Of a stretch of DNA of 64,000 nucleotides, positions 1 to 64,000 are shown piece after piece. Source of the DNA: an uncultured Planctomycetaceae bacterium. Its GTDB lineage: Bacteria; Planctomycetota; Planctomycetia; Planctomycetales; Planctomycetaceae. The position numbers and the translations under genes are program-made. The DNA lies in contig CAXBME010000012.1 of NCBI GenBank assembly GCA_963976765.1, positions 124,001 to 188,000 on the forward strand, written 5' to 3'. Under the pieces are notes generated by a model. It was not told where the DNA came from. It ran no database searches and saw nothing but the letters and a program-made list of their open reading frames with translations. Each line of letters begins with the position of its first letter. The stretch's first letter is position 1.

Positions 1-2
1 GT

Positions 3-281
3 TACCGAAACGGGTTCGACAAAGAGGTTCTGATGGCGCCGGACAAAGTTCACAAAGTGGCTTTCCCTGTCGGCTGGATCAGCCAAATCTTCAACAAAGG
101 GCATCGCATTCGAGTCACCGTTGCCAGTACGGGGGCGCCTCTTTACGAACCCAATCCTCAGAACGGAAAACCACTCACCATCGAGTTCCCTGCGGACGCT
201 CAGAAGGCCGTCAACACGATTCACCACAACACGCAGTACGCATCACGAATCATCGCCCCGGTATTCACTTCGCCAAATTGA
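3..281 (+). CDS. CocE/NonD family hydrolase, C-terminal part (5'-truncated by window edge)
   Basis: Open frame from the window start, YRNGF...FNKGHRIRVTVAS...YEPNPQNG...NTIHH...SRIIAPV, typical of the CocE/NonD C-terminal jelly-roll domain. Confidence 0.8.
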   Translation, partial: YRNGFDKEVLMAPDKVHKVAFPVGWISQIFNKGHRIRVTVASTGAPLYEPNPQNGKPLTIEFPADAQKAVNTIHHNTQYASRIIAPVFTSPN

Positions 282-345
282 ACGGCCTCAGGCACGACTT
301 ACAGTCTCGCTGCGAAGTCTTCTCCGGTGCTGACCGGGTTACGAA

Positions 346-1368
346 TCAGGGTTTGGCTGGCTTTGCTTCCGGAAGCGTGAGTGTCAGGGCGATTGTCGCC
401 CAACCTGTGGCGGTCGTCGAAATGAACTGGTCCTTCTCGTGTGGAAAACCAGATTCGAAATATGGCTGAAACGGCGTGGCCCGCGTGGCAACATGCCACG
501 AACCGTCTTTCAACTGGGAATCGAGCAGGTAGTCAACACCACGTTTGATGGCGGAATCAGCCTTTTTCGAGCCGTCGCGCAGCAAAGCCGTCAGAACAGT
601 TCCTGTCGCATAGGCATCGCTTGTCATGTCGGGCTTCTGCGACCAGCCGCCGTCATCCCGCTGTGCCGAAATCAGCTGACTGCGGGCTGCATCGATTTCT
701 TCGTTGTTGGCGTCGACGTACGGCAATGCTCGGAATCGGAAAACGCGATCTTCCGTTTCGGTCGCGTTGGTCGCCAGCAACCATTTACCAACAGCCTTGA
801 TTCGGCTGTCCGCGGCCTCACGCTGGTCGTCGGTTGCAAACTCTCTCAAAGCACGCAACGCCAGATAAGTATTGGCGAAATCGCTTCCTGAGGACGGCGG
901 TCGCGAGCTTGCCTGGTGCCATCGCTGGTCGTTCTGCTGAAACTCCAGCAGGTAATGTACGACCGCCGCCGTTGTTTCATCCGATTTCCGCCCACCCGCT
1001 TCCAGAGTCCACAAGGCGTACCCGGCGGTCATCACTCGACCGCCCTGCCCTTTTCCTTTGAGATATCCGGCAAGTCCTCGCTTCAAATGGGCGGCGGTAT
1101 GCTTGAGCTGGGACTCGAACACGTCCTCATCAATGACGAAGCCACGGCTTCGCGCCTCGGCCATCGCCATGACCGGTAATGCCTGACTGTGACAGGTAAA
1201 ACATTTCCGTTCCCGCGCGGAACCAGCCGCCGCCTGTTCGAGCAGTGGGATCGCCCGGCGAATCGCGACGGACACACGCTCCGTCAGTGTGACTTCCGCA
1301 GCGACAGCCAGAAACGGATCGGCGTTCGAGACGAAAGCAACCAGCAAAAGCACCGCGGCGTATTTCAT
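346..1368 (-). CDS. Exported prenyltransferase/squalene-cyclase-repeat (alpha-alpha barrel) protein
   Basis: Signal-peptide-like start MKYAAVLLLVAF, a CFTCH motif, and QW-type repeats (QRDDGGW, QLKDGSW). Start set at the ATG at 1368. Confidence 0.75.
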   Translation of the reverse strand: MKYAAVLLLVAFVSNADPFLAVAAEVTLTERVSVAIRRAIPLLEQAAAGSARERKCFTCHSQALPVMAMAEARSRGFVIDEDVFESQLKHTAAHLKRGLAGYLKGKGQGGRVMTAGYALWTLEAGGRKSDETTAAVVHYLLEFQQNDQRWHQASSRPPSSGSDFANTYLALRALREFATDDQREAADSRIKAVGKWLLATNATETEDRVFRFRALPYVDANNEEIDAARSQLISAQRDDGGWSQKPDMTSDAYATGTVLTALLRDGSKKADSAIKRGVDYLLDSQLKDGSWHVATRATPFQPYFESGFPHEKDQFISTTATGWATIALTLTLPEAKPAKP

Positions 1369-1588
1369 GTAAGTCTGCCTTCTGTCATTCCAGGTGGCTT
1401 GCATCCGCAGTTCTGTGAACCAGCGGGTTGGATACAGAGGCCAACTGGTCTGGCCTCGATCGCCGTCTCTCCGAACCTGCAGTTGCATCACGAAAGGCTT
1501 CAGAAAAAAAGCACGCTACGAGTTTACTCGCAGCGTGCGTCAGACATTCAATTGTCACATCCTGATGAGGATGTCGCCCGATTCACTA

Positions 1589-3043
1589 TCAGTACGGCAG
1601 TTCCCGGATGTAGAGATTTCTGAAGAACAGCTCGCTGCCGTGATGTTGCAGTTCGATCTGGTCAGCTCGCACAAGCGGAATTGTTCCTGTCTTGTCCCAG
1701 TAATTTTCCAGAGCCACCCGGTTGACAATCAACTTTCCATTCAGCCAGATCGTCACTTTGTCGCCGACCATTCGAATCAGGAAGGTGTTCCACTCGCCAG
1801 GTTTTCTGTCGGCAAGAGTTGTGGGAGCGTTCCGCCAGCGTTTGTTGTTCCACAAGCCGCCGGAACCAAGATTACGACCGTTTGCATACTGCCTGACCCA
1901 CTCTTCAGCATTCGCCGGCGGATCAGCACCCGGCTTGACGCGAGGATCCCACGGGTCCCAGATCTGCACCTGTGGCGTCCCCCGCAGATAGATCCCCGAG
2001 TCCGCTCCTGGAGGAATCTTCCAGTCGCAGTAGAACTCGAAGTCGCCGTAGTCCTTCGCCGTGCAGAGGCTCTGCCCTTTTCCGTCATAAGTCAGGATGC
2101 CCTCGACGACGCTCCAGTGATCGTTCATGACTGTGTCGGCAGTCGCCTGCGCCGTTGCCAAAGCATCACCTGTCAGCGCCCGCCGGTCATTCGCGTTCTT
2201 GTGAGCAAGCCCTTTCCAGCCAGTCAGATCCCTGCCATTGAACATCGCCGAGAAGCCGTCCGGTGGAGTGTTGTCTGTTTCTGAATCTGGTGAGGTTGGC
2301 GACGGCGAATAATCGGCTACCGACAGATTTCGGAACTCGACATGGTCGCTGTGACCGGCCAGCGAAATGTGGCCCTTTTTATTCTTCATCCCCGGATGAA
2401 CGCCGCCGTCGACAGGAGTCACATCGTCCAGGAACGTGTCGACAATCACTGCGCCGTTCAGAATCACCATGATGTGATCCTCAATGGCGATGATGGTTTC
2501 TGAATTCCACTCGCCAACCGGCTTCAGGTATCCCGTCTTTGAAGGCACGATTCCGTAGATTGATCCGTGATACTGCCACGGTTTGAGCCAGCTGAGCTTT
2601 CTGGTCTTACCGCCGCCCATGTCCGCTTCGCCGGAATACTTTGAACCGTTGTGGTCGAGAATCTGAATCTCCATCCCGGATCCCGAAGCATGGCCGCCCA
2701 TCGGAACGCGAATGCCGATCCCGTTGTTGCCGCTTTCTTCGAGTTTGAATTCAAAGCTGAAGGCGAAGTCGCTGTACTCTTTCGCTGTGTAAAGATTCTT
2801 CCCGCCAGCCTTGCAGACCAGGTTTCCGTCTTTCGCGATGTACCCTTCGGTATCGCCAGTCCATCCGGTCAGATCTTTGCCGTTGAAAAGTTTTGTCCAT
2901 CGAGCGGTCTGCTCAAGAATCGACAGCGTGGACTTTCCGGCTTCGATGTTGGCATCCGGCTTCTGAGCAGCCTTTTCTTCCTGCGCACGCAGAAGTGCAG
3001 CGGGTAAAACCACCAACGCAAACAACATCATGATTCTGGACAT
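1589..3043 (-). CDS. Tandem DUF1080 (3-keto-disaccharide hydrolase-like) exported protein
   Basis: Signal peptide and two repeats of LFNGKDLTGW...EIQI/QVQI...GEWN...FRNL. Confidence 0.88.
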   Translation of the reverse strand: MSRIMMLFALVVLPAALLRAQEEKAAQKPDANIEAGKSTLSILEQTARWTKLFNGKDLTGWTGDTEGYIAKDGNLVCKAGGKNLYTAKEYSDFAFSFEFKLEESGNNGIGIRVPMGGHASGSGMEIQILDHNGSKYSGEADMGGGKTRKLSWLKPWQYHGSIYGIVPSKTGYLKPVGEWNSETIIAIEDHIMVILNGAVIVDTFLDDVTPVDGGVHPGMKNKKGHISLAGHSDHVEFRNLSVADYSPSPTSPDSETDNTPPDGFSAMFNGRDLTGWKGLAHKNANDRRALTGDALATAQATADTVMNDHWSVVEGILTYDGKGQSLCTAKDYGDFEFYCDWKIPPGADSGIYLRGTPQVQIWDPWDPRVKPGADPPANAEEWVRQYANGRNLGSGGLWNNKRWRNAPTTLADRKPGEWNTFLIRMVGDKVTIWLNGKLIVNRVALENYWDKTGTIPLVRADQIELQHHGSELFFRNLYIRELPY

Positions 3044-3196
3044 GGGCGTATTTCTCATAAGGATGTAAACCAGTCGTTCGACCATTGTTTCTGTCGGCAA
3101 TGTCGTACAACGCTGCCGACGTTGCCTGTTTCATGTTGGGTCGAACGGTAAATCATCCGTCGCCGAATTCGAAGCGAACGGACCAACTCTTCTTCC

Positions 3197-4018
3197 TCAC
3201 CCGGTCGTTGGATCAAGCAGCGCGAACTGCAGGTCCGGTCGTCCGGCGATGTTGCCTTCGCCACTCCACATCCGACGCAGTTGCCGAACCGGCCTGAAGC
3301 CGAGTCGCGTGGCCAGGTTTTCAGAAACAACGTTGCCGGCAGGAATATCCCAGTACGCTCGCCCCGAAACTGTCGCCAGCATCTCAACAACCAGCGACTC
3401 GGCGATCGCCTCGTCCTGCGACACGACTGGTCCGAGATAAGTCGCAATGCTCCCGGGCCGCAGCATCCCGAACGCGGACGGCGCGGTGAATACGCGACAT
3501 CCGGCCGCCACACGGGTTAACCACGATGTTCGATCCGCGCCGAAAGCCTGCTCGTCAAGTTTCAAAAGGTCTGCTGATAACGTACCGTCGGGCAAAAATC
3601 GCGCGACGTCGTTCCCCTCACGTTCCCAGCGTTGAAACCCCAACTCCGCATGAAAGCCAAGCTGCTGGTACAGCGGTTGCCCGAGAGGTGTCGCGTCGAG
3701 CTTAATGCAGGTCACACCTCGGCCCTGCAGATAATCGATACTCGTCTGCATCAACCGTTTTGCGATGCCTCGCCGACGATATTCCGGCAGCACCAGCATC
3801 ATGCCAATCCACGCCAGCCTTGTCCCGTACGAAGTCGTCGACACCGTTCCAATCGGCACACCGTCAACCTCGGCCATGAAGCAACCATCCGGCTCGTACT
3901 CAACCAGCCGCTGGATGTCGGCGGCGGTTTGATTCCAGCCAACCTGATCCTTCAGTCTCATCGCACAATCAATATCACCGAGCGTCATTTGCCGGATGTG
4001 AAGTTGCGTCGACGACAT
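3197..4018 (-). CDS. GNAT family N-acetyltransferase
   Basis: VLPEYRRRGIA acetyl-CoA motif and LDATPLGQPLYQQLGF; a second GNAT-like C-terminal half. Confidence 0.88.
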   Translation of the reverse strand: MSSTQLHIRQMTLGDIDCAMRLKDQVGWNQTAADIQRLVEYEPDGCFMAEVDGVPIGTVSTTSYGTRLAWIGMMLVLPEYRRRGIAKRLMQTSIDYLQGRGVTCIKLDATPLGQPLYQQLGFHAELGFQRWEREGNDVARFLPDGTLSADLLKLDEQAFGADRTSWLTRVAAGCRVFTAPSAFGMLRPGSIATYLGPVVSQDEAIAESLVVEMLATVSGRAYWDIPAGNVVSENLATRLGFRPVRQLRRMWSGEGNIAGRPDLQFALLDPTTG

Positions 4019-4146
4019 GGACCTGTTTCGATATTGAGTAGCAGCGTGATCCCGGAACCGAAATTTCAACGCAACGTCGCAGCACAGCCTCGCAATGAAT
4101 TCACCAGTTTTGCAGGCCACACCTTTGTAACCAGTGAAATCTCTCC

Positions 4147-7100
4147 ATGAAAACGTCGCCCGGTGCATTGTCGGCCAAGGTTCAGCCAGGACTACTTGTG
4201 TGCTCAGTTATTGCGACATTGCTCTGCGGCGGTGTCACCCATTCTGCCACCGAAATCTCCACCGAAACTCCTACTGTAAATTTTGAACGCGACGTCGCTC
4301 CGATCCTCGAAGCCAACTGCCTGCGCTGTCACGGTTCTGAGTCGCCGGATGGTGATTTCTCTCTAAGCACCGCGACGTCCTGGCGCGAGTCGGGCTTTGT
4401 CATTCCCGGTAAGCCTGAGCAAAGCCACTTGTTGATGGTCGTGCAACCGGACGGCGATGAACCGCCGACGATGCCAAAAGAAGGAAAGCATCTGACCCAG
4501 TCGGAAGTGACGATACTTCATCGGTGGATTCTGGCCGGCGCTGAATGGCCGGAAGCAGTAACGCTGCGTGTTCGGTCGAAGGCGGACTCGACGTGGTGGT
4601 CGCTTCAGCCTGTATCACAACCGGTGATGCCGAAAACGGCCTCTACCAGTAACAACCCGATCGATCACTTTGTCCGAGCGAAGCTCGACGAGAAAGATCT
4701 GACACCATCGCCAGCTGCCGATCGTCGAGTCCTGATCCGCCGACTGTACTTCGACCTCCTGGGCCTGCCGCCAACTCCCGAGGCTGTTAAAGAGTTCGTT
4801 GCTGATTCCAGACCGAAAGCTTTTGAGCAGCTCGTTGATCAGTTGCTCGCTTCACAGCATTTTGGCGAGCGGTGGGCACGGCATTGGCTGGACATCGCCC
4901 ACTACGCCGATACACACGGCTTCGAGCGAGACAAACTTCGCGACCACGCCTGGCCGTACCGTGATTACGTCATTCGCTCGTTCAACGCCGACAAACCGTA
5001 CGATCAGTTTCTCCGGGAGCAGATCGCTGGAGATGCACTGGATCATCCAACCGATGAGTCGATCGTTGCGACGGGCTTCCTGGCAGCCGGCCCCTGGGAC
5101 TTTGTCGGGCAGGTTGAAACGAAGAGTCCGATCCTTCGTCGTGCTGCGCGGGCACTCGATCTCGACGACATGCTCACTCAGGTCATGACATCCACCGTCG
5201 GTATGACGGCTAACTGTGCGCGGTGTCACGACCACAAGCTCGACCCGATTACGCAACGCGAGTATTACCAGCTGGCAGCTGTCTTTGCTGGAGTTCGTCG
5301 CGACAATCGAGACATCAACCCTCAGCGGCGGGAACACTACGAGGCAGAGAAGACCCGGCTCACCAGCACAGTCAGCCAGGTCGCTGCGCAAATCGGACAG
5401 CTTCAGGGTGACGGCCTTGACCTCGCCGATATCGTCGGAGGCGGCAACGGCTTCGGCACTGGAAAGAAAGGACTTGGCCTCGACGCTCGCACGGGCAAAA
5501 TTCAGGAGCGGCCGTTCGGGGATCTCGGCAACGTCAAACCAGGTAATTTCGCAGCCTGCGACTCACTGTTGATCGATGGCGTATTTGTTCCCGCCAGCGG
5601 CCAGACCAGAATCAGCTCGACCGGACTGATCGTAAACAACCTGCCTGCTAACAGTGGAAAAGCCTGGGACATGATTCGCCACGGTCCCGTTTCGAGTCAG
5701 TATTCAACAACGCTTGGTAACATTGACTACAACTCTGCAGGCCATTCGATGATCGGCCTGCACGCGAATGCGGGCATCACATTCGATCTGGCTGCGATTC
5801 GAAACGCCGGTAATACGAGGACTGCTCTCGACGTTTCGACCGTTGAATACCGGTTTTCTGCCGTCGTCGGCTACGGTGGTCGTACGGTGGAACCGAGCGC
5901 TGAGTTTCGCGTCCACCTCGATGGGGAACTGAAGTCGACAGGCCGACTCGGACGAAACGACACGGCAAATATTTCGATCGAAATCCCGGCGACTTCCCGG
6001 TTCCTCACACTTATCTCGACCGACGGCGGCAATGGGTACGGCCACGACCAGATCAGCTTCGGCGATCCACGGCTGACGATCTCGACCCCGGCCACAATTA
6101 ACGATGATCGGCAGGAACAGCTCGCTCGTCTTGAACAAAAACGAGCGTCACTTGAGGCCGATTTGAGATCGCTCGGCGAGCCACCTGAGTTTTACGGAGT
6201 CGTCAGCGAAGCTCCGCCAGCCGTTCATATTCTGTCGCGAGGTAACCCGGAAGCTCCCGGTGATTCCGTATCGCCAGGCACGCTCGGCTTCGGCAAGGCT
6301 GACGTTCAGTTCGGAACCAACGACATGCCAGACACCAGCCGCCGTCGAGCGCTCGCAGACTGGATCGCATCGGCAGACAACCCGCTGACTCGTCGAGTTA
6401 TCGTCAACCGGCTCTGGCACTGGCACTTCGGCACAGGACTTGTCAACACACCCAGCGACTTCGGTTTCGGCGGAGGCAAGCCCACTCATCCGGAACTGCT
6501 CGACTGGCTGGCTGACGAGTTGCTGCGTTCGGGCTGGAGTCTCAAGCACATTCATCGATTGATCGTGACGTCGCAAACCTACCAGCAAACGAGTGTTCCC
6601 GTCGTCGTCAATCAGAAGGTTGATCCAGCCGCGGTCGATGATGACAACCGACTTCTCTGGCGGATGAATTCGCATCGCCTGGAAGCCGAAGCGGTCAGAG
6701 ACTCCGTCCTCGCCGTTAGCGGAAAATTGAATCACGAAATGTTCGGACCAGGCTATCGCGACTTCGATTACAAAGAAGCCTACGCGCCGATCTACACCTA
6801 CCAGACCGCCGATTCACCACCACTCTGGCGACGGAGCGTTTACCGGTTCATCGTGCGCACAACCCCGCAGCAGTTTATGACCGCGCTGGACTGCCCGGAC
6901 CCGGCGAACCTGACGCCTCAACGAAACGTCACAACGACGGCGCTGCAATCGCTCGCCCTTTACAACAACGAATTCATGCTGAAACAGTCTCGTTATTTTG
7001 CGGAGCGTCTCCAGCGCGAGGACGGTTCGAGCGTCGACGACCAGATTGAGCGTGCCTTTCAGCTGGCACTCGCACGTTCCCCCGACGGAACAGAGCGTGA

Positions 7101-7188
7101 GCTTTCCCGCCATGCAATCGCTGAACACGGTTTGTGGCAGTTCTGCCGAACTATTCTCAACGCCAACGAGTTTGTCTACATCGACTGA
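4147..7188 (+). CDS. Planctomycete cytochrome c / DUF1549 / DUF1553 (PSD1) protein with an inserted NPCBM-like sugar-binding domain
   Basis: CLRCH and CARCHDHK haem motifs, FGERWARHWLD, PTHPELLDWLA, RRSVY and NEFVYID end; central GLHANAGITFDL...GDPRL beta-domain. Confidence 0.9.
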   Translation: MKTSPGALSAKVQPGLLVCSVIATLLCGGVTHSATEISTETPTVNFERDVAPILEANCLRCHGSESPDGDFSLSTATSWRESGFVIPGKPEQSHLLMVVQPDGDEPPTMPKEGKHLTQSEVTILHRWILAGAEWPEAVTLRVRSKADSTWWSLQPVSQPVMPKTASTSNNPIDHFVRAKLDEKDLTPSPAADRRVLIRRLYFDLLGLPPTPEAVKEFVADSRPKAFEQLVDQLLASQHFGERWARHWLDIAHYADTHGFERDKLRDHAWPYRDYVIRSFNADKPYDQFLREQIAGDALDHPTDESIVATGFLAAGPWDFVGQVETKSPILRRAARALDLDDMLTQVMTSTVGMTANCARCHDHKLDPITQREYYQLAAVFAGVRRDNRDINPQRREHYEAEKTRLTSTVSQVAAQIGQLQGDGLDLADIVGGGNGFGTGKKGLGLDARTGKIQERPFGDLGNVKPGNFAACDSLLIDGVFVPASGQTRISSTGLIVNNLPANSGKAWDMIRHGPVSSQYSTTLGNIDYNSAGHSMIGLHANAGITFDLAAIRNAGNTRTALDVSTVEYRFSAVVGYGGRTVEPSAEFRVHLDGELKSTGRLGRNDTANISIEIPATSRFLTLISTDGGNGYGHDQISFGDPRLTISTPATINDDRQEQLARLEQKRASLEADLRSLGEPPEFYGVVSEAPPAVHILSRGNPEAPGDSVSPGTLGFGKADVQFGTNDMPDTSRRRALADWIASADNPLTRRVIVNRLWHWHFGTGLVNTPSDFGFGGGKPTHPELLDWLADELLRSGWSLKHIHRLIVTSQTYQQTSVPVVVNQKVDPAAVDDDNRLLWRMNSHRLEAEAVRDSVLAVSGKLNHEMFGPGYRDFDYKEAYAPIYTYQTADSPPLWRRSVYRFIVRTTPQQFMTALDCPDPANLTPQRNVTTTALQSLALYNNEFMLKQSRYFAERLQREDGSSVDDQIERAFQLALARSPDGTERELSRHAIAEHGLWQFCRTILNANEFVYID

Positions 7189-7202
7189 CCGATCGAGTAT
7201 CC

Positions 7203-8636
7203 ATGAATCATCCTCAGATCCCACAACGACAGTCAGCCATCACACGGCGGGCCGCACTCAAACTTGCCGGAGGCGGACTGGGCAGCGTCGCGCTGTCAGC
7301 CATGCTCCAGGCCGAACAACCGGCTCACCACGCCGCCAAGGCAAAGTCCGTTATCCAGATCTTCTGCCCCGGAGGAATGAGCCACGTCGACACGTTCGAC
7401 TATAAGCCAGAACTGGCAAAGAGAGCCGGAAAACCATTCGACCCCGATGGCAAACTTCAGTTCTTTGCGTCGAAACCGGGCAACTGTCAGCCGTCATTCT
7501 GGAAATTCCGTCAGCACGGCGAGTCAGGTCTCTGGGTGTCGGGCCTGTTCCCAAAACTCGCCACGTGCATCGACGACATGGCCTTCGTTTATTCCATGCA
7601 CAGCAAGACGGCATTGCACGGCCCCGGTTGCTTTATGATGAACACAGGCTTTACGCAACCCGGTTTTCCAAGCATGGGTTCGTGGGTTACGTACGGCCTG
7701 GGCAGCGAGAGTCAGGATCTGCCGTCGTTCGTTGTGCTGCCCGACCCACGAGGTCTTCCGCCCGGCGGCATCATCAACTGGGGAGCCGGTTTCCTTCCTG
7801 CCGTCCACCAGGCGACCACACTGGACGCTATCGATCCACAAAATCCTATCGTCGATCTCTTTCCGACTGGCGACGCCCCGAACTCGTCCGGTCCAGGGGC
7901 AAGCAGCGGACTTGATTTCCTGCAGCAACTCAACCGTCGCCACCTCGATCAACGGCGAGGCAACACTGACCTCGAAGCACGGATCGCCGCGTACGAACTC
8001 GCTGCACGACTGCAACTAAGTGCTCCGGAAGCCGCCGACGTCAGCAGCGAGTCGCTTCTCACTCAACAGGCATTCGGAATCGACGATCCCGATATCGGAC
8101 CATTCGGACGACAATGCCTTCTCGCTCGCCGTCTTGTTGAGCGAGGCGTCCGTTTTGTCCAGATCTACTGCGGCGCAGAAAACACCACCGCGCAGAAAAT
8201 CCGCCCGAACTGGGACTCTCACGAAGACCTGCCACGCGACCACGGCTACTGGGGACGGGTTCTGGACACCGGCGCGTCAGCGCTTCTGAATGATCTGAAA
8301 TCCCGCGGACTGCTCGATGAAACGCTCGTCATGTGTACGACCGAGTTTGGTCGCCAGCCAGCCGCCCAGGGAGCACGCGCTGCCGGTCGAGACCACAACG
8401 GCGGAGCCTTCACCGCATGGCTGGCCGGCGGAGGAGTCAAAGGCGGAGTCGGCTACGGAGCCACCGACGACCTCGGTTATCAGGCTGCCGAACACCCCAC
8501 CTACAGCTACGACCTGCACGCCACCGCTCTGCATCTGCTCGGCCTGAACCATGAAAAGCTGACCTACTACCACAACGGCATCCAGCGCCGTCTGACGGAC
8601 GTCCACGGCCACGTCATTACCGAGCTTCTGATCTGA
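7203..8636 (+). CDS. DUF1501 domain protein (Tat-like signal)
   Basis: ITRRAALK twin-arginine motif, GGMSHVDTFDYKP, ARRLVERGVRFVQ, EFGR, RLTDVHG; follows the DUF1553 gene, the usual pairing. Confidence 0.92.
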   Translation: MNHPQIPQRQSAITRRAALKLAGGGLGSVALSAMLQAEQPAHHAAKAKSVIQIFCPGGMSHVDTFDYKPELAKRAGKPFDPDGKLQFFASKPGNCQPSFWKFRQHGESGLWVSGLFPKLATCIDDMAFVYSMHSKTALHGPGCFMMNTGFTQPGFPSMGSWVTYGLGSESQDLPSFVVLPDPRGLPPGGIINWGAGFLPAVHQATTLDAIDPQNPIVDLFPTGDAPNSSGPGASSGLDFLQQLNRRHLDQRRGNTDLEARIAAYELAARLQLSAPEAADVSSESLLTQQAFGIDDPDIGPFGRQCLLARRLVERGVRFVQIYCGAENTTAQKIRPNWDSHEDLPRDHGYWGRVLDTGASALLNDLKSRGLLDETLVMCTTEFGRQPAAQGARAAGRDHNGGAFTAWLAGGGVKGGVGYGATDDLGYQAAEHPTYSYDLHATALHLLGLNHEKLTYYHNGIQRRLTDVHGHVITELLI

Positions 8637-8694
8637 CCATTCCCTGCATGCAACAGGGCATCGACCATGCGTTGTGGCACCACGAGTGGGATAA

Positions 8695-8895
8695 CCGAAT
8701 CCTTCGAGATCTATGCCAGCAGGAAGGTGTCGAATTGCTTGAAGGGCATGTGATGCCGGATCGCATCTATGTGTGTGAAGATTCCGCTGAAGTATTCGGT
8801 GTCCTTTATCTTTGGGTTTATCAAAGTAAAGAACGCGGCCCGCATTCATCAGGAGTTGTTGAACGAATGGCCTATGACTTTGGTCAATTACTCCG
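8695..8895 (+). pseudogene. tnpA: Frameshifted internal fragment of IS200/IS605 family transposase tnpA
   Basis: ILRDLCQQEGVELLEGHVMPDRIYVC in one frame continues as KIPLKYSVSFIFGFIKVKNAARIHQELL in another frame, with the shift at gtgtgtg (~8771-8777). The HUH motif has decayed to DRIY. Confidence 0.8.
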
Positions 8896-9002
8896 CCGAC
8901 GAACGAATTTCGTATCTGATCGAACGATGACCATAGATTCCACATTAATTTCGACCTGCTACTGCCAAATGGGTCAGCCACTTCTCAAAAGAAAGCTTCG
9001 AC

Positions 9003-10976
9003 ATGTACAACCATCGTGCGATTCTTAAGTCGCTCGTTCTGCTGGCAGTGGTGGCTCAGACGGCCTTTGCTGCTGACAAGCCGAATGTTGTGTTCATCCT
9101 TGCTGATGACCTTGGCTGGAGTGACACGACACTGTTTGGAACGACGAAGTTCTACAGGACTCCGAACATCGAACGGCTTGCGAAGCGAGGGATGACCTTC
9201 ACACGGGCGTATTCGTCAAGCCCGCTGTGTTCTCCAACGCGAGCGAGTGTGCTGACGGGGATCAGCCCGGCTCGACACGGCATCACCTCTCCGACGTGCC
9301 ACCTGCCGAAAGTGCTCCTGAAGCCAGTCCAGGCAACGAATGGTCCTCCAAACGCGAAAGCAACGCTTCCGGAATCGGTGTCGAGACTCGACACGAGCTA
9401 CTACACACTGGCCGAGATGTTCAGGGACAACGGCTACTCAACCGGGCATTTTGGAAAGTGGCATCTTGGGCCGGAACCGTACTCGCCGCTGGAGCACGGT
9501 TTTGATGTCGATGTGCCACATCATCCCGGTCCCGGACCGGCGGGCAGTTATGTCGCTCCCTGGAAGTTCAAAGACTTCGATCATGATCCGGTCATTCCCG
9601 ATGAGCATCTTGAAGACCGCATGGCGAAAGAAGCCGTCGCGTTCATGACGCAGCACAAGGATGAGCCGTTCTTTCTGAACTACTGGATGTTCAGCGTGCA
9701 TGCACCGTTCGATGCGAAAGAGTCGTTGATTGATGAGTATCGCAGACGGGTTGATCCCAAAGATCCGCAACGGAGTCCGACCTATGCCGCGATGATCGAG
9801 AGTATGGACGATGCTGTCGGAACACTGCTCGACACACTCGACCGGTTGAAGATCGCAGATAACACAATCATTGTTTTTGCATCGGACAATGGCGGGAACA
9901 TGTACAACGAGGTCGACGGCGCCACGGCAACAAGCAATACGCCGCTGCGCGGCGGCAAGGCGACGATGTACGAAGGCGGTGTGCGTGGTCCAGCGATCAT
10001 CGTGCGGCCGGGGTCCGTCGACGCCGCTTCACGAAGCGACGAGATAATTCAAAGCAGCGACTTCTATCCAACGCTGCTGGAGATGCTGTCGATTGATGCT
10101 CAGCCGAATCAAGAGTTTGATGGAGTCAGCATCGTTCCGACGTTGCAGGGAAAACCGCTCAATCGTGAAGCCATCTTTACCTACTTTCCTCACGCGCCTG
10201 GCGTTCCGGACTGGCTACCACCATCGGCCAGCGTTCACCAGAGTGACTGGAAACTTATCCGCATCTTCCACGGCAGTGACAATGGAAAGCACCGCTACAA
10301 GCTGTTCAATCTCAAAGATGACATTGGCGAGCAGAACAATCTCGCCGACAGGTTTCCTGATCGCGTGGAGCAACTCGATGCTCTGATCGAGCAGCATCTC
10401 GTCGACACTCAGGCTGTTCGACCGCTGCCGAATCCCAACTTTGATCCGTCGAAGTACGACGTGACTCTGGAAGGTAAAGCGGTATTGAAGGGCGGTGCGA
10501 ACACTCCGAAGAAGCCCAAAGCGAAGCCGTCTGGCAAACCTGTCGCTGGCTGGCAACCCGGCGGCACCTGCACATTGTCATTCTCAAAGGGGACGTTGCT
10601 GGTCACCAGCACTGGGGTTGACCCTTATCTCAGCTATCGCCTTCCAAAGGCAGTCGGCGAATCATCATTCACTCTGCACATCACGATGACATCAGAGTCG
10701 TCGGGCAAGGGACAGGTTTGCTGGCAGGAAAAGGAGGCCGGACCGTTCACTGCCGAGCGAAGTCAGTTCTTCGATGTACAACACGACGGCCGGAAGCATG
10801 AGTATGCCGTTTCATTTACTACAAACAGTCCGCTACTGGCCGTGAGAATTGATCCGTCGCGAGGTCAGGGAAGGATCGAAATCGCCGACATCCGGCTGGT
10901 CGGCCAGGAAGACGTGACGCACTACCAACTAAAGCAACCAGCATCACGCGCTGCATCAACACCGAACGAGCGGTAG
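9003..10976 (+). CDS. Formylglycine-dependent (S1) sulfatase with C-terminal beta-rich extension
   Basis: Signal peptide, [17 protein letters not shown] (CxPxR), GKWHLG, SDNGG, YEGGVR. Confidence 0.93.
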
Positions 10977-11533
10977 TTCAATGTCATGCTCGTTGGAAAC
11001 TGATCTATGGCGAGAAAGCGGAGACTGCCGGGCGGCAGGTGAACACGGATAAGCCGCGAGTTCAAGGTGAGGGGAGCAATCGAACCTATGCGGAAACAAT
11101 TCAACTGAAAGACAGGTTTCCGCAGCAGTCTCAGATCGTCGCCAAAATGGACCCACTGAACTTTGGCGCTGCTGTGCCTGCGCTGAAGCAATACGACCGC
11201 TGAGCGGATTTGGTCGAGATGAAGAACTTCAACTTCGCGAGGACCGAGACGAACGAGACCGCTTTCGAGAGCTTCTGTCTGGTCATCCGATCGCCGTACC
11301 ACAGTCGATAACTTTTGGCCTCACTGTCAAGTTTTCGGTACGGCACACGCACGTGCTCATTCGGGATCTCACAACGGTTTGACATTTTGATCGAATCTGA
11401 TCAGTCAGGCCGATCATCTGTTCCGACAGAGCGACCTTCGCTGGTAGACTGGCCAACTGACGATTGAACCGTGTTTTGCTGATGGCTGCGGAAAATTCCT
11501 TCGGGAGGCTTCTGGAAATGCACGTGACAATCT

Positions 11534-11594
11534 GTCATTCCCGCGAAGGCGGGAATCCAGAGGTCTACTGAGTGCCCGCTCCTGCAGGTATGAC
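11534..11594. repeat. Palindromic REP/REPIN-like element (GTCATTCCCGCGAAGGCGGGAATCCAG family) with a degenerate second arm
   Basis: ATTCCC-N8-GGGAAT at 11537-11556; partner arm ctgagtgcccgctcctgcaggtatgac at 11568-11594. Confidence 0.75.
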
Positions 11595-11683
11595 TCGGAA
11601 CTTCTGGGCAACCAGAACTCAATTCTGGAGCGGACGCTCCAACAAAGCCGCCACGGCGGCCCTCTCACACAGGAGACGATCAA

Positions 11684-12325
11684 ATGAGAAAGCGAACTCG
11701 CTGGCTGCTGGTTCTGACTGTGGTTGCCGCCGCCGGATGTTGGTACACAGTGACCAGTCATTCCATCGCTGATGACGGCCTGACTCGGCAGCAGGAAGAC
11801 ACGCAAAAGCTGATCGATGCGGAAAAGAAGCGACACACTGCTCAGTTGAAAAACCTGGATGCTGCCAGGACGGCTCTGAAAGACGCGGGAGCCAGTACGA
11901 AACCTGTCGACGCTCTGGCCGACCTGGAAGATGACGTCCACAATGCCCGCATCGACGAACTGCACCATCGCCTGGACCCGGACGCGACCAACCTGCAACG
12001 TTCGGTGCTCAGCGAACTCCGCGACCTGCGCCGAGCCATAGGCAGCCTGAATCAGAGCTACGAAATCCCGCCCGTCCGACTGCAGAATGGGAGCGGACGC
12101 ACGACTGCATTCACTGGCGGTTCGAAATTCGTCGACTACGAGGATCCGATCGATCATCAGATCAACGACGAAGACGACAAAAAGTCAGCCGCTCAGGCTT
12201 CGAGCAGGTCGCTCACCAACGGCAAAGGTGAGGAACCTCTGGCTGCTGACGCCGACGAGCCAGCTCAGCCCAACAGCAAAGACGGGCTGCTAGGTGAAGT
12301 TCCGGTTGAGACGACAACTAAATAG
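11684..12325 (+). CDS. Hypothetical exported coiled-coil protein
   Basis: AGGAG RBS upstream, basic plus hydrophobic N-terminus, helical Q/E/K-rich body, acidic low-complexity tail. Confidence 0.7.
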   Translation: MRKRTRWLLVLTVVAAAGCWYTVTSHSIADDGLTRQQEDTQKLIDAEKKRHTAQLKNLDAARTALKDAGASTKPVDALADLEDDVHNARIDELHHRLDPDATNLQRSVLSELRDLRRAIGSLNQSYEIPPVRLQNGSGRTTAFTGGSKFVDYEDPIDHQINDEDDKKSAAQASSRSLTNGKGEEPLAADADEPAQPNSKDGLLGEVPVETTTK

Positions 12326-12369
12326 TTTTGCATTTTCATTCGACAGAGACGCGGCCTGTTTCAAAAATG

Positions 12370-12440
12370 AGCCGCAGATGGTTGCTGAATAGCCGCAGAT
12401 GAATACTTCAACCTGCGGCTGTCAGCGATTATCTGCGGCT
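12370..12440. repeat. Tandem-unit inverted repeat (AGCCGCAGAT x2 / ATCTGCGGCT), possible bidirectional terminator
   Basis: 5' arm AGCCGCAGAT-GGTTGCTGAAT-AGCCGCAGAT; 3' arm ACCTGCGGCT-GTCAGCGATT-ATCTGCGGCT; lies between convergent genes. Confidence 0.75.
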
Positions 12441-12561
12441 TTCGTTGTCTAATCACAGTCCTGATTTTGTTGATGACTGAGGGCGAGGCATCCTGTGCCT
12501 GCAGCCCCGGACCATTCTGGTTCGGCCACCCGGCAGGACACGCTCATGAGAAGTCACAGAT

Positions 12562-12780
12562 TCAGCGTGCGGAAACAGGCTCAACAGCATTGACCGGGTC
12601 TGCCTCTTCGACTGGCTCGGTAGTTGAATTCTGCTCTTCAACCAGAGGCTGGGCTCGTCTCTTCTGTTCGCGGCGTTTCTTTGCAAACAGGTGCGTCACA
12701 ACGATCAGGACTGTCGACACGCTGACGAACTGAGCCACCCAGATCATGAATTCAGTGATGAATCCGCTAATGTCTGTCAT
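12562..12780 (-). CDS. Small hypothetical membrane protein at the end of the tad-pilin operon
   Basis: GAGG RBS, one hydrophobic segment followed by KKRREQKRR and an acidic tail; 24 nt after the tadE stop. Confidence 0.55.
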   Translation of the reverse strand: MTDISGFITEFMIWVAQFVSVSTVLIVVTHLFAKKRREQKRRAQPLVEEQNSTTEPVEEADPVNAVEPVSAR

Positions 12781-12804
12781 GACGGTGGCCTCTTCCGAGT
12801 CGCG

Positions 12805-13407
12805 TTATTCAAGCAGCGCGCGAGAAGTCGCTTCGAACCGCTGCGTCGCCAGTGAGAATCCCACGATGGAAAGCCAGTCGGGAACTGGATTCCCGACGCC
12901 AGTCGGGTTACCGGCATCGACCAGCGGAAAGCACAAAGTGACGACAATTTCGTTCGCGGCTGGAGCGGCTCCGGCCTGCATACAGGCGGCAGCCAAATCC
13001 TGATCGCCCCGCTCAGCAACCGATGACGCCCGCACGATTCGGATATAAGCATTTGGCTTTGTCAGGTCATCGTTGATGCCGTCCTGCCGGATCTCAAGAT
13101 TGTGGACAGCAAGATATTCATCCATGACCAGCGCGATCGCGTCTGCGATATCGTCATCGGCGGTTGGATCGGTGTCTAACGCGGCATTGTCATCGAAGTT
13201 CAACGTCGATGGGAAACCGTAGGCACCTTCTCTCGCTCCCTGAACGACCGCCGTCGTGGCCGTATCGACGACAATCATCGCCATCGCAAATTCGAAAATT
13301 GCGAGAACTGAAAAGAAGAGAATCGGGAAAGCAACTACAAACTCAAGATAGATGACCCCTCTGCGGGTCGTCTTCCGAGATTGAGTCGGTTGAACGTTGC
13401 GTTTCAT
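12805..13407 (-). CDS. tadE: TadE-like minor pilin
   Basis: RKTTRRG/VIYLEFVVAFPILF prepilin motif, hydrophobic helix, QGAREGA. Confidence 0.85.
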   Translation of the reverse strand: MKRNVQPTQSRKTTRRGVIYLEFVVAFPILFFSVLAIFEFAMAMIVVDTATTAVVQGAREGAYGFPSTLNFDDNAALDTDPTADDDIADAIALVMDEYLAVHNLEIRQDGINDDLTKPNAYIRIVRASSVAERGDQDLAAACMQAGAAPAANEIVVTLCFPLVDAGNPTGVGNPVPDWLSIVGFSLATQRFEATSRALLE

Positions 13408-13495
13408 AAGGAGTCCCATCCGCGTTGCCGCCACATCCGGGCATCGACTGATGCGGCGGCGCATAGTTCACAATGCTCCTGGCACTCGCAGAGGA

Positions 13496-14830
13496 TCAAG
13501 GGCATGTCGTCCCGGTGACGTGAACAAGTAGTGGATTGTTAACGATTGTACTGTTGGCTCCGGCGCACCGGGCTGTCGCGACAGCTCGACCGGAAATCGT
13601 GAATGGACCAATCGGAATTCCAAATAGATTGCTACAGATGGAATTCACCTGAAGCGTCTGTTGAGCCAGGACAGCGTAGTCTTCATCAGGGACGACGATC
13701 GCAATCACGATCGGAAAGTTGGCGGAATTACCCTGAAGTCGAGCAAGTGTTCCACCACCAAGCCGCTGGAGTCGTTCGTCAACTGTATTGCCCGCAGACG
13801 GCCCACCGTTGAAGCCGAATGAAAACGCGATTCGACCATCCATACCGTTTGCACCCGGTGTATCTCCAAAGTCTCCGCCTTCGTCTGCGACCGTGTCGGC
13901 TGCCAGTCCTCCAGTGGATTCGACGTTGTCGGTGTCGACGCCAAACACCAGCGTTTCGCCCGTCAGCCAGTCGCCAGCAGCAAATGTCAGAGTCATTACT
14001 CCCGTCCCGTCACCAGTAGCCGTCAGGATCGTGACATTAGACGATGCGTGCGTTGCAGGGCCTCGTCCCGCCGCCTCGCTGCCTAACGCAAAATTATTCA
14101 GCGTGCCAAAGTCCCAGGTACCATTGTCCAGCCAGGCAGGAATCGACGTGATGTTGTTCCGAAGGTCGATCTGAAGTTCCGTGATCGATAGTCCTGGCTG
14201 TGCACTGGTAAAGGAAATCCGGAAAGCGTCCGGAGTATCCGAGGTGTCAGTTCCCCCACTGGTGTCTACTTCGATGTCGAAATCAATGGCAATATTGACA
14301 ACTGACATTGTAGAGCGACCACAGCCCACAGCTGATGTCACGTTGAAATCGGTTCCCCCCGTTGTCGGGAAGCCTCCCAGCAGCAAGTCGCCGGTGCAGT
14401 TGGCGTTGTCGTAGCCGACATCGTTAATACCGTCGTCATTCTCATTTCTGTCCAGCGTAATGCTGACTCCGGCAATGGTGTTGGCGGCAGCTGCCGCTAC
14501 AGCGGCGTCCCGCGCCGCGCTCGTCTTTGCAAACTCTCCCGGCGAATCATGCGGGCCGGGCGTGTTGTCGGCTTCGGTCAGATCAGACCAGGTCTTCACT
14601 CCAGCCAGTGCGGCTGCTTCCAGAGCGACTTCCAGTTTGACACGAGCGTTCCAGATGTGCCCGACTTCGACCATGATGCAAAGCATAATCAGAATGGCCG
14701 GGGCGGCAGCGATCAACCACATGATCGCCACTCCGCTGCGAGCCGAACCCGCTGCACGTCGCAGTTTTTCTGCGCGATTATTTCGCACGGAAGACTGAGC
14801 GGAGCAATGGTTGTTCGGCAGACACTGCAT
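13496..14830 (-). CDS. TadG-like pilus tip/adhesin protein
   Basis: ARSG/VAIMWL leader, transmembrane helix, LEVALEAAALAG Tad motif; large acidic G/T/D-rich beta insertion. Confidence 0.75.
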   Translation of the reverse strand: MQCLPNNHCSAQSSVRNNRAEKLRRAAGSARSGVAIMWLIAAAPAILIMLCIMVEVGHIWNARVKLEVALEAAALAGVKTWSDLTEADNTPGPHDSPGEFAKTSAARDAAVAAAAANTIAGVSITLDRNENDDGINDVGYDNANCTGDLLLGGFPTTGGTDFNVTSAVGCGRSTMSVVNIAIDFDIEVDTSGGTDTSDTPDAFRISFTSAQPGLSITELQIDLRNNITSIPAWLDNGTWDFGTLNNFALGSEAAGRGPATHASSNVTILTATGDGTGVMTLTFAAGDWLTGETLVFGVDTDNVESTGGLAADTVADEGGDFGDTPGANGMDGRIAFSFGFNGGPSAGNTVDERLQRLGGGTLARLQGNSANFPIVIAIVVPDEDYAVLAQQTLQVNSICSNLFGIPIGPFTISGRAVATARCAGANSTIVNNPLLVHVTGTTCP

Positions 14831-14913
14831 CGTTGATTCAATTTCGAAAGTGGCAGAAACGCGGGCAGTTATGTGACAGCAAACTGACGTCCGAAGCAGG
14901 ACGTCAGAAACAG

Positions 14914-15468
14914 CTACGGACAATTTTCGTAAGGCAAGGTGATTGATTCGCTGATGACTCGCCCCGTCAGGTCGTAGCCGAATGTTGACAGTAGATTCGG
15001 AGCAGCAGTCGCGGCATCAACACAAACGGTAACTCGAACAGAACCTCCGGGGATGACGCCCGTCCCAGGCAACGCTGCCACAGGCGCCGCACAGCCGGCA
15101 CACGCTCCCGTCGACTTTGTGGCCGCAATAAGCCCCGAGCAGTCCGGATTGTGATCAAGGATAACCATGCATGAAGCCATGCCGGCAGAGCCAAGCACGT
15201 TGTCGATTGCCGCCTGAACCATGTCGATGTTGTCGGCCGGTGCAGCACTTGCCAGGTTGGCTGTGGACAATTCTGAAGCAACTTTAGCGCCGGCTCTGGC
15301 TGACGCCGACACGTGCTCAAGACCAGCCAGCAGAACACCAAACTCGACGGCTGCACTGAGCATGATTGCAATGATCGGCGTGACCACGATCAACTCCAGC
15401 GTCACAACACCGCGTCGCGAATCGCGGCGGCGAAATGAAGCTGATCGTTTCGGACGGCTTGTGTCCAT
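14914..15468 (-). CDS. tadE: TadE-like minor pilin
   Basis: SRRG/VVTLELIVVTPII...VEFG...ARAGAK; several Cys in the C-terminal domain. Confidence 0.85.
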   Translation of the reverse strand: MDTSRPKRSASFRRRDSRRGVVTLELIVVTPIIAIMLSAAVEFGVLLAGLEHVSASARAGAKVASELSTANLASAAPADNIDMVQAAIDNVLGSAGMASCMVILDHNPDCSGLIAATKSTGACAGCAAPVAALPGTGVIPGGSVRVTVCVDAATAAPNLLSTFGYDLTGRVISESITLPYENCP

Positions 15469-15788
15469 TTGTGGGCGTTTCCTGATTCGTTCTGGCAGTG
15501 ACATCAAAACCTGCCGATCGCCCTGACGCCTCTGCTGCGCGAAGACCTGCGCAAACATTGCATTGATAACCGCATAAGAGCAACGATCCGTCTGTCGCAC
15601 ACACTACCGGCAGGCATGATGCTGAGACCTTCAACGCTACCGTGATCACACCCCGACTTCAGCCTGCGACATGGCACGATCGATCGAGGACTTTCAATTG
15701 CCAGGTTACCGAACCGAACTAACTGACGAATCCAACCGGCATGAAGAACCCTCAGAAATATGCGTTCCGACGCCAGCCAAAGCCTGCC

Positions 15789-16001
15789 TTACGGTGTAAT
15801 CGCCATGATGGCCGTTGCGAGATCGGTCAACTCGTTAATCAGTGAGTTACGAACACTCGCCAGTCCGACCAGCGCCCCGAGGCCGACAATTGTGATCAGC
15901 AGAATGTACTCCACCGTCACAGCTCCTGTACGACGTTGATTCGAACGCTTGACACACTGGCCATCTTCCGAACTCTGTGCTGTCACCTTCAGTTGACGCA
16001 T
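15789..16001 (-). CDS. flp: Flp family type IVc major pilin
   Basis: RRTG/AVTVEYILLITIVGLG, a canonical G/xxxxEY Flp motif; GAGG RBS 9 nt upstream of the ATG at 16001. Confidence 0.88.
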   Translation of the reverse strand: MRQLKVTAQSSEDGQCVKRSNQRRTGAVTVEYILLITIVGLGALVGLASVRNSLINELTDLATAIMAITP

Positions 16002-16241
16002 GGAAATCATCCTCAATCTTCTATCAAACACGTAAACGACCGTAAAAATCGAATTGCAGACTTCTGCGCCAACAAATCGGTCGCCACATTGACTGAACCG
16101 CTCTGATCCAACAGGAACAAGTGACATCGCGAGGTCAATGCGAGTCCAAAACCCTCGGAAACCGCGAGTTATGAGACATGTCGCCTGACAGGCAGACTCA
16201 GCTTCGCACACCGGCAACCTGCATTGTCGGGGGACGACACG

Positions 16242-16257
16242 TTCAACAACTGTGCCA
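16242..16257 (-). promoter_or_regulatory. Candidate sigma-54 (-24/-12) promoter for the flp-tad operon
   Basis: The minus strand reads TGGCACAGTTGTTGAA versus consensus TGGCACG-N4-TTGCW (GA instead of GC at -12); divergent from a bEBP gene. Confidence 0.55.
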
Positions 16258-16570
16258 ATGTTGTTGAATCGTGGGATTCGCTGAATCATTCACGCAGGAA
16301 TCAACGGACACGACGATGTGACCGCAGCATCCTCAGACCTTTCCAGGTATGGCCCGTGTCACTCGACTGCGAGAGCAAACCGGCCCCCGGAACTCCAGAC
16401 TTTCGGGGCGTTTCGGCACCAAACCATCGCCGCTAGAGGCGGCTGGAGCTCACAAATCAGCCTGACGATCTACCGGCTTCCCAACTGTCCAGAGCTTCGC
16501 GGCTACATTTCGGGGGGCAGTTCATGGGGCAGTCTTGAACGTCTACCACCAGCAAAATTTGAGAGCCAAG

Positions 16571-16619
16571 TGTCGATGCTCGTAGACATCCTTAGTCGAC
16601 ATGTCTGGCAAAATAGACA
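16571..16619. promoter_or_regulatory. Two tandem TGT-N12-ACA boxes (candidate bEBP enhancer sites)
   Basis: TGTCGATGCTCGTAGACA (16571-16588) and TGTCTGGCAAAATAGACA (16602-16619), 31 bp apart. Confidence 0.6.
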
Positions 16620-16830
16620 AACTAGGAGCTATAAGCTTGACGCGTAGACGTTGAGTCGACACTCTTTTTAAGGTTTAGATAGTTTGCGTTAAATGGAATA
16701 TATTCGCTGTCAGTTGACGAGAAGAGAAACACGCCGACCCGGATGGACAATTCGGTCCACTGGTTGGGCAGGCGATGCCCGTTTCGAAATCTCGCGGCCA
16801 AACTGAGCATCAACAACAGAAAGAGATTTG

Positions 16831-18240
16831 ATGGATCAGGACATCGTTGTTCTTGGGGCCGACTCTTCGAGCATTCAGAAGCTATCACGACAGGTAAACG
16901 AAACAACAGAAAGAATGCCTGTTGAACTCAGATTGCTCGCCGATGCCAGACGGTTTTTGACAGATTCGGAAACAGACACATTAATCGTCGATTTCGATAG
17001 TCTGCAGGCACGTGCACCGCTTACAGAACTTCGATCTTTTTGCGAATGGCTGCAGTGTTCGGGAGTTGTTCGCCGACTTCTGATCTCGTGCCGGTCAAAA
17101 CTGTCGTTTGAATTGGCGCCGCTGTTTGAATTCATTCTTTCATGCAGAATGCCGTTGAATGATCGGGGGATCGATCTCTCACTGGCACTCGAGAACTCAT
17201 CTTCTGTTGGCAGTCTCGTTGAACTGGCGAACTTCGAGAGCCGTTCCATTGAGGCTGGTGAAAACAGCTTTACGACGCATATGCGGGAGATGTTTCCTCT
17301 TCTGGAGCAGCTTGAACGCATTGCTGTTCACGACGCAGCAATCCTGCTGATTGGCGAGACAGGCACCGGCAAGAGCCATCTGGCGAACATCGTTCACGCT
17401 CTGTCGCCACGTTCCGGCGAACGTTTCGTGAATACAGCCTGTGGTGCGCTGCCACCAAGTCTGATCGAAAGTGAACTGTTCGGTCATACTCGCGGCGCGT
17501 TTACTGGTGCCGACCGAAACAAAATTGGGCGGTTTGAAATCGCGCAGGGCGGCACGCTGCTGCTGGACGAAATCGACACGCTGGGCCCTGGTGAGCAGGC
17601 GAAACTGCTGCGAGTCATCGAAACCGGAGAGTTTGAGCCGGTCGGGTCAACCGAAACCCGGCACACGAATGTCCGACTGATCGCGGCTTCAAACGTTGAT
17701 CTGCGTGACCTGGCGGCACGAAATGAATTTCGTTCTGACCTCTTTTACCGAATGAGCGTCCTTGAATTTCACCTTCTGCCATTAAGAGAACGATCACTCG
17801 ACATCATTCCACTCGCGACGGATTTCATTGCGCAGGCGGCCACCGAGCGGCAGATTCCGATCACCAGCGTCGACATTGAATTTCTGAAACGCCTCAAGCA
17901 ATACTCCTGGCCGGGAAACGTCCGGGAACTGAGGAACCAGATGAATCGTGCCGTGATGCTGTCGGACAATGGGCTACTGACGGTAGACACTCTTTCGCCA
18001 TCAACGCAGAACACGACGGTGTCACGAGCAACCCCTCCCCCCCGCGTGGAACCAGGGGACCGTTGGCAATTGGGCAAACACATGTTCGAGTCCGAGAGGC
18101 AACTGCTGCAGTCCGCCCTTGAAGCCCACAACAACAACCGCAGCGCGACCGCCAAGGCGCTGGGAGTCAGCCGCGCCGGGCTCTACAAGAAGATGAGCCG
18201 CCTGGGAATTTCGTCCTCAAGCACAATCGCGACTGACTGA
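16831..18240 (+). CDS. Sigma-54-dependent Fis-family transcriptional activator (bEBP)
   Basis: GETGTGKS Walker A, ESELFGHTRGAFTGA, LLDEID Walker B, RSDLFYR, WPGNVREL, C-terminal HTH (ATAKALGVSRAGLYKK). Confidence 0.95.
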   Translation: MDQDIVVLGADSSSIQKLSRQVNETTERMPVELRLLADARRFLTDSETDTLIVDFDSLQARAPLTELRSFCEWLQCSGVVRRLLISCRSKLSFELAPLFEFILSCRMPLNDRGIDLSLALENSSSVGSLVELANFESRSIEAGENSFTTHMREMFPLLEQLERIAVHDAAILLIGETGTGKSHLANIVHALSPRSGERFVNTACGALPPSLIESELFGHTRGAFTGADRNKIGRFEIAQGGTLLLDEIDTLGPGEQAKLLRVIETGEFEPVGSTETRHTNVRLIAASNVDLRDLAARNEFRSDLFYRMSVLEFHLLPLRERSLDIIPLATDFIAQAATERQIPITSVDIEFLKRLKQYSWPGNVRELRNQMNRAVMLSDNGLLTVDTLSPSTQNTTVSRATPPPRVEPGDRWQLGKHMFESERQLLQSALEAHNNNRSATAKALGVSRAGLYKKMSRLGISSSSTIATD

Positions 18241-18273
18241 TCGCAAGCACGCCATGACAATGTCCCTGACGTC

Positions 18274-19188
18274 TCATGCTGATGCCGATTCGCCATCAAG
18301 TTCTTCGGATTCTTCATAACGTTGTTTCGTCAGCACGACCTGGCGTCCGCCTTCACGAAACTCGACCGAATCCATGAATGTTCGCATTAAGCGAATGCCC
18401 CGACCACGTGGAGCATCGGCATCAAAATCAGACGCCTCGAACGTTGATGAATCAAATCCCGGCCCTTCGTCAGTGACCGAGAAAACTGCTTCGTCACGGT
18501 TAATCGCGACGCCGACAGCCACACGTCGGTGGCAGTAGGGCGGAACGTACAGCCGTTCTAAAATGGCATCCTGAAAGGTCTGATTGTTTCTGTCGGATGA
18601 GCTGATCTCCAGGTTGCCACAATAGATTGCGTTCCTGATTGCTTCTTCAACAGCCACGCCGACACGCAGTCGTTCTGCTTCGTCCTCCAGTGGCAGACAT
18701 CGCAGCATTTCCTGAACCACCTGTACCAGCGGCGTGATCAATGTCGGATCGTTACGCAGATCAAACATCAGTTCTCCCTGGTTAAGACTGTGCATCAGTC
18801 GCGAGTGTTTCAGTTCCTGCCCGGCCGCCGCCAGAATCTTCTGCACGGTCGATACCAGATCGTCGCTCAAACGCCGCTTGGGAACGTAACTCGACGCTCC
18901 GACTTTCAGTGCCTGCGCCGCAATATCCTCGCTTCCGGCAGCCGTCATCAGGACCACCGGCAGTGAAGGCCAGTCACTTCGAATTCGCTCAACCAGCTCC
19001 AGGCCATTCAAACCTGGCATTTGCAGGTCGGTCAGCACCAGGTCGATGTCGATAGAAGTCGCCAGCGATTCCAGAGCAGCTTCAGCGCAGTCGACGTCGA
19101 TCAATGAGCATTCCATTCCTTTCTGAAGAACGTTCATCGCCAGCCGCCGGTCTACGAGCGAATCGTCAACGACGAGAATATTTGCCAT
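18274..19188 (-). CDS. Response regulator receiver fused to an RsbW-like HATPase domain
   Basis: VVDD...LTDLQMP...LMT...YVPK receiver; EEAIRNAI, DEGPGFD and GRGIRLM ATPase boxes. Confidence 0.88.
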   Translation of the reverse strand: MANILVVDDSLVDRRLAMNVLQKGMECSLIDVDCAEAALESLATSIDIDLVLTDLQMPGLNGLELVERIRSDWPSLPVVLMTAAGSEDIAAQALKVGASSYVPKRRLSDDLVSTVQKILAAAGQELKHSRLMHSLNQGELMFDLRNDPTLITPLVQVVQEMLRCLPLEDEAERLRVGVAVEEAIRNAIYCGNLEISSSDRNNQTFQDAILERLYVPPYCHRRVAVGVAINRDEAVFSVTDEGPGFDSSTFEASDFDADAPRGRGIRLMRTFMDSVEFREGGRQVVLTKQRYEESEELDGESASA

Positions 19189-19223
19189 CTCAAATGCCCT
19201 TGTTTTGTCAGGCGGCAGCCCGC

Positions 19224-20189
19224 CTACATGGATTCCAGGTCGACCCGTTGATCCGGCTCAGGATCCTGATTCGTCTTAAGCCATGCTGGTTCATCGTCGC
19301 CTTCCAGAATTTTCGTCAACCCTGCTTTCTCCAGCAGACTTTTACCACCAGTGACGTCAAACGCCGGAGGCGGTTCTGCACTTCTGGGGACGTAGTCAAT
19401 TTCGAATCGAAACTTGCCGACAGCCAGAATGTCTCCGGGCATCAGCCATTCTTCGACAGTCGGCTGGCTGTTAATTCTAATTCCGTTGCGACTGCCCAGG
19501 TCACGAACCGACCAGTACCCCTCGTGAAATCTGAGCTGACAATGATGGGTTGAAATTGTTGAATACTTCAGCCTCACTCCGCAATCCGGCCCTCGTCCGA
19601 TCACGATCTTTTCGTCCATCAGCGGGACAGGGTCACCACCAGCCTGCGGTGTCAGCTTGCCCAGAAACCGCTTGGCAGGCCGTGCAGAGCCTCTCGCCGG
19701 CGACTGACGAGGTGCGGCACCGGTAGCGATCTGCTCGCTCTGAGTTGTCTGGCCAGGTGGTCGTCGGCGAGTGGCGTTTTCGCTCCGCCGTTGCTTTTGC
19801 TCCCTCGCTGTGTCTGGTGGCATCGACCGGGCAGTTGCACGATCGAGCTGTTCCGTCGCCACGCCTTCCTCGGCGGTCGTCACGGAAGCTGTCGACTGAG
19901 ACGGTGCCGCTGTCAGTTCAAAACGAACTGACCCGACTCGCAGAGTGACACCTGACTTAACACGGACTCGCTTGATTCGCGTGCGTCCGATAAATGTTCC
20001 ATTGCGGCTGTCGAGGTCTTCAACAATCCACGTTCCGTCCCGCCAGGCGAGGCGACAGTGGTTGCTGGATACAGAGCGATGAGAAACGACGACGTTGCAG
20101 GTGTCTGCTCGCCCGACGGTCAGTGTTCGAGCAGTCAAGGGGATAGAATCACCGCCGTGCAGTGGCGTCAGATGCCCAAGCAGTGCCAT
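19224..20189 (-). CDS. Dual FHA-domain protein
   Basis: Two GR...SxxH...SRNG FHA cores separated by a low-complexity linker. Confidence 0.88.
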   Translation of the reverse strand: MALLGHLTPLHGGDSIPLTARTLTVGRADTCNVVVSHRSVSSNHCRLAWRDGTWIVEDLDSRNGTFIGRTRIKRVRVKSGVTLRVGSVRFELTAAPSQSTASVTTAEEGVATEQLDRATARSMPPDTAREQKQRRSENATRRRPPGQTTQSEQIATGAAPRQSPARGSARPAKRFLGKLTPQAGGDPVPLMDEKIVIGRGPDCGVRLKYSTISTHHCQLRFHEGYWSVRDLGSRNGIRINSQPTVEEWLMPGDILAVGKFRFEIDYVPRSAEPPPAFDVTGGKSLLEKAGLTKILEGDDEPAWLKTNQDPEPDQRVDLESM

Positions 20190-20398
20190 TATGGTCTCCG
20201 TTCAGATTTGTCTGATGGAAACATAACGCCTTCGCCAACTCGCGACACCATTGACGACACTCGATTTCTGAAACTTGACGCATCCGACTTCTTGAGTTTC
20301 CAGTGTCTGCCGATGGCTCTCTGGAAATCAGCACACCGCCTGAGTCAGAACTCAAAGCCTGAATCAATACCATCGACAATCCTCGGATCACCGCTGAT

Positions 20399-23300
20399 TC
20401 AAGGATAGTTCCATTCCTGAATCTCAAACCTCAGGCCGCAGGTCAGTGACTGATGACCTTGCAAATCCTTGTCCTCAAAACCGGTCATTTCCATTCGGAT
20501 CGTGCCGCGGGTTTCGACGGTTTCAAATTCCATGACCAGAGTGGCCACGGACCTGTGTTCTCCGTCAGTCGGCGTCGTTTTCGTGATGCGCGTCCCGTGC
20601 TCTTTGGCGATTTCCTGAATGTAGTCTCGAAACTCAGGCAGCGCCGTCCTCAGCGAGTTTGACGTGCCTTCAATCTGAGACGTCACTTCCCACTCGACGA
20701 AATTCTGGCCGCTGTCGCCCCATGTGCCGTGTCTTGCCACCGGTTTCCCGGCGACGTAAGGCGTTGCCAGTTTCCACACCTCGCCGCGGCGCGCCGGGTC
20801 GGAAACGAATTCTTTGAATGCGTTAAAGAACGAGCTGCTGCCGGGCATGCTGGAAGCATCCTGCAACTTCTGCAGTTCAACTTTCGTAATTTTTACCTGG
20901 ACGACGTTATCCGCACCTCGATTCAGGTGGACGATTCCGGCAGGTGCAACGGTAGCAACCTCCTTTGTAAAATTTTTACCTTTGAGAATCGTCGCCACCT
21001 GGTACTCGCCCGGCGGCACGAAAACGATCCAGCGTCCCTTCGCAAGAAGATACTCTTTACCAACGTCGCAGGTGACACCGACTCTGGTCGAGACAGCGAA
21101 GATCCCGTCGAATTGCCGGCCACGATCCACGCGCCGGATGATTAAACCTTCCGCTTCCCCGTTGACCTGCAGGCTTCCCGACGCTCCGGCCTTCACCTCC
21201 AGCGGAAGTTTTCCGATGAGAGAATCGCCTGCTAGATAGACCATCTCAAAACTACCTGCCGGCAGTGTCACGGTGTGACTGCCATCGACGCTCGACGTTT
21301 TCGCCGCGTTACCTGGACCGAATATCGAACTGCCGGGTTTCAACCCTTCGATCCTGAACGTGCCCGTTCCGTTGACCACGCCTCGCGTCCAGACGACGAC
21401 GTTCGTCACGCCGACGATCTCGCAGGTGGCGACGACAGCGAAAACGGCCAGAGTCATCAGCGATGCACGCTGGGTGAATAATCGCCGCCCCGCCCCCATC
21501 ACACTGTCCACACGCGCGTCGTCTTTCGAGACACCGATGAGGCTCAGCACGTCGGGGCGTCGAACTCGGCGGAAGGCCGGAATCGTCCAGGGCAACAGCA
21601 GTACCAGCAGCGGGTTCCACGGGACAACCGCCAGAGCTGTCGCCAGCAGAACGACTGGGCCAGGTCGTCGGCGGGTGATCGGTAGCCAGTTCAGGTCGGA
21701 AGTTGCTTTTATCGCAACGGGAAAAACCAGCAGCGACGTCAGTAAGAAGAACCCGAGCAGACCCTCGGCGAAAGGAATGTCGACCTGGTCCGAGATAAGG
21801 TAAGTCCCGAGCGGAGCCATCATCGCGGCAAAGCAAACAAACATCAGCACGCTGCCCACGCCTCGCAGCTCCTGCTCGAAGTCCTCTGAAATGTCGACAA
21901 ACCGGCTCGGTTTATCCTCAGCCGGTTTGGCCGCGGAGGACGCGGAAACGGGCCTTGGAGCCGCGGGCGTGTGCCCCATTCTGGTTCTTGTTCTGTGCAG
22001 CAGGAAGGCAGCGACGCTGGCTAATAACGCAGCACTGATCACCCCAGCCAGTCCGCTACTGCCAAATATGCCTTTAGAAAATTCGGCGGCAACGATCGGG
22101 ACGAGAGCAAATAGGACCAGCCAGAATCCCTGGTGCAAACCCAGACCTTGACGGTCGTCGTCATTCCCAAATCGATGCCGCAGCCATTTGCTGATCAGCA
22201 TGGCGACCGCAAGTGGCAGCACGACGGCAATTGTGAAAATGGTTGCCAGTTCGGGGAATCCAGGAAGATCCTTTGGTCCATACTCCGCCAGCATCCTGAT
22301 CAAAAGCAGAATCACAATCAGGGCCAGCGGCGTCCAGTTTGGAAACTTCCACAGCAGCCATCGCGGGACGGCCGCCTCGCTCCGCAATCCAGCGAGAGCA
22401 CTCTGCTCAGGCGCCGCCGTGAAGGCCGCTCCGCTGGCTGCGTCGTTCGTTCCGACAATTCGTTCCGGCTGAGGCACGCTGGTCGGCTGCTGCAAATGAG
22501 CGAGGTGTCGACTGAGTAGATCCTCAACTTCCTCGGCCGATGAAAAGCGGTCATCCGCCTCCTTCGCCAGCAGCTTGTCGACGATCTCGCACAGCCAGTC
22601 AGGAATGTCCTCGTTGACTTCGCGAATGGGACGTGGTGCATCGTGAACAACCCGATGCATCACGGCGACCGCCGAGTCTGCTCGAAACGCCGCCCGGCCC
22701 GTACACATCGCATAAAGCACGCAGCCCAGACTGAACAGGTCCGTTCGATGATCGACTCGCAGCCCCTGAGCCTGCTCGGGCGACATGTACTGAGGCGTGC
22801 CGGTGATCTGCCCGGTCCGAGTCATGCTGATATCGTCGACCGCTCGCGCGAGGCCAAAGTCCGTCAGCTTGACCCGTTCAATTCCGTTCTCAAGCAGAAT
22901 GTTTGCCGGCTTGATGTCTCGATGAACCAGCCCCTGCCGATGAGCAGCCGCGAGCCCTGCTGCGGTCTGCATGCCGATTCTCAAGATTGACTTCACATCC
23001 AGCGCGCCGACCGTGTTGATTTTCTGCTGTAGCGACTGCCCCTGAATAAACTCCATGACGATCACGGGAGGGTGCGATTCGTCGTCGATCGAGTGAATGG
23101 CCACGACGTGGTCATGCGAGACCGCCGCTGCCGCCCGAGCTTCTCTCAGAAATCGCTGCACCGCGGTCGCGTTCAACGCCAGTTCCGGAGCGAGCAATTT
23201 CACAGCAACCGTCCGACTGAGCTTCGGCTCGTGAGCCCGCAGCACGACGCCCATGCCGCCTCGCCCAACGAGTTCGACAATCTCGTACGGCCCCAGCGTT

Positions 23301-23608
23301 CCGAGTCGGTCCGGATTCTCGGTCGGCGTTAACAGACTCTGCCACGCTTCGTCGGCTGTCGACGGGTCGATCGATGGTTCGCCATCGCGACCGGGCGTTC
23401 GTTCTACCGTCTGGTCAAACACAGAATCCGCGTCAATTTCCTGCGGCGTCTTCTCAAGAAAGCTTCCGGCGTCGTTATGCGCCGAAAGCAGCTTGTCAAC
23501 ACGTTGACGAAGTTCCGGATCTGCCCCGCAGACCTCATCAAGAAAAGCCGTTCGTTGCTCAGGATCGTCCTTTTCGAGGGCTTCGAGAAAAATCGTTCGT
23601 TCGTTCAT
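20399..23608 (-). CDS. Membrane-associated Hanks-type Ser/Thr protein kinase
   Basis: GRGGMG, VAVK, HRDIKPAN, DFGLA, GTPQYMSPEQ; planctomycete N-terminus MNERTIFLEAL; several hydrophobic helices after the kinase domain. Confidence 0.95.
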   Translation of the reverse strand: MNERTIFLEALEKDDPEQRTAFLDEVCGADPELRQRVDKLLSAHNDAGSFLEKTPQEIDADSVFDQTVERTPGRDGEPSIDPSTADEAWQSLLTPTENPDRLGTLGPYEIVELVGRGGMGVVLRAHEPKLSRTVAVKLLAPELALNATAVQRFLREARAAAAVSHDHVVAIHSIDDESHPPVIVMEFIQGQSLQQKINTVGALDVKSILRIGMQTAAGLAAAHRQGLVHRDIKPANILLENGIERVKLTDFGLARAVDDISMTRTGQITGTPQYMSPEQAQGLRVDHRTDLFSLGCVLYAMCTGRAAFRADSAVAVMHRVVHDAPRPIREVNEDIPDWLCEIVDKLLAKEADDRFSSAEEVEDLLSRHLAHLQQPTSVPQPERIVGTNDAASGAAFTAAPEQSALAGLRSEAAVPRWLLWKFPNWTPLALIVILLLIRMLAEYGPKDLPGFPELATIFTIAVVLPLAVAMLISKWLRHRFGNDDDRQGLGLHQGFWLVLFALVPIVAAEFSKGIFGSSGLAGVISAALLASVAAFLLHRTRTRMGHTPAAPRPVSASSAAKPAEDKPSRFVDISEDFEQELRGVGSVLMFVCFAAMMAPLGTYLISDQVDIPFAEGLLGFFLLTSLLVFPVAIKATSDLNWLPITRRRPGPVVLLATALAVVPWNPLLVLLLPWTIPAFRRVRRPDVLSLIGVSKDDARVDSVMGAGRRLFTQRASLMTLAVFAVVATCEIVGVTNVVVWTRGVVNGTGTFRIEGLKPGSSIFGPGNAAKTSSVDGSHTVTLPAGSFEMVYLAGDSLIGKLPLEVKAGASGSLQVNGEAEGLIIRRVDRGRQFDGIFAVSTRVGVTCDVGKEYLLAKGRWIVFVPPGEYQVATILKGKNFTKEVATVAPAGIVHLNRGADNVVQVKITKVELQKLQDASSMPGSSSFFNAFKEFVSDPARRGEVWKLATPYVAGKPVARHGTWGDSGQNFVEWEVTSQIEGTSNSLRTALPEFRDYIQEIAKEHGTRITKTTPTDGEHRSVATLVMEFETVETRGTIRMEMTGFEDKDLQGHQSLTCGLRFEIQEWNYP

Positions 23609-23675
23609 AACCAGGTAACTCCGCACATGCCTGTTCTATGGATCTGCGATTCAAAAGGCAGTGCGAAAAACGAAT

Positions 23676-24245
23676 TCAGTTTCCGCCAGAATTTTTCGAA
23701 AGTTCGCTGAACATCCAGGCCTTCGCCCAGGTCCATGACCGCTCGGCCGAGCGAGTGGAAATCCCCAGAGCTTCAGCCGTTTCCGCCATCGACAGGCCGG
23801 TGAAGTATCGCATCTTCACGAGCGTCGCGGCCTGGTCGTCGACTTCGGCGAGACGATCAAGCACCTCGTCAACGGCCAGAACGTCGTGTTTCAAACTAGA
23901 CGCGGCGATCGAGGCTTCGTCCAGTTCCTGACGCACCAGATCGCCGCCCCGCTTGAGACTTCGCTTCCTTCGGGCATTTTCAACCAGAATACGACGCATC
24001 GCCTCAGCGGCCGCTCCGAAGAAGTGACCTCGCGAATTCCATTTCTGCTGCCGCTCAACATCGACCAGCCGGACGAAAGCATCGTGAACCAGAGCCGTTG
24101 CCTGCAGCGTCTGCCCGACCGGTTCCTTCGCAAGTCGCTGAGCGGCAAGCTTTCTCAACTCGCCATAAACCAGCGGCAGCAACTTTTCAGAAGCCTGAGC
24201 ATCTCCGCCGTCAATCGCGTCAAGCAGTTGGGTAACGTCGTTCAC
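23676..24245 (-). CDS. ECF RNA polymerase sigma factor, planctomycete TIGR02999-like
   Basis: LLPLVYGELRKLAA, QTLQATALVH, HFFGAAAEAMRRILV, AKAW; GTG start; directly upstream of the STK. Confidence 0.92.
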   Translation of the reverse strand: MNDVTQLLDAIDGGDAQASEKLLPLVYGELRKLAAQRLAKEPVGQTLQATALVHDAFVRLVDVERQQKWNSRGHFFGAAAEAMRRILVENARRKRSLKRGGDLVRQELDEASIAASSLKHDVLAVDEVLDRLAEVDDQAATLVKMRYFTGLSMAETAEALGISTRSAERSWTWAKAWMFSELSKNSGGN

Positions 24246-24299
24246 GGCAGCGCCTTTCAGAGTTCCCGCAGGATATGACAGGTGCAGTGCATGCTGGCG

Positions 24300-25841
24300 T
24301 TACTTCTTCAGGGGCGGCACGTCGTACTGTTTTCTCAGGCTCGCCAGTTCTTCCTTCATCAAGGTCAGGATTTCTGAATAGGCGGGCAGTCCCGACACGT
24401 CGACCATTTCTGCCGGGTCTGCTTTCAAGTCGTAAAGATCGAAGCCGTCGTTCGAGTAGAAATTGATCAGCTTGTAACGGTCGTTGCGGACACCCTCGTG
24501 ACGAGGCACCTGGTGCTCACCACCGTGCTCGTAATAATGGTAGTAGATCGATTTCCGCCAATCCTCGGTCGCCGGATTTTCAAGCACCTGCACCAGACTG
24601 GTCCCCTGCACTTCCGGTGGAACCTCTGCGCCGGCGACTTCCAGAAACGTCGGTGCGTAGTCGATATTCTGAATCAGTTTTTCTGATCGGATGCCCGGCT
24701 TCACATGGCCCGGCCAGCGGACAAGGAACGGCATTTTGAGCGACTCTTCAAACATCCATCGCTTGTCGTACCAGCCATGCTCGCCCAGATAAAAGCCCTG
24801 ATCCGAGCTGTAAATGACGATCGTATTTTCCGTCAGCCCGTTCTCGTCGAGGTAGTCCAGCACTCGACCAACGTTTTCGTCGACAGAATCAATGCACCGC
24901 AGATAATTCTTAATGTACCGCTGATATTTCCAGCGAACGAGGTCTTTGCCGGTTGGAGGATCGGCGAGAAATGCTTTGTTGCGAGGCACGAACGCAGCAT
25001 CCCAGATCATCTTCTGCGCCGGCGTCATGCGACGATACTCGCCGTCCTTCAAACGCAGCTCGCGCTGAGTCGCAAACGGCACCGGCAGATGGACCTTCAG
25101 GTCGTAGGCGTAGTAAAAGTGCTGATCAATCGACATGGCGTTTCCGGCAAGCGTCTCGCTGCGATTGTCCCACGCATCGAACAGTGTCGCCGGTTCAGGA
25201 ATGTCGACGTCTTCGTAATTGTTGAGATGCTTCAGCTCCGGAGCCCACGTGCGATGCGGAGCCTTGTGCTGGCACATCAGCAGGAATGGCTTGTCGGCCT
25301 CACGCTTTTCCAGCCAGTCCAGAGCCAGGTCCGTCGTGATTGTCGTGCAGTAACCTTCAATCTGCCGCCGTCCGTCCTTGCCGATGAACTGTGGATTGTA
25401 GTAAGCCCCCTGCCCCGGCAGGATTTCCCAGTGATCGAACCCAGTCGGATCGGAATTGAGATGCCACTTGCCGATCATCGCCGTCTGATAACCCGCCTTC
25501 TGCAGAACCTTAGGAAACGTGAATTGCGAACCATCAAACGGGCCTCGACCGTTTGAGTAGAACCCGTTCTTGTGACTGTGTTTTCCAGTGAGCACGCATG
25601 CTCGGCTCGGCCCGCAGATTGAATTCGCACAGAACGAATTCAGGAAGACGGCCCCTTCATTCGCGATGCGATCGATGTTCGGCGTCCTGTTGATCTTCGA
25701 GCCGTACGCCCCGATCGACTGGCAGGCGTGATCGTCGGTAAAGATGAAGACGATGTTGGGCTGCGTCGCCGCATCGACGTGTGAGCATGTCAACACTCCG
25801 ACAAGAAAAATGACCACCGATAGGTAAGATGCCATTGTCAT
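24300..25841 (-). CDS. Formylglycine-dependent (S1) sulfatase
   Basis: PNIVFIFTDDH, CGPSR, GKWHL, HKAPH, SDQGFYLGEHGWYDKR. Confidence 0.93.
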   Translation of the reverse strand: MTMASYLSVVIFLVGVLTCSHVDAATQPNIVFIFTDDHACQSIGAYGSKINRTPNIDRIANEGAVFLNSFCANSICGPSRACVLTGKHSHKNGFYSNGRGPFDGSQFTFPKVLQKAGYQTAMIGKWHLNSDPTGFDHWEILPGQGAYYNPQFIGKDGRRQIEGYCTTITTDLALDWLEKREADKPFLLMCQHKAPHRTWAPELKHLNNYEDVDIPEPATLFDAWDNRSETLAGNAMSIDQHFYYAYDLKVHLPVPFATQRELRLKDGEYRRMTPAQKMIWDAAFVPRNKAFLADPPTGKDLVRWKYQRYIKNYLRCIDSVDENVGRVLDYLDENGLTENTIVIYSSDQGFYLGEHGWYDKRWMFEESLKMPFLVRWPGHVKPGIRSEKLIQNIDYAPTFLEVAGAEVPPEVQGTSLVQVLENPATEDWRKSIYYHYYEHGGEHQVPRHEGVRNDRYKLINFYSNDGFDLYDLKADPAEMVDVSGLPAYSEILTLMKEELASLRKQYDVPPLKK

Positions 25842-26012
25842 AATGCCTTAATTGAGCGAACTCTGTGAACCCAAACTGCCCGACGAAGCTAACCGATTCC
25901 TGTCCGACCAGACCATCATGTGCCCCGGACTTTTCACAGTAACGCACAGTGAAGCTGGAAATCTCAAACGACTGGATGAACCCGCGAATCCGGTAACCGA
26001 CTGATCGTGCCT

Positions 26013-27290
26013 TCAGACTCGTTGGAAAACGCTTCCGAACAATGTCGGGTTCGGGATTTCCTGACTGCCAAACTGCCGACCGCTGGTTGTGTATTCGGTA
26101 ATGTCGACCGCCGCTCCAGCCTGGTCAGAGCTTTCATAACCCGCCATCAGGATGGCCATCGTGTCCCAGGCGATCAACGCTCCCGACTGAGGAAACTGAT
26201 CTTCGTTCAAGGCACACGCAACGGCGTCGTTCATCTCGCCGACGTAGCCATGTGAGTAGAACTGATTCGGTCGAGGAAAACTCGTTCCCTGCACGGTCGG
26301 CAACTTCTCACGAACCAGCAGATTGCCGGCATGTTGAGACTGCGGCATGAAGAGCTCGTTTTCGTTGTTCGGATTCACCCGCAGATCGTACTGAGCGAAG
26401 TCAGTAATCACCGAGAACTCATTACGGATTCCGCTGATACTCAGGTCATGTCCGATAACTTCCGCGATCGTCTGATCCTCAAACACGACCGTCAGTCGCC
26501 CGAAGTCGTCGACGTTCTGCATTACGCGAAAGAACTCACCGCTGGACTCGGGTTGATGCTTCAGAACCTGCATGGCCGCCGCTGAAACCGAAACCGGTCG
26601 AATCGGCTTTCCATTTGCCAGAATTCCCTCAACCTGCTTGAGGTAAAGTGCCGGCCCCAGCGGATGGCAGGCTTTATTGAACAGTGCTCCACCGCCAGAT
26701 TTAGAGGGAGTGTCATAGGCGGGCGCGTGCGACCCCTGGTGAGCACACACTCCTCGTTGATAAAGCACTTTGCCTTTGCCCGACTTTCGAGCTTCCGAGA
26801 GCAGTTCCACGATTCCCTTCATCCCGTCGAAGTAGACAAAGTCTTCGGCGTAGAGCAGTTTCGATCCAGATTCACGAACAACGTCAAAGACTTCGGCGAG
26901 GTACGCCATCGATTCGCGCTTTCTGGTCGCGGCATCAGCCTGTCGTCCCTCTGAGTAACCAGGCCAGATGACCGGCGGCTTTTCGAGGACAATAACGGGC
27001 ACCCCCCTTCGAGCAGCTTCCATCGTGTAAGGACCGTGAGCAAAGTTTGCACAGCAGATGTTGTCGATCGTTGGTTTGACTGCTTCGAGCATCTCTGCAT
27101 GAGACTCAAACACCGCCGAAACATTGTGTGACGCCGCAAACTTCTCGGCGTTTACACGTCGTCCGGAAACGACTCCAGCAAGCCTGATCTCAACACCATT
27201 CCGATGCGGAATCATTCCGTAGGTCTTAGCCGTGTAATCAGCTGCGAACCCGGTTCCATTGATGGCAACTTGAATTGTTCGCTTCGTCAT
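26013..27290 (-). CDS. Gfo/Idh/MocA family oxidoreductase
   Basis: N-terminal Rossmann (INGTGFAA), LEKP, SGGGALFNKACHP, VDDFG. Confidence 0.82.
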   Translation of the reverse strand: MTKRTIQVAINGTGFAADYTAKTYGMIPHRNGVEIRLAGVVSGRRVNAEKFAASHNVSAVFESHAEMLEAVKPTIDNICCANFAHGPYTMEAARRGVPVIVLEKPPVIWPGYSEGRQADAATRKRESMAYLAEVFDVVRESGSKLLYAEDFVYFDGMKGIVELLSEARKSGKGKVLYQRGVCAHQGSHAPAYDTPSKSGGGALFNKACHPLGPALYLKQVEGILANGKPIRPVSVSAAAMQVLKHQPESSGEFFRVMQNVDDFGRLTVVFEDQTIAEVIGHDLSISGIRNEFSVITDFAQYDLRVNPNNENELFMPQSQHAGNLLVREKLPTVQGTSFPRPNQFYSHGYVGEMNDAVACALNEDQFPQSGALIAWDTMAILMAGYESSDQAGAAVDITEYTTSGRQFGSQEIPNPTLFGSVFQRV

Positions 27291-27344
27291 GATGAGTTCT
27301 CTGCGTTGTGAGGAAACCGGCGCGTACTGTATTCAGCTGAGGAC

Positions 27345-27387
27345 GGTCGTAGCGCTCCGCAAAACTTTCAAGAGAATCGCTACGGCC
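27345..27387. repeat. Degenerate GTAG-type REP-like hairpin
   Basis: GGTCGTAGCG...CGCTACGGCC inverted ends. Confidence 0.4.
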
Positions 27388-27447
27388 AGCGAGAAGTGGC
27401 GACCGGGACCGCTCGACAGCGCATTCGACAATTCCGGCAATCTGGCC

Positions 27448-27485
27448 AATAAAGAAAGCCGGCAAGCAAATGCTCACCGGCTTTC
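27448..27485 (-). terminator. Intrinsic terminator of the cold-shock gene
   Basis: Stem GAAAGCCGG/CCGGCTTTC followed on the minus strand by a T-rich tail (TTTCTTTATT). Confidence 0.75.
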
Positions 27486-27507
27486 AGAATTTCAACGCTT
27501 TCAGCGA

Positions 27508-27705
27508 TTAGACAGGGCGAACATTTTCTGCTCGTGGTCCCTTTGGTCCGTGCCCAGCGGTGTAGGAAACCTTTTGTCCTTCGTACAACTGCTCGAACTG
27601 GACATCTTCGAGGTTCGACATGTGGAAGAACATATCGTTCCCTCCACCCGTGTCGATGAATCCGAAGCCCTTTTCAGTCAACTTTTTGATCGTACCTTCA
27701 GCCAT
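27508..27705 (-). CDS. cspA: Cold-shock domain protein
   Basis: 65 aa; KGFGFI (RNP1), MFFH (RNP2), GPKGPRAENV; GAGG RBS. Confidence 0.95.
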   Translation of the reverse strand: MAEGTIKKLTEKGFGFIDTGGGNDMFFHMSNLEDVQFEQLYEGQKVSYTAGHGPKGPRAENVRPV

Positions 27706-28077
27706 TACTTCACTTCCTCAAGAAACTTGTGCAGCAATATTCGCAACAACGAGTTCGAACTTAAACGCTGCTATCGCCGAGGATTGTAGCGACGGTCTTT
27801 GAGAGCACAATAGGCATCGACGACTGAGCGAAATTTCCGCAGCCGGACACTTAACGACATCTCTGAGCAACGAATATGGTGGGTTTGCGGACGCGCAGCG
27901 GAAATATTCATCCCTTCAGAGGTCTCAAAACTCGCCGTGCCGCAGACAGGTTATGGAGTTCATCCACCAGATTGCTTCAGGATTCGACCCGGCTAACATT
28001 TGAAAATTCAACCATTCCGGGATGCCAAACGGCCTGGCCATTCAGATAACGCAACATTTCAGCTGAGAATTTTGATC

Positions 28078-28878
28078 ATGTCCAACGTTCGCCCAAAGGG
28101 TTCTGTCAGTCACGATAATGCCGGTCGAGTCGTGCTGGTCAGCGGCGGAGCCAACGGTATTGGCCGAGCCATTTGTGAAGCCTTTGCCCAATCCGGCGCC
28201 AACGTCGTCTGCCTGGACGTCGACGAAACTTCGGCAGCAACGATGGGCGAAAACATCGACTTTGTACGAGGTGACACGTCCGTCGAATCAGACTGTCAGA
28301 ACGCGGTTTCGTTCACGGTCGAGCAGTACGGCGGGCTGGACATTCTCGTCAATAACGCAGCCATCCAGCCACCATCATCTTACGTGCCTCTCGACGAACT
28401 GCCGGCTGAGCTGTGGAACAAAATGCTCGGTATCAATTTGTCGGGCTACACATTTCTGGCTAAACACGCCGTGCGAGTCATGAAGCAGCAACGCAGCGGC
28501 GTCATTGTGAACATGTCCAGCGGGCAGGCTCACCGAACTGCAAGACAGGTTCCAACGTACGGCCCGATCAAAGCGGCAAACCTTCATCAGGCCCGACAAT
28601 GGGGAGTCGAATATGCTCGGGAAGGGATCCGAGTCGTCTCTATTTCGCCCGGAGCAATCGACACGCCGCTTGTCCGAGCGAGCCTGGAAGCGCAGGGCGG
28701 CGAGAAAGAACTCGCCAATCGACATCCACTTGGCCGGATTGGAAAGCCGGAAGAAGTTGCCGCCGCCGTCCTGTGGCTCAGCAGCCCTGCCGCGTCATTC
28801 GTCACCGCGACGGATCTCGAAGTCGACGGCGGCCTCGGCGCATTCGGCTCCTTCGCCGATCCGTATCCCATGCCGTGA
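28078..28878 (+). CDS. SDR family oxidoreductase
   Basis: SGGANGIG, LVNNAA, YGPIK (YxxxK), ISPGAIDT, VDGG. Confidence 0.92.
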   Translation: MSNVRPKGSVSHDNAGRVVLVSGGANGIGRAICEAFAQSGANVVCLDVDETSAATMGENIDFVRGDTSVESDCQNAVSFTVEQYGGLDILVNNAAIQPPSSYVPLDELPAELWNKMLGINLSGYTFLAKHAVRVMKQQRSGVIVNMSSGQAHRTARQVPTYGPIKAANLHQARQWGVEYAREGIRVVSISPGAIDTPLVRASLEAQGGEKELANRHPLGRIGKPEEVAAAVLWLSSPAASFVTATDLEVDGGLGAFGSFADPYPMP

Positions 28879-28951
28879 GTTTGCTGAAGAATCCGATTTC
28901 ATCCGGTCCGGCATTGAACGGGAAAACCAAGAGCCCCGCAGGCAGCAGCCT

Positions 28952-31249
<2,298 letters not shown>

Positions 31250-31455
31250 TCATCCGCAAGACTGACCCGGTCAGGACAGTCCCGGCTGATCTCATCCACC
31301 CATCCACGCCCGGCGTTGTATCAGATCCGTAAAAAATCGCACGCCAAACGGAGCCTGCCGCGAGGCAACCCCTTCACTTCCCGAGTTCGCCTCGCCATGA
31401 TTCCTGCGACGCGTACAACCTCGGAGCTGTTTCCATCGGCTCGCGAGTAATGTCC

Positions 31456-31534
31456 GAACCGAAGAAAACAAGAGCGCAGAGTTGCCGTGCAGAACTTCTC
31501 TCGGTCCTCTCCGTTGTCGTCTGGTCTCCTGTTC
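31456..31534. repeat. Degenerate tandem-unit inverted repeat (GAACAGGAG/ACGGAG/GCAGAG type)
   Basis: GAACCGAAG-AAAACAAGAG-CGCAGAG ... CTCTCCGTT-GTCGTCTGGT-CTCCTGTTC. Confidence 0.5.
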
Positions 31535-31601
31535 AAAACCCTGCATCAGGAATTAAGGGCGTTTTCGATGTGGATCAAGCGTGCAGACTGGAGGCAGTAA
31601 C

Positions 31602-32027
31602 GTGGCGTGGTTTCAGCATGAAATTCGGTTGCCGGCCGTTCGGCGAGGGTTTCACATTGTGACGCAGCAAGTCGTCGATGCCGTTCCGGAGTTGTCTCGA
31701 ATTAGGATTGGGCTGATGCATGTTTTTATCATGCACACGTCGGCGTCAATTTCGATCAATGAGAATGCTGATCCAGACGTGCCACTGGATCTGGAACTGG
31801 CGTTTAACGAGATCGCTCGGGAAGACTTTGATTATCGGCATACGCTGGAAGGGCCAGACGACATGCCGGCTCATGTGAAGAGTTCGATGATCGGCAGTTC
31901 GGTGACGATCCCGATCAGCGACGGTCGGCTTTGCCTGGGAACGTGGCAGGGCATCTATCTTTGCGAGCATCGCGATCGTGGCGGTTCCCGACGGCTGGTG
32001 GTGACGATCCAGGGTGACGAAGTCTGA
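31602..32027 (+). CDS. yjbQ: YjbQ / UPF0047 secondary thiamine-phosphate synthase family protein
   Basis: HTSASISINENADPDV, EGPDDMPAHVKSS, LGTWQGIYLCEHR; GGAGG RBS before the GTG. Confidence 0.95.
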   Translation: MAWFQHEIRLPAVRRGFHIVTQQVVDAVPELSRIRIGLMHVFIMHTSASISINENADPDVPLDLELAFNEIAREDFDYRHTLEGPDDMPAHVKSSMIGSSVTIPISDGRLCLGTWQGIYLCEHRDRGGSRRLVVTIQGDEV

Positions 32028-32097
32028 CTTTGCGAGCGGCGGCTGAGTCGATAAACATCGGCAATTGCTCAAAAAATACCGGCTGACTGATAGTTTG

Positions 32098-32191
32098 AAC
32101 GCAGAGAGCGCAGAGATAAAAAGCGCGGAGGTAACGGAGAAAACTCTCCTTGTCTTTGCGAGTCCTCAGCGAACTCAGCGTTCCGTGTTTC
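32098..32191. repeat. Tandem-unit inverted repeat (CGCAGAG family)
   Basis: AACGCAGAG-AGCGCAGAG...AGCGCGGAG-GTAACGGAG followed by CTTTGCG, CTCAGCG, CTCAGCG, TCCGTG complementary units. Confidence 0.7.
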
Positions 32192-32222
32192 TATATTCGA
32201 AACTAAAACCACGGAGCGGTTG

Positions 32223-33005
32223 ATGATCGACGAGTTTGAAAATGACGAGCGGCCGGAAGTTCGAGAGCTTTCTTCGCGACAAAGGCGTGTGCTGGGCGTG
32301 CTGATCGAAAAAGGGCTGACGACGCCGGAATATTACCCGTTGACGCTCAAAGCAGTCATGACCGGATGCAATCAGAAGAGCAATCGGTCGCCGGTCGTCG
32401 ACTACGATGAGGACGCGGTCGAAGAAACTCTTGATCAACTCAAAGAGCTGGGGCTGGTCGGGGTGCTGCATCCGGACAGCGGTCGGTCGCTAAGGTATCG
32501 GCATTACGTGCGGAAACGATACGAATTCTCTGAGCCGCAAATCGCAATTCTTGGTGAGTTGCTTTGTCGAGGTCGGCAGACCTTAGGGGAACTACGCGGT
32601 CGGGCCAGCCGCATGGTTCCTATCGAGTCTCTCGAACTGCTGCGAAGCGAGCTGAGTGACCTGCTCACTCGTGGCTACATTCAGGCCAGTGGTTCGCTGG
32701 AGCGTCGAGGTGTCGAAGTTGACCATGCGTTTTACCGGTCAAACGAGAATCGCGGTGGCATGACAGCGATGCCCGCCGAACCGTCGTCGGCTCCGGTCGT
32801 AACTTCGACGGCGGCTCCAGTCATGGCTGCTCCGAACAGCGTCTCACCGTCACTCGATGACGACAAAGTAAACGCACTGGAAACTCAGATTTCCGAGTTG
32901 CGAAGTCAGAATCAGGAACTGAAAGACGAAGTCGAACGGCTGCGCACCACGGTCTACGGTCTGGAGTCAAAAGTCGAAGACATCTGCCGCGACCTGGGAA
33001 TCTGA
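32223..33005 (+). CDS. DUF480 (YceH-like) protein with C-terminal coiled coil
   Basis: [20 protein letters not shown]...[26 protein letters not shown]. Confidence 0.9.
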
Positions 33006-33047
33006 AAACCTGTTTCAGCCTGCGAATGATTCGTGAATCAATCGGCA

Positions 33048-33080
33048 AAGGCCCGACAGGAATCGTTCCTGCCGGGCCTT
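33048..33080. terminator. Hairpin between convergent genes (putative bidirectional terminator)
   Basis: AAGGCCCGACAGGAA-tcg-TTCCTGCCGGGCCTT. Confidence 0.7.
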
Positions 33081-33113
33081 GTTGAATTCCGTGCGAGTGT
33101 TTGAGCCGGTTGC

Positions 33114-33581
33114 TCAGTGGTCTCCCATCAGCCATTCCATCGCGACGTCGTCATCGGTTTTAGCTTTTGGAGCGTCGATCGGTTCCGGAATTCGCTTTCG
33201 CCGACCGCCGCCGGCCAGACCAGCTTTCTCAAGGAGGCTCTTAGCGAACGGATTGTCCTCTTCCTCTTCAGGACGATCCCCCAGGGCCTGGTAGTTCATC
33301 TCGTACCGATGTTTGGCGACGGTCAATGTGTCGCCAGGAAACACCCATTTCTGATCGCAGCGGGAATCGTTCACTTTGATTCCGTTGGCACTTCCGAGGT
33401 CTCGAACGAACCAGTACCCGTTGATCAGTTCGAGTTCGCAGTGGTGTGAAGAAACGTTTGCAAATCGCAAAGTGATGTCGCAACTCGGGCGACGCCCGAT
33501 CAGCAGCTTCCGTTTCAACAGAGGTATCGGATCTCCGCCTCCGCTGGGGGTCAACTCTCCGTAGAGCTTCGACTCATCCAT
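33114..33581 (-). CDS. Single FHA-domain protein
   Basis: IGRRPSCD...VSSHH...DLGSANG; GAGG RBS upstream of MDESK. Confidence 0.9.
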   Translation of the reverse strand: MDESKLYGELTPSGGGDPIPLLKRKLLIGRRPSCDITLRFANVSSHHCELELINGYWFVRDLGSANGIKVNDSRCDQKWVFPGDTLTVAKHRYEMNYQALGDRPEEEEDNPFAKSLLEKAGLAGGGRRKRIPEPIDAPKAKTDDDVAMEWLMGDH

Positions 33582-33709
33582 CGTTGAAACCCTCTCTAAC
33601 TGGCAATTGTGAAAACAGAGAAAAGTAGAAAAACGACAAGCAGCCGTCAGCAAAAGAAAATCAACTAACGGAAGAATCAGCTTGGTGTGACACGTCATCG
33701 CGAAGGATC

Positions 33710-33725
33710 AGCAACGCGCATGCCG
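33710..33725 (-). promoter_or_regulatory. Candidate sigma-54 (-24/-12) promoter for the FHA gene
   Basis: The minus strand reads CGGCATGCGCGTTGCT: GG-N10-GC with TTGCT, about 130 nt upstream of the start, in a ~500 bp intergenic region. Confidence 0.6.
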
Positions 33726-34088
33726 AGTTCAAAAGAACAATCTGGAACATTCACGAACGAGAGCAATGCTAGATTTGAAGGCCAGGTGCCTCAAGTTTGA
33801 ACAATCCAGTTTGCGGTAACCCGCCCAGACGGTTTGCATCTGGTCGCATCGGTCAACTTCACCGTACCACGGCTGCGGATGAATCTACAGATCGGGTCTC
33901 AAAGATGACCTGTTTCGATCGTCAGAAGACGTGACAAAACGATTTTCACAGCACGCTATACCCGAATCCGGCCAAGTCTTTATGAACTTACTCGTCAAAC
34001 GAAAAAACTGGCCGACGATCTACAGATCACCGGCCAGTTTTCAGCGGTCGTGCCGAATGCTCAAGGACTGAGCGGATTCGAATAACCG

Positions 34089-35297
<1,209 letters not shown>

Positions 35298-35546
35298 GGT
35301 TCACTCAATCTTCTGCGTTCGGAGTTTCTGGGGTCGAAAGGAACGGTATTGTTGGAAAGCCTACAGGCGGTTGCAATCGTGCCACGCCGCCGCCTTTTGC
35401 ACGACCTCAGCCGACCGCCAACGAGTGTCTTGCAGTTGGAAACTTCTGACGAAACACTTTGACGAGCTGTTGTGTCGATTGTCCGCTCTTCTCAATTTAG
35501 TGAAGAGCCCATGATCCTGCCGCATTCCCTCCGAGAAAGTTGCACC

Positions 35547-36302
35547 ATGAAAATTCTGCCGACGACGCTTGCCGCTCTCGCCGTTTGCCTGACATTGCTC
35601 GCCGACGTCCAGGCCGACGAGGCACCGATCAAAATCCTGCTGATCACCGGCGGCTGCTGTCACGATTACGACTTCCAGACCAAGGCCATGCAGAAGGCAC
35701 TGAAGGATCAGGGCATCACTGCCGAGTGGAAGGTCATCAATGAAGGTGGAAAGGGCACGACCGCCGAAATCCCACTCTACGAAAATCCGGAGTGGGCTTA
35801 CGGCTACGACGTCGTTGTTCATAACGAATGTTTCGCCAACACGAGCGACCCGGCTTACATCCGGAAGATCACCGGCCCGCACAAGGCCGGAGTCAACGCG
35901 GTCGTCATTCATTGCGCCATGCACACTTACCGAGCTGCCGACATCGATGACTGGCGCGAGTTTCTCGGCGTCACCAGCAAGCGTCACGACCACCAGGCCA
36001 ATTACCCCGTCAAGGTTGTCGCCAAAGATCATCCGATCATGAAGGATTTTCCGAACGACTATAAGTCCGCGAAAGACGAGCTTTACATTATCGAAAAAGT
36101 CTGGCCGAACACCGAGATTCTCGCGACGTCGATCAGTGAAAAGAATCAATCACTGAACCCGGTTTTCTGGACGAACCGGTACGGCAAAGCTCGTGTCTTC
36201 GGCACGACGTACGGCCACTCGGTCGAAACGTTCGAAGACGCCGTCTTCCTGAAAACTCTGGCTCGCGGTATCAAATGGGCCGCCGAGAACAAGAAAGACT
36301 AA
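35547..36302 (+). CDS. ThuA (trehalose-utilisation-like) domain exported protein
   Basis: Signal peptide; ILLITGGCCHD, IHCA, DELY, YGKARVFGTTYGH, RGIKWAA. Confidence 0.88.
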   Translation: MKILPTTLAALAVCLTLLADVQADEAPIKILLITGGCCHDYDFQTKAMQKALKDQGITAEWKVINEGGKGTTAEIPLYENPEWAYGYDVVVHNECFANTSDPAYIRKITGPHKAGVNAVVIHCAMHTYRAADIDDWREFLGVTSKRHDHQANYPVKVVAKDHPIMKDFPNDYKSAKDELYIIEKVWPNTEILATSISEKNQSLNPVFWTNRYGKARVFGTTYGHSVETFEDAVFLKTLARGIKWAAENKKD

Positions 36303-36314
36303 CCTCAATTGTCC

Positions 36315-36340
36315 GTAGGGTGCGTCAAGACGCCCCCTAC
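36315..36340. repeat. GTAG-type REP hairpin
   Basis: GTAGGGTGCGTC-AA-GACGCCCCCTAC, a 12 bp palindrome with one mismatch, just after the thuA-like stop. Confidence 0.7.
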
Positions 36341-36378
36341 AGTCTGCAGACCTTCCCGCTTTCAGAAACTCCTGCCCA

Positions 36379-37590
36379 GTGAGTCGGCTTTACGATCGAT
36401 CCTTCGCGTGTGCGTTTTTCAGTCAGATTGGTTTCGTTCTGGCGAACACGCTGATGGCCCACTACGCGCGATGGATCAGCTTTCTGGGCGGGGACGTCGA
36501 GCAGGTCGGGTTCATTATGGGAGCCGGCTCAGTCGTCGGCCTCTTTCTTCGACCGTGGATCGGGCAGTGCATTGACCGAATCGGCGCTCGCAATGTCTGG
36601 CTTCTCGGTTATGTCATCTTTGGAATCGGAGCGGCAGCGAATCTCGGTCTCACGGAACTCGGCTTCGGCATTTACTTCTGCCGGTCGCTGCTGATTCTCG
36701 GGGCCGCTTTCGTTTTTTCCAGCAGCCTTGCCTATATCACTCACCATGCACCGCCAGAGCGTCGCACCGAAGCCATTGGAATTCTTGGCGTCGGAGGCTT
36801 TGTCGGGATGATTTTCGGGCCGGTGCTGGGAGATTTGATTCTTGGAGAAACCCGCAGCGCCGAAAACTTTCAGACGCTGTTCACCGTGGCAGTTGCTTCG
36901 CTGGGTATTCCCACGCTGCTGTTATTCTTTCTCGAACCGCCCCCCACCGAAATCCGTCAGTCGACCTCACGACTGACTGATTTTTTCAGGACCGTTGTGC
37001 GTTGCTGGCCGGGTATGATTGTGCTGGTCGTCGCAACGTTTGGCCTGTGCATGACCATTCCGTTCGTTTTCCTGGCAAAGTTCATCGACGAGGTCGGTAT
37101 CTCCATTCCTGGAGTTTCCGAAATGGGGCTCTTTTTTATCTGCTATGCCGGCTGGGGACTGACCGTTCGGATTTCGTCCCGTAAGATTCCCGATCGTTTG
37201 GGCCGTCGAAAGATGCTGCTTGTTGGTTGCGTGGTTATGGGCTCGGGGATGTTCCTGTTTCCGTGGGTCGATGCCGAACATCCCTGGAGACTTGCCGCCC
37301 CCGCCCTGCTCTGCGGCACCGGTCACTCGCTGATGTTTCACACGGCGACGTCCCTGTTCCTGCATACGTTTCCGTCGGAAGTTCGTGGCGCGGGTTCGGC
37401 TTTGTCGCTGATGGTGCTTGACCTTGGCATGATCGCCGGCGCGCCGATACTTGGTTATGTCGCGTTTCGCTTTGGCTATGACTGGCTGTTCCGTTCTGTT
37501 GGCGCGACGTGTATTGCGTCCGGAACGCTCTACGCCATTTCGAGTATTCCAGTCTGGAAAGCTCGTTCGCTGGCTGCGGCAAGGCCGTGA
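36379..37590 (+). CDS. MFS transporter
   Basis: About 12 hydrophobic segments; motif A-like [10 protein letters not shown] and PDRLGRRK. Confidence 0.9.
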
Positions 37591-37753
37591 TTTTCGACGC
37601 AGGCTGGAACAGGCTCCAGCCTGTTTTCTGGCAGGCAATCGGCGGCACACTTCGATACTCTTCCCGGCTACAGTCAGCCAGCCACAACCTGCAATTCGGA
37701 GTGGCTGGTTCGAATCGTTTGAGGAGTCAGCGAAATTCTGTCGGAGAACACTC

Positions 37754-38578
37754 GTGCTTGGACTTGCCGTAAAGATTGATGAAGCTGCCGCTTCGATTCG
37801 CGAAACCTGGAAAGGCGAGCCGCGTGTCGGGCTAATCCTTGGGACGGGACTTGGCGGACTCGCCAGCCAGATCGAGCAGGAAGCCGTCATTCCGTATGGC
37901 GACATTCCTCATTTTCCGACATCGACGGTAGAGTCACATGCCGGGCAACTGGTTTGTGGAAATCTTGCCGGAGTTTCGATCGTCGCGATGGAAGGCCGCT
38001 TCCATTACTACGAAGGTTACTCGATGCAGCAGGTGACGTTCCCGGTTCGCGTCATGAAGGCTCTGGGGATCGAAATCCTGATCGTCACCAACGCTGCCGG
38101 AGGGATGAATCCTCAGCACGAGCTCGGCGACCTGATGATCATCGAAGATCACATCAACCTGCTCGGTGACAACCCGCTGATCGGCGTGAACGATGACAAC
38201 CTGGGCACTCGCTTCCCGGATATGTGCGAGCCGTACGACCGTGGCTTAATCGGGCTGGCCAGAACAACTGCTCTGGAGCTTGGCCTGAAAACTCAGCAGG
38301 GAGTGTTTGTCGCGGTCGCCGGGCCGAATCTGGAAACTCGCGCCGAATACCGCATGCTGAGGCTGATTGGAGCGGACTGTGTCGGGATGTCGACCGTTCC
38401 CGAATGTATCGTCGCCAAACATGCCGGGCTGCGGACGCTGGGAATCTCAATCGTTACCGACATGTGCCTGCCGGATTCGCTCGAACCGGTTGATCTTCCG
38501 AAGATTCTGAAAGTCGCCGCGATCGGAGGAGAGCGCCTGTCTCAATTGATTCCAGAAGTCCTGAAAAAACTCAAATGA
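37754..38578 (+). CDS. punA: Purine-nucleoside phosphorylase (trimeric type)
   Basis: [54 protein letters not shown] before the GTG. Confidence 0.93.
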
Positions 38579-38748
38579 CCGAATCGTCAGGATCGGCAAG
38601 TTCCGGTTGCAGAACCGCTCCTCGACTGGCGGCAGACTGCTCGCTGTACTGGATGTTGCCGACTTGATTGCAGTACCATTCCGGGCTCTGCCGTCGGCGC
38701 ATGTTTGAGCCGGTGGCCGTTGAACTTTCACATGCAGCAGGACTTCGC

Positions 38749-39189
38749 ATGGCCGACCAGACAAAGATTGTACTGATCGAAGACGACCGCGAGATCTCCA
38801 CGACACTTCAGCGAGTGCTCGAAGCTGCTGGCTACACGCTGGCTGTGGCAAATAACGGACAGGACGGTCGACGGCAGATCGAATCCTTCGGCCCGGAACT
38901 CGTCATCACCGACATGATGATGCCAAAGATGGGCGGATTTCCGGTTCTTGAGTTTCTCAAGGAAATGCCCGACGAAACTCGGCCAAAGGTCATCATGGTC
39001 ACGGCGAACGAGGGTGGACGTCACAAGGCGTACGCGGAAATGCTCGGCGTCGACGATTACATTCGCAAACCTTTCGCGATGGACGTTCTGCTGGATGCGA
39101 TCGAGCGAATTCTCGGCAAGCCAGCCCCCACGCCGAAACGGAAGCCGAAAGCTCCCGGCGGCCAGGGGCCGATTCAGCGCCGATCTTAG
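38749..39189 (+). CDS. Single-domain response regulator
   Basis: IEDD, ITDMMMP, MVT, RKPF; basic Pro-rich tail. Confidence 0.9.
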
Positions 39190-39316
39190 AATCAGGGGCC
39201 GATCGACAATCGGCCAGACCAATCATCGCCGTGTCCTGCACGATTGACAGCAAATGACGCTGTGAACGAGCGATCGAAACCCGATCTTCGCCACTGATTG
39301 CGAAAAGGAGTTGGTC

Positions 39317-42169
39317 ATGTTTGATGATGGACGCCAGCAAGAATTCTGGTCGCCACAATACTTTCGCACTGCGATGCGGCGACCACGCGGCGGGTTCTCG
39401 GTCGTCATTGCTTGTCTGCTCTCAGCTGTGTTCGTCGCCGGCGACTGCCATGCTCAGGCACCGGTCGAATTCAAAGGTCACCAGGAAGTTGTCTACGACG
39501 CAAAGTTCCTGCCGGACGGCAAGTCGCTCGTCACTGCCAGCTTTGATCAAACCCTGAAATTGTGGGATGTCGCCACTCAGTCGACGCTGCGGACGATGGA
39601 AGGTCACACCGGAATTGTCCTGACCGTTGACGTTTCTCCGGACGGAAAACTGATCGCATCGGGGGGCAGTGACCGTACGATTCGCTTGTGGGACGTGCCG
39701 AACAGCGATTCGATTTCGACGATCAACGTCCATGACACGGCGGTCACGGCGATGGCTGCTTCGAAAGATGGATCTTTGACCGCGACGGGCGACGACAAAG
39801 GACTGATCCGAGTCTGGCAGAACGCCAGCAGCGGAGCGGCCTCATCGGACACACCGCCGGCTCGACCTGCGTCGACAAGAGAGATCGCCATCGGTCGAGC
39901 AATCTCCCGAATTGCCTGGCGAAATGACAATCGGCAACTGGCGGCAGGTTGCGTTGATGGCTCCATCATTGTGGTGAGCCTCGCCAATGACGGTTCTTCA
40001 GAAACAGAACGTCTGCTCGCGCACGACGGTGAGGTAACGGGTTTAGGTTTTACACCGAACAACCAGTCGATCTTCAGTTGCGGTGAGGACGGCTACGTTC
40101 GCCGCTGGCCGACCACGATTCCTCAGACCTTGAAATTCGACGGACTTTCAAAAGCGGCTACCGCAGTCGCTATTGCTCCAAACGGGGCGTTGATCGCTGT
40201 TGTGGGTGAAGACGGGGCTGGGAAAATCCTCAAGCGGGCTGACGGCGCAGTCGTTCACACTCTTGAAGGCCATGCCGGATCGATCACCGGAGTCTCGTTT
40301 AACCGGGCGGGAAGTCAGGTTGCGACTCTGGACTCGGATCAGGTTGTCAGAGTTTTCGACGTGTCAACGGGTAAGTCTGTTCTTGAGACCACGCCCGCGA
40401 AATCTCCCCTGACCGCAGTTCTGTTCTCTGCCGATGGGAAGGACGTCATTGTCGGCACCGAACGCGGCGACGTTCTGGCCCATGCTTTGGCCCAGCCATC
40501 CCGATTCCGTTCACTGAGCAAACGCCCGAAATCTGTTAGAGCCGTGGCCACGACATCCGACGGCTCTCACTTCTTATTTGCAGGAGACGACCAGCGACTT
40601 TGGATTCGCGACTCGTCGACGGAAAAGACCGAACGCGGTGTCGATTTTGACACCGCCGTAACGGCAATCGTGATCTCCTCTGATAACTCAACTTTCGCGG
40701 TCGGACTTGCGTCAGGAGCGATCGTCACCGTTGACGCAAAAAGTCTTGAGCAGACGGGAATCCTCAGCGGCCACACGACGCCTGTCCGAAGAGTTGCGTT
40801 CAACATTGCCGGAACACAGCTGGCTTCGACCTCGACGGACGGCGTCGCTCGACTGTGGGATCTGAAAGCTCAGGCGGTGGCTCAATCATTTGACGACAAA
40901 AGTAATCCGATTATCGACGTGGCTTTTCAAAATGACAATAAGTCCATCGTCACTGCCCACGCTGATGGAAATGTGCTTGTTGAGACAATCGTTGCTCAAG
41001 TTGTCCATCGAGCTGACGACGGACGCGTCAATGATTTATCGATTGCGTCAAACGGCTCTCAATATGCGACCGCCGGAGCAGATGGAACGGTCAAACTGTG
41101 GAACGCCTCGAACAGCTCGCCCATCCGCAGTTTTTCAGGACTGGAAGGTGGAGCTCTGTGCGTGAGCCTGAGCGCGGACAACCGACAGATCGCCGCTGGC
41201 GGAAGCGATAAAACAGTCCGCACGTGGAACGTTGGCAACTCGTCCGGTCACTTCCGGTTGAACGTTCCTGTTGAAGCTCACCGAGTCAGCTACAGCCCCG
41301 ATTCGTCGCGACTGGTGGCTGCACTTTCTGACAACACGCTTCAGTGTTTCGACCCAACGCCGTTGAATCCTCAGCCCGCCGAACCGCCTGCCCGCGATGC
41401 GTCGCAGCTTCTGCGAGGCCATACCGGACTGATTGGAGACATGGCCTGGGCACCCGACAGCCAGACACTGCAAAGCAGCAGTGCCGACATGACACTTCGG
41501 CAATGGTCGATCGCATCGCCGAAGGAAAAGAACAGACTCTCAGGACACTCGCAGGATGTCTACTCCGTCGTGTTCAGCCCGGACGGAGAAACGCTGGTGA
41601 CCGGGTCTGCGGATAAGACTATTCGAATCTGGAATCTCGAAACCGGCAAAGTAATCAAGACGCTCGCGACGTTCCCGGCTGCCGTCTACGGACTGGATTT
41701 TTCAACGGACGGAAAACAGATTGCCATCGCCGGAGCAGACAACACGGTGCGAATCCTGAACGTTGACGACGGTCGCGAAATCAGACAGTTCACCGGTCCA
41801 ACGCACGCCGTTTACACCGTGGCGTTCAGCCCGGACGACAGTCAAATCGCCGCCGCAGGGATGGGCCTTGGCTCTGAACGAACTATTTATCTCTGGTCAA
41901 CCAGTTCCAGTGAACCGACAGCTGTGTTGCCCGGACACTCCGACGACATCTATCGAACACAGTTCAATCCTGCGGGTTCTCGATTGGCGTCAATCGGGTA
42001 TTCTGGTTCTCTGCGAATCTGGGATGTCGCGAGTGGCCAACCGCTTCTGGAAAGTGATCTGGGTGTCGTCAGTTACTCGGTGAATTATGCACCAGATGGT
42101 TCGAAAGTCGTTGTCACGTCGAATGACCGGACAGCGCGGCTGATCTCAATCCCTGATTCAGCGAAGTAG
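39317..42169 (+). CDS. Exported multi-propeller WD40-repeat protein
   Basis: Many GH...FSPDG...TxRxW repeats; hydrophobic N-terminal segment ending CHA/QA; start codon uncertain (39317 or 39374). Confidence 0.92.
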   Translation: MFDDGRQQEFWSPQYFRTAMRRPRGGFSVVIACLLSAVFVAGDCHAQAPVEFKGHQEVVYDAKFLPDGKSLVTASFDQTLKLWDVATQSTLRTMEGHTGIVLTVDVSPDGKLIASGGSDRTIRLWDVPNSDSISTINVHDTAVTAMAASKDGSLTATGDDKGLIRVWQNASSGAASSDTPPARPASTREIAIGRAISRIAWRNDNRQLAAGCVDGSIIVVSLANDGSSETERLLAHDGEVTGLGFTPNNQSIFSCGEDGYVRRWPTTIPQTLKFDGLSKAATAVAIAPNGALIAVVGEDGAGKILKRADGAVVHTLEGHAGSITGVSFNRAGSQVATLDSDQVVRVFDVSTGKSVLETTPAKSPLTAVLFSADGKDVIVGTERGDVLAHALAQPSRFRSLSKRPKSVRAVATTSDGSHFLFAGDDQRLWIRDSSTEKTERGVDFDTAVTAIVISSDNSTFAVGLASGAIVTVDAKSLEQTGILSGHTTPVRRVAFNIAGTQLASTSTDGVARLWDLKAQAVAQSFDDKSNPIIDVAFQNDNKSIVTAHADGNVLVETIVAQVVHRADDGRVNDLSIASNGSQYATAGADGTVKLWNASNSSPIRSFSGLEGGALCVSLSADNRQIAAGGSDKTVRTWNVGNSSGHFRLNVPVEAHRVSYSPDSSRLVAALSDNTLQCFDPTPLNPQPAEPPARDASQLLRGHTGLIGDMAWAPDSQTLQSSSADMTLRQWSIASPKEKNRLSGHSQDVYSVVFSPDGETLVTGSADKTIRIWNLETGKVIKTLATFPAAVYGLDFSTDGKQIAIAGADNTVRILNVDDGREIRQFTGPTHAVYTVAFSPDDSQIAAAGMGLGSERTIYLWSTSSSEPTAVLPGHSDDIYRTQFNPAGSRLASIGYSGSLRIWDVASGQPLLESDLGVVSYSVNYAPDGSKVVVTSNDRTARLISIPDSAK

Positions 42170-42222
42170 ATCAGTTCAATAAGTTTCACCAGAGCAATCT
42201 CAGCAAGCAACAGGATCAAGTC

Positions 42223-42417
42223 ATGACGGGGTACACAGTCCACACCGGAGCATCCAAAAAGTTCACGGAAGGATGGGACAATATTTTCGAAAAGAAGAAG
42301 CCGGTCCCAAAAGCGGGCACTAAGGAAAAGCCTCTAAAGAAGACCGAAACTGACGCCAAAGTCAGTTCGAAAGACGGCGTGAAAAAGAAAAAGAACAAAA
42401 AGAAGAAAAAGAGCTGA
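42223..42417 (+). CDS. Small lysine-rich hypothetical protein
   Basis: AGGA RBS; MTGYTVHTG...FTEGWDNIF followed by a poly-Lys tail; fills the gap between same-strand genes. Confidence 0.65.
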   Translation: MTGYTVHTGASKKFTEGWDNIFEKKKPVPKAGTKEKPLKKTETDAKVSSKDGVKKKKNKKKKKS

Positions 42418-42448
42418 GCGAACACGGTCGCTTTGACAGGCCAGACAG

Positions 42449-44398
42449 ATGCCCACGTCCTCACATCTTTCAGGAGTTGTCCGCAACGGGCTGGCATGGC
42501 AACTCCTGCAGACAATGCCGGAAGCCTCGTTTCTGATTGACCGGGAATCACTTACGATTCTCGCAACTAATCAGGCCGCGGAGGAACTGACCGGCCAGCA
42601 AGGTGACGACCTGCTCAATCTGTCCCTGAATGAGTTTTTTACAACGTCTGCGAGCAGCGATCTTTCAGTAGATCTGCTCGATGCTGTCGCGCCGCCCGGC
42701 GAATCAACGAGACTCTCACTTTGTTGCAGAGCCGACCTCGACCAGTTTCAACCATTGGAACTGAGCAGCCGGTCGCTTGAGTCGGAGGGCCAGTCTCTGG
42801 CTCTGGTCACCGTCCGACCGCCCTCGTCGATCAGTGACGAGACTCCGCACGAACAGCTCGTACAGAGTCAGGAATGCGTCCAGCAAGTCTTCGACGAATC
42901 TTTGATTGCACAGTTCGAATCGGAAAAGCGGCAGTCGGCTTTTGAAAGCCACCCGGACGCCCTGCTCCGCATTTCCTCCAGGGGTGCAATTCTTGAAAGC
43001 TACAGCGATAACGGGCTCACCAAATATCTGCGTCTTTCTGAAACGCCTTGCAACCAGATACTGTGGCAACTACTCCCTTGCGAATATGCCGACCAGATCC
43101 GCAACGCGATTGAACATGTCGCCGCCGGGAACCGACAGAGGACCATTCCATTTTCTGTTGAGCGACAGGACGATCACCGCGAATTTGAGATCCGATTCTT
43201 ACCGTTGCCGTCAACTGTCGAGCAAATCGCCATTATCCGTGACGTAACACAGCTCAAACAGACTGAACGCAAACTAATTTATGCGAGTGAGCAGTTTCGA
43301 TATCTGTTTGAACATTCTCCGGACGCGATTTTCGTCGAGACACCCGACGGCATCGTACTGGATGCCAACCAGGCGGCCTGCGAGCTGCACAGAATTTCCC
43401 GCGGAGAGTTGATTGGGAAGAATGTGCTGTCACTCGTTCCGCCCGAAGATCGACCAGTTGTTTCGGTCCGGTCTGGCGCGCTGGCGACTGGCGCCATTTC
43501 GGAATTCGAATCCCGCAGTCTGCGAAGCGACGGCAAAGCAATTCCCATTGGCGTTCGCATTTCAACGATCACTTATCACGGTAACCCGGCCGTGCTGCTT
43601 CATGTGCGAGACATCACTCAACAGAAAAAGGATGAGATTCGAAAACGTGAGCACGATCGACAGCTCGCCCATGTTTCACGTCTGACAATGATGGGACAGC
43701 TTGTCGCCGGAATTGCTCATGAGCTCCGTCAACCGCTGTGGTCACTCAGCACTTTTGCAGATGTCTGTGCGGAATCTCTAAGTCGCCCGGACTGTGCAAA
43801 GCGACTTCCGAAGATTCGTGAAGTTGCCAACAAAGTGGTTTTAGAAGCGCGCCGAGCGAACGCAATTACGACGCGAATGTTCGCGTTCGCAAGAAACGGG
43901 ATTCCAGAACGCACGACGTGTGACATCACAGCAATTGCCAGGGACGCAATGGAACTCACGGCTGGTCATGCAAATGCAAGCCGCATCCGGACGATTCTTC
44001 GCCCAGACAGAAATCTTCCATTCATCAACTGTGACCGGGTTTTGATTGAGCAGACTTTTGCAAACATACTGAATAACGCCTATACGGCTCTTTCTGTCCA
44101 CACCTCGGATAATCGAGAGGTAACGGTCGAAGTCTCGTGCGACGAAGATGAACGCGATTATGTGACCGTCATGGTGCGTGACAACGGTCCCGGACTGCCA
44201 GAAAACGTCGTCGCTGAACAGTTATTCGAAGGTTTCTTCACAACTGGACAGGCTGGCCTGGGCATCGGACTGGCACTCTGCCGCTCATTTGTCGAAGATC
44301 ATGGAGGAGTTATCTGGGCTGAACAGCTACCGGCGGGCGGAATGGAGTTTGTTTTTACGTTGCGAGTCGATGGAGGAAGACACGCGAATGCAGACTGA
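42449..44398 (+). CDS. Cytoplasmic PAS-domain sensor histidine kinase
   Basis: Three PAS-like segments, IAHELRQPL H-box, NILNNA, DNGPG, GLGIGL. Confidence 0.93.
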   Translation: MPTSSHLSGVVRNGLAWQLLQTMPEASFLIDRESLTILATNQAAEELTGQQGDDLLNLSLNEFFTTSASSDLSVDLLDAVAPPGESTRLSLCCRADLDQFQPLELSSRSLESEGQSLALVTVRPPSSISDETPHEQLVQSQECVQQVFDESLIAQFESEKRQSAFESHPDALLRISSRGAILESYSDNGLTKYLRLSETPCNQILWQLLPCEYADQIRNAIEHVAAGNRQRTIPFSVERQDDHREFEIRFLPLPSTVEQIAIIRDVTQLKQTERKLIYASEQFRYLFEHSPDAIFVETPDGIVLDANQAACELHRISRGELIGKNVLSLVPPEDRPVVSVRSGALATGAISEFESRSLRSDGKAIPIGVRISTITYHGNPAVLLHVRDITQQKKDEIRKREHDRQLAHVSRLTMMGQLVAGIAHELRQPLWSLSTFADVCAESLSRPDCAKRLPKIREVANKVVLEARRANAITTRMFAFARNGIPERTTCDITAIARDAMELTAGHANASRIRTILRPDRNLPFINCDRVLIEQTFANILNNAYTALSVHTSDNREVTVEVSCDEDERDYVTVMVRDNGPGLPENVVAEQLFEGFFTTGQAGLGIGLALCRSFVEDHGGVIWAEQLPAGGMEFVFTLRVDGGRHANAD

Positions 44399-45068
44399 TC
44401 CGTTACTTGACAAACAAACTGTCTACGTCATCGACGACGATAAAGCGGTGCGGGAATCGATCGCCGCTCTTGTAGACATTCGTGGACTTCCTGTTGAGAC
44501 ATACTCCTGTGCCGAGGACTTTCTGGCGGCCTATTCCGGCGTGGCGCCTGGATGCGTCATTACCGATCTCAGAATTGAGCACGGCATGACCGGTCTTGAG
44601 TTACAGGTTGCCCTGCGTGAGCGTGGCTTCGAAATCCCTGTCATCATCATTTCAGCTTACGCCAATGTTTCCAATGCGGTGCAGGCAATGCACAACGGTG
44701 CCATCACTCTTCTGGAAAAGAACTGCTCCACTGACGAACTCTGGAAAGCCATCATCGAAGCCCTGGCAACGGACAGTGATCGTCGAGCCGCGATCCAGCA
44801 CAACAAGCATCTGCTTGAACGGTTTCAAACGCTTAAGCCTGAAGAGCTCGTCGTCATGCTGGGAGTCATCGACGGGCAACTCAATAAGGTCATTGCGAAA
44901 GACCTGTCGATCAGTCTGAGGACGGTCGAGTCCCGCCGTCACAACGTGCTTGAAAAGGTCGGCGTTTCGTCAGTGCCTGAACTCGTGCGACTTTACTTCG
45001 AACTGGAACAGGTTCTGGGACAACCGCCTTACAACTACCTGTTGGCTCAGGCAGATTCTCAGCAGTAA
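44388..45068 (+). CDS. FixJ/LuxR-type response regulator
   Basis: [36 protein letters not shown]; overlaps the kinase stop. Confidence 0.92.
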
Positions 45069-45135
45069 TCAAAGTTCGCTGATCTCTCATTCGAGTGGCT
45101 TTTCCCACTGCCGTTTCGCCGTAACAATCCGCGGC

Positions 45136-46080
45136 ATGAACCATTACACCGACAGACTGCACGCAGCAATCGCCAACCGAAAGACTCCCGCTTTGGTGGG
45201 GCTCGATCCGCGGCTTGACCTGCTTCCGGATTCGATAGTAGCTGCAGCCCGTAATCGCACATCAACGGAGGCAGCCGCAGCAGCCAGTGCCTTCGATGAA
45301 TTCTGTTCTCGAATCATCGACATCGTGGCGCCGCTGGTTCCAGCCGTGAAGCCTCAGGCAGCATTCTTTGAACAGTTTGGACCAGCAGGCTGCCAGGCTC
45401 TTCAAACGGTGATGCGGAAGGCTCGAGACGCCGGTTTGATCGTGATTTGTGATGCCAAACGCGGAGACATCGGATCAACGGCCGAGGCCTATGCAAACGC
45501 CTATCTGGCTGGACACGACCCTGACGCTGCCATCTGGGCAGCGGACGCTCTAACTGTGAATCCGTATCTGGGCAAGGACACGCTCGAACCATTCGTTCGC
45601 GTCGCGACGGAACGAGGCGCCGGGCTGTACGTCCTCGTCCGCACGAGCAACCCTGGCGCAGCCACTTTCCAGGATCGTAAAACGGACGGCCAGAAACTCT
45701 ATCAGCGCGTTGCCGACGTTGTTGAAAGTTTCAACGTAGAAGCGACCGGTGACTGCGGATACGGACCGATCGGCGCCGTAGTCGGAGCCACCTACCCCGC
45801 AGAACTGACGGAATTGCGGGCGGCGATGCCGAAAACACCACTCCTGGTGCCCGGTTTCGGTTCTCAGGGGGCGGGCGCTTCGGAAGTGGCTGGCGGGTTC
45901 GACACGAACGGATTCGGCGCCTTGATCAACAGTTCGCGCGGGATCAACTTTGCGTTCAGAAACAAAAAATACAGTGACCAGTTTGCGCCCGACGAATGGG
46001 AGCAGGCCGTCGAAGCAGCAACTCACGACATGATCAGGGAACTGGCTGACAGCACTCCAGCAGGGAACCTTCAGGCGTAG
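45136..46080 (+). CDS. pyrF: Orotidine-5'-phosphate decarboxylase
   Basis: [49 protein letters not shown]. Confidence 0.96.
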
Positions 46081-46311
46081 ATCGGCGTCATCCAGAATCG
46101 ACCGTCAGGCGGACGAGCCCAGAATACCAGAAAACGAAACAAGGCTGGCCAGCAGTCCGTCGGGCTATTGTGGCACCGGTCTGTAACGTCACTAACTGAA
46201 GCAACGGTTTCAGTCGCGATAAATATTTTCGAGCATCACAGACAAAGACGCTGCGAACGTTCGGGGCTACTCGTTCGCGAGCCAACATCTTCATCAGAAG
46301 GAGCGTCCCTC

Positions 46312-48933
46312 ATGCAAGAGGGTCTTCGAGATTCAACATTCAAACGGCGTCTGCAAATCCTGTGGGTTATCGCCGCAACAATTCTGCTGTCTGGACTTCC
46401 GGAGACTCTCCGGGCTGACTTCGTTGATCGAGTCATTAAAGACGAATCCGGCGAGCATCGTTACACCGTTTTTCTTCCAGAAGACTACTCAGCCGACAAA
46501 AAGTGGCCGGTCATCCTGTACCTTCACGGTGCCGGCGAACGAGGGAACGATGGAAAGCGGCAACTGACGATTGGCCTGGCACCGGCGATCGAAAAGCGAA
46601 AAGCAACGTTTCCGTTCATCGCTATTTTTCCTCAATGCGAAGACACCAGTGCGAGATACCTGGCTGGCTGGCTGGCGAACGGCCCTGACGCGCAACGTGC
46701 CTTGAAGATTCTCGACGAAGTGGAACGCGACTATTCGATCGACACGTCTCGCCGCATCCTGACCGGCTGGTCGATGGGCGGGTATGGCACCTGGAGTATC
46801 GCAGCGGCCACGCCCTCAAAGTGGCAGGCAATCCTCCCGCTTGCCGGTGGCGGTGCAGATCTTGCCGAAAAGCTCGTCCACCTTCCGATCTGGGCGTTTC
46901 ACGGCTCGGACGATGCAGCCATTCGTCCTTCTCAATCCCGTCGCACGGTTGCCGCTCTACGTTCGGCAGGAGCAGAACCCCGCTATACCGAAATTTCCGG
47001 TGGCAAGCACGACATCACGCATATCGTCTACGACACTGATGCGGTGATTCAGTGGATGCTCGACCCGAACGGCGACCATCCACGGGCGCTCGCGTTGCGA
47101 GTTCCGATTGACGATGCACCGGTCGACAATTCTCCGTTCATTCCGGCATTGGATCTTGAAGGCGCGGCAACGATCCGGCTGGGCAATACCATGCTGGACG
47201 CACTGGCGATGGCGATCCCCGATCTACTTCCCAAAGATCTGATGCGAGGTTCACTGCCCGACATTTACGACGGAACTGTCGTCGAAGGTCGTCAGTTCCA
47301 GATCACGTTCGGCAGCATTTCCTACTCGGCCAACGTGTGGCGAGTTCGGTTGAACGCGTATCGAAAAGATCGGCTGAACGTGCAGATTGGCGTACAGAAC
47401 GCGGTTCTCAGAATTGGTGGCACGTCGGTTATTGGTCGCGATCACTCAGCGTCAACCGGGCCGATCGACATCGTCATCGGGCATCGGGATCCCGTCTGGC
47501 TGAGTTTCGACGTGACGCCGTATATCAAAGATCGCCGTTTACGGCTGAAACCAGTTGGCACACGTTTCGATATTCCGTACGACAACTGGTATGTCACCGC
47601 CCCGGCTGGTGTCAGTGTGCGAGGATTCGGGATGACTCGCGACAAGGTTTCACAGGGACTGGTCGAAGGTCTGTACGGAAACAAGGCCAGGATCGAGCAG
47701 GAAGTTCGCGGTCTGGTGCCGTCTCTTGTCGCGGCGATGGAAGAGAAGCTTGAACTTGACCAGGCCAACGGAATGATCGGCAGCTTCTGGCCGTTGCCCG
47801 TCTTCCGCCCTCGAGTTCGTATCTGGCCGCAGGATGTCTCGACTGATGAATCAGGGATCTCAGTCGTGCTTGGTCTTACCGCCGCGGCTGTGACTCCCGA
47901 ATCCGCCCCCGACAAGCCGGCTCGACAGGTCGTCACAAACGTCACAGCCGAGGCCGTTAGCCGAACGACTGATCTTGAAGTCTCAATTGCCCCAAACATT
48001 CTTGAGGGGCTGACAAAACTTCTGGTGGCTGCTGACGTCGCAAAGATCAATGTGCTCGACATTCCCGATGCGTCCTTCGCGGGGCTGGCTGACCGATCCT
48101 CACTGACTCGAGCGTTCCCCGAACTGGCATCACTTGGACCAGATGTCCGAGTTTCAACGGTGCTGCACCTTGCCGATCCGATCGCGATTGGCAGCAACCC
48201 AAAGAACGACGGCATGCAGTTCCAGGCTTCTGGGCTGCTGTTCACTGTTTCAACGCGTGCTGCTAATGAGCGAGGCAACTGGAAGCCGTTCGCGAATATC
48301 CGATACTCAGTCGATCAGGGAACGCTTACGTCACTCGAACGAGTTTCCAACGAAGCTCGCGCTCTACAGTTGAAGTGGGAAGGTCAACCCATCGTTGACG
48401 TGAACGCCGAATTTGCCGTCGGATACACACCGACGGACGCCACAATTCACAAGGATGCGTTACTTAAACATTTCAGGGAATCCTGGAATCGCTGGACGGC
48501 TCAGGGCCCGGCATCACAGACGATTATCCCCGACATCGATCTCGGTCTGACTCAGCTCAGACTGTCGGATGTTTCCTGGAAAAGCCCTGCCTTATCAGTC
48601 ACTTTTTCTCCACCGGGCGTCAAATTGACAAACAGCAGCGAGGAGAATCTCGTCTACGAAACAAAGGGGCCCTTCAGTGGATGGGGAGGGCCGTACACGC
48701 TCGAACCTGGCAAGTCGCACGACTACCCCATTGCGTACCCGCTTATTTATCGGCGACGCATTGACGGCGAATACGTGCAGTACGCACTCGCCCCCGGGTC
48801 GCACTCTGAATTTCGCAAGCCGCAGGCTGGCGGTGCCCCCAGACTGTTCAAAGCCAGAGAGGGCCTGGACGTCGGTACGGTTAAAGCGACTTCTACCAAA
48901 TCCAATGAGCCAGAGAACGAACCGCAACCGTAA
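46312..48933 (+). CDS. Exported alpha/beta-hydrolase (esterase/peptidase-like) with a long C-terminal region of possible BPI/LBP-like fold
   Basis: Signal-like helix; YLHGAGERG, GWSMGG nucleophile, FHGSDD, GGKH; about 600 aa beta-rich C-terminus. Confidence 0.8.
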   Translation: MQEGLRDSTFKRRLQILWVIAATILLSGLPETLRADFVDRVIKDESGEHRYTVFLPEDYSADKKWPVILYLHGAGERGNDGKRQLTIGLAPAIEKRKATFPFIAIFPQCEDTSARYLAGWLANGPDAQRALKILDEVERDYSIDTSRRILTGWSMGGYGTWSIAAATPSKWQAILPLAGGGADLAEKLVHLPIWAFHGSDDAAIRPSQSRRTVAALRSAGAEPRYTEISGGKHDITHIVYDTDAVIQWMLDPNGDHPRALALRVPIDDAPVDNSPFIPALDLEGAATIRLGNTMLDALAMAIPDLLPKDLMRGSLPDIYDGTVVEGRQFQITFGSISYSANVWRVRLNAYRKDRLNVQIGVQNAVLRIGGTSVIGRDHSASTGPIDIVIGHRDPVWLSFDVTPYIKDRRLRLKPVGTRFDIPYDNWYVTAPAGVSVRGFGMTRDKVSQGLVEGLYGNKARIEQEVRGLVPSLVAAMEEKLELDQANGMIGSFWPLPVFRPRVRIWPQDVSTDESGISVVLGLTAAAVTPESAPDKPARQVVTNVTAEAVSRTTDLEVSIAPNILEGLTKLLVAADVAKINVLDIPDASFAGLADRSSLTRAFPELASLGPDVRVSTVLHLADPIAIGSNPKNDGMQFQASGLLFTVSTRAANERGNWKPFANIRYSVDQGTLTSLERVSNEARALQLKWEGQPIVDVNAEFAVGYTPTDATIHKDALLKHFRESWNRWTAQGPASQTIIPDIDLGLTQLRLSDVSWKSPALSVTFSPPGVKLTNSSEENLVYETKGPFSGWGGPYTLEPGKSHDYPIAYPLIYRRRIDGEYVQYALAPGSHSEFRKPQAGGAPRLFKAREGLDVGTVKATSTKSNEPENEPQP

Positions 48934-49021
48934 TTTCAGTCACTGCCTGATCTGCTGAAACGCCACCAGTTCTGAGCCTCATTCGTCAGCTGATTAACTC
49001 ACAACATAAGAAACGAATCCC

Positions 49022-50350
49022 GTGCACAAGTCAGATGCCGACAAGTTTCTAAACCTCAGCGTCAGCACACTTGCTCACTGCATACTGGCCTGCGCAGCAC
49101 TCTTTCTGGCCGGATTTGACGCTTCGTCAGCCAATATTATCAGTGGTCAGACGATGGGAACTTCCTACCGGATCGTTCTGGCCGATCCACTGCCTGCAGC
49201 CGGGCTGGCTGCAATTCGGGCGGATGTTGATCAGGCGTTGAACCAACTCGAAGATCAGATGTCGACGTGGCGTCCAGACTCGGAGCTGTCCCGCTTCAAC
49301 TCTTCAACGTCGACTGACTGGTTTCCGGTTTCGCAAGACACAGCGTTCGTCGTTTCAGAAGCGAAGCGAATCTGGAAGATCAGCGCCGGCGCGTTTGACC
49401 CGACGGTCGCACCGCTCATCAAACTCTGGCACTTCGCAGAAGCCCCCGGTGAGCAGAAGCTTCCCTCAGATTCCGAAGTCGACCAGGCAAGGTCCGCAGT
49501 CGGGTTTGAAGAGATCGACGTTCGACTTGTCCCACCAGCCCTGTTGAAAAAACGCCCGGAACTTCAGTTGAACCTTTCAGCCATCGCCAAAGGATATGCC
49601 GTTGACCTTGTCTCGAAACTTCTGACGGAACAGGTCTCGGGTGGCCACCTGGTGGAAATTGGCGGCGAGATGCGAAGTTTCCGTCGCAAGGCAGACGGCA
49701 GTTCCTGGACGGCGGGAATTGAGACTCCGGACGCTCTGCCTCGTCAGATTCATGCGGCGTTGCGGCTGGACGATCAGTCACTGGCCACTTCAGGTGATTA
49801 CCGGAATTACTTTGAAGTCGACGGACGGCGATACTCACACACGATTGATCCAGCGACCGGTCGACCGGTTACCCACAACCTCACGTCCGTTTCCGTTCTG
49901 GCGAAAGACTGCCTGACAGCCGACGCACTGGCAACGGCGATCGAAGTGCTCGGGCCTGAACGCGGCCTGGAACTGGCCGAACGGGAAAACCTCGCGACTT
50001 ACTTCATCATGCGAAACGACGACGGATTCGAAATCCGGGTGTCGGAAACGTTTCCTCTGGTCGTCGGCGCTGTTCCTCCGACAGACTCTGCAAACGAAGC
50101 GAATCCGATTGTCGCGACGGTCCTGGCCGCTGTCGGCATCTTTGCTCTCGCCATCGCAGGCATGGCCGTGGGAGTAATTTTCAGCAATCGAACAATTAAA
50201 GGAAGCTGCGGCGGGCTCGCCAATATGCCGGGCCAGGATGGTAAATCAATCTGTGAATTGTGTACCGTTCCTGCCGAAGAGTGCCGCGACGAGGCAATGA
50301 GGAAAATCCGCCAGCAAGCGGAGTGCTCCGACAGCGGTTTTGAGGTTTAA
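49022..50350 (+). CDS. apbE: FAD:protein FMN transferase ApbE with C-terminal NqrM (DUF539)-like fusion
   Basis: TMGT, AFDPTV, SAIAKGYAVD, EIGGE, ATSGDYRNY, YSHTIDP, ADALAT; C-terminus GMAVGVIF...IKGSCGGL...CELC. Confidence 0.93.
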   Translation: MHKSDADKFLNLSVSTLAHCILACAALFLAGFDASSANIISGQTMGTSYRIVLADPLPAAGLAAIRADVDQALNQLEDQMSTWRPDSELSRFNSSTSTDWFPVSQDTAFVVSEAKRIWKISAGAFDPTVAPLIKLWHFAEAPGEQKLPSDSEVDQARSAVGFEEIDVRLVPPALLKKRPELQLNLSAIAKGYAVDLVSKLLTEQVSGGHLVEIGGEMRSFRRKADGSSWTAGIETPDALPRQIHAALRLDDQSLATSGDYRNYFEVDGRRYSHTIDPATGRPVTHNLTSVSVLAKDCLTADALATAIEVLGPERGLELAERENLATYFIMRNDDGFEIRVSETFPLVVGAVPPTDSANEANPIVATVLAAVGIFALAIAGMAVGVIFSNRTIKGSCGGLANMPGQDGKSICELCTVPAEECRDEAMRKIRQQAECSDSGFEV

Positions 50351-50379
50351 AGTCAGTGTCTTTACCTGAAAGTCTACCG

Positions 50380-52644
50380 ATGCGTTTTATATTCTCGCTC
50401 TTCGTTTGCCTGAGCCTGTTCTCCAGAGTCTCGGCCGCCGACGCTGTTCTGGTTGAAGCGGAGAGCTTCTCTGCCCACGGTGGTTGGAAGCTGGATACTC
50501 AATTCATCGACACGATGGGGTCTCCTTACCTGTTGGCTCATGGATTGGGGCGACCAGTGAAGGATGCGACGACCACTGTCCAGGTGCCGTCAACCGGCAC
50601 GTATCGCGTCTTTGTCCGAACGATTGACTGGGTCGCTAAATGGGGCGCCAAAGGTCAGCCCGGACGGTTTGAGTTGTCATTCAACGGCCAGCGGCTGAAA
50701 GAAACGTTCGGAACAAAGTCTGCTGAATGGAGCTGGCATGACGGCGGCACAGTTTCCATTGACTCGAAGGATGTCGAAATCGGCCTGCACGACCTGACCG
50801 GCTTTGACGGTCGCTGCGACGCCATCTTTCTCACAAAGAGCAATCAGGCTCCCCCGGATGACTCGACCATTCTCGCTGACTGGCGTCGCGAACTACTTGG
50901 CCTCGACAAAGAATCGACACCTCGCGGCCCTTACGATCTGGTCGTCGTCGGCGGCGGTTATGCAGGGATGGGGGCAGCGATTTCCGCCGCACGCATGGGC
51001 TGCAAAGTGGCCCTCGTGCAGAATCGCCCCGTCCTTGGTGGAAATGGCTCCAGTGAAGTCCGTGTCTGGGCGATGGGAAATATCCGTCGCGGCAAATACC
51101 CTCGCATCGGTGAGATCATCGAAGAGTTCTGCGATCACGCGAAAAAATCTCCAGGCACATACGAGGAATTCGGCGACGCTCAGAAAGAGGCTATCGTTCG
51201 CGCAGAAAAAAACATCGACCTGTTCCTCAACCATCACGCCTACAAAGTTGATACCCAGGACAACCGAATTGTCGCGATTCATGCCTTTGACACTCGAACC
51301 AGCGAACATTCACGCTTCACCGGAAAGCTCTTTTCGGATTGCACCGGACACGGCACGATCGGATACCTCGCCAAAGCCGACTGGAACATGGCGGAAGACG
51401 GTCGCATGGGGATGAGCAATATGTGGGCGTGGGCGAACGCCGAAACTCCCACCACCTACCCGCAGACGCCGTGGGCGCTCGACCTCGACATGAAAGACTT
51501 TCCATACCCACGCGACTTCCACGGCCAATGGTTCTGGGAGAGCGGTTTCGACAAAGACCCACTGGGTGGTGCCGAGTCAATCCGAGACTGGAACCTGCGA
51601 GCGGTCTACGGCGCCTTCAATGCCATGAAAAACCGCGATGGAGCCGCCGAGCACAAGAACGCATTCCTGACCTGGGTGGCGTACATTGGTGGACCTCGCG
51701 AGTCCCGCCTTCTACAGGGCGACGTCGTGCTGACTCAGGACGACATTGTGGCGAAGAAAGATTTCCCAGACGGCTGTGTGCCGAGCACCTGGTCAATCGA
51801 CCTCCATTATCCGAAAGAGCAATACGCGGAAAAGTTCAAAGACAACCCGTTCATTTCATACGCTGTTCACGACCGCCGAGTCGATCGCTCATATGGATAC
51901 CCTGTGCCCTACCGATGCTTCTACTCGCGAAACATCGACAATCTGTTCATGGCGGGACGCTGCATCAGCGTGACGCATCAGGCACTCGGCACCGTTCGCG
52001 TCATGAAAACCTGCGGCATGATGGGTGAAGTCGTCGGAAAGGCCGCGTCGATCTGCACTCTGCAAAGCTGTACGCCACGAGACGTCTATGAGCGATACCT
52101 CGACGAACTGAAAACGTTGCTCGAACTTCCCGGCAAGGCTCACCGCGAGACAGTCTCCAGCAAAATCATCATCCCAGCCGACTCTCTACCACTGGCTGGC
52201 TCCAATGGTCCAATACCAGGCATCGATCCAGCGAAACTGGAAGGTCTCGTACTCGATGACCGCCAGGCCAAGAAGGAAGGCAAGTGGACGGAAGGAACAG
52301 GGCTTAAAGGCTTTGTTGGGTGGGGCTACTCTTACGCCGGAGCCGGCAGCAACTCGAAGCTGACCTGGAAATTCAACGCACCATCAACCGGAAAATTCGA
52401 CATCCGAATCAGCTACCAGCCGCACGAAAATCGATCGACAAAAGTAATGGTGAGCGTTGACATTGATTCCGATGAGTCCGTTACCGTGCTCAATATGCGG
52501 AAAGCTGCGCCGTTGGAGAACGGGTTTGCCAGCCTGGGTACGTACTCACTTGAGAAAGGCGAGTCAGTTGCAGTCATCATTTCAACGACTGGCTCAGACG
52601 GTAATGTCCACGCTGACGCATTGCAGGTTGTGCCGGTTAAGTAA
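50380..52644 (+). CDS. Exported FAD-dependent oxidoreductase with C-terminal xanthan-lyase/golvesin-like beta domain
   Basis: Signal peptide; VVVGGGYAG, LGGNGSSE, DCTGHG, RESRLLQGD, NLFMAGRCIS, RVMKTCG; C-terminus HADALQ. Confidence 0.88.
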   Translation: MRFIFSLFVCLSLFSRVSAADAVLVEAESFSAHGGWKLDTQFIDTMGSPYLLAHGLGRPVKDATTTVQVPSTGTYRVFVRTIDWVAKWGAKGQPGRFELSFNGQRLKETFGTKSAEWSWHDGGTVSIDSKDVEIGLHDLTGFDGRCDAIFLTKSNQAPPDDSTILADWRRELLGLDKESTPRGPYDLVVVGGGYAGMGAAISAARMGCKVALVQNRPVLGGNGSSEVRVWAMGNIRRGKYPRIGEIIEEFCDHAKKSPGTYEEFGDAQKEAIVRAEKNIDLFLNHHAYKVDTQDNRIVAIHAFDTRTSEHSRFTGKLFSDCTGHGTIGYLAKADWNMAEDGRMGMSNMWAWANAETPTTYPQTPWALDLDMKDFPYPRDFHGQWFWESGFDKDPLGGAESIRDWNLRAVYGAFNAMKNRDGAAEHKNAFLTWVAYIGGPRESRLLQGDVVLTQDDIVAKKDFPDGCVPSTWSIDLHYPKEQYAEKFKDNPFISYAVHDRRVDRSYGYPVPYRCFYSRNIDNLFMAGRCISVTHQALGTVRVMKTCGMMGEVVGKAASICTLQSCTPRDVYERYLDELKTLLELPGKAHRETVSSKIIIPADSLPLAGSNGPIPGIDPAKLEGLVLDDRQAKKEGKWTEGTGLKGFVGWGYSYAGAGSNSKLTWKFNAPSTGKFDIRISYQPHENRSTKVMVSVDIDSDESVTVLNMRKAAPLENGFASLGTYSLEKGESVAVIISTTGSDGNVHADALQVVPVK

Positions 52645-52673
52645 CACGACGGATTCGATGACGGATCGGTGTT

Positions 52674-54914
52674 ATGGATCATGTACCTGTAAATCTTCGG
52701 CTGCCAGTTGTTCGCGAATCGCCGCTTCAGCCTCGTAGAAAACGACCGGTTCGAGCGATCGTTCTACACGTCCTGCGGCTGGGGCTTGTTGTCCTGATAC
52801 TGTTGCTGATCCGGCAGCAGCACCGCAGCTATCTGGCTGCCGAGGCGTCGCGCGATCAGCAGCCGATCGACACCGGGCTCCTGCGGATGTTCTTCCCGGC
52901 AGTCGCCGAAGGTGGAATGTTCGACGCCAGTCGCCGCACTCAGCAGGTCGTCGACTCGACCGGCGAGCCCATCGGTTTTGTCGTCCAGACATCGCCGCAG
53001 TCTGACGGGATCATTGGTTTCTCCGGACCGACGAACGTGCTGATGGCCTTCGACACGGACGAACGAATCATCGGCCTGAAGATTCTCTGGAGCCGTGACA
53101 CGCGGGAACATGTTGAACTCATTGAGCGACAGAGCGAGTTTCTTCATTCCTGGGATGGCACTTCGTGGAACGATGCCGCGAATCGAACTTTCGTCGACGG
53201 AGTATCCGGCGCCACGCTTACCAGTCTGGCGATCGCCGAATCGATTGCGACGCGTCTCGGTGGCAGCATCCCGTCGCTAAGGTTTCCCGAGCCGCTGAAT
53301 GTCTCGGAAATCGCTTTGCAGTTTCCGATGGCGTCCGCACTTTCTCCCGATCCACGACGCCCTGCTCTGCACCGGATTCTCGACACATCTGGTTCGCTGC
53401 TGGGCTACGTGTTTCGTACGTCCCCAGCCGCTGACAATCTTGTCGGCTATCAAGGTCCGACAGACACGTTGATCATGCTGGACGCCGAGGAAAAAGTTCT
53501 CGGCATCCGGCTTCGCCACAGCTTCGATAACGAACCGTACGTCAGATACGTGAAGGATGAGGATTACTTTCTGAATCTGTTTAACGGCCGTTCGCTGACA
53601 GAACTTGCGAAGCTGGATCTTTTCGAAGCTCGGGTCGAGGGCGTCTCAGGAGCAACGATGACCAGTATGAACGTCGCCGATGCGATCGTATTGGCAGCCA
53701 GTCGCGCGGCCACAGAAGTGAAGTCAGTCGCTTCAGCGACGTCTTCATCTTCGATGCCGAATACTCGTCAGCTGGCGACGCTGACGGTTCTGGTTTCCGG
53801 CCTGATCATCGGCCTCAGCCGACTCAGGAAGTTCCGCATCGCACGACTGGCTCTCCTGGCAGCGGTCATCTCAGTCATTGGCCTTCTCAATGGGGACATG
53901 ATTTCGCTGGCGACACTGGCTGGCTGGGCTCAGAACAACGTCCCATGGGAAATCGCGGTCGGACTGGTCGCCATCTCTATCGCCGCCGTCATTGTCCCGG
54001 CCACATCCAGGAGCCAGATTTACTGTCACCAGCTATGCCCGCACGGAGCGGTCCAGCAACTCGTAAAAAAACGTCTGCCCCTTCAACCGCAGTTGCCTCG
54101 CTGGCTGCATCAAACTCTGCCACTTCTCCCATTCGGGCTGCTCGCCTGGTGCATCGTTGTCAGCATGCTGCATCTACCATTCAGCCTGGTGGACCTGGAA
54201 CCTTTCGACGCGTGGGTCTTTCAGGCCGCTGGTACTGCCACCATCACAATCGCAATCGTCGGGCTGGGAGCGTCGCTGTTTATTCCCATGGCTTATTGCC
54301 GATACGGATGTCCCACCGGTGCCTTTCTTGATTTCATCCGTTTCAACTCGCGCAGCGACGTCTGGTCCCGCGCCGACTGGCTGGCAACATCTCTGCTACT
54401 GCTCGCCGTGCTGCTCCGGTACGTTTTCCCAACAGGCTCACTTGAGGATGTCGATTTTCAGGCGATCGCAGAATCAGCTCGAGCCTGGGGGGCCGACCAT
54501 AAGGCTGCTCTGCAATGGCTGACGTTGTCTTCGATTGTACTTTTCGTCGGTTCGCTGCTGATGGTTCCGTGGCTGGTGGCGAGAATTCCGACTGACTATT
54601 TCATGCCGAAATCAAAGGGGCATTTACGATTCCGGCACCAACATCCGGTTGTGTCACTGCTCGGTCGATTCTTCAAGAACCTGCTGGGGGGCGTGCTTCT
54701 GCTGGCAGGTATCGCCATGCTGATCCTGCCGGGCCAGGGGCTGTTGACGATTCTTCTGGGAGTCATGCTGATCGATTTCCCTGGTAAACGACGACTGGAA
54801 ATCCTGATCATTCGTCGTCGCGCTATAAACCGCGGCGTCTGCTGGATTCGCCGTCGAGCTGGCCAGGAAGAACTCCTTTTGCCAGAGTCAGACACAGACA
54901 CCGATCCTGAATAA
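52674..54914 (+). CDS. Membrane protein with two FMN-binding domains, a NosR-like Cys-motif membrane domain and a C-terminal PGPGW-like domain
   Basis: DGVSGATLTS and EGVSGATMTS flavinylation motifs; YCHQLCPHG and YCRYGCPTG; C-terminus IPTDYF...LPGQGLLTILLG...DFPGK. Confidence 0.87.
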   Translation: MDHVPVNLRLPVVRESPLQPRRKRPVRAIVLHVLRLGLVVLILLLIRQQHRSYLAAEASRDQQPIDTGLLRMFFPAVAEGGMFDASRRTQQVVDSTGEPIGFVVQTSPQSDGIIGFSGPTNVLMAFDTDERIIGLKILWSRDTREHVELIERQSEFLHSWDGTSWNDAANRTFVDGVSGATLTSLAIAESIATRLGGSIPSLRFPEPLNVSEIALQFPMASALSPDPRRPALHRILDTSGSLLGYVFRTSPAADNLVGYQGPTDTLIMLDAEEKVLGIRLRHSFDNEPYVRYVKDEDYFLNLFNGRSLTELAKLDLFEARVEGVSGATMTSMNVADAIVLAASRAATEVKSVASATSSSSMPNTRQLATLTVLVSGLIIGLSRLRKFRIARLALLAAVISVIGLLNGDMISLATLAGWAQNNVPWEIAVGLVAISIAAVIVPATSRSQIYCHQLCPHGAVQQLVKKRLPLQPQLPRWLHQTLPLLPFGLLAWCIVVSMLHLPFSLVDLEPFDAWVFQAAGTATITIAIVGLGASLFIPMAYCRYGCPTGAFLDFIRFNSRSDVWSRADWLATSLLLLAVLLRYVFPTGSLEDVDFQAIAESARAWGADHKAALQWLTLSSIVLFVGSLLMVPWLVARIPTDYFMPKSKGHLRFRHQHPVVSLLGRFFKNLLGGVLLLAGIAMLILPGQGLLTILLGVMLIDFPGKRRLEILIIRRRAINRGVCWIRRRAGQEELLLPESDTDTDPE

Positions 54915-54927
54915 TTCGAGACAGAGC

Positions 54928-56235
54928 ATGAATCTCTTCGCAAAGGCTGAAGCCAGTCATCTCGACAAAGCGAAACCGTTGGCCGCTCGAATGCGTCCGC
55001 GAAACCTCGACGAATTTGTCGGTCAGCAACATTTTCTGGGCGAAGGAAAGTTGCTCCGCCGAATCCTTGCTGCCGACCGACTGTCGTCAGTCATTTTTTA
55101 CGGGCCGCCCGGCTGTGGAAAAACGTCGCTGGCCGAAGTCATTGCCGGGCAAACAAAGTCGGTCTTCTCGCGATTGAATGCCGCCTCGGCTGGAGTCAAA
55201 GAAGTACGGACTCTGCTGGATCAGGCTCGCGACCGACTGGCCACGGGTGGTAAGGCGACGCTGCTTTTCGTCGACGAACTGCACCACTTCAATCGAACTC
55301 AGCAGGACGTCCTACTGCCGGATGTAGAGTCCGGCGTTGTTCGACTGATCGGGGCGACAACTGAGAATCCATTCTTCTCGCTGGTATCGCCGCTCGTCAG
55401 CCGCAGTCAGGTGTTCGAGTTCAAACCGGTTGAACCACAAGACGTGCGAACCGTCCTTCGGCGAGCACTGACCGACTCGGAACGAGGACTTGGCGATCTG
55501 AAGGTTTCAGCGACCGAAGAAGCCGTCAGCTTTCTTGCTGAAGTTTCTGATGGAGACATCCGCCGTGCATTGACCGCGCTGGAGATCAGTGCGTTGTCAG
55601 TTCCGGGAGCAGAGATCGATCTCGCCATCGCGCAGGAATCAATTCAAAAGAAAGCGATTCAGTACGACGACGATGCCCATTACGACTCCGCGAGCGCATT
55701 GATTAAGAGTATGCGGGGCAGCGATGCCGATGCGGCGGTCTACTGGCTGGCTCGAATGCTGGAAGCCGGCGAGGATCCGCGATTCCTCGCGCGTCGAATC
55801 GTGATTGCGGCGTCTGAAGATGTCGGCAACGCCGATCCTCAGGCACTGGTCATTGCGAACGCTGCCGCTCAGGCAACGCTGATGGTAGGAATGCCCGAAT
55901 GTCGGATCATGCTGTCTCAGGCAGCAACGTACGTCGCCCTGGCCCCGAAATCCAACGCCGCCTACGTCGCGATCAACGAAGCCATGCAGGACGTTCGGGA
56001 AAGACGAGTCCTGCCGGTTCCCACTCACCTGAAGGATGCTCACTACAAGGGAGCCGAACGGCTCGGACATGGCGAAGGCTACGAATACGCTCACAACTCC
56101 GACGAAGGCTGGGTCGATCAGGATTACCTGGGAATCGACCGATCCTACTACCGGCCAGTCAATCGCGGCTTCGAAGTTGAACTGCAACAACGCATGGATG
56201 CCATGAAAGAACGGAAGACATTCAAACCGACGTAA
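54928..56235 (+). CDS. rarA: Replication-associated recombination protein A (MgsA)
   Basis: PLAARMRP, GPPGCGKT, VDELHHF, GATTENP, KSMRGSD, ASEDVGNADP, APKSN. Confidence 0.96.
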   Translation: MNLFAKAEASHLDKAKPLAARMRPRNLDEFVGQQHFLGEGKLLRRILAADRLSSVIFYGPPGCGKTSLAEVIAGQTKSVFSRLNAASAGVKEVRTLLDQARDRLATGGKATLLFVDELHHFNRTQQDVLLPDVESGVVRLIGATTENPFFSLVSPLVSRSQVFEFKPVEPQDVRTVLRRALTDSERGLGDLKVSATEEAVSFLAEVSDGDIRRALTALEISALSVPGAEIDLAIAQESIQKKAIQYDDDAHYDSASALIKSMRGSDADAAVYWLARMLEAGEDPRFLARRIVIAASEDVGNADPQALVIANAAAQATLMVGMPECRIMLSQAATYVALAPKSNAAYVAINEAMQDVRERRVLPVPTHLKDAHYKGAERLGHGEGYEYAHNSDEGWVDQDYLGIDRSYYRPVNRGFEVELQQRMDAMKERKTFKPT

Positions 56236-56453
56236 TCAGTCGAAACGGTGAAACTGCGGGCAACGGTTCCTTGAATGATGATCACGCCTTGTAGACTCAG
56301 TTTTGGAGCGATTCCGTTTCAGTTGTTGAATCCTGTCGCGAGGTTTCGTTGTAGAGACTCGGCGACTCCTGGGATCTGGTATCCAGCAGGAGCAGCCTGT
56401 ACGCTGCGTGACGAATTGCACGGCTGAGTGCGGAGAACTCTTCGAGGACTGCG

Positions 56454-56657
56454 ATGCAGAATCGACGATGTAAACGACCTGCAAACTCAATCCGTCTGGC
56501 AACCGGCCACCAACGTGCCGGGGCATCGACTCTTGATTATATTCTTGTTCTCGGAGTCATCCTGCCGATCATGGCTTTCGCCATCCCGACCGGCAAACGG
56601 ATAATTCAACTAACCTATGAAATGGTCTGCACACTCGTTGCATGGCCGATGATGTAG
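56454..56657 (+). CDS. Flp-like small prepilin (non-canonical)
   Basis: RAG/ASTLDYILVLGVILP; 67 aa; first gene of the second tad cluster. Confidence 0.65.
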   Translation: MQNRRCKRPANSIRLATGHQRAGASTLDYILVLGVILPIMAFAIPTGKRIIQLTYEMVCTLVAWPMM

Positions 56658-56734
56658 AGCCTCAGTCTCTGACCCGTTCGAGACAGAGACTCGACAGCCG
56701 CCTGACGAAAACGGTAGCGACAAGGAACAGTCAG

Positions 56735-56959
56735 ATGAGTTCGAAGGTCACATTTCGCGATCTGCTCCGCAAGGTTCACCGCGACGAACGAGGCGCCGTC
56801 AGCCTGGAGACGATTCTCATCATCGGAGCGATTGCGATCCCGATCCTGATCTTTCTGATCAAATTCGGCTGGCCCCGCATCCGCGACTACTTCAATCAGG
56901 GACTGGACGAGCTCGAAGAAGGCAGCAGCGATGCGGCGAACAATGGTGGACGAATCTGA
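56735..56959 (+). CDS. flp: Flp-like pilin
   Basis: HRDERG/AVSLETILIIGAIAIP; AAGGA RBS. Confidence 0.8.
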   Translation: MSSKVTFRDLLRKVHRDERGAVSLETILIIGAIAIPILIFLIKFGWPRIRDYFNQGLDELEEGSSDAANNGGRI

Positions 56960-57003
56960 TTCTGGTAACGCTGCTTCGCCAGATCGCATTTCAAGAAGAG
57001 TTT

Positions 57004-57073
57004 GACCACGGAGACACCGAATTACACGGGAGACAGTGAGTTCTATCCGTGTCATTCCGTGACTTCCGTGGTC
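57004..57073. repeat. Tandem-unit inverted repeat (ACACGGA family) between flp and the peptidase gene
   Basis: GACCACGGA-GACACCGAA-TTACACGGG ... TCCGTGTCA-TTCCGTGAC-TTCCGTGGTC. Confidence 0.75.
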
Positions 57074-57117
57074 TTATTTTTTCAGCGATCCAGTTTCCGG
57101 CAAAGTTCAGGACTCTC

Positions 57118-57675
57118 ATGGTTGCGGTTGGTGTGCTGCTGATTCTGCTCTGCGTTGCGGCCTGGACGGACGCGCGTTCGCACACGATTTACAACTGGAA
57201 CTGCTACCCCGGCATCGTCGGCGGACTGCTGCTGAACTCTGCTGGTTTGGGTTTATCCGAGCCGGGTTTTGACGGGCTCGGGTTTGCCACGACTGGTTTT
57301 CTCTGTTGCGGGATGATCATGCTGACCGCTTTCGTCTTTTTCCAGATGGGCGGCGGCGATGTCAAACTGCTGGCGATGATCGGCAGTTTTCTCGGACTTG
57401 AGTCCGGAATCGAAGCCCTGCTCTGGACGTTTTCTTTGGGATTTGTGCTGGGCATTTCGGCCATCATCTGGCGTCATGGGAGCATTGCTCTGGTACGTCG
57501 GGGCGTTGAACACTCGGCGGCAATACTGAAAGCGCGAAGCTGGATCCCACTTAACCACGACGAAAAGAAGCCGCTCGAACAGGGGTTGTTTCTGGCCCCG
57601 TCGGCGCTGATCGCGGTGTGCATTGTCGTCTGGCCGGAAGTCAGCGACGCTGTCTCTGAGCTCGGTCGTCCCTGA
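57118..57675 (+). CDS. cpaA: Prepilin peptidase, A24 family (CpaA/TadV)
   Basis: AWTDARSHTIYN (first Asp) and MGGGDVKLLAMIG (second Asp); several hydrophobic helices. Confidence 0.92.
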   Translation: MVAVGVLLILLCVAAWTDARSHTIYNWNCYPGIVGGLLLNSAGLGLSEPGFDGLGFATTGFLCCGMIMLTAFVFFQMGGGDVKLLAMIGSFLGLESGIEALLWTFSLGFVLGISAIIWRHGSIALVRRGVEHSAAILKARSWIPLNHDEKKPLEQGLFLAPSALIAVCIVVWPEVSDAVSELGRP

Positions 57676-57807
57676 TAAGGGCGCATCCTGTCATGAATTC
57701 ATGATTTCCAGCTGTTTTGCGTTGATCGGCAGGTCGCTCCTGCGTATCACCTGAGGCCGTCGTTGCGCGAGCCGTTCTTTACCGAAGAGAGTTCCGGAGA
57801 CCTGGTT

Positions 57808-58851
57808 GTGAACCGTGCGGTTCTTCAAGCACTGCTGCCCGCTCTGACGGCCCTTGTCGCGGCATTGATTCTGCTGCGACTGGTGGTCCAGGCGAGCGGT
57901 GCGCGATTTCAGATGACTCGAATCAGGCAACTGCATCGCTCTGAAGAAGGGGCCGTTCAGTCGTTGAGTTTTGTCCTGACGCTGCCGCTGTTCATCATGA
58001 TCGTGATGTTTATTGTCCAGGTCAGCCAGCTGATGATTGGCATCATGGGCGTGCATTATGCAGCCTTCGCTGCGGCACGGGCCGCGATCGTCTGGACGCC
58101 CGCGCGACTCATCGGCAGCTCGACCAGTGATGCGGAAGAAATTGAGAACGAGCTTCAGCTGCCTCTCCAGGACGACGTTCCGATTAACCTCATCTTCAAC
58201 GGATCTGGTACCGGGATTCAGGAGTCGCAGGCTTCTGCCGCGTACAAGCTGGAAAAGGTTTTCGGAGCCGCCGCAATGGCCACCGCTCCTGTCAGCCCGT
58301 CGCGTCAAATGGTTGAGCAGGTTTTCTGTCCGCAGTGTGGCGTGCAGCCGTGGGCATTCCAGCAGATGTATCAGCGGCTGGTGCCATCGGCGCAGAGCAA
58401 TTCCAGAATTTCTGAGCGACTGCTCAACAAACTTTCGTACGCGTACTGGAACACGCGAGTGGAACTTGCCTTTTTCGACAAAGACACGCTCGACGGGCCG
58501 ACTTACAATCCGCGAGAGCTCGTTCTATTCGACGGTCTGCCACAACGAAACGACGAGGGAGAATGGATTCGTGCATGGGTTCCTCACGAAATCGGCTGGC
58601 AGGATCCCATTCGACTGACGGTCACTCATGACTTTGCGCTACTGCCGGGGCCCGGCCGTTTCCTCGCGAAATTTATCGTTCGAGCAGACGGCGAACCCGA
58701 CCGGGTTTCTTCGCGAGTCGAAATTCGCGGGGGCTCTGGTGACAGCGTCCCGTGGACACGTCCGTCCTACACGGTTCCCATTTCCGCGTCAGCCACGTTG
58801 ACGAACGAAGGCTTCAAACCTCTCCTGGCGTATGAACAGAACATCAACTGA
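57808..58851 (+). CDS. TadE-like protein with an extra N-terminal hydrophobic segment
   Basis: HRSEEG/AVQSLSFVLTLPLF, HYAAFAAARAA; GGAG RBS before the GTG at 57808. Confidence 0.75.
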   Translation: MNRAVLQALLPALTALVAALILLRLVVQASGARFQMTRIRQLHRSEEGAVQSLSFVLTLPLFIMIVMFIVQVSQLMIGIMGVHYAAFAAARAAIVWTPARLIGSSTSDAEEIENELQLPLQDDVPINLIFNGSGTGIQESQASAAYKLEKVFGAAAMATAPVSPSRQMVEQVFCPQCGVQPWAFQQMYQRLVPSAQSNSRISERLLNKLSYAYWNTRVELAFFDKDTLDGPTYNPRELVLFDGLPQRNDEGEWIRAWVPHEIGWQDPIRLTVTHDFALLPGPGRFLAKFIVRADGEPDRVSSRVEIRGGSGDSVPWTRPSYTVPISASATLTNEGFKPLLAYEQNIN

Positions 58852-58855
58852 AATC

Positions 58856-60523
58856 ATGCAACGGCTTGCGAGCACAATCTCGCGATGTCTGAAAGAACTG
58901 CCTCGTCGAGTTCACAACGACGAGCGCGGATCGATCAGCATCGTGACGGTGTTTACCCTGCTGATGTTTACGATGATTCTGGTGATGATCGTCAACGTCG
59001 GCACGCACATCGACGACAAACTGAAGATGCAGAACGCGTCGGATGCTGCTACTTATTCCGGCGGCGTTGTGCTGGCTCGCGGCATGAACGGTCTGGCGTT
59101 CTCGAATCATCTGCTCTCTGACGTTTTCGCCATGACAGCGTTTCTTCGCGAGGGTCGAGACCGAAATGCGGAGAGCCTGACTCCTCCCGTGCTGGACGCC
59201 TGGACTTTCGTCGGGGAGACGTTGTCCACGGCTGAGTTTCCCAAATTTGCGGAACTCGGTCCTGCGATCGTCGACAAGGTTTTCAAAGAGCAGGAAGCCG
59301 TCGCGGCTTATGGTGAGCTCACCGCCGCGGCCTCAGAACTGAGCCTCCCGGTCTTTGAGCACATTCTTGCCAACCAGTTGATCGGCGAGTTTCAACGCAG
59401 CCTGCTGCAGACGGTGCCGGAGTTGGCTCAATCGGTCACCGACGAAGTTGCCAGGCGTCACGGACTGCTTGGACCGAGCCGTCAGGAAGGATCATCAGAA
59501 CTGCAAGCTGAGTACGAACTGAAACGCGGCAGTCAGCGCGCGATTCTCTGGCGAACGACCGTTCTGCCGGTTGCGCTCGACGACGAGTCGGACCCGCTGA
59601 CTCGAACGATGCCTGTCGTCGATCCAGATCCGTTTCAGAATGATTACCCACAACTGCTCGATGCGGACGTTTATCTCGAAATCGCGTTGCGACAACGTCG
59701 AAACGTGGCTCGCCGGTTTCTAAACGACTGGAACTTCGACCGCCTGCGGCTCTTCAATCACGACGCCAAGATGTCGGCCTACTTTCACCTGTGGAGAATC
59801 GCGACCTGCGGTCAACTTGAGCGGTTGCTCAACATCGAATATCCCGTAACCAATGTCCCGATGCTGTTGCGATTCACGAACGTCGACGAGCCAATGGAAA
59901 ATCTGATCCGTCGCGCCGAGCGTCCTGACGAAAGGACTGTGCTCAATCGACGGAGGGATTCTGACTTCCCGTGGGTCATGAACAACCTGCGAAGCCTTGT
60001 CGATCTGGATGGGTATATTGAGGACAACTTTCACTTCATCGGGGTAACGTACCGGCGGCACCGTGCCGAACTCGGCCCCGGTTTATTTATCAATCCATTG
60101 AAGACGGACGCTGACGCGCAGACGTTTTCTCAGATTTCCCTATTTATCCCTCGCCCACGCAAATACCTGATTCATGTCGGTGAACCGGCAGCTGACGACG
60201 GAGACGGAACTGATGAAGTCAGTCTTGGTGGCACATTCGGATTCACCAGCCAGCTGGAAGTTCCGAGAAACCGGCCCCCGGCTGTCACACCACCGGAGAG
60301 CGATTCGCTCGAACGAGTTCTGCGTGAGCGCTGGCTGCTCGAAAACTATCCGACGCACTGGGATCTGCTGAATCAGAACTGGATGGTTCAACTGATTCCG
60401 GCGACCGCTCAACGACTTCCGGAGATCCTTCAAACCAATCCAGGCGGCGATTTCGCGGACGTTCGCCTTCCGGATTATGGCGAAGATGAAAACAACATCC
60501 TCAAGCGAGTTAATACTCACTGA
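58856..60523 (+). CDS. TadG-like protein
   Basis: HNDERG/SISIVTVF, transmembrane helix, KMQNASDAATYSGG Tad motif. Confidence 0.8.
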   Translation: MQRLASTISRCLKELPRRVHNDERGSISIVTVFTLLMFTMILVMIVNVGTHIDDKLKMQNASDAATYSGGVVLARGMNGLAFSNHLLSDVFAMTAFLREGRDRNAESLTPPVLDAWTFVGETLSTAEFPKFAELGPAIVDKVFKEQEAVAAYGELTAAASELSLPVFEHILANQLIGEFQRSLLQTVPELAQSVTDEVARRHGLLGPSRQEGSSELQAEYELKRGSQRAILWRTTVLPVALDDESDPLTRTMPVVDPDPFQNDYPQLLDADVYLEIALRQRRNVARRFLNDWNFDRLRLFNHDAKMSAYFHLWRIATCGQLERLLNIEYPVTNVPMLLRFTNVDEPMENLIRRAERPDERTVLNRRRDSDFPWVMNNLRSLVDLDGYIEDNFHFIGVTYRRHRAELGPGLFINPLKTDADAQTFSQISLFIPRPRKYLIHVGEPAADDGDGTDEVSLGGTFGFTSQLEVPRNRPPAVTPPESDSLERVLRERWLLENYPTHWDLLNQNWMVQLIPATAQRLPEILQTNPGGDFADVRLPDYGEDENNILKRVNTH

Positions 60524-60539
60524 TCATTCACTCGAACCA

Positions 60540-60609
60540 GCAGGGTGAAGCCTGCCCACCATGATCCACGACTGGTTTACAAATTGCTGGTGGGCAATGC
60601 CCACCCTGC
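60540..60609. repeat. REPIN-like doublet (GYAGGGTGGGCANTGCCCACC family)
   Basis: GCAGGGTGAAGCCTGCCCACC (60540-60560) and inverted GGTGGGCAATGCCCACCCTGC (60589-60609). Confidence 0.75.
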
Positions 60610-60651
60610 GAATTGAAGACCTCATAAAAACTGAATAGAGATCAACGGTGC

Positions 60652-61842
60652 ATGACGACGCCACCGACGAAGATTAAGAGAGTACGCAGACTCATGAAAA
60701 ACTACGGAAAACAGAAAATGACACGGAAAGGGACGCCGACTTCTGGTCGCCGCACGTCTTCCATGTCATTCCGTGCTTTCAATGGTTCTCAATTCTCAAA
60801 CGAAGAAAAGAGCAGATTTACGGCGCCACGCGCTGGTCTGGCGCCACTCGAACTGACTCTCAGTCTGCCAATCATGCTCTTTGTCATGGGGTTAATGATC
60901 ATTGTTGGCACAGCAGCATCGTGGAAAGTTCGCACCGTCACCAACGCTCGACAGATCGTCTGGAGAGCGATCGATCCGCGCGATGGTGACGAGGATCCTC
61001 ACAGTCGAGGCTGGCCTGACAGTGCCCGCATGGAAACGGAAAGTGGCAGCTCGGCAATTGACTTTGATCCATACGCAGACCACGCCGTCGTTCGTGGCCA
61101 GCCGCTGTCAGCATCTACGGGTGAGCAGCTTCAGGTTCGAGAATCTCTTTTCGACATGCAAACCGGACTGACCAATGGTGTGGCCGAACTCGAACGACCG
61201 TTCCCAGTGATGGGCAACATGCCGCCGAGACAAATCCATCTGCTTCGCGAGCATCCACTGCTTTCACGCGACTGGCAGTTCCGCGAGATGGGGCTTACCT
61301 CGAACTCGCAACGAAGGATTCTGTTTCTGTATCCCGCTGACTACGAGCGGTCGCTGAGCAGCTTCATTCAAAGATATCACCAGGCCGCGCTGGCCATTGT
61401 TCAGAACCCGCTGAACCCGATTCTCGAAACACTCGACAACGACGACGAACTGCGCAATCCCGTGCCGTCCGGACTGACTTACAACCCACCCTACGGCATC
61501 GGTCGAGCGCCGGACTATCACATGCCGGAAGGTTCGCCGCGAGGTCTCCTGTTGAACCCGGACCGAGTATGCTCAACAAATCGGAACGAGCTGACGGAGA
61601 CGGTGATCAACCCACTGGTGTCTGCAACCCAGCGCGTTCCGCAACGTCTCACGCGGGATTTTCTGAGGATGTATCGCGGACATCTGGCACACATCGATCG
61701 ACTGCTCGAAATCTACGACAATCCGAGAACGCCTGCCGCGACGAAAACACTGATTGCCCCGTTCGTTCCGGCCATGAATCGCGATCGCCCGGATCTGGAA
61801 GCCCGCATCGAACAGCTCGAAACGTTTCAGCGGTCGCTCTAG
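60652..61842 (+). CDS. TadE-like protein (start codon uncertain)
   Basis: RAG/LAPLELTLSLPIML prepilin motif plus hydrophobic helix; alternative ATGs at 60694, 60718 and 60763. Confidence 0.72.
   Translation: MTTPPTKIKRVRRLMKNYGKQKMTRKGTPTSGRRTSSMSFRAFNGSQFSNEEKSRFTAPRAGLAPLELTLSLPIMLFVMGLMIIVGTAASWKVRTVTNARQIVWRAIDPRDGDEDPHSRGWPDSARMETESGSSAIDFDPYADHAVVRGQPLSASTGEQLQVRESLFDMQTGLTNGVAELERPFPVMGNMPPRQIHLLREHPLLSRDWQFREMGLTSNSQRRILFLYPADYERSLSSFIQRYHQAALAIVQNPLNPILETLDNDDELRNPVPSGLTYNPPYGIGRAPDYHMPEGSPRGLLLNPDRVCSTNRNELTETVINPLVSATQRVPQRLTRDFLRMYRGHLAHIDRLLEIYDNPRTPAATKTLIAPFVPAMNRDRPDLEARIEQLETFQRSL
60700..60787. repeat. Tandem-unit inverted repeat (ACACGGA family) within the 5' end of the TadE-like ORF
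   Basis: AACTACGGAA-AACAGAAA-ATGACACGGAA ... TTCCATGTCAT-TCCGTGCT-TTCAATGGTT; similar to 57004-57073. Confidence 0.65.
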
Positions 61843-61863
61843 CCCCCTACGGAGCGAAACACG

Positions 61864-62913
61864 ATGCAGGAAACTGATCGCAACTCGAATGCCGCAACGA
61901 CTGCATCGGAAGTCCCCGCACATCCGATCGGTGAATCATCGCTTCGAAAGGCTGCCCGGCAGATTTCCAAACGGACGACCGATCTACTGGCGATGTCCAT
62001 CGTTGGTATTGGAGTCCTGACGGTCAGTGGTCGCCTAGTCGAATGGTGGCACACGGATCCGGCCATCGTCGCGTCTACTGCGGCGTCCGCTCAGCAGTCG
62101 GCTGGCTCTGCGATCCGCTGGGGAGTTGGCGAATCGGCCGTCAGTATTCTGACCGGCGACCAGACGGTTCGCATGGAACGAAAAGTCATCTTCGGTGACC
62201 AGGATCGCGTTGACAGCATTCTGTTGGACCGCCTGATCAGAATGCTCGAATCAGACACAGCTCGGCCCATACCAGAATCGGGAGAGAAATCTGCCGAGCA
62301 GCAAACACGATTGCTCGGCCTGCTTGCGACTCTGACACCAATCAAAAGTCGTGAAGGTCGCTGGAGCATTTATCGGCTTGACCAGACAAACAATCCCCTG
62401 CCCGGCAGCTTTCTGATGGCAACAAGTTCCGCAGGAACGCCGTCGAGTCCTGATTCACTCGTCGCCTGGGCAATCGCGACGCCAAGTGGCCCGCAACAAT
62501 GGACGTCTTTCCTGTTGACCCCAGCCGGAGTCGGTCACGGTGCCGGGCCTCACGTTACGCCGGTTCCGGATGACGGAAAGCTTCTGTTGTCATTGAGAAC
62601 GGACACGCATGATGAATTGACCGTGTTTCAACGATTCGATGCCCAGCGTTCAGACATCTCGCGATGGACTCAGAACATCAGCACACAGTTAACCACAGCC
62701 GGTTGGCAGCAGACACGTTCGTGGCAACAATCTGCAAACGCGACAGCGGCGAGATTCGAACGACGGATGATTTCGACAGGCCATCCGCGTCAGGCGATGG
62801 AACTGACTCTGTCGTTTTCTGAATCCGGCAGACTCACGGGCACCTCAAACGTCATCGCTCTTCCGACGCCGGAACGGGCGCCTTCCGACGCAGCCGAAGA
62901 CCACACCTCTTAG
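61864..62913 (+). CDS. Hypothetical single-pass membrane protein in the tad cluster
   Basis: GGAG RBS; one hydrophobic segment (LLAMSIVGIGVLTV); operon context. Confidence 0.7.
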   Translation: MQETDRNSNAATTASEVPAHPIGESSLRKAARQISKRTTDLLAMSIVGIGVLTVSGRLVEWWHTDPAIVASTAASAQQSAGSAIRWGVGESAVSILTGDQTVRMERKVIFGDQDRVDSILLDRLIRMLESDTARPIPESGEKSAEQQTRLLGLLATLTPIKSREGRWSIYRLDQTNNPLPGSFLMATSSAGTPSSPDSLVAWAIATPSGPQQWTSFLLTPAGVGHGAGPHVTPVPDDGKLLLSLRTDTHDELTVFQRFDAQRSDISRWTQNISTQLTTAGWQQTRSWQQSANATAARFERRMISTGHPRQAMELTLSFSESGRLTGTSNVIALPTPERAPSDAAEDHTS

Positions 62914-62929
62914 ACAGACAGTAGAAATC

Positions 62930-63658
62930 ATGAAGGGTATCCCTGGACTCATCATTGCCGCGACGCTGGCAATCGCCGGTGGCATCTGCAACTGGCTGTA
63001 CATTGCCAGGCAGGCCGATCGCTACGAGCGTGAAAGCTTCGTCGTCGTGCGGGTCGACCAGATCCGTGCCGGTGAAAGGTTCAAACGCGAGGATTTTGAC
63101 AAGGTCGAGATCCCCAGAAATAACCTTGGGAATCTCGAAAAGATTGCGGTTCGGTGGGGAGATCTCAGCACGGTCGTCGGGCAGTCGGCGGTTAAAGATT
63201 TTGTCAGAGACCAGCTCATCCTGCAGGACGATCTCAAGACCCCACCTCAGGAAAACCTCAATCGGAAGATTGGGCCAAACGAACGAGTCGTGTGGTTGCC
63301 GGTTGACCCTCGCTCGTTCAACCCTCAGCACGTCAATCCTGGCGACATGGTTTCTTTCCGAGTTCCAACCGGTATGAGCGGCAGCCCGTCACCCACGGCT
63401 GTCGGTGCTGAACCTGCTGCCGTACTCGAAGAAATCATTGGCCCGTTCAGAATTCTTGCCTTGGGAAATCGTAAAGGGACGCCTGAAACAGCACGGATCG
63501 CGGGCCAGCGATTCGGAGCCGAGAACGTGATGGCTGTCAGCGTCGAGATTCGAGGAGCGGAGCTGGAACCCAAGGCAAAACGAATCTTCGACATCGTCGC
63601 CATGACGAATTTCAAGGGTGTTCAAGTGCTCCTGCACCCGGCTGCTGACAACAGGTAA
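62930..63658 (+). CDS. cpaB: CpaB/RcpC-like SAF-domain pilus assembly protein
   Basis: N-terminal transmembrane helix, SAF-like segment (IRAGERF...VVGQSAVKD), ERVVWLPVD...VNPGDMVSF. Confidence 0.72.
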   Translation: MKGIPGLIIAATLAIAGGICNWLYIARQADRYERESFVVVRVDQIRAGERFKREDFDKVEIPRNNLGNLEKIAVRWGDLSTVVGQSAVKDFVRDQLILQDDLKTPPQENLNRKIGPNERVVWLPVDPRSFNPQHVNPGDMVSFRVPTGMSGSPSPTAVGAEPAAVLEEIIGPFRILALGNRKGTPETARIAGQRFGAENVMAVSVEIRGAELEPKAKRIFDIVAMTNFKGVQVLLHPAADNR

Positions 63659-63719
63659 CGGAATTGTCGCGAAGCTGCGGGTTACGACGGTCGCGAGGCG
63701 AAAATCGAGGATTGCTGCA

Positions 63720-63841
63720 ACTCGGTTTTCCGAGTGACCATACCAATCCGTCGCCTAACGAGGTCAGCCTCGGTATGCTTTTCCCCTTGCGGGCGCCCTT
63801 GGAAAGTACCAGCAGCTGAATAATCGGGACGCGAGTCTCGA
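63720..63841 (+). promoter_or_regulatory. Structured 5' leader of metX (candidate cis-regulatory RNA)
   Basis: Several mutually exclusive stems plus a GNRA-capped hairpin ending 11 nt before the ATG. Confidence 0.4.
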
Positions 63842-63852
63842 AAGAAATATCA

Positions 63853-64000
63853 ATGGCCAACGACGATTCCGAATTTCAACCCGATGACGATTCGATCGGG
63901 TTTGTCGAAACAAAGCAGGTGACGCTGTTCCAGGCACCGAATGAACTCTGCCTTGAAAGCGGCGTTAGATTCGGACCGATTGATGTCGCCTATGAAACTT
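63853..64000 (+). CDS. metX: Homoserine O-acetyltransferase, N-terminal part (3'-truncated by window edge)
   Basis: SIGFVETKQVTLF...LCLESGVRFGPIDVAYET matches the typical MetX N-terminus. Confidence 0.8.
   Translation, partial: MANDDSEFQPDDDSIGFVETKQVTLFQAPNELCLESGVRFGPIDVAYET

What the first reader, a model, noticed from the sequence alone, without database searches (positions are those of the whole stretch)
46312..48933. Serine hydrolase fused to an apparent two-domain BPI/LBP/CETP (TULIP) lipid-transfer fold
Seen: a signal-like helix, an alpha/beta-hydrolase with GWSMGG/D/H residues (~46420-47070), then about 600 aa with no obvious family. That region starts GAATIRLGNTMLDALAMAIPDLLPKDLMRGSLPDI (47161 onward) followed by long beta strands. 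A second unit reads DLEVSIAPNILEGLTKLLVAADVAKINV...LTRAFPELASLGPDVRVSTVLHLADP (47971-48180). Knowledge (sequences recalled from memory, to be verified): these echo the LBP N-terminal start (GLVARITDKGLQYAA...LRITLPDF) and the BPI C-terminal barrel (MVYLGLSDYFFN...[21 protein letters not shown]), in the same order and at roughly the expected spacing. Inference: a bacterial envelope lipid-remodelling protein coupling an esterase to a tubular lipid-carrying module. I do not know of this architecture being characterised.
Basis: partly seen in the sequence, partly recalled or inferred. Interest (0 to 1): 0.8.

Follow-up and report, generated by a model that had tools for sequence, protein, structure and literature searches.

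The report
Esterase fused to BPI-like lipid tube
A planctomycete gene encodes an exported esterase joined to a two-barrel module shaped like the human lipid-binding proteins BPI and CETP; the design is real and widespread in this bacterial family, and a preprint has already pointed it out, but what it does appears untested.

Summary
Confirmed. No Pfam LBP_BPI_CETP match, but the AlphaFold2 model (pLDDT 96) has BPI and CETP as top structural matches (Z 15.8 and 15.7, 429 residues aligned). It is not new: the TipA preprint (10.1101/2025.09.09.675085) describes this architecture in Planctomyces sp. SH-PL14, whose protein is a full-length homologue (33% over 821 columns). This scan also reported it on another genome (e1-7460370). 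Added here: a match in 80 of 111 genomes of the family and 1 of 289 others; catalytic triad in 74 of 74 complete representatives; sandwich missing in 17 of 84; no conserved neighbours; a barrel that is not cationic; single-barrel relatives. Most likely a soluble exported lipid-ester hydrolase whose tube holds the acyl chains (about 0.6). Substrate and role (own envelope or scavenged lipid) are open. I found no experiment on it.

The parts
46312..48933 (+). whole gene, 873 aa, one open frame
   Evidence: single copy of the TULIP part in the own genome
46312..46416 (+). probable cleaved Sec signal peptide (residues 1-35): basic n-region, hydrophobic h-region, no lipobox cysteine, no later transmembrane stretch
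   Evidence: read from the sequence; only Cys is C109 and no 19-residue window exceeds hydropathy 1.6; similar N-termini in homologues; no signal-peptide predictor was available
46417..47070 (+). alpha/beta-hydrolase of the Thermotoga EstA / LC-Est1C kind; S154 (46771-46773), D201 (46912-46914), H233 (47008-47010)
   Evidence: phmmer 3doh E 8.6e-31, 3wyd E 3.5e-26; VIA Z 28.1, rmsd 1.9, 212 aligned; triad in 74 of 74 complete representatives
47071..47142 (+). linker; W248 to F276 spans 26-38 residues in the 98 rows of alignment A1
47143..47781 (+). first strand of the central sheet (278-291) and N-terminal TULIP barrel (helix A 292-305, long sheet, helix B 443-479)
   Evidence: DSSP of the model; single-TULIP matches Der p 7 Z 12.5, JHBP Z 10.0, Takeout Z 9.1 on model residues 17-213
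47782..47991 (+). hinge with the conserved WPxP motif and central-sheet strands (491-560)
47992..48615 (+). C-terminal TULIP barrel (helix A 563-574, sheet, helix B 714-731) and closing strands (747-766)
   Evidence: the BPI alignment runs over model residues 12-497 against chain residues 2-454; Mmm1 matches this half alone, weakly (Z 6.0, rmsd 5.5, 175 aligned)
48616..48855 (+). small beta-sandwich (769-848), the counterpart of the domain that the TipA preprint likens to TipB
   Evidence: all-beta at pLDDT above 94; weak sandwich matches Z 5-7; 31% identity over 71 residues to the SH-PL14 domain, E 7e-7
48856..48930 (+). variable low-confidence tail
   Evidence: pLDDT under 50 for 853-870

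Best explanation
A Sec-exported, soluble (probably periplasmic) lipid-ester hydrolase with a built-in lipid carrier. The BPI-like double TULIP takes a lipid or other long hydrophobic ester out of a membrane or particle and shields its chains. The small EstA-type serine hydrolase, tethered to the first strand of the central sheet, cleaves an ester bond of the bound molecule. The beta-sandwich, tethered to the last strand of the same sheet, sits on the N-terminal barrel and may gate it as TipB gates TipA. Shown here by computation: domain order, both folds, intact triad, stability of the fusion. Inferred: export, lipid binding, coupling of the domains, gating. The source of the lipid is not resolved; I lean slightly to the cell's own envelope lipids because the gene is mostly single-copy and stands alone.
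For: Fold: model of residues 272-850 pLDDT 95.8, pTM 0.91; BPI Z 15.8, rmsd 6.6, 429 aligned; CETP Z 15.7, rmsd 5.7, 429 aligned; of ranks 1-10 all are TULIP-fold proteins; Foldseek agrees on two models; language-model features point to LBP_BPI_CETP_C clusters at 0.91 and 0.88 (a lead only). Strands alternate in hydropathy across the family, e.g. 395-406 +2.9/-1.7 and 613-620 -1.8/+2.8 (no control). Enzyme: triad in 74 of 74. Coupling: of 84 representatives that cover both barrels, 81 carry hydrolase sequence upstream, 2 look N-terminally cut and 1 truly lacks it; linker length is held to 26-38 residues; 12 of 13 well-supported hydrolase splits recur in the TULIP tree. The full-length model has pTM 0.81, more than an unplaced hydrolase would allow (my estimate about 0.6-0.65). 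Precedent: TipA holds lipids, binds bilayers and is opened by TipB; a periplasmic Lipocone-TULIP fusion was proposed to act on TULIP-bound lipids (PMC12419801).
Against: No activity, ligand or location data. I could not inspect the model's coordinates, so the pockets, the shape and the distance from active site to pocket are untested. TULIP-like folds also occur in proteins not known as lipid carriers (OrfX, P47, Aha1 are among the matches). Rigid-body agreement with BPI is loose (rmsd 6.6; TM 0.53 by target length). The hydrolase's nearest solved relatives are generic or feruloyl/acetyl-type esterases, not lipases. Only 14 of 22 well-supported TULIP splits recur in the hydrolase tree. The sandwich is missing in 17 of 84 representatives, so gating by it cannot be required. 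P0156 keeps the tube without the enzyme. Whole genera have no match (g8 0 of 7, g294 0 of 11).
Confidence: 0.6

Rival explanations
1. Variant of the best explanation: a scavenging enzyme. It digests environmental lipids or waxes that reach the enlarged periplasm or the cell surface, rather than the cell's own envelope lipids.
For: [quoted passage not shown] Patchy by genus; extra paralogues in some genomes, in tandem in G637.
Against: No transporter, beta-oxidation or degradation genes recur beside it; mostly one copy per genome.
Confidence: 0.25
2. The tube is a scaffold, spacer or protein-binding arm, and the hydrolase removes small acyl groups from a non-lipid substrate such as a polysaccharide, or is a peptidase.
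For: Feruloyl and acetyl esterases and S9 peptidases fill the hydrolase match list; weak NCBIfam PHA-depolymerase hits far under their cut-offs; OrfX, P47 and Aha1 share the fold.
Against: The best matches of the whole module are the lipid-binding BPI, CETP and LBP, about 7 Z units above P47 and OrfX; the esterase matches are generic to the fold.
Confidence: 0.2
3. An antibacterial effector: a BPI-like module binds and loosens the outer membrane of competitors and the esterase deacylates their lipids.
For: BPI binds LPS and damages outer membranes (PMC5507252 passages); TipA destabilises bilayers.
Against: The N-barrel is near neutral (net +3; family median +2, n = 107) and the C-barrel acidic (median -7), unlike the cationic BPI (recalled). 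No recurring partner that could be an immunity gene among neighbours of 100 aa or more.
Confidence: 0.08
4. An acyltransferase: the serine enzyme moves an acyl chain between lipids held in the tube (LCAT-like chemistry) instead of hydrolysing.
For: A two-pocket tube could hold donor and acceptor; serine hydrolases pass through an acyl-enzyme (general knowledge).
Against: No sequence or structure match to an acyltransferase family.
Confidence: 0.1

Closest known systems
Planctomyces sp. SH-PL14 esterase-double TULIP-beta-sandwich protein (UniProt A0A142WTQ2 in bioRxiv 10.1101/2025.09.09.675085; AMV18021.1 / WP_075092662.1 = P0184 here)
   Same: Same domains in the same order; 33% identity over 821 columns, E 5e-136; by domain 44, 34, 26 and 31%.
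   Different: Only sequence divergence. The UniProt number itself was not printed; strain and architecture agree. The preprint gives an AlphaFold-based remark and no experiment on it in the parts I read.
Bdellovibrio TipA / TipB
   Same: Bacterial exported BPI-like double TULIP with a small beta-sandwich partner on the N-terminal barrel.
   Different: TipA has no enzyme domain, TipB is a separate, larger protein, and TipA dimerises through a hairpin; neither appeared in my PDB searches, so no direct comparison.
Human BPI, LBP, CETP (BPI/LBP/CETP family)
   Same: Two TULIP barrels joined by a central sheet; 429 residues align.
   Different: 9-14% identity, no Pfam match, extra enzyme and sandwich domains, N-barrel near neutral.
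Thermotoga maritima EstA (3doh) and LC-Est1C (3wyd)
   Same: Hydrolase fold and triad; Z 28.1 and 24.2, 34 and 31% identity.
   Different: EstA carries an Ig-like domain (title of reference 30 in PMC13689099), not a TULIP module.
ClaspCone-1 Lipocone-TULIP fusions (PMC12419801)
   Same: Predicted periplasmic enzyme fused to a TULIP domain, proposed to act on the bound lipid.
   Different: Different enzyme, membrane-anchored, also untested.
DUF4403 bacterial double TULIPs (PMC6791001)
   Same: Full-length bacterial BPI-like pseudodimer.
   Different: No PF14356 match in the protein or the own genome.

Membership tests
BPI-like double TULIP fold | two barrels, each helix A - long beta sheet - helix B | tested here: met
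   DSSP; alignment of model 12-497 to BPI 2-454, Z 15.8, rmsd 6.6, 429 residues
BPI-like double TULIP fold | central sheet from one strand before and two after each barrel | tested here: met
   strands 278-291 and 502-525, 555-559 and 747-766 in that order; feature as described in PMC6791001; pairing inferred from order and the BPI alignment, coordinates not seen
BPI-like double TULIP fold | hydrophobic pockets or lumen | tested here: inconclusive
   alternating hydropathy in most strands, weak in the longest; no cavity calculation possible
BPI-like double TULIP fold | binds or transfers lipid | not testable with these tools
   needs purified protein
Pfam LBP_BPI_CETP / LBP_BPI_CETP_C | profile match over the cut-off | tested here: not met
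   0 of 5 queries, 0 of 16 members of A2, no match at this locus at E <= 10 in the own genome
BPI (bactericidal, LPS-binding) | strongly cationic N-terminal barrel (feature recalled) | tested here: not met
   net charge +3, family median +2
DUF4403 | PF14356 match | tested here: not met
EstA-type alpha/beta-hydrolase | G-x-S-x-G nucleophile elbow with Asp and His | tested here: met
   S154, D201, H233; 74 of 74 complete representatives
EstA-type alpha/beta-hydrolase | fold | tested here: met
   3doh Z 28.1, rmsd 1.9, 212 aligned
EstA-type alpha/beta-hydrolase | ester hydrolysis, chain-length preference | not testable with these tools
   needs an assay
SH-PL14-type esterase-double TULIP-sandwich proteins | full-length homology over all domains | tested here: met
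TipA/TipB system | TipB-like sandwich seated on helix A of the N-barrel | tested here: inconclusive
   sandwich present and apparently placed (pTM 0.91); TipB not among the matches listed; seat not inspectable; the preprint says so for the SH-PL14 homologue
TipA/TipB system | homodimer through a hairpin | not tested

The most novel reading that the evidence does not exclude
A single-chain lipid-processing machine typical of Planctomycetaceae: the tube extracts a lipid, the fused sandwich opens the N-barrel in cis, and the tethered serine enzyme deacylates (or transacylates) the lipid without releasing it. It would be the first shown case of a BPI-like double TULIP that feeds its own catalytic domain, and the natural forms without sandwich, without enzyme and with one barrel would dissect it.
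Probability: 0.25. Interest if true: 0.7.

Novelty: new member of a known kind. Interest (0 to 1): 0.4.

Why it matters
TULIP proteins are known as carriers; an enzyme fed directly by a BPI-like tube has not been shown in the papers I could search. This family is soluble, compact, modelled with high confidence, present in cultured strains (SH-PL14, Maioricimonas) and comes with natural deletions, so it makes two open questions testable: whether a TULIP can channel substrate to an active site, and whether the TipB-type opening mechanism is general. The architecture itself would not surprise a specialist who has read the TipA preprint.

Tried and rejected
Sequence routes to BPI: no credible hit in Pfam, NCBIfam or PDB sequences with the single protein or the 16-row profile; HHpred against PDB or Pfam was not available. 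Complex prediction of hydrolase (34-256) with TULIP plus sandwich (268-850): no verdict, score 0.11 against a mark of 0.32, controls not folded. VIA second look on the full-length model: list filled by hydrolases, uninformative on the TULIP. Atlas search with the sandwich alone: best 0.89, unnamed clusters, leads only. TipA and TipB were not among the structure matches listed. Conserved operon: not found; the commonest true neighbour is an ECF sigma factor in 25 of 81 loci, many loci being short. Lipoprotein or Tat export: a lipobox-like pattern in 4 of 106 homologues, Tat-like in 0 of 106, rejected. Porin, propeller or sandwich for residues 278-768: porin-type matches only at Z 6.2 or less, rejected. 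Cholesterol-dependent cytolysin rows in Foldseek (TM under 0.2, rmsd 24-37): rejected as chance. Expression: no RNA holder listed. Promoter and terminator scans at or below shuffle level; no Rfam match in the window. The first-match regex printed some false nucleophile motifs (P0046 has GWSMG), so I use the aligned count. Literature: searches found only the TipA preprint on this architecture; its figures and supplements could not be seen, and subscription papers are not searched.

Full report
Observation. The window holds one open frame at 46312-48933 (+), 873 aa from an ATG with AAGGAG 8 bases upstream. Residues 1-35 read as a cleaved signal peptide (by eye; no predictor available); there is no lipobox cysteine and no transmembrane stretch. 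Residues 36-253 match Thermotoga EstA (3doh, E 8.6e-31) and LC-Est1C (3wyd, E 3.5e-26) and several Pfam hydrolase families. Residues 267-873 have no credible match in Pfam, NCBIfam or PDB sequences, nor has a 16-row profile of residues 272-768.

Fold. AlphaFold2 on the whole protein with 98 rows gave pLDDT 90.3 and pTM 0.81; on residues 272-850 with 107 rows, 95.8 and 0.91. Foldseek ranks BPI, LBP and CETP first for both models (E 6e-16 to 4e-13, about 500-525 columns, TM 0.53-0.60 by target length for BPI and CETP, 0.36-0.44 for LBP). VIA-align against 48,161 chains gives BPI Z 15.8 (rmsd 6.6, 429 aligned, model 12-497 = residues 283-768 against chain 2-454) and CETP Z 15.7 (rmsd 5.7, 429 aligned), then Der p 7, Der f 7, JHBP, a carotene-binding protein and Takeout on the N-terminal half, P47, OrfX and SPLUNC1; Mmm1 matches the C-terminal half alone at Z 6.0. 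The element order is strand, helix A, long sheet, helix B, two strands, twice over, as described for BPI-type dimers in PMC6791001 (passages). Identity to BPI is 11-14%. Residues 769-848 form a separate small sandwich with only weak matches (Z 5-7: PepT2 extracellular domain, CBM25, VHL). The hydrolase matches 3doh at Z 28.1. I could not see coordinates, so pockets and shape are untested; family hydropathy alternates along most strands (no control).

Family. A profile search of 1.84 billion representatives gave 313 hits, of which the best 150 were listed. Of these 150, 84 cover both barrels; 81 of the 84 have hydrolase sequence upstream, two look N-terminally cut, and P0156 has a signal-like start and a Pro/Thr-rich linker but no enzyme. 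The sandwich is detected in 65 of 84, absent with a short tail in 17, unclear in 2; in the TULIP tree one clade of 23 holds 17 of the 20 rows without a sandwich hit. S154, D201 and H233 are kept in 74 of 74 complete representatives, at median pairwise identities of 44% (hydrolase) and 25% (TULIP); 12 of 13 well-supported hydrolase splits recur in the TULIP tree but only 14 of 22 the other way (the trees were built). Among 400 other genomes of the class (at least 90% complete asked for), 80 of 111 of the window's family match and 1 of 289 from other families; 14 of the 80 supplied rows of the profile, one (G691) matches only through a single-barrel form, and some genomes without a match have withheld bases. 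In a phylum-wide sample, 17 of 20 family genomes and 0 of 380 others matched the single query. Named records of homologues are titled Planctomycetaceae, Gimesia, Schlesneria or less specific planctomycete labels, one Rhodopirellula, from which I take the family to be Planctomycetaceae. The own genome has one copy and three further hydrolases of this type without TULIP.

Neighbourhood. In the window the gene lies between pyrF and apbE on the same strand. In 80 related loci plus the window no neighbour is general: an ECF sigma factor occurs in 25 of 81, Hsp70-like and ferredoxin genes in 12 each, polyphosphate kinase in 13. Many loci are short, and ORFs under 100 aa were not called. No lipid-transport or immunity-like partner recurs.

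What is known. The TipA preprint (10.1101/2025.09.09.675085; I read parts 1 and 3 of 7, the Discussion and keyword passages; figures and supplements not seen) reports structures of a Bdellovibrio double TULIP that holds lipids and is opened by the sandwich protein TipB. It names Planctomyces sp. [quoted passage not shown] One of my representatives, P0184, is named by its sources as a protein of that strain (AMV18021.1; 20 of the representatives were looked up) and aligns with the window's protein at 33% over 821 columns, E 5e-136, across all domains. Bacterial BPI-like proteins are reported in PMC6791001 and PMC10584675 (passages), an enzyme-TULIP fusion in PMC12419801 (passage). PMC5507252, PMC12673574, PMC13689099 and 10.1101/2024.08.23.609331 were seen as passages only. 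Searches found no other paper on this protein family.

How it most likely works. Both accessory domains are joined to strands of the central sheet: the hydrolase through a linker of 26-38 residues to the first strand, the sandwich directly to the last. In BPI and CETP the pocket mouths lie near this waist (recalled). The pTM values suggest that the predictor places both domains against the tube (my inference). I therefore read the protein as an exported esterase whose tube supplies the acyl-chain binding that a small esterase lacks, with the sandwich as an optional gate (0.6). Within that reading, work on the cell's own envelope lipids and scavenging of outside lipids are close; single copy and lack of catabolic neighbours favour the first slightly, absence in whole genera (g8 0 of 7, g294 0 of 11) shows that it is dispensable at family level. 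A non-lipid role is not excluded (0.2): the nearest solved hydrolases are not lipases, and OrfX, P47 and Aha1 share the fold. A BPI-like weapon is unlikely: the N-barrel has net charge +3 (family median +2) and the C-barrel is acidic in most members.

Verdict. The protein is a new member of an unnamed family whose architecture has been noted once, by computation, and for which I found no experiment. Interest 0.4; 0.7 if substrate channelling from a gated tube to the fused enzyme is shown (probability 0.25).

Noticed in passing
P0247, P0249, P0250, P0255-P0258, P0260, P0262-P0267, P0270; L124:4817-5668 (-); L125:4137-5372 (-): A family of short proteins (about 210-290 aa, one of 412) with a signal-like start and only the sheet and helix B of the N-terminal barrel, lacking helix A and the central sheet; 15 of 150 listed representatives, hhalign probability 99.96 to the long form, an invariant Cys in A-x-C-G, no Pfam match. 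One relative is named by its source as a Thalassoroseus pseudoceratinae protein. Not folded.
   Followed up: partly
P0156: Natural form without enzyme: signal-like start, Pro/Thr-rich linker, double TULIP and sandwich, on a 294 kb contig.
   Followed up: partly
L126:4083-6779 and 6846-9545 (-): Two diverged full-length paralogues in tandem in genome G637, which has three matches.
   Followed up: no
L022-L024 (e.g. L022:1456-2154, -): A separate protein of about 235 aa in three genomes of genus g4 ends in a domain related to the C-terminal sandwich (39-43% over 40-60 residues, E about 4e-6 to 4e-5), behind a helical part.
   Followed up: no
L018:340-3153 (-): The homologue in G137 carries a near-exact internal repeat of about 120 residues spanning helix B and the hinge; an assembly artefact or a recent duplication.
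   Followed up: no
window 49022-54914 (+): ApbE flavin transferase fused to an NqrM-like C-terminal piece (Pfam NqrM E 1.2e-7), followed by an FAD oxidoreductase with a Golvesin-like domain and a membrane protein with two FMN-binding domains, Fer4_5 and PGPGW: an extracytosolic flavinylation cluster, not a conserved neighbour of the gene.
   Followed up: no
window 56642-58851 (+): Start of a Tad/Flp pilus cluster: pilin-like ORF, A24 prepilin peptidase, TadE-like protein.
   Followed up: no
window 39311-42169 (+): Large WD40 multi-propeller protein, 952 aa.
   Followed up: no
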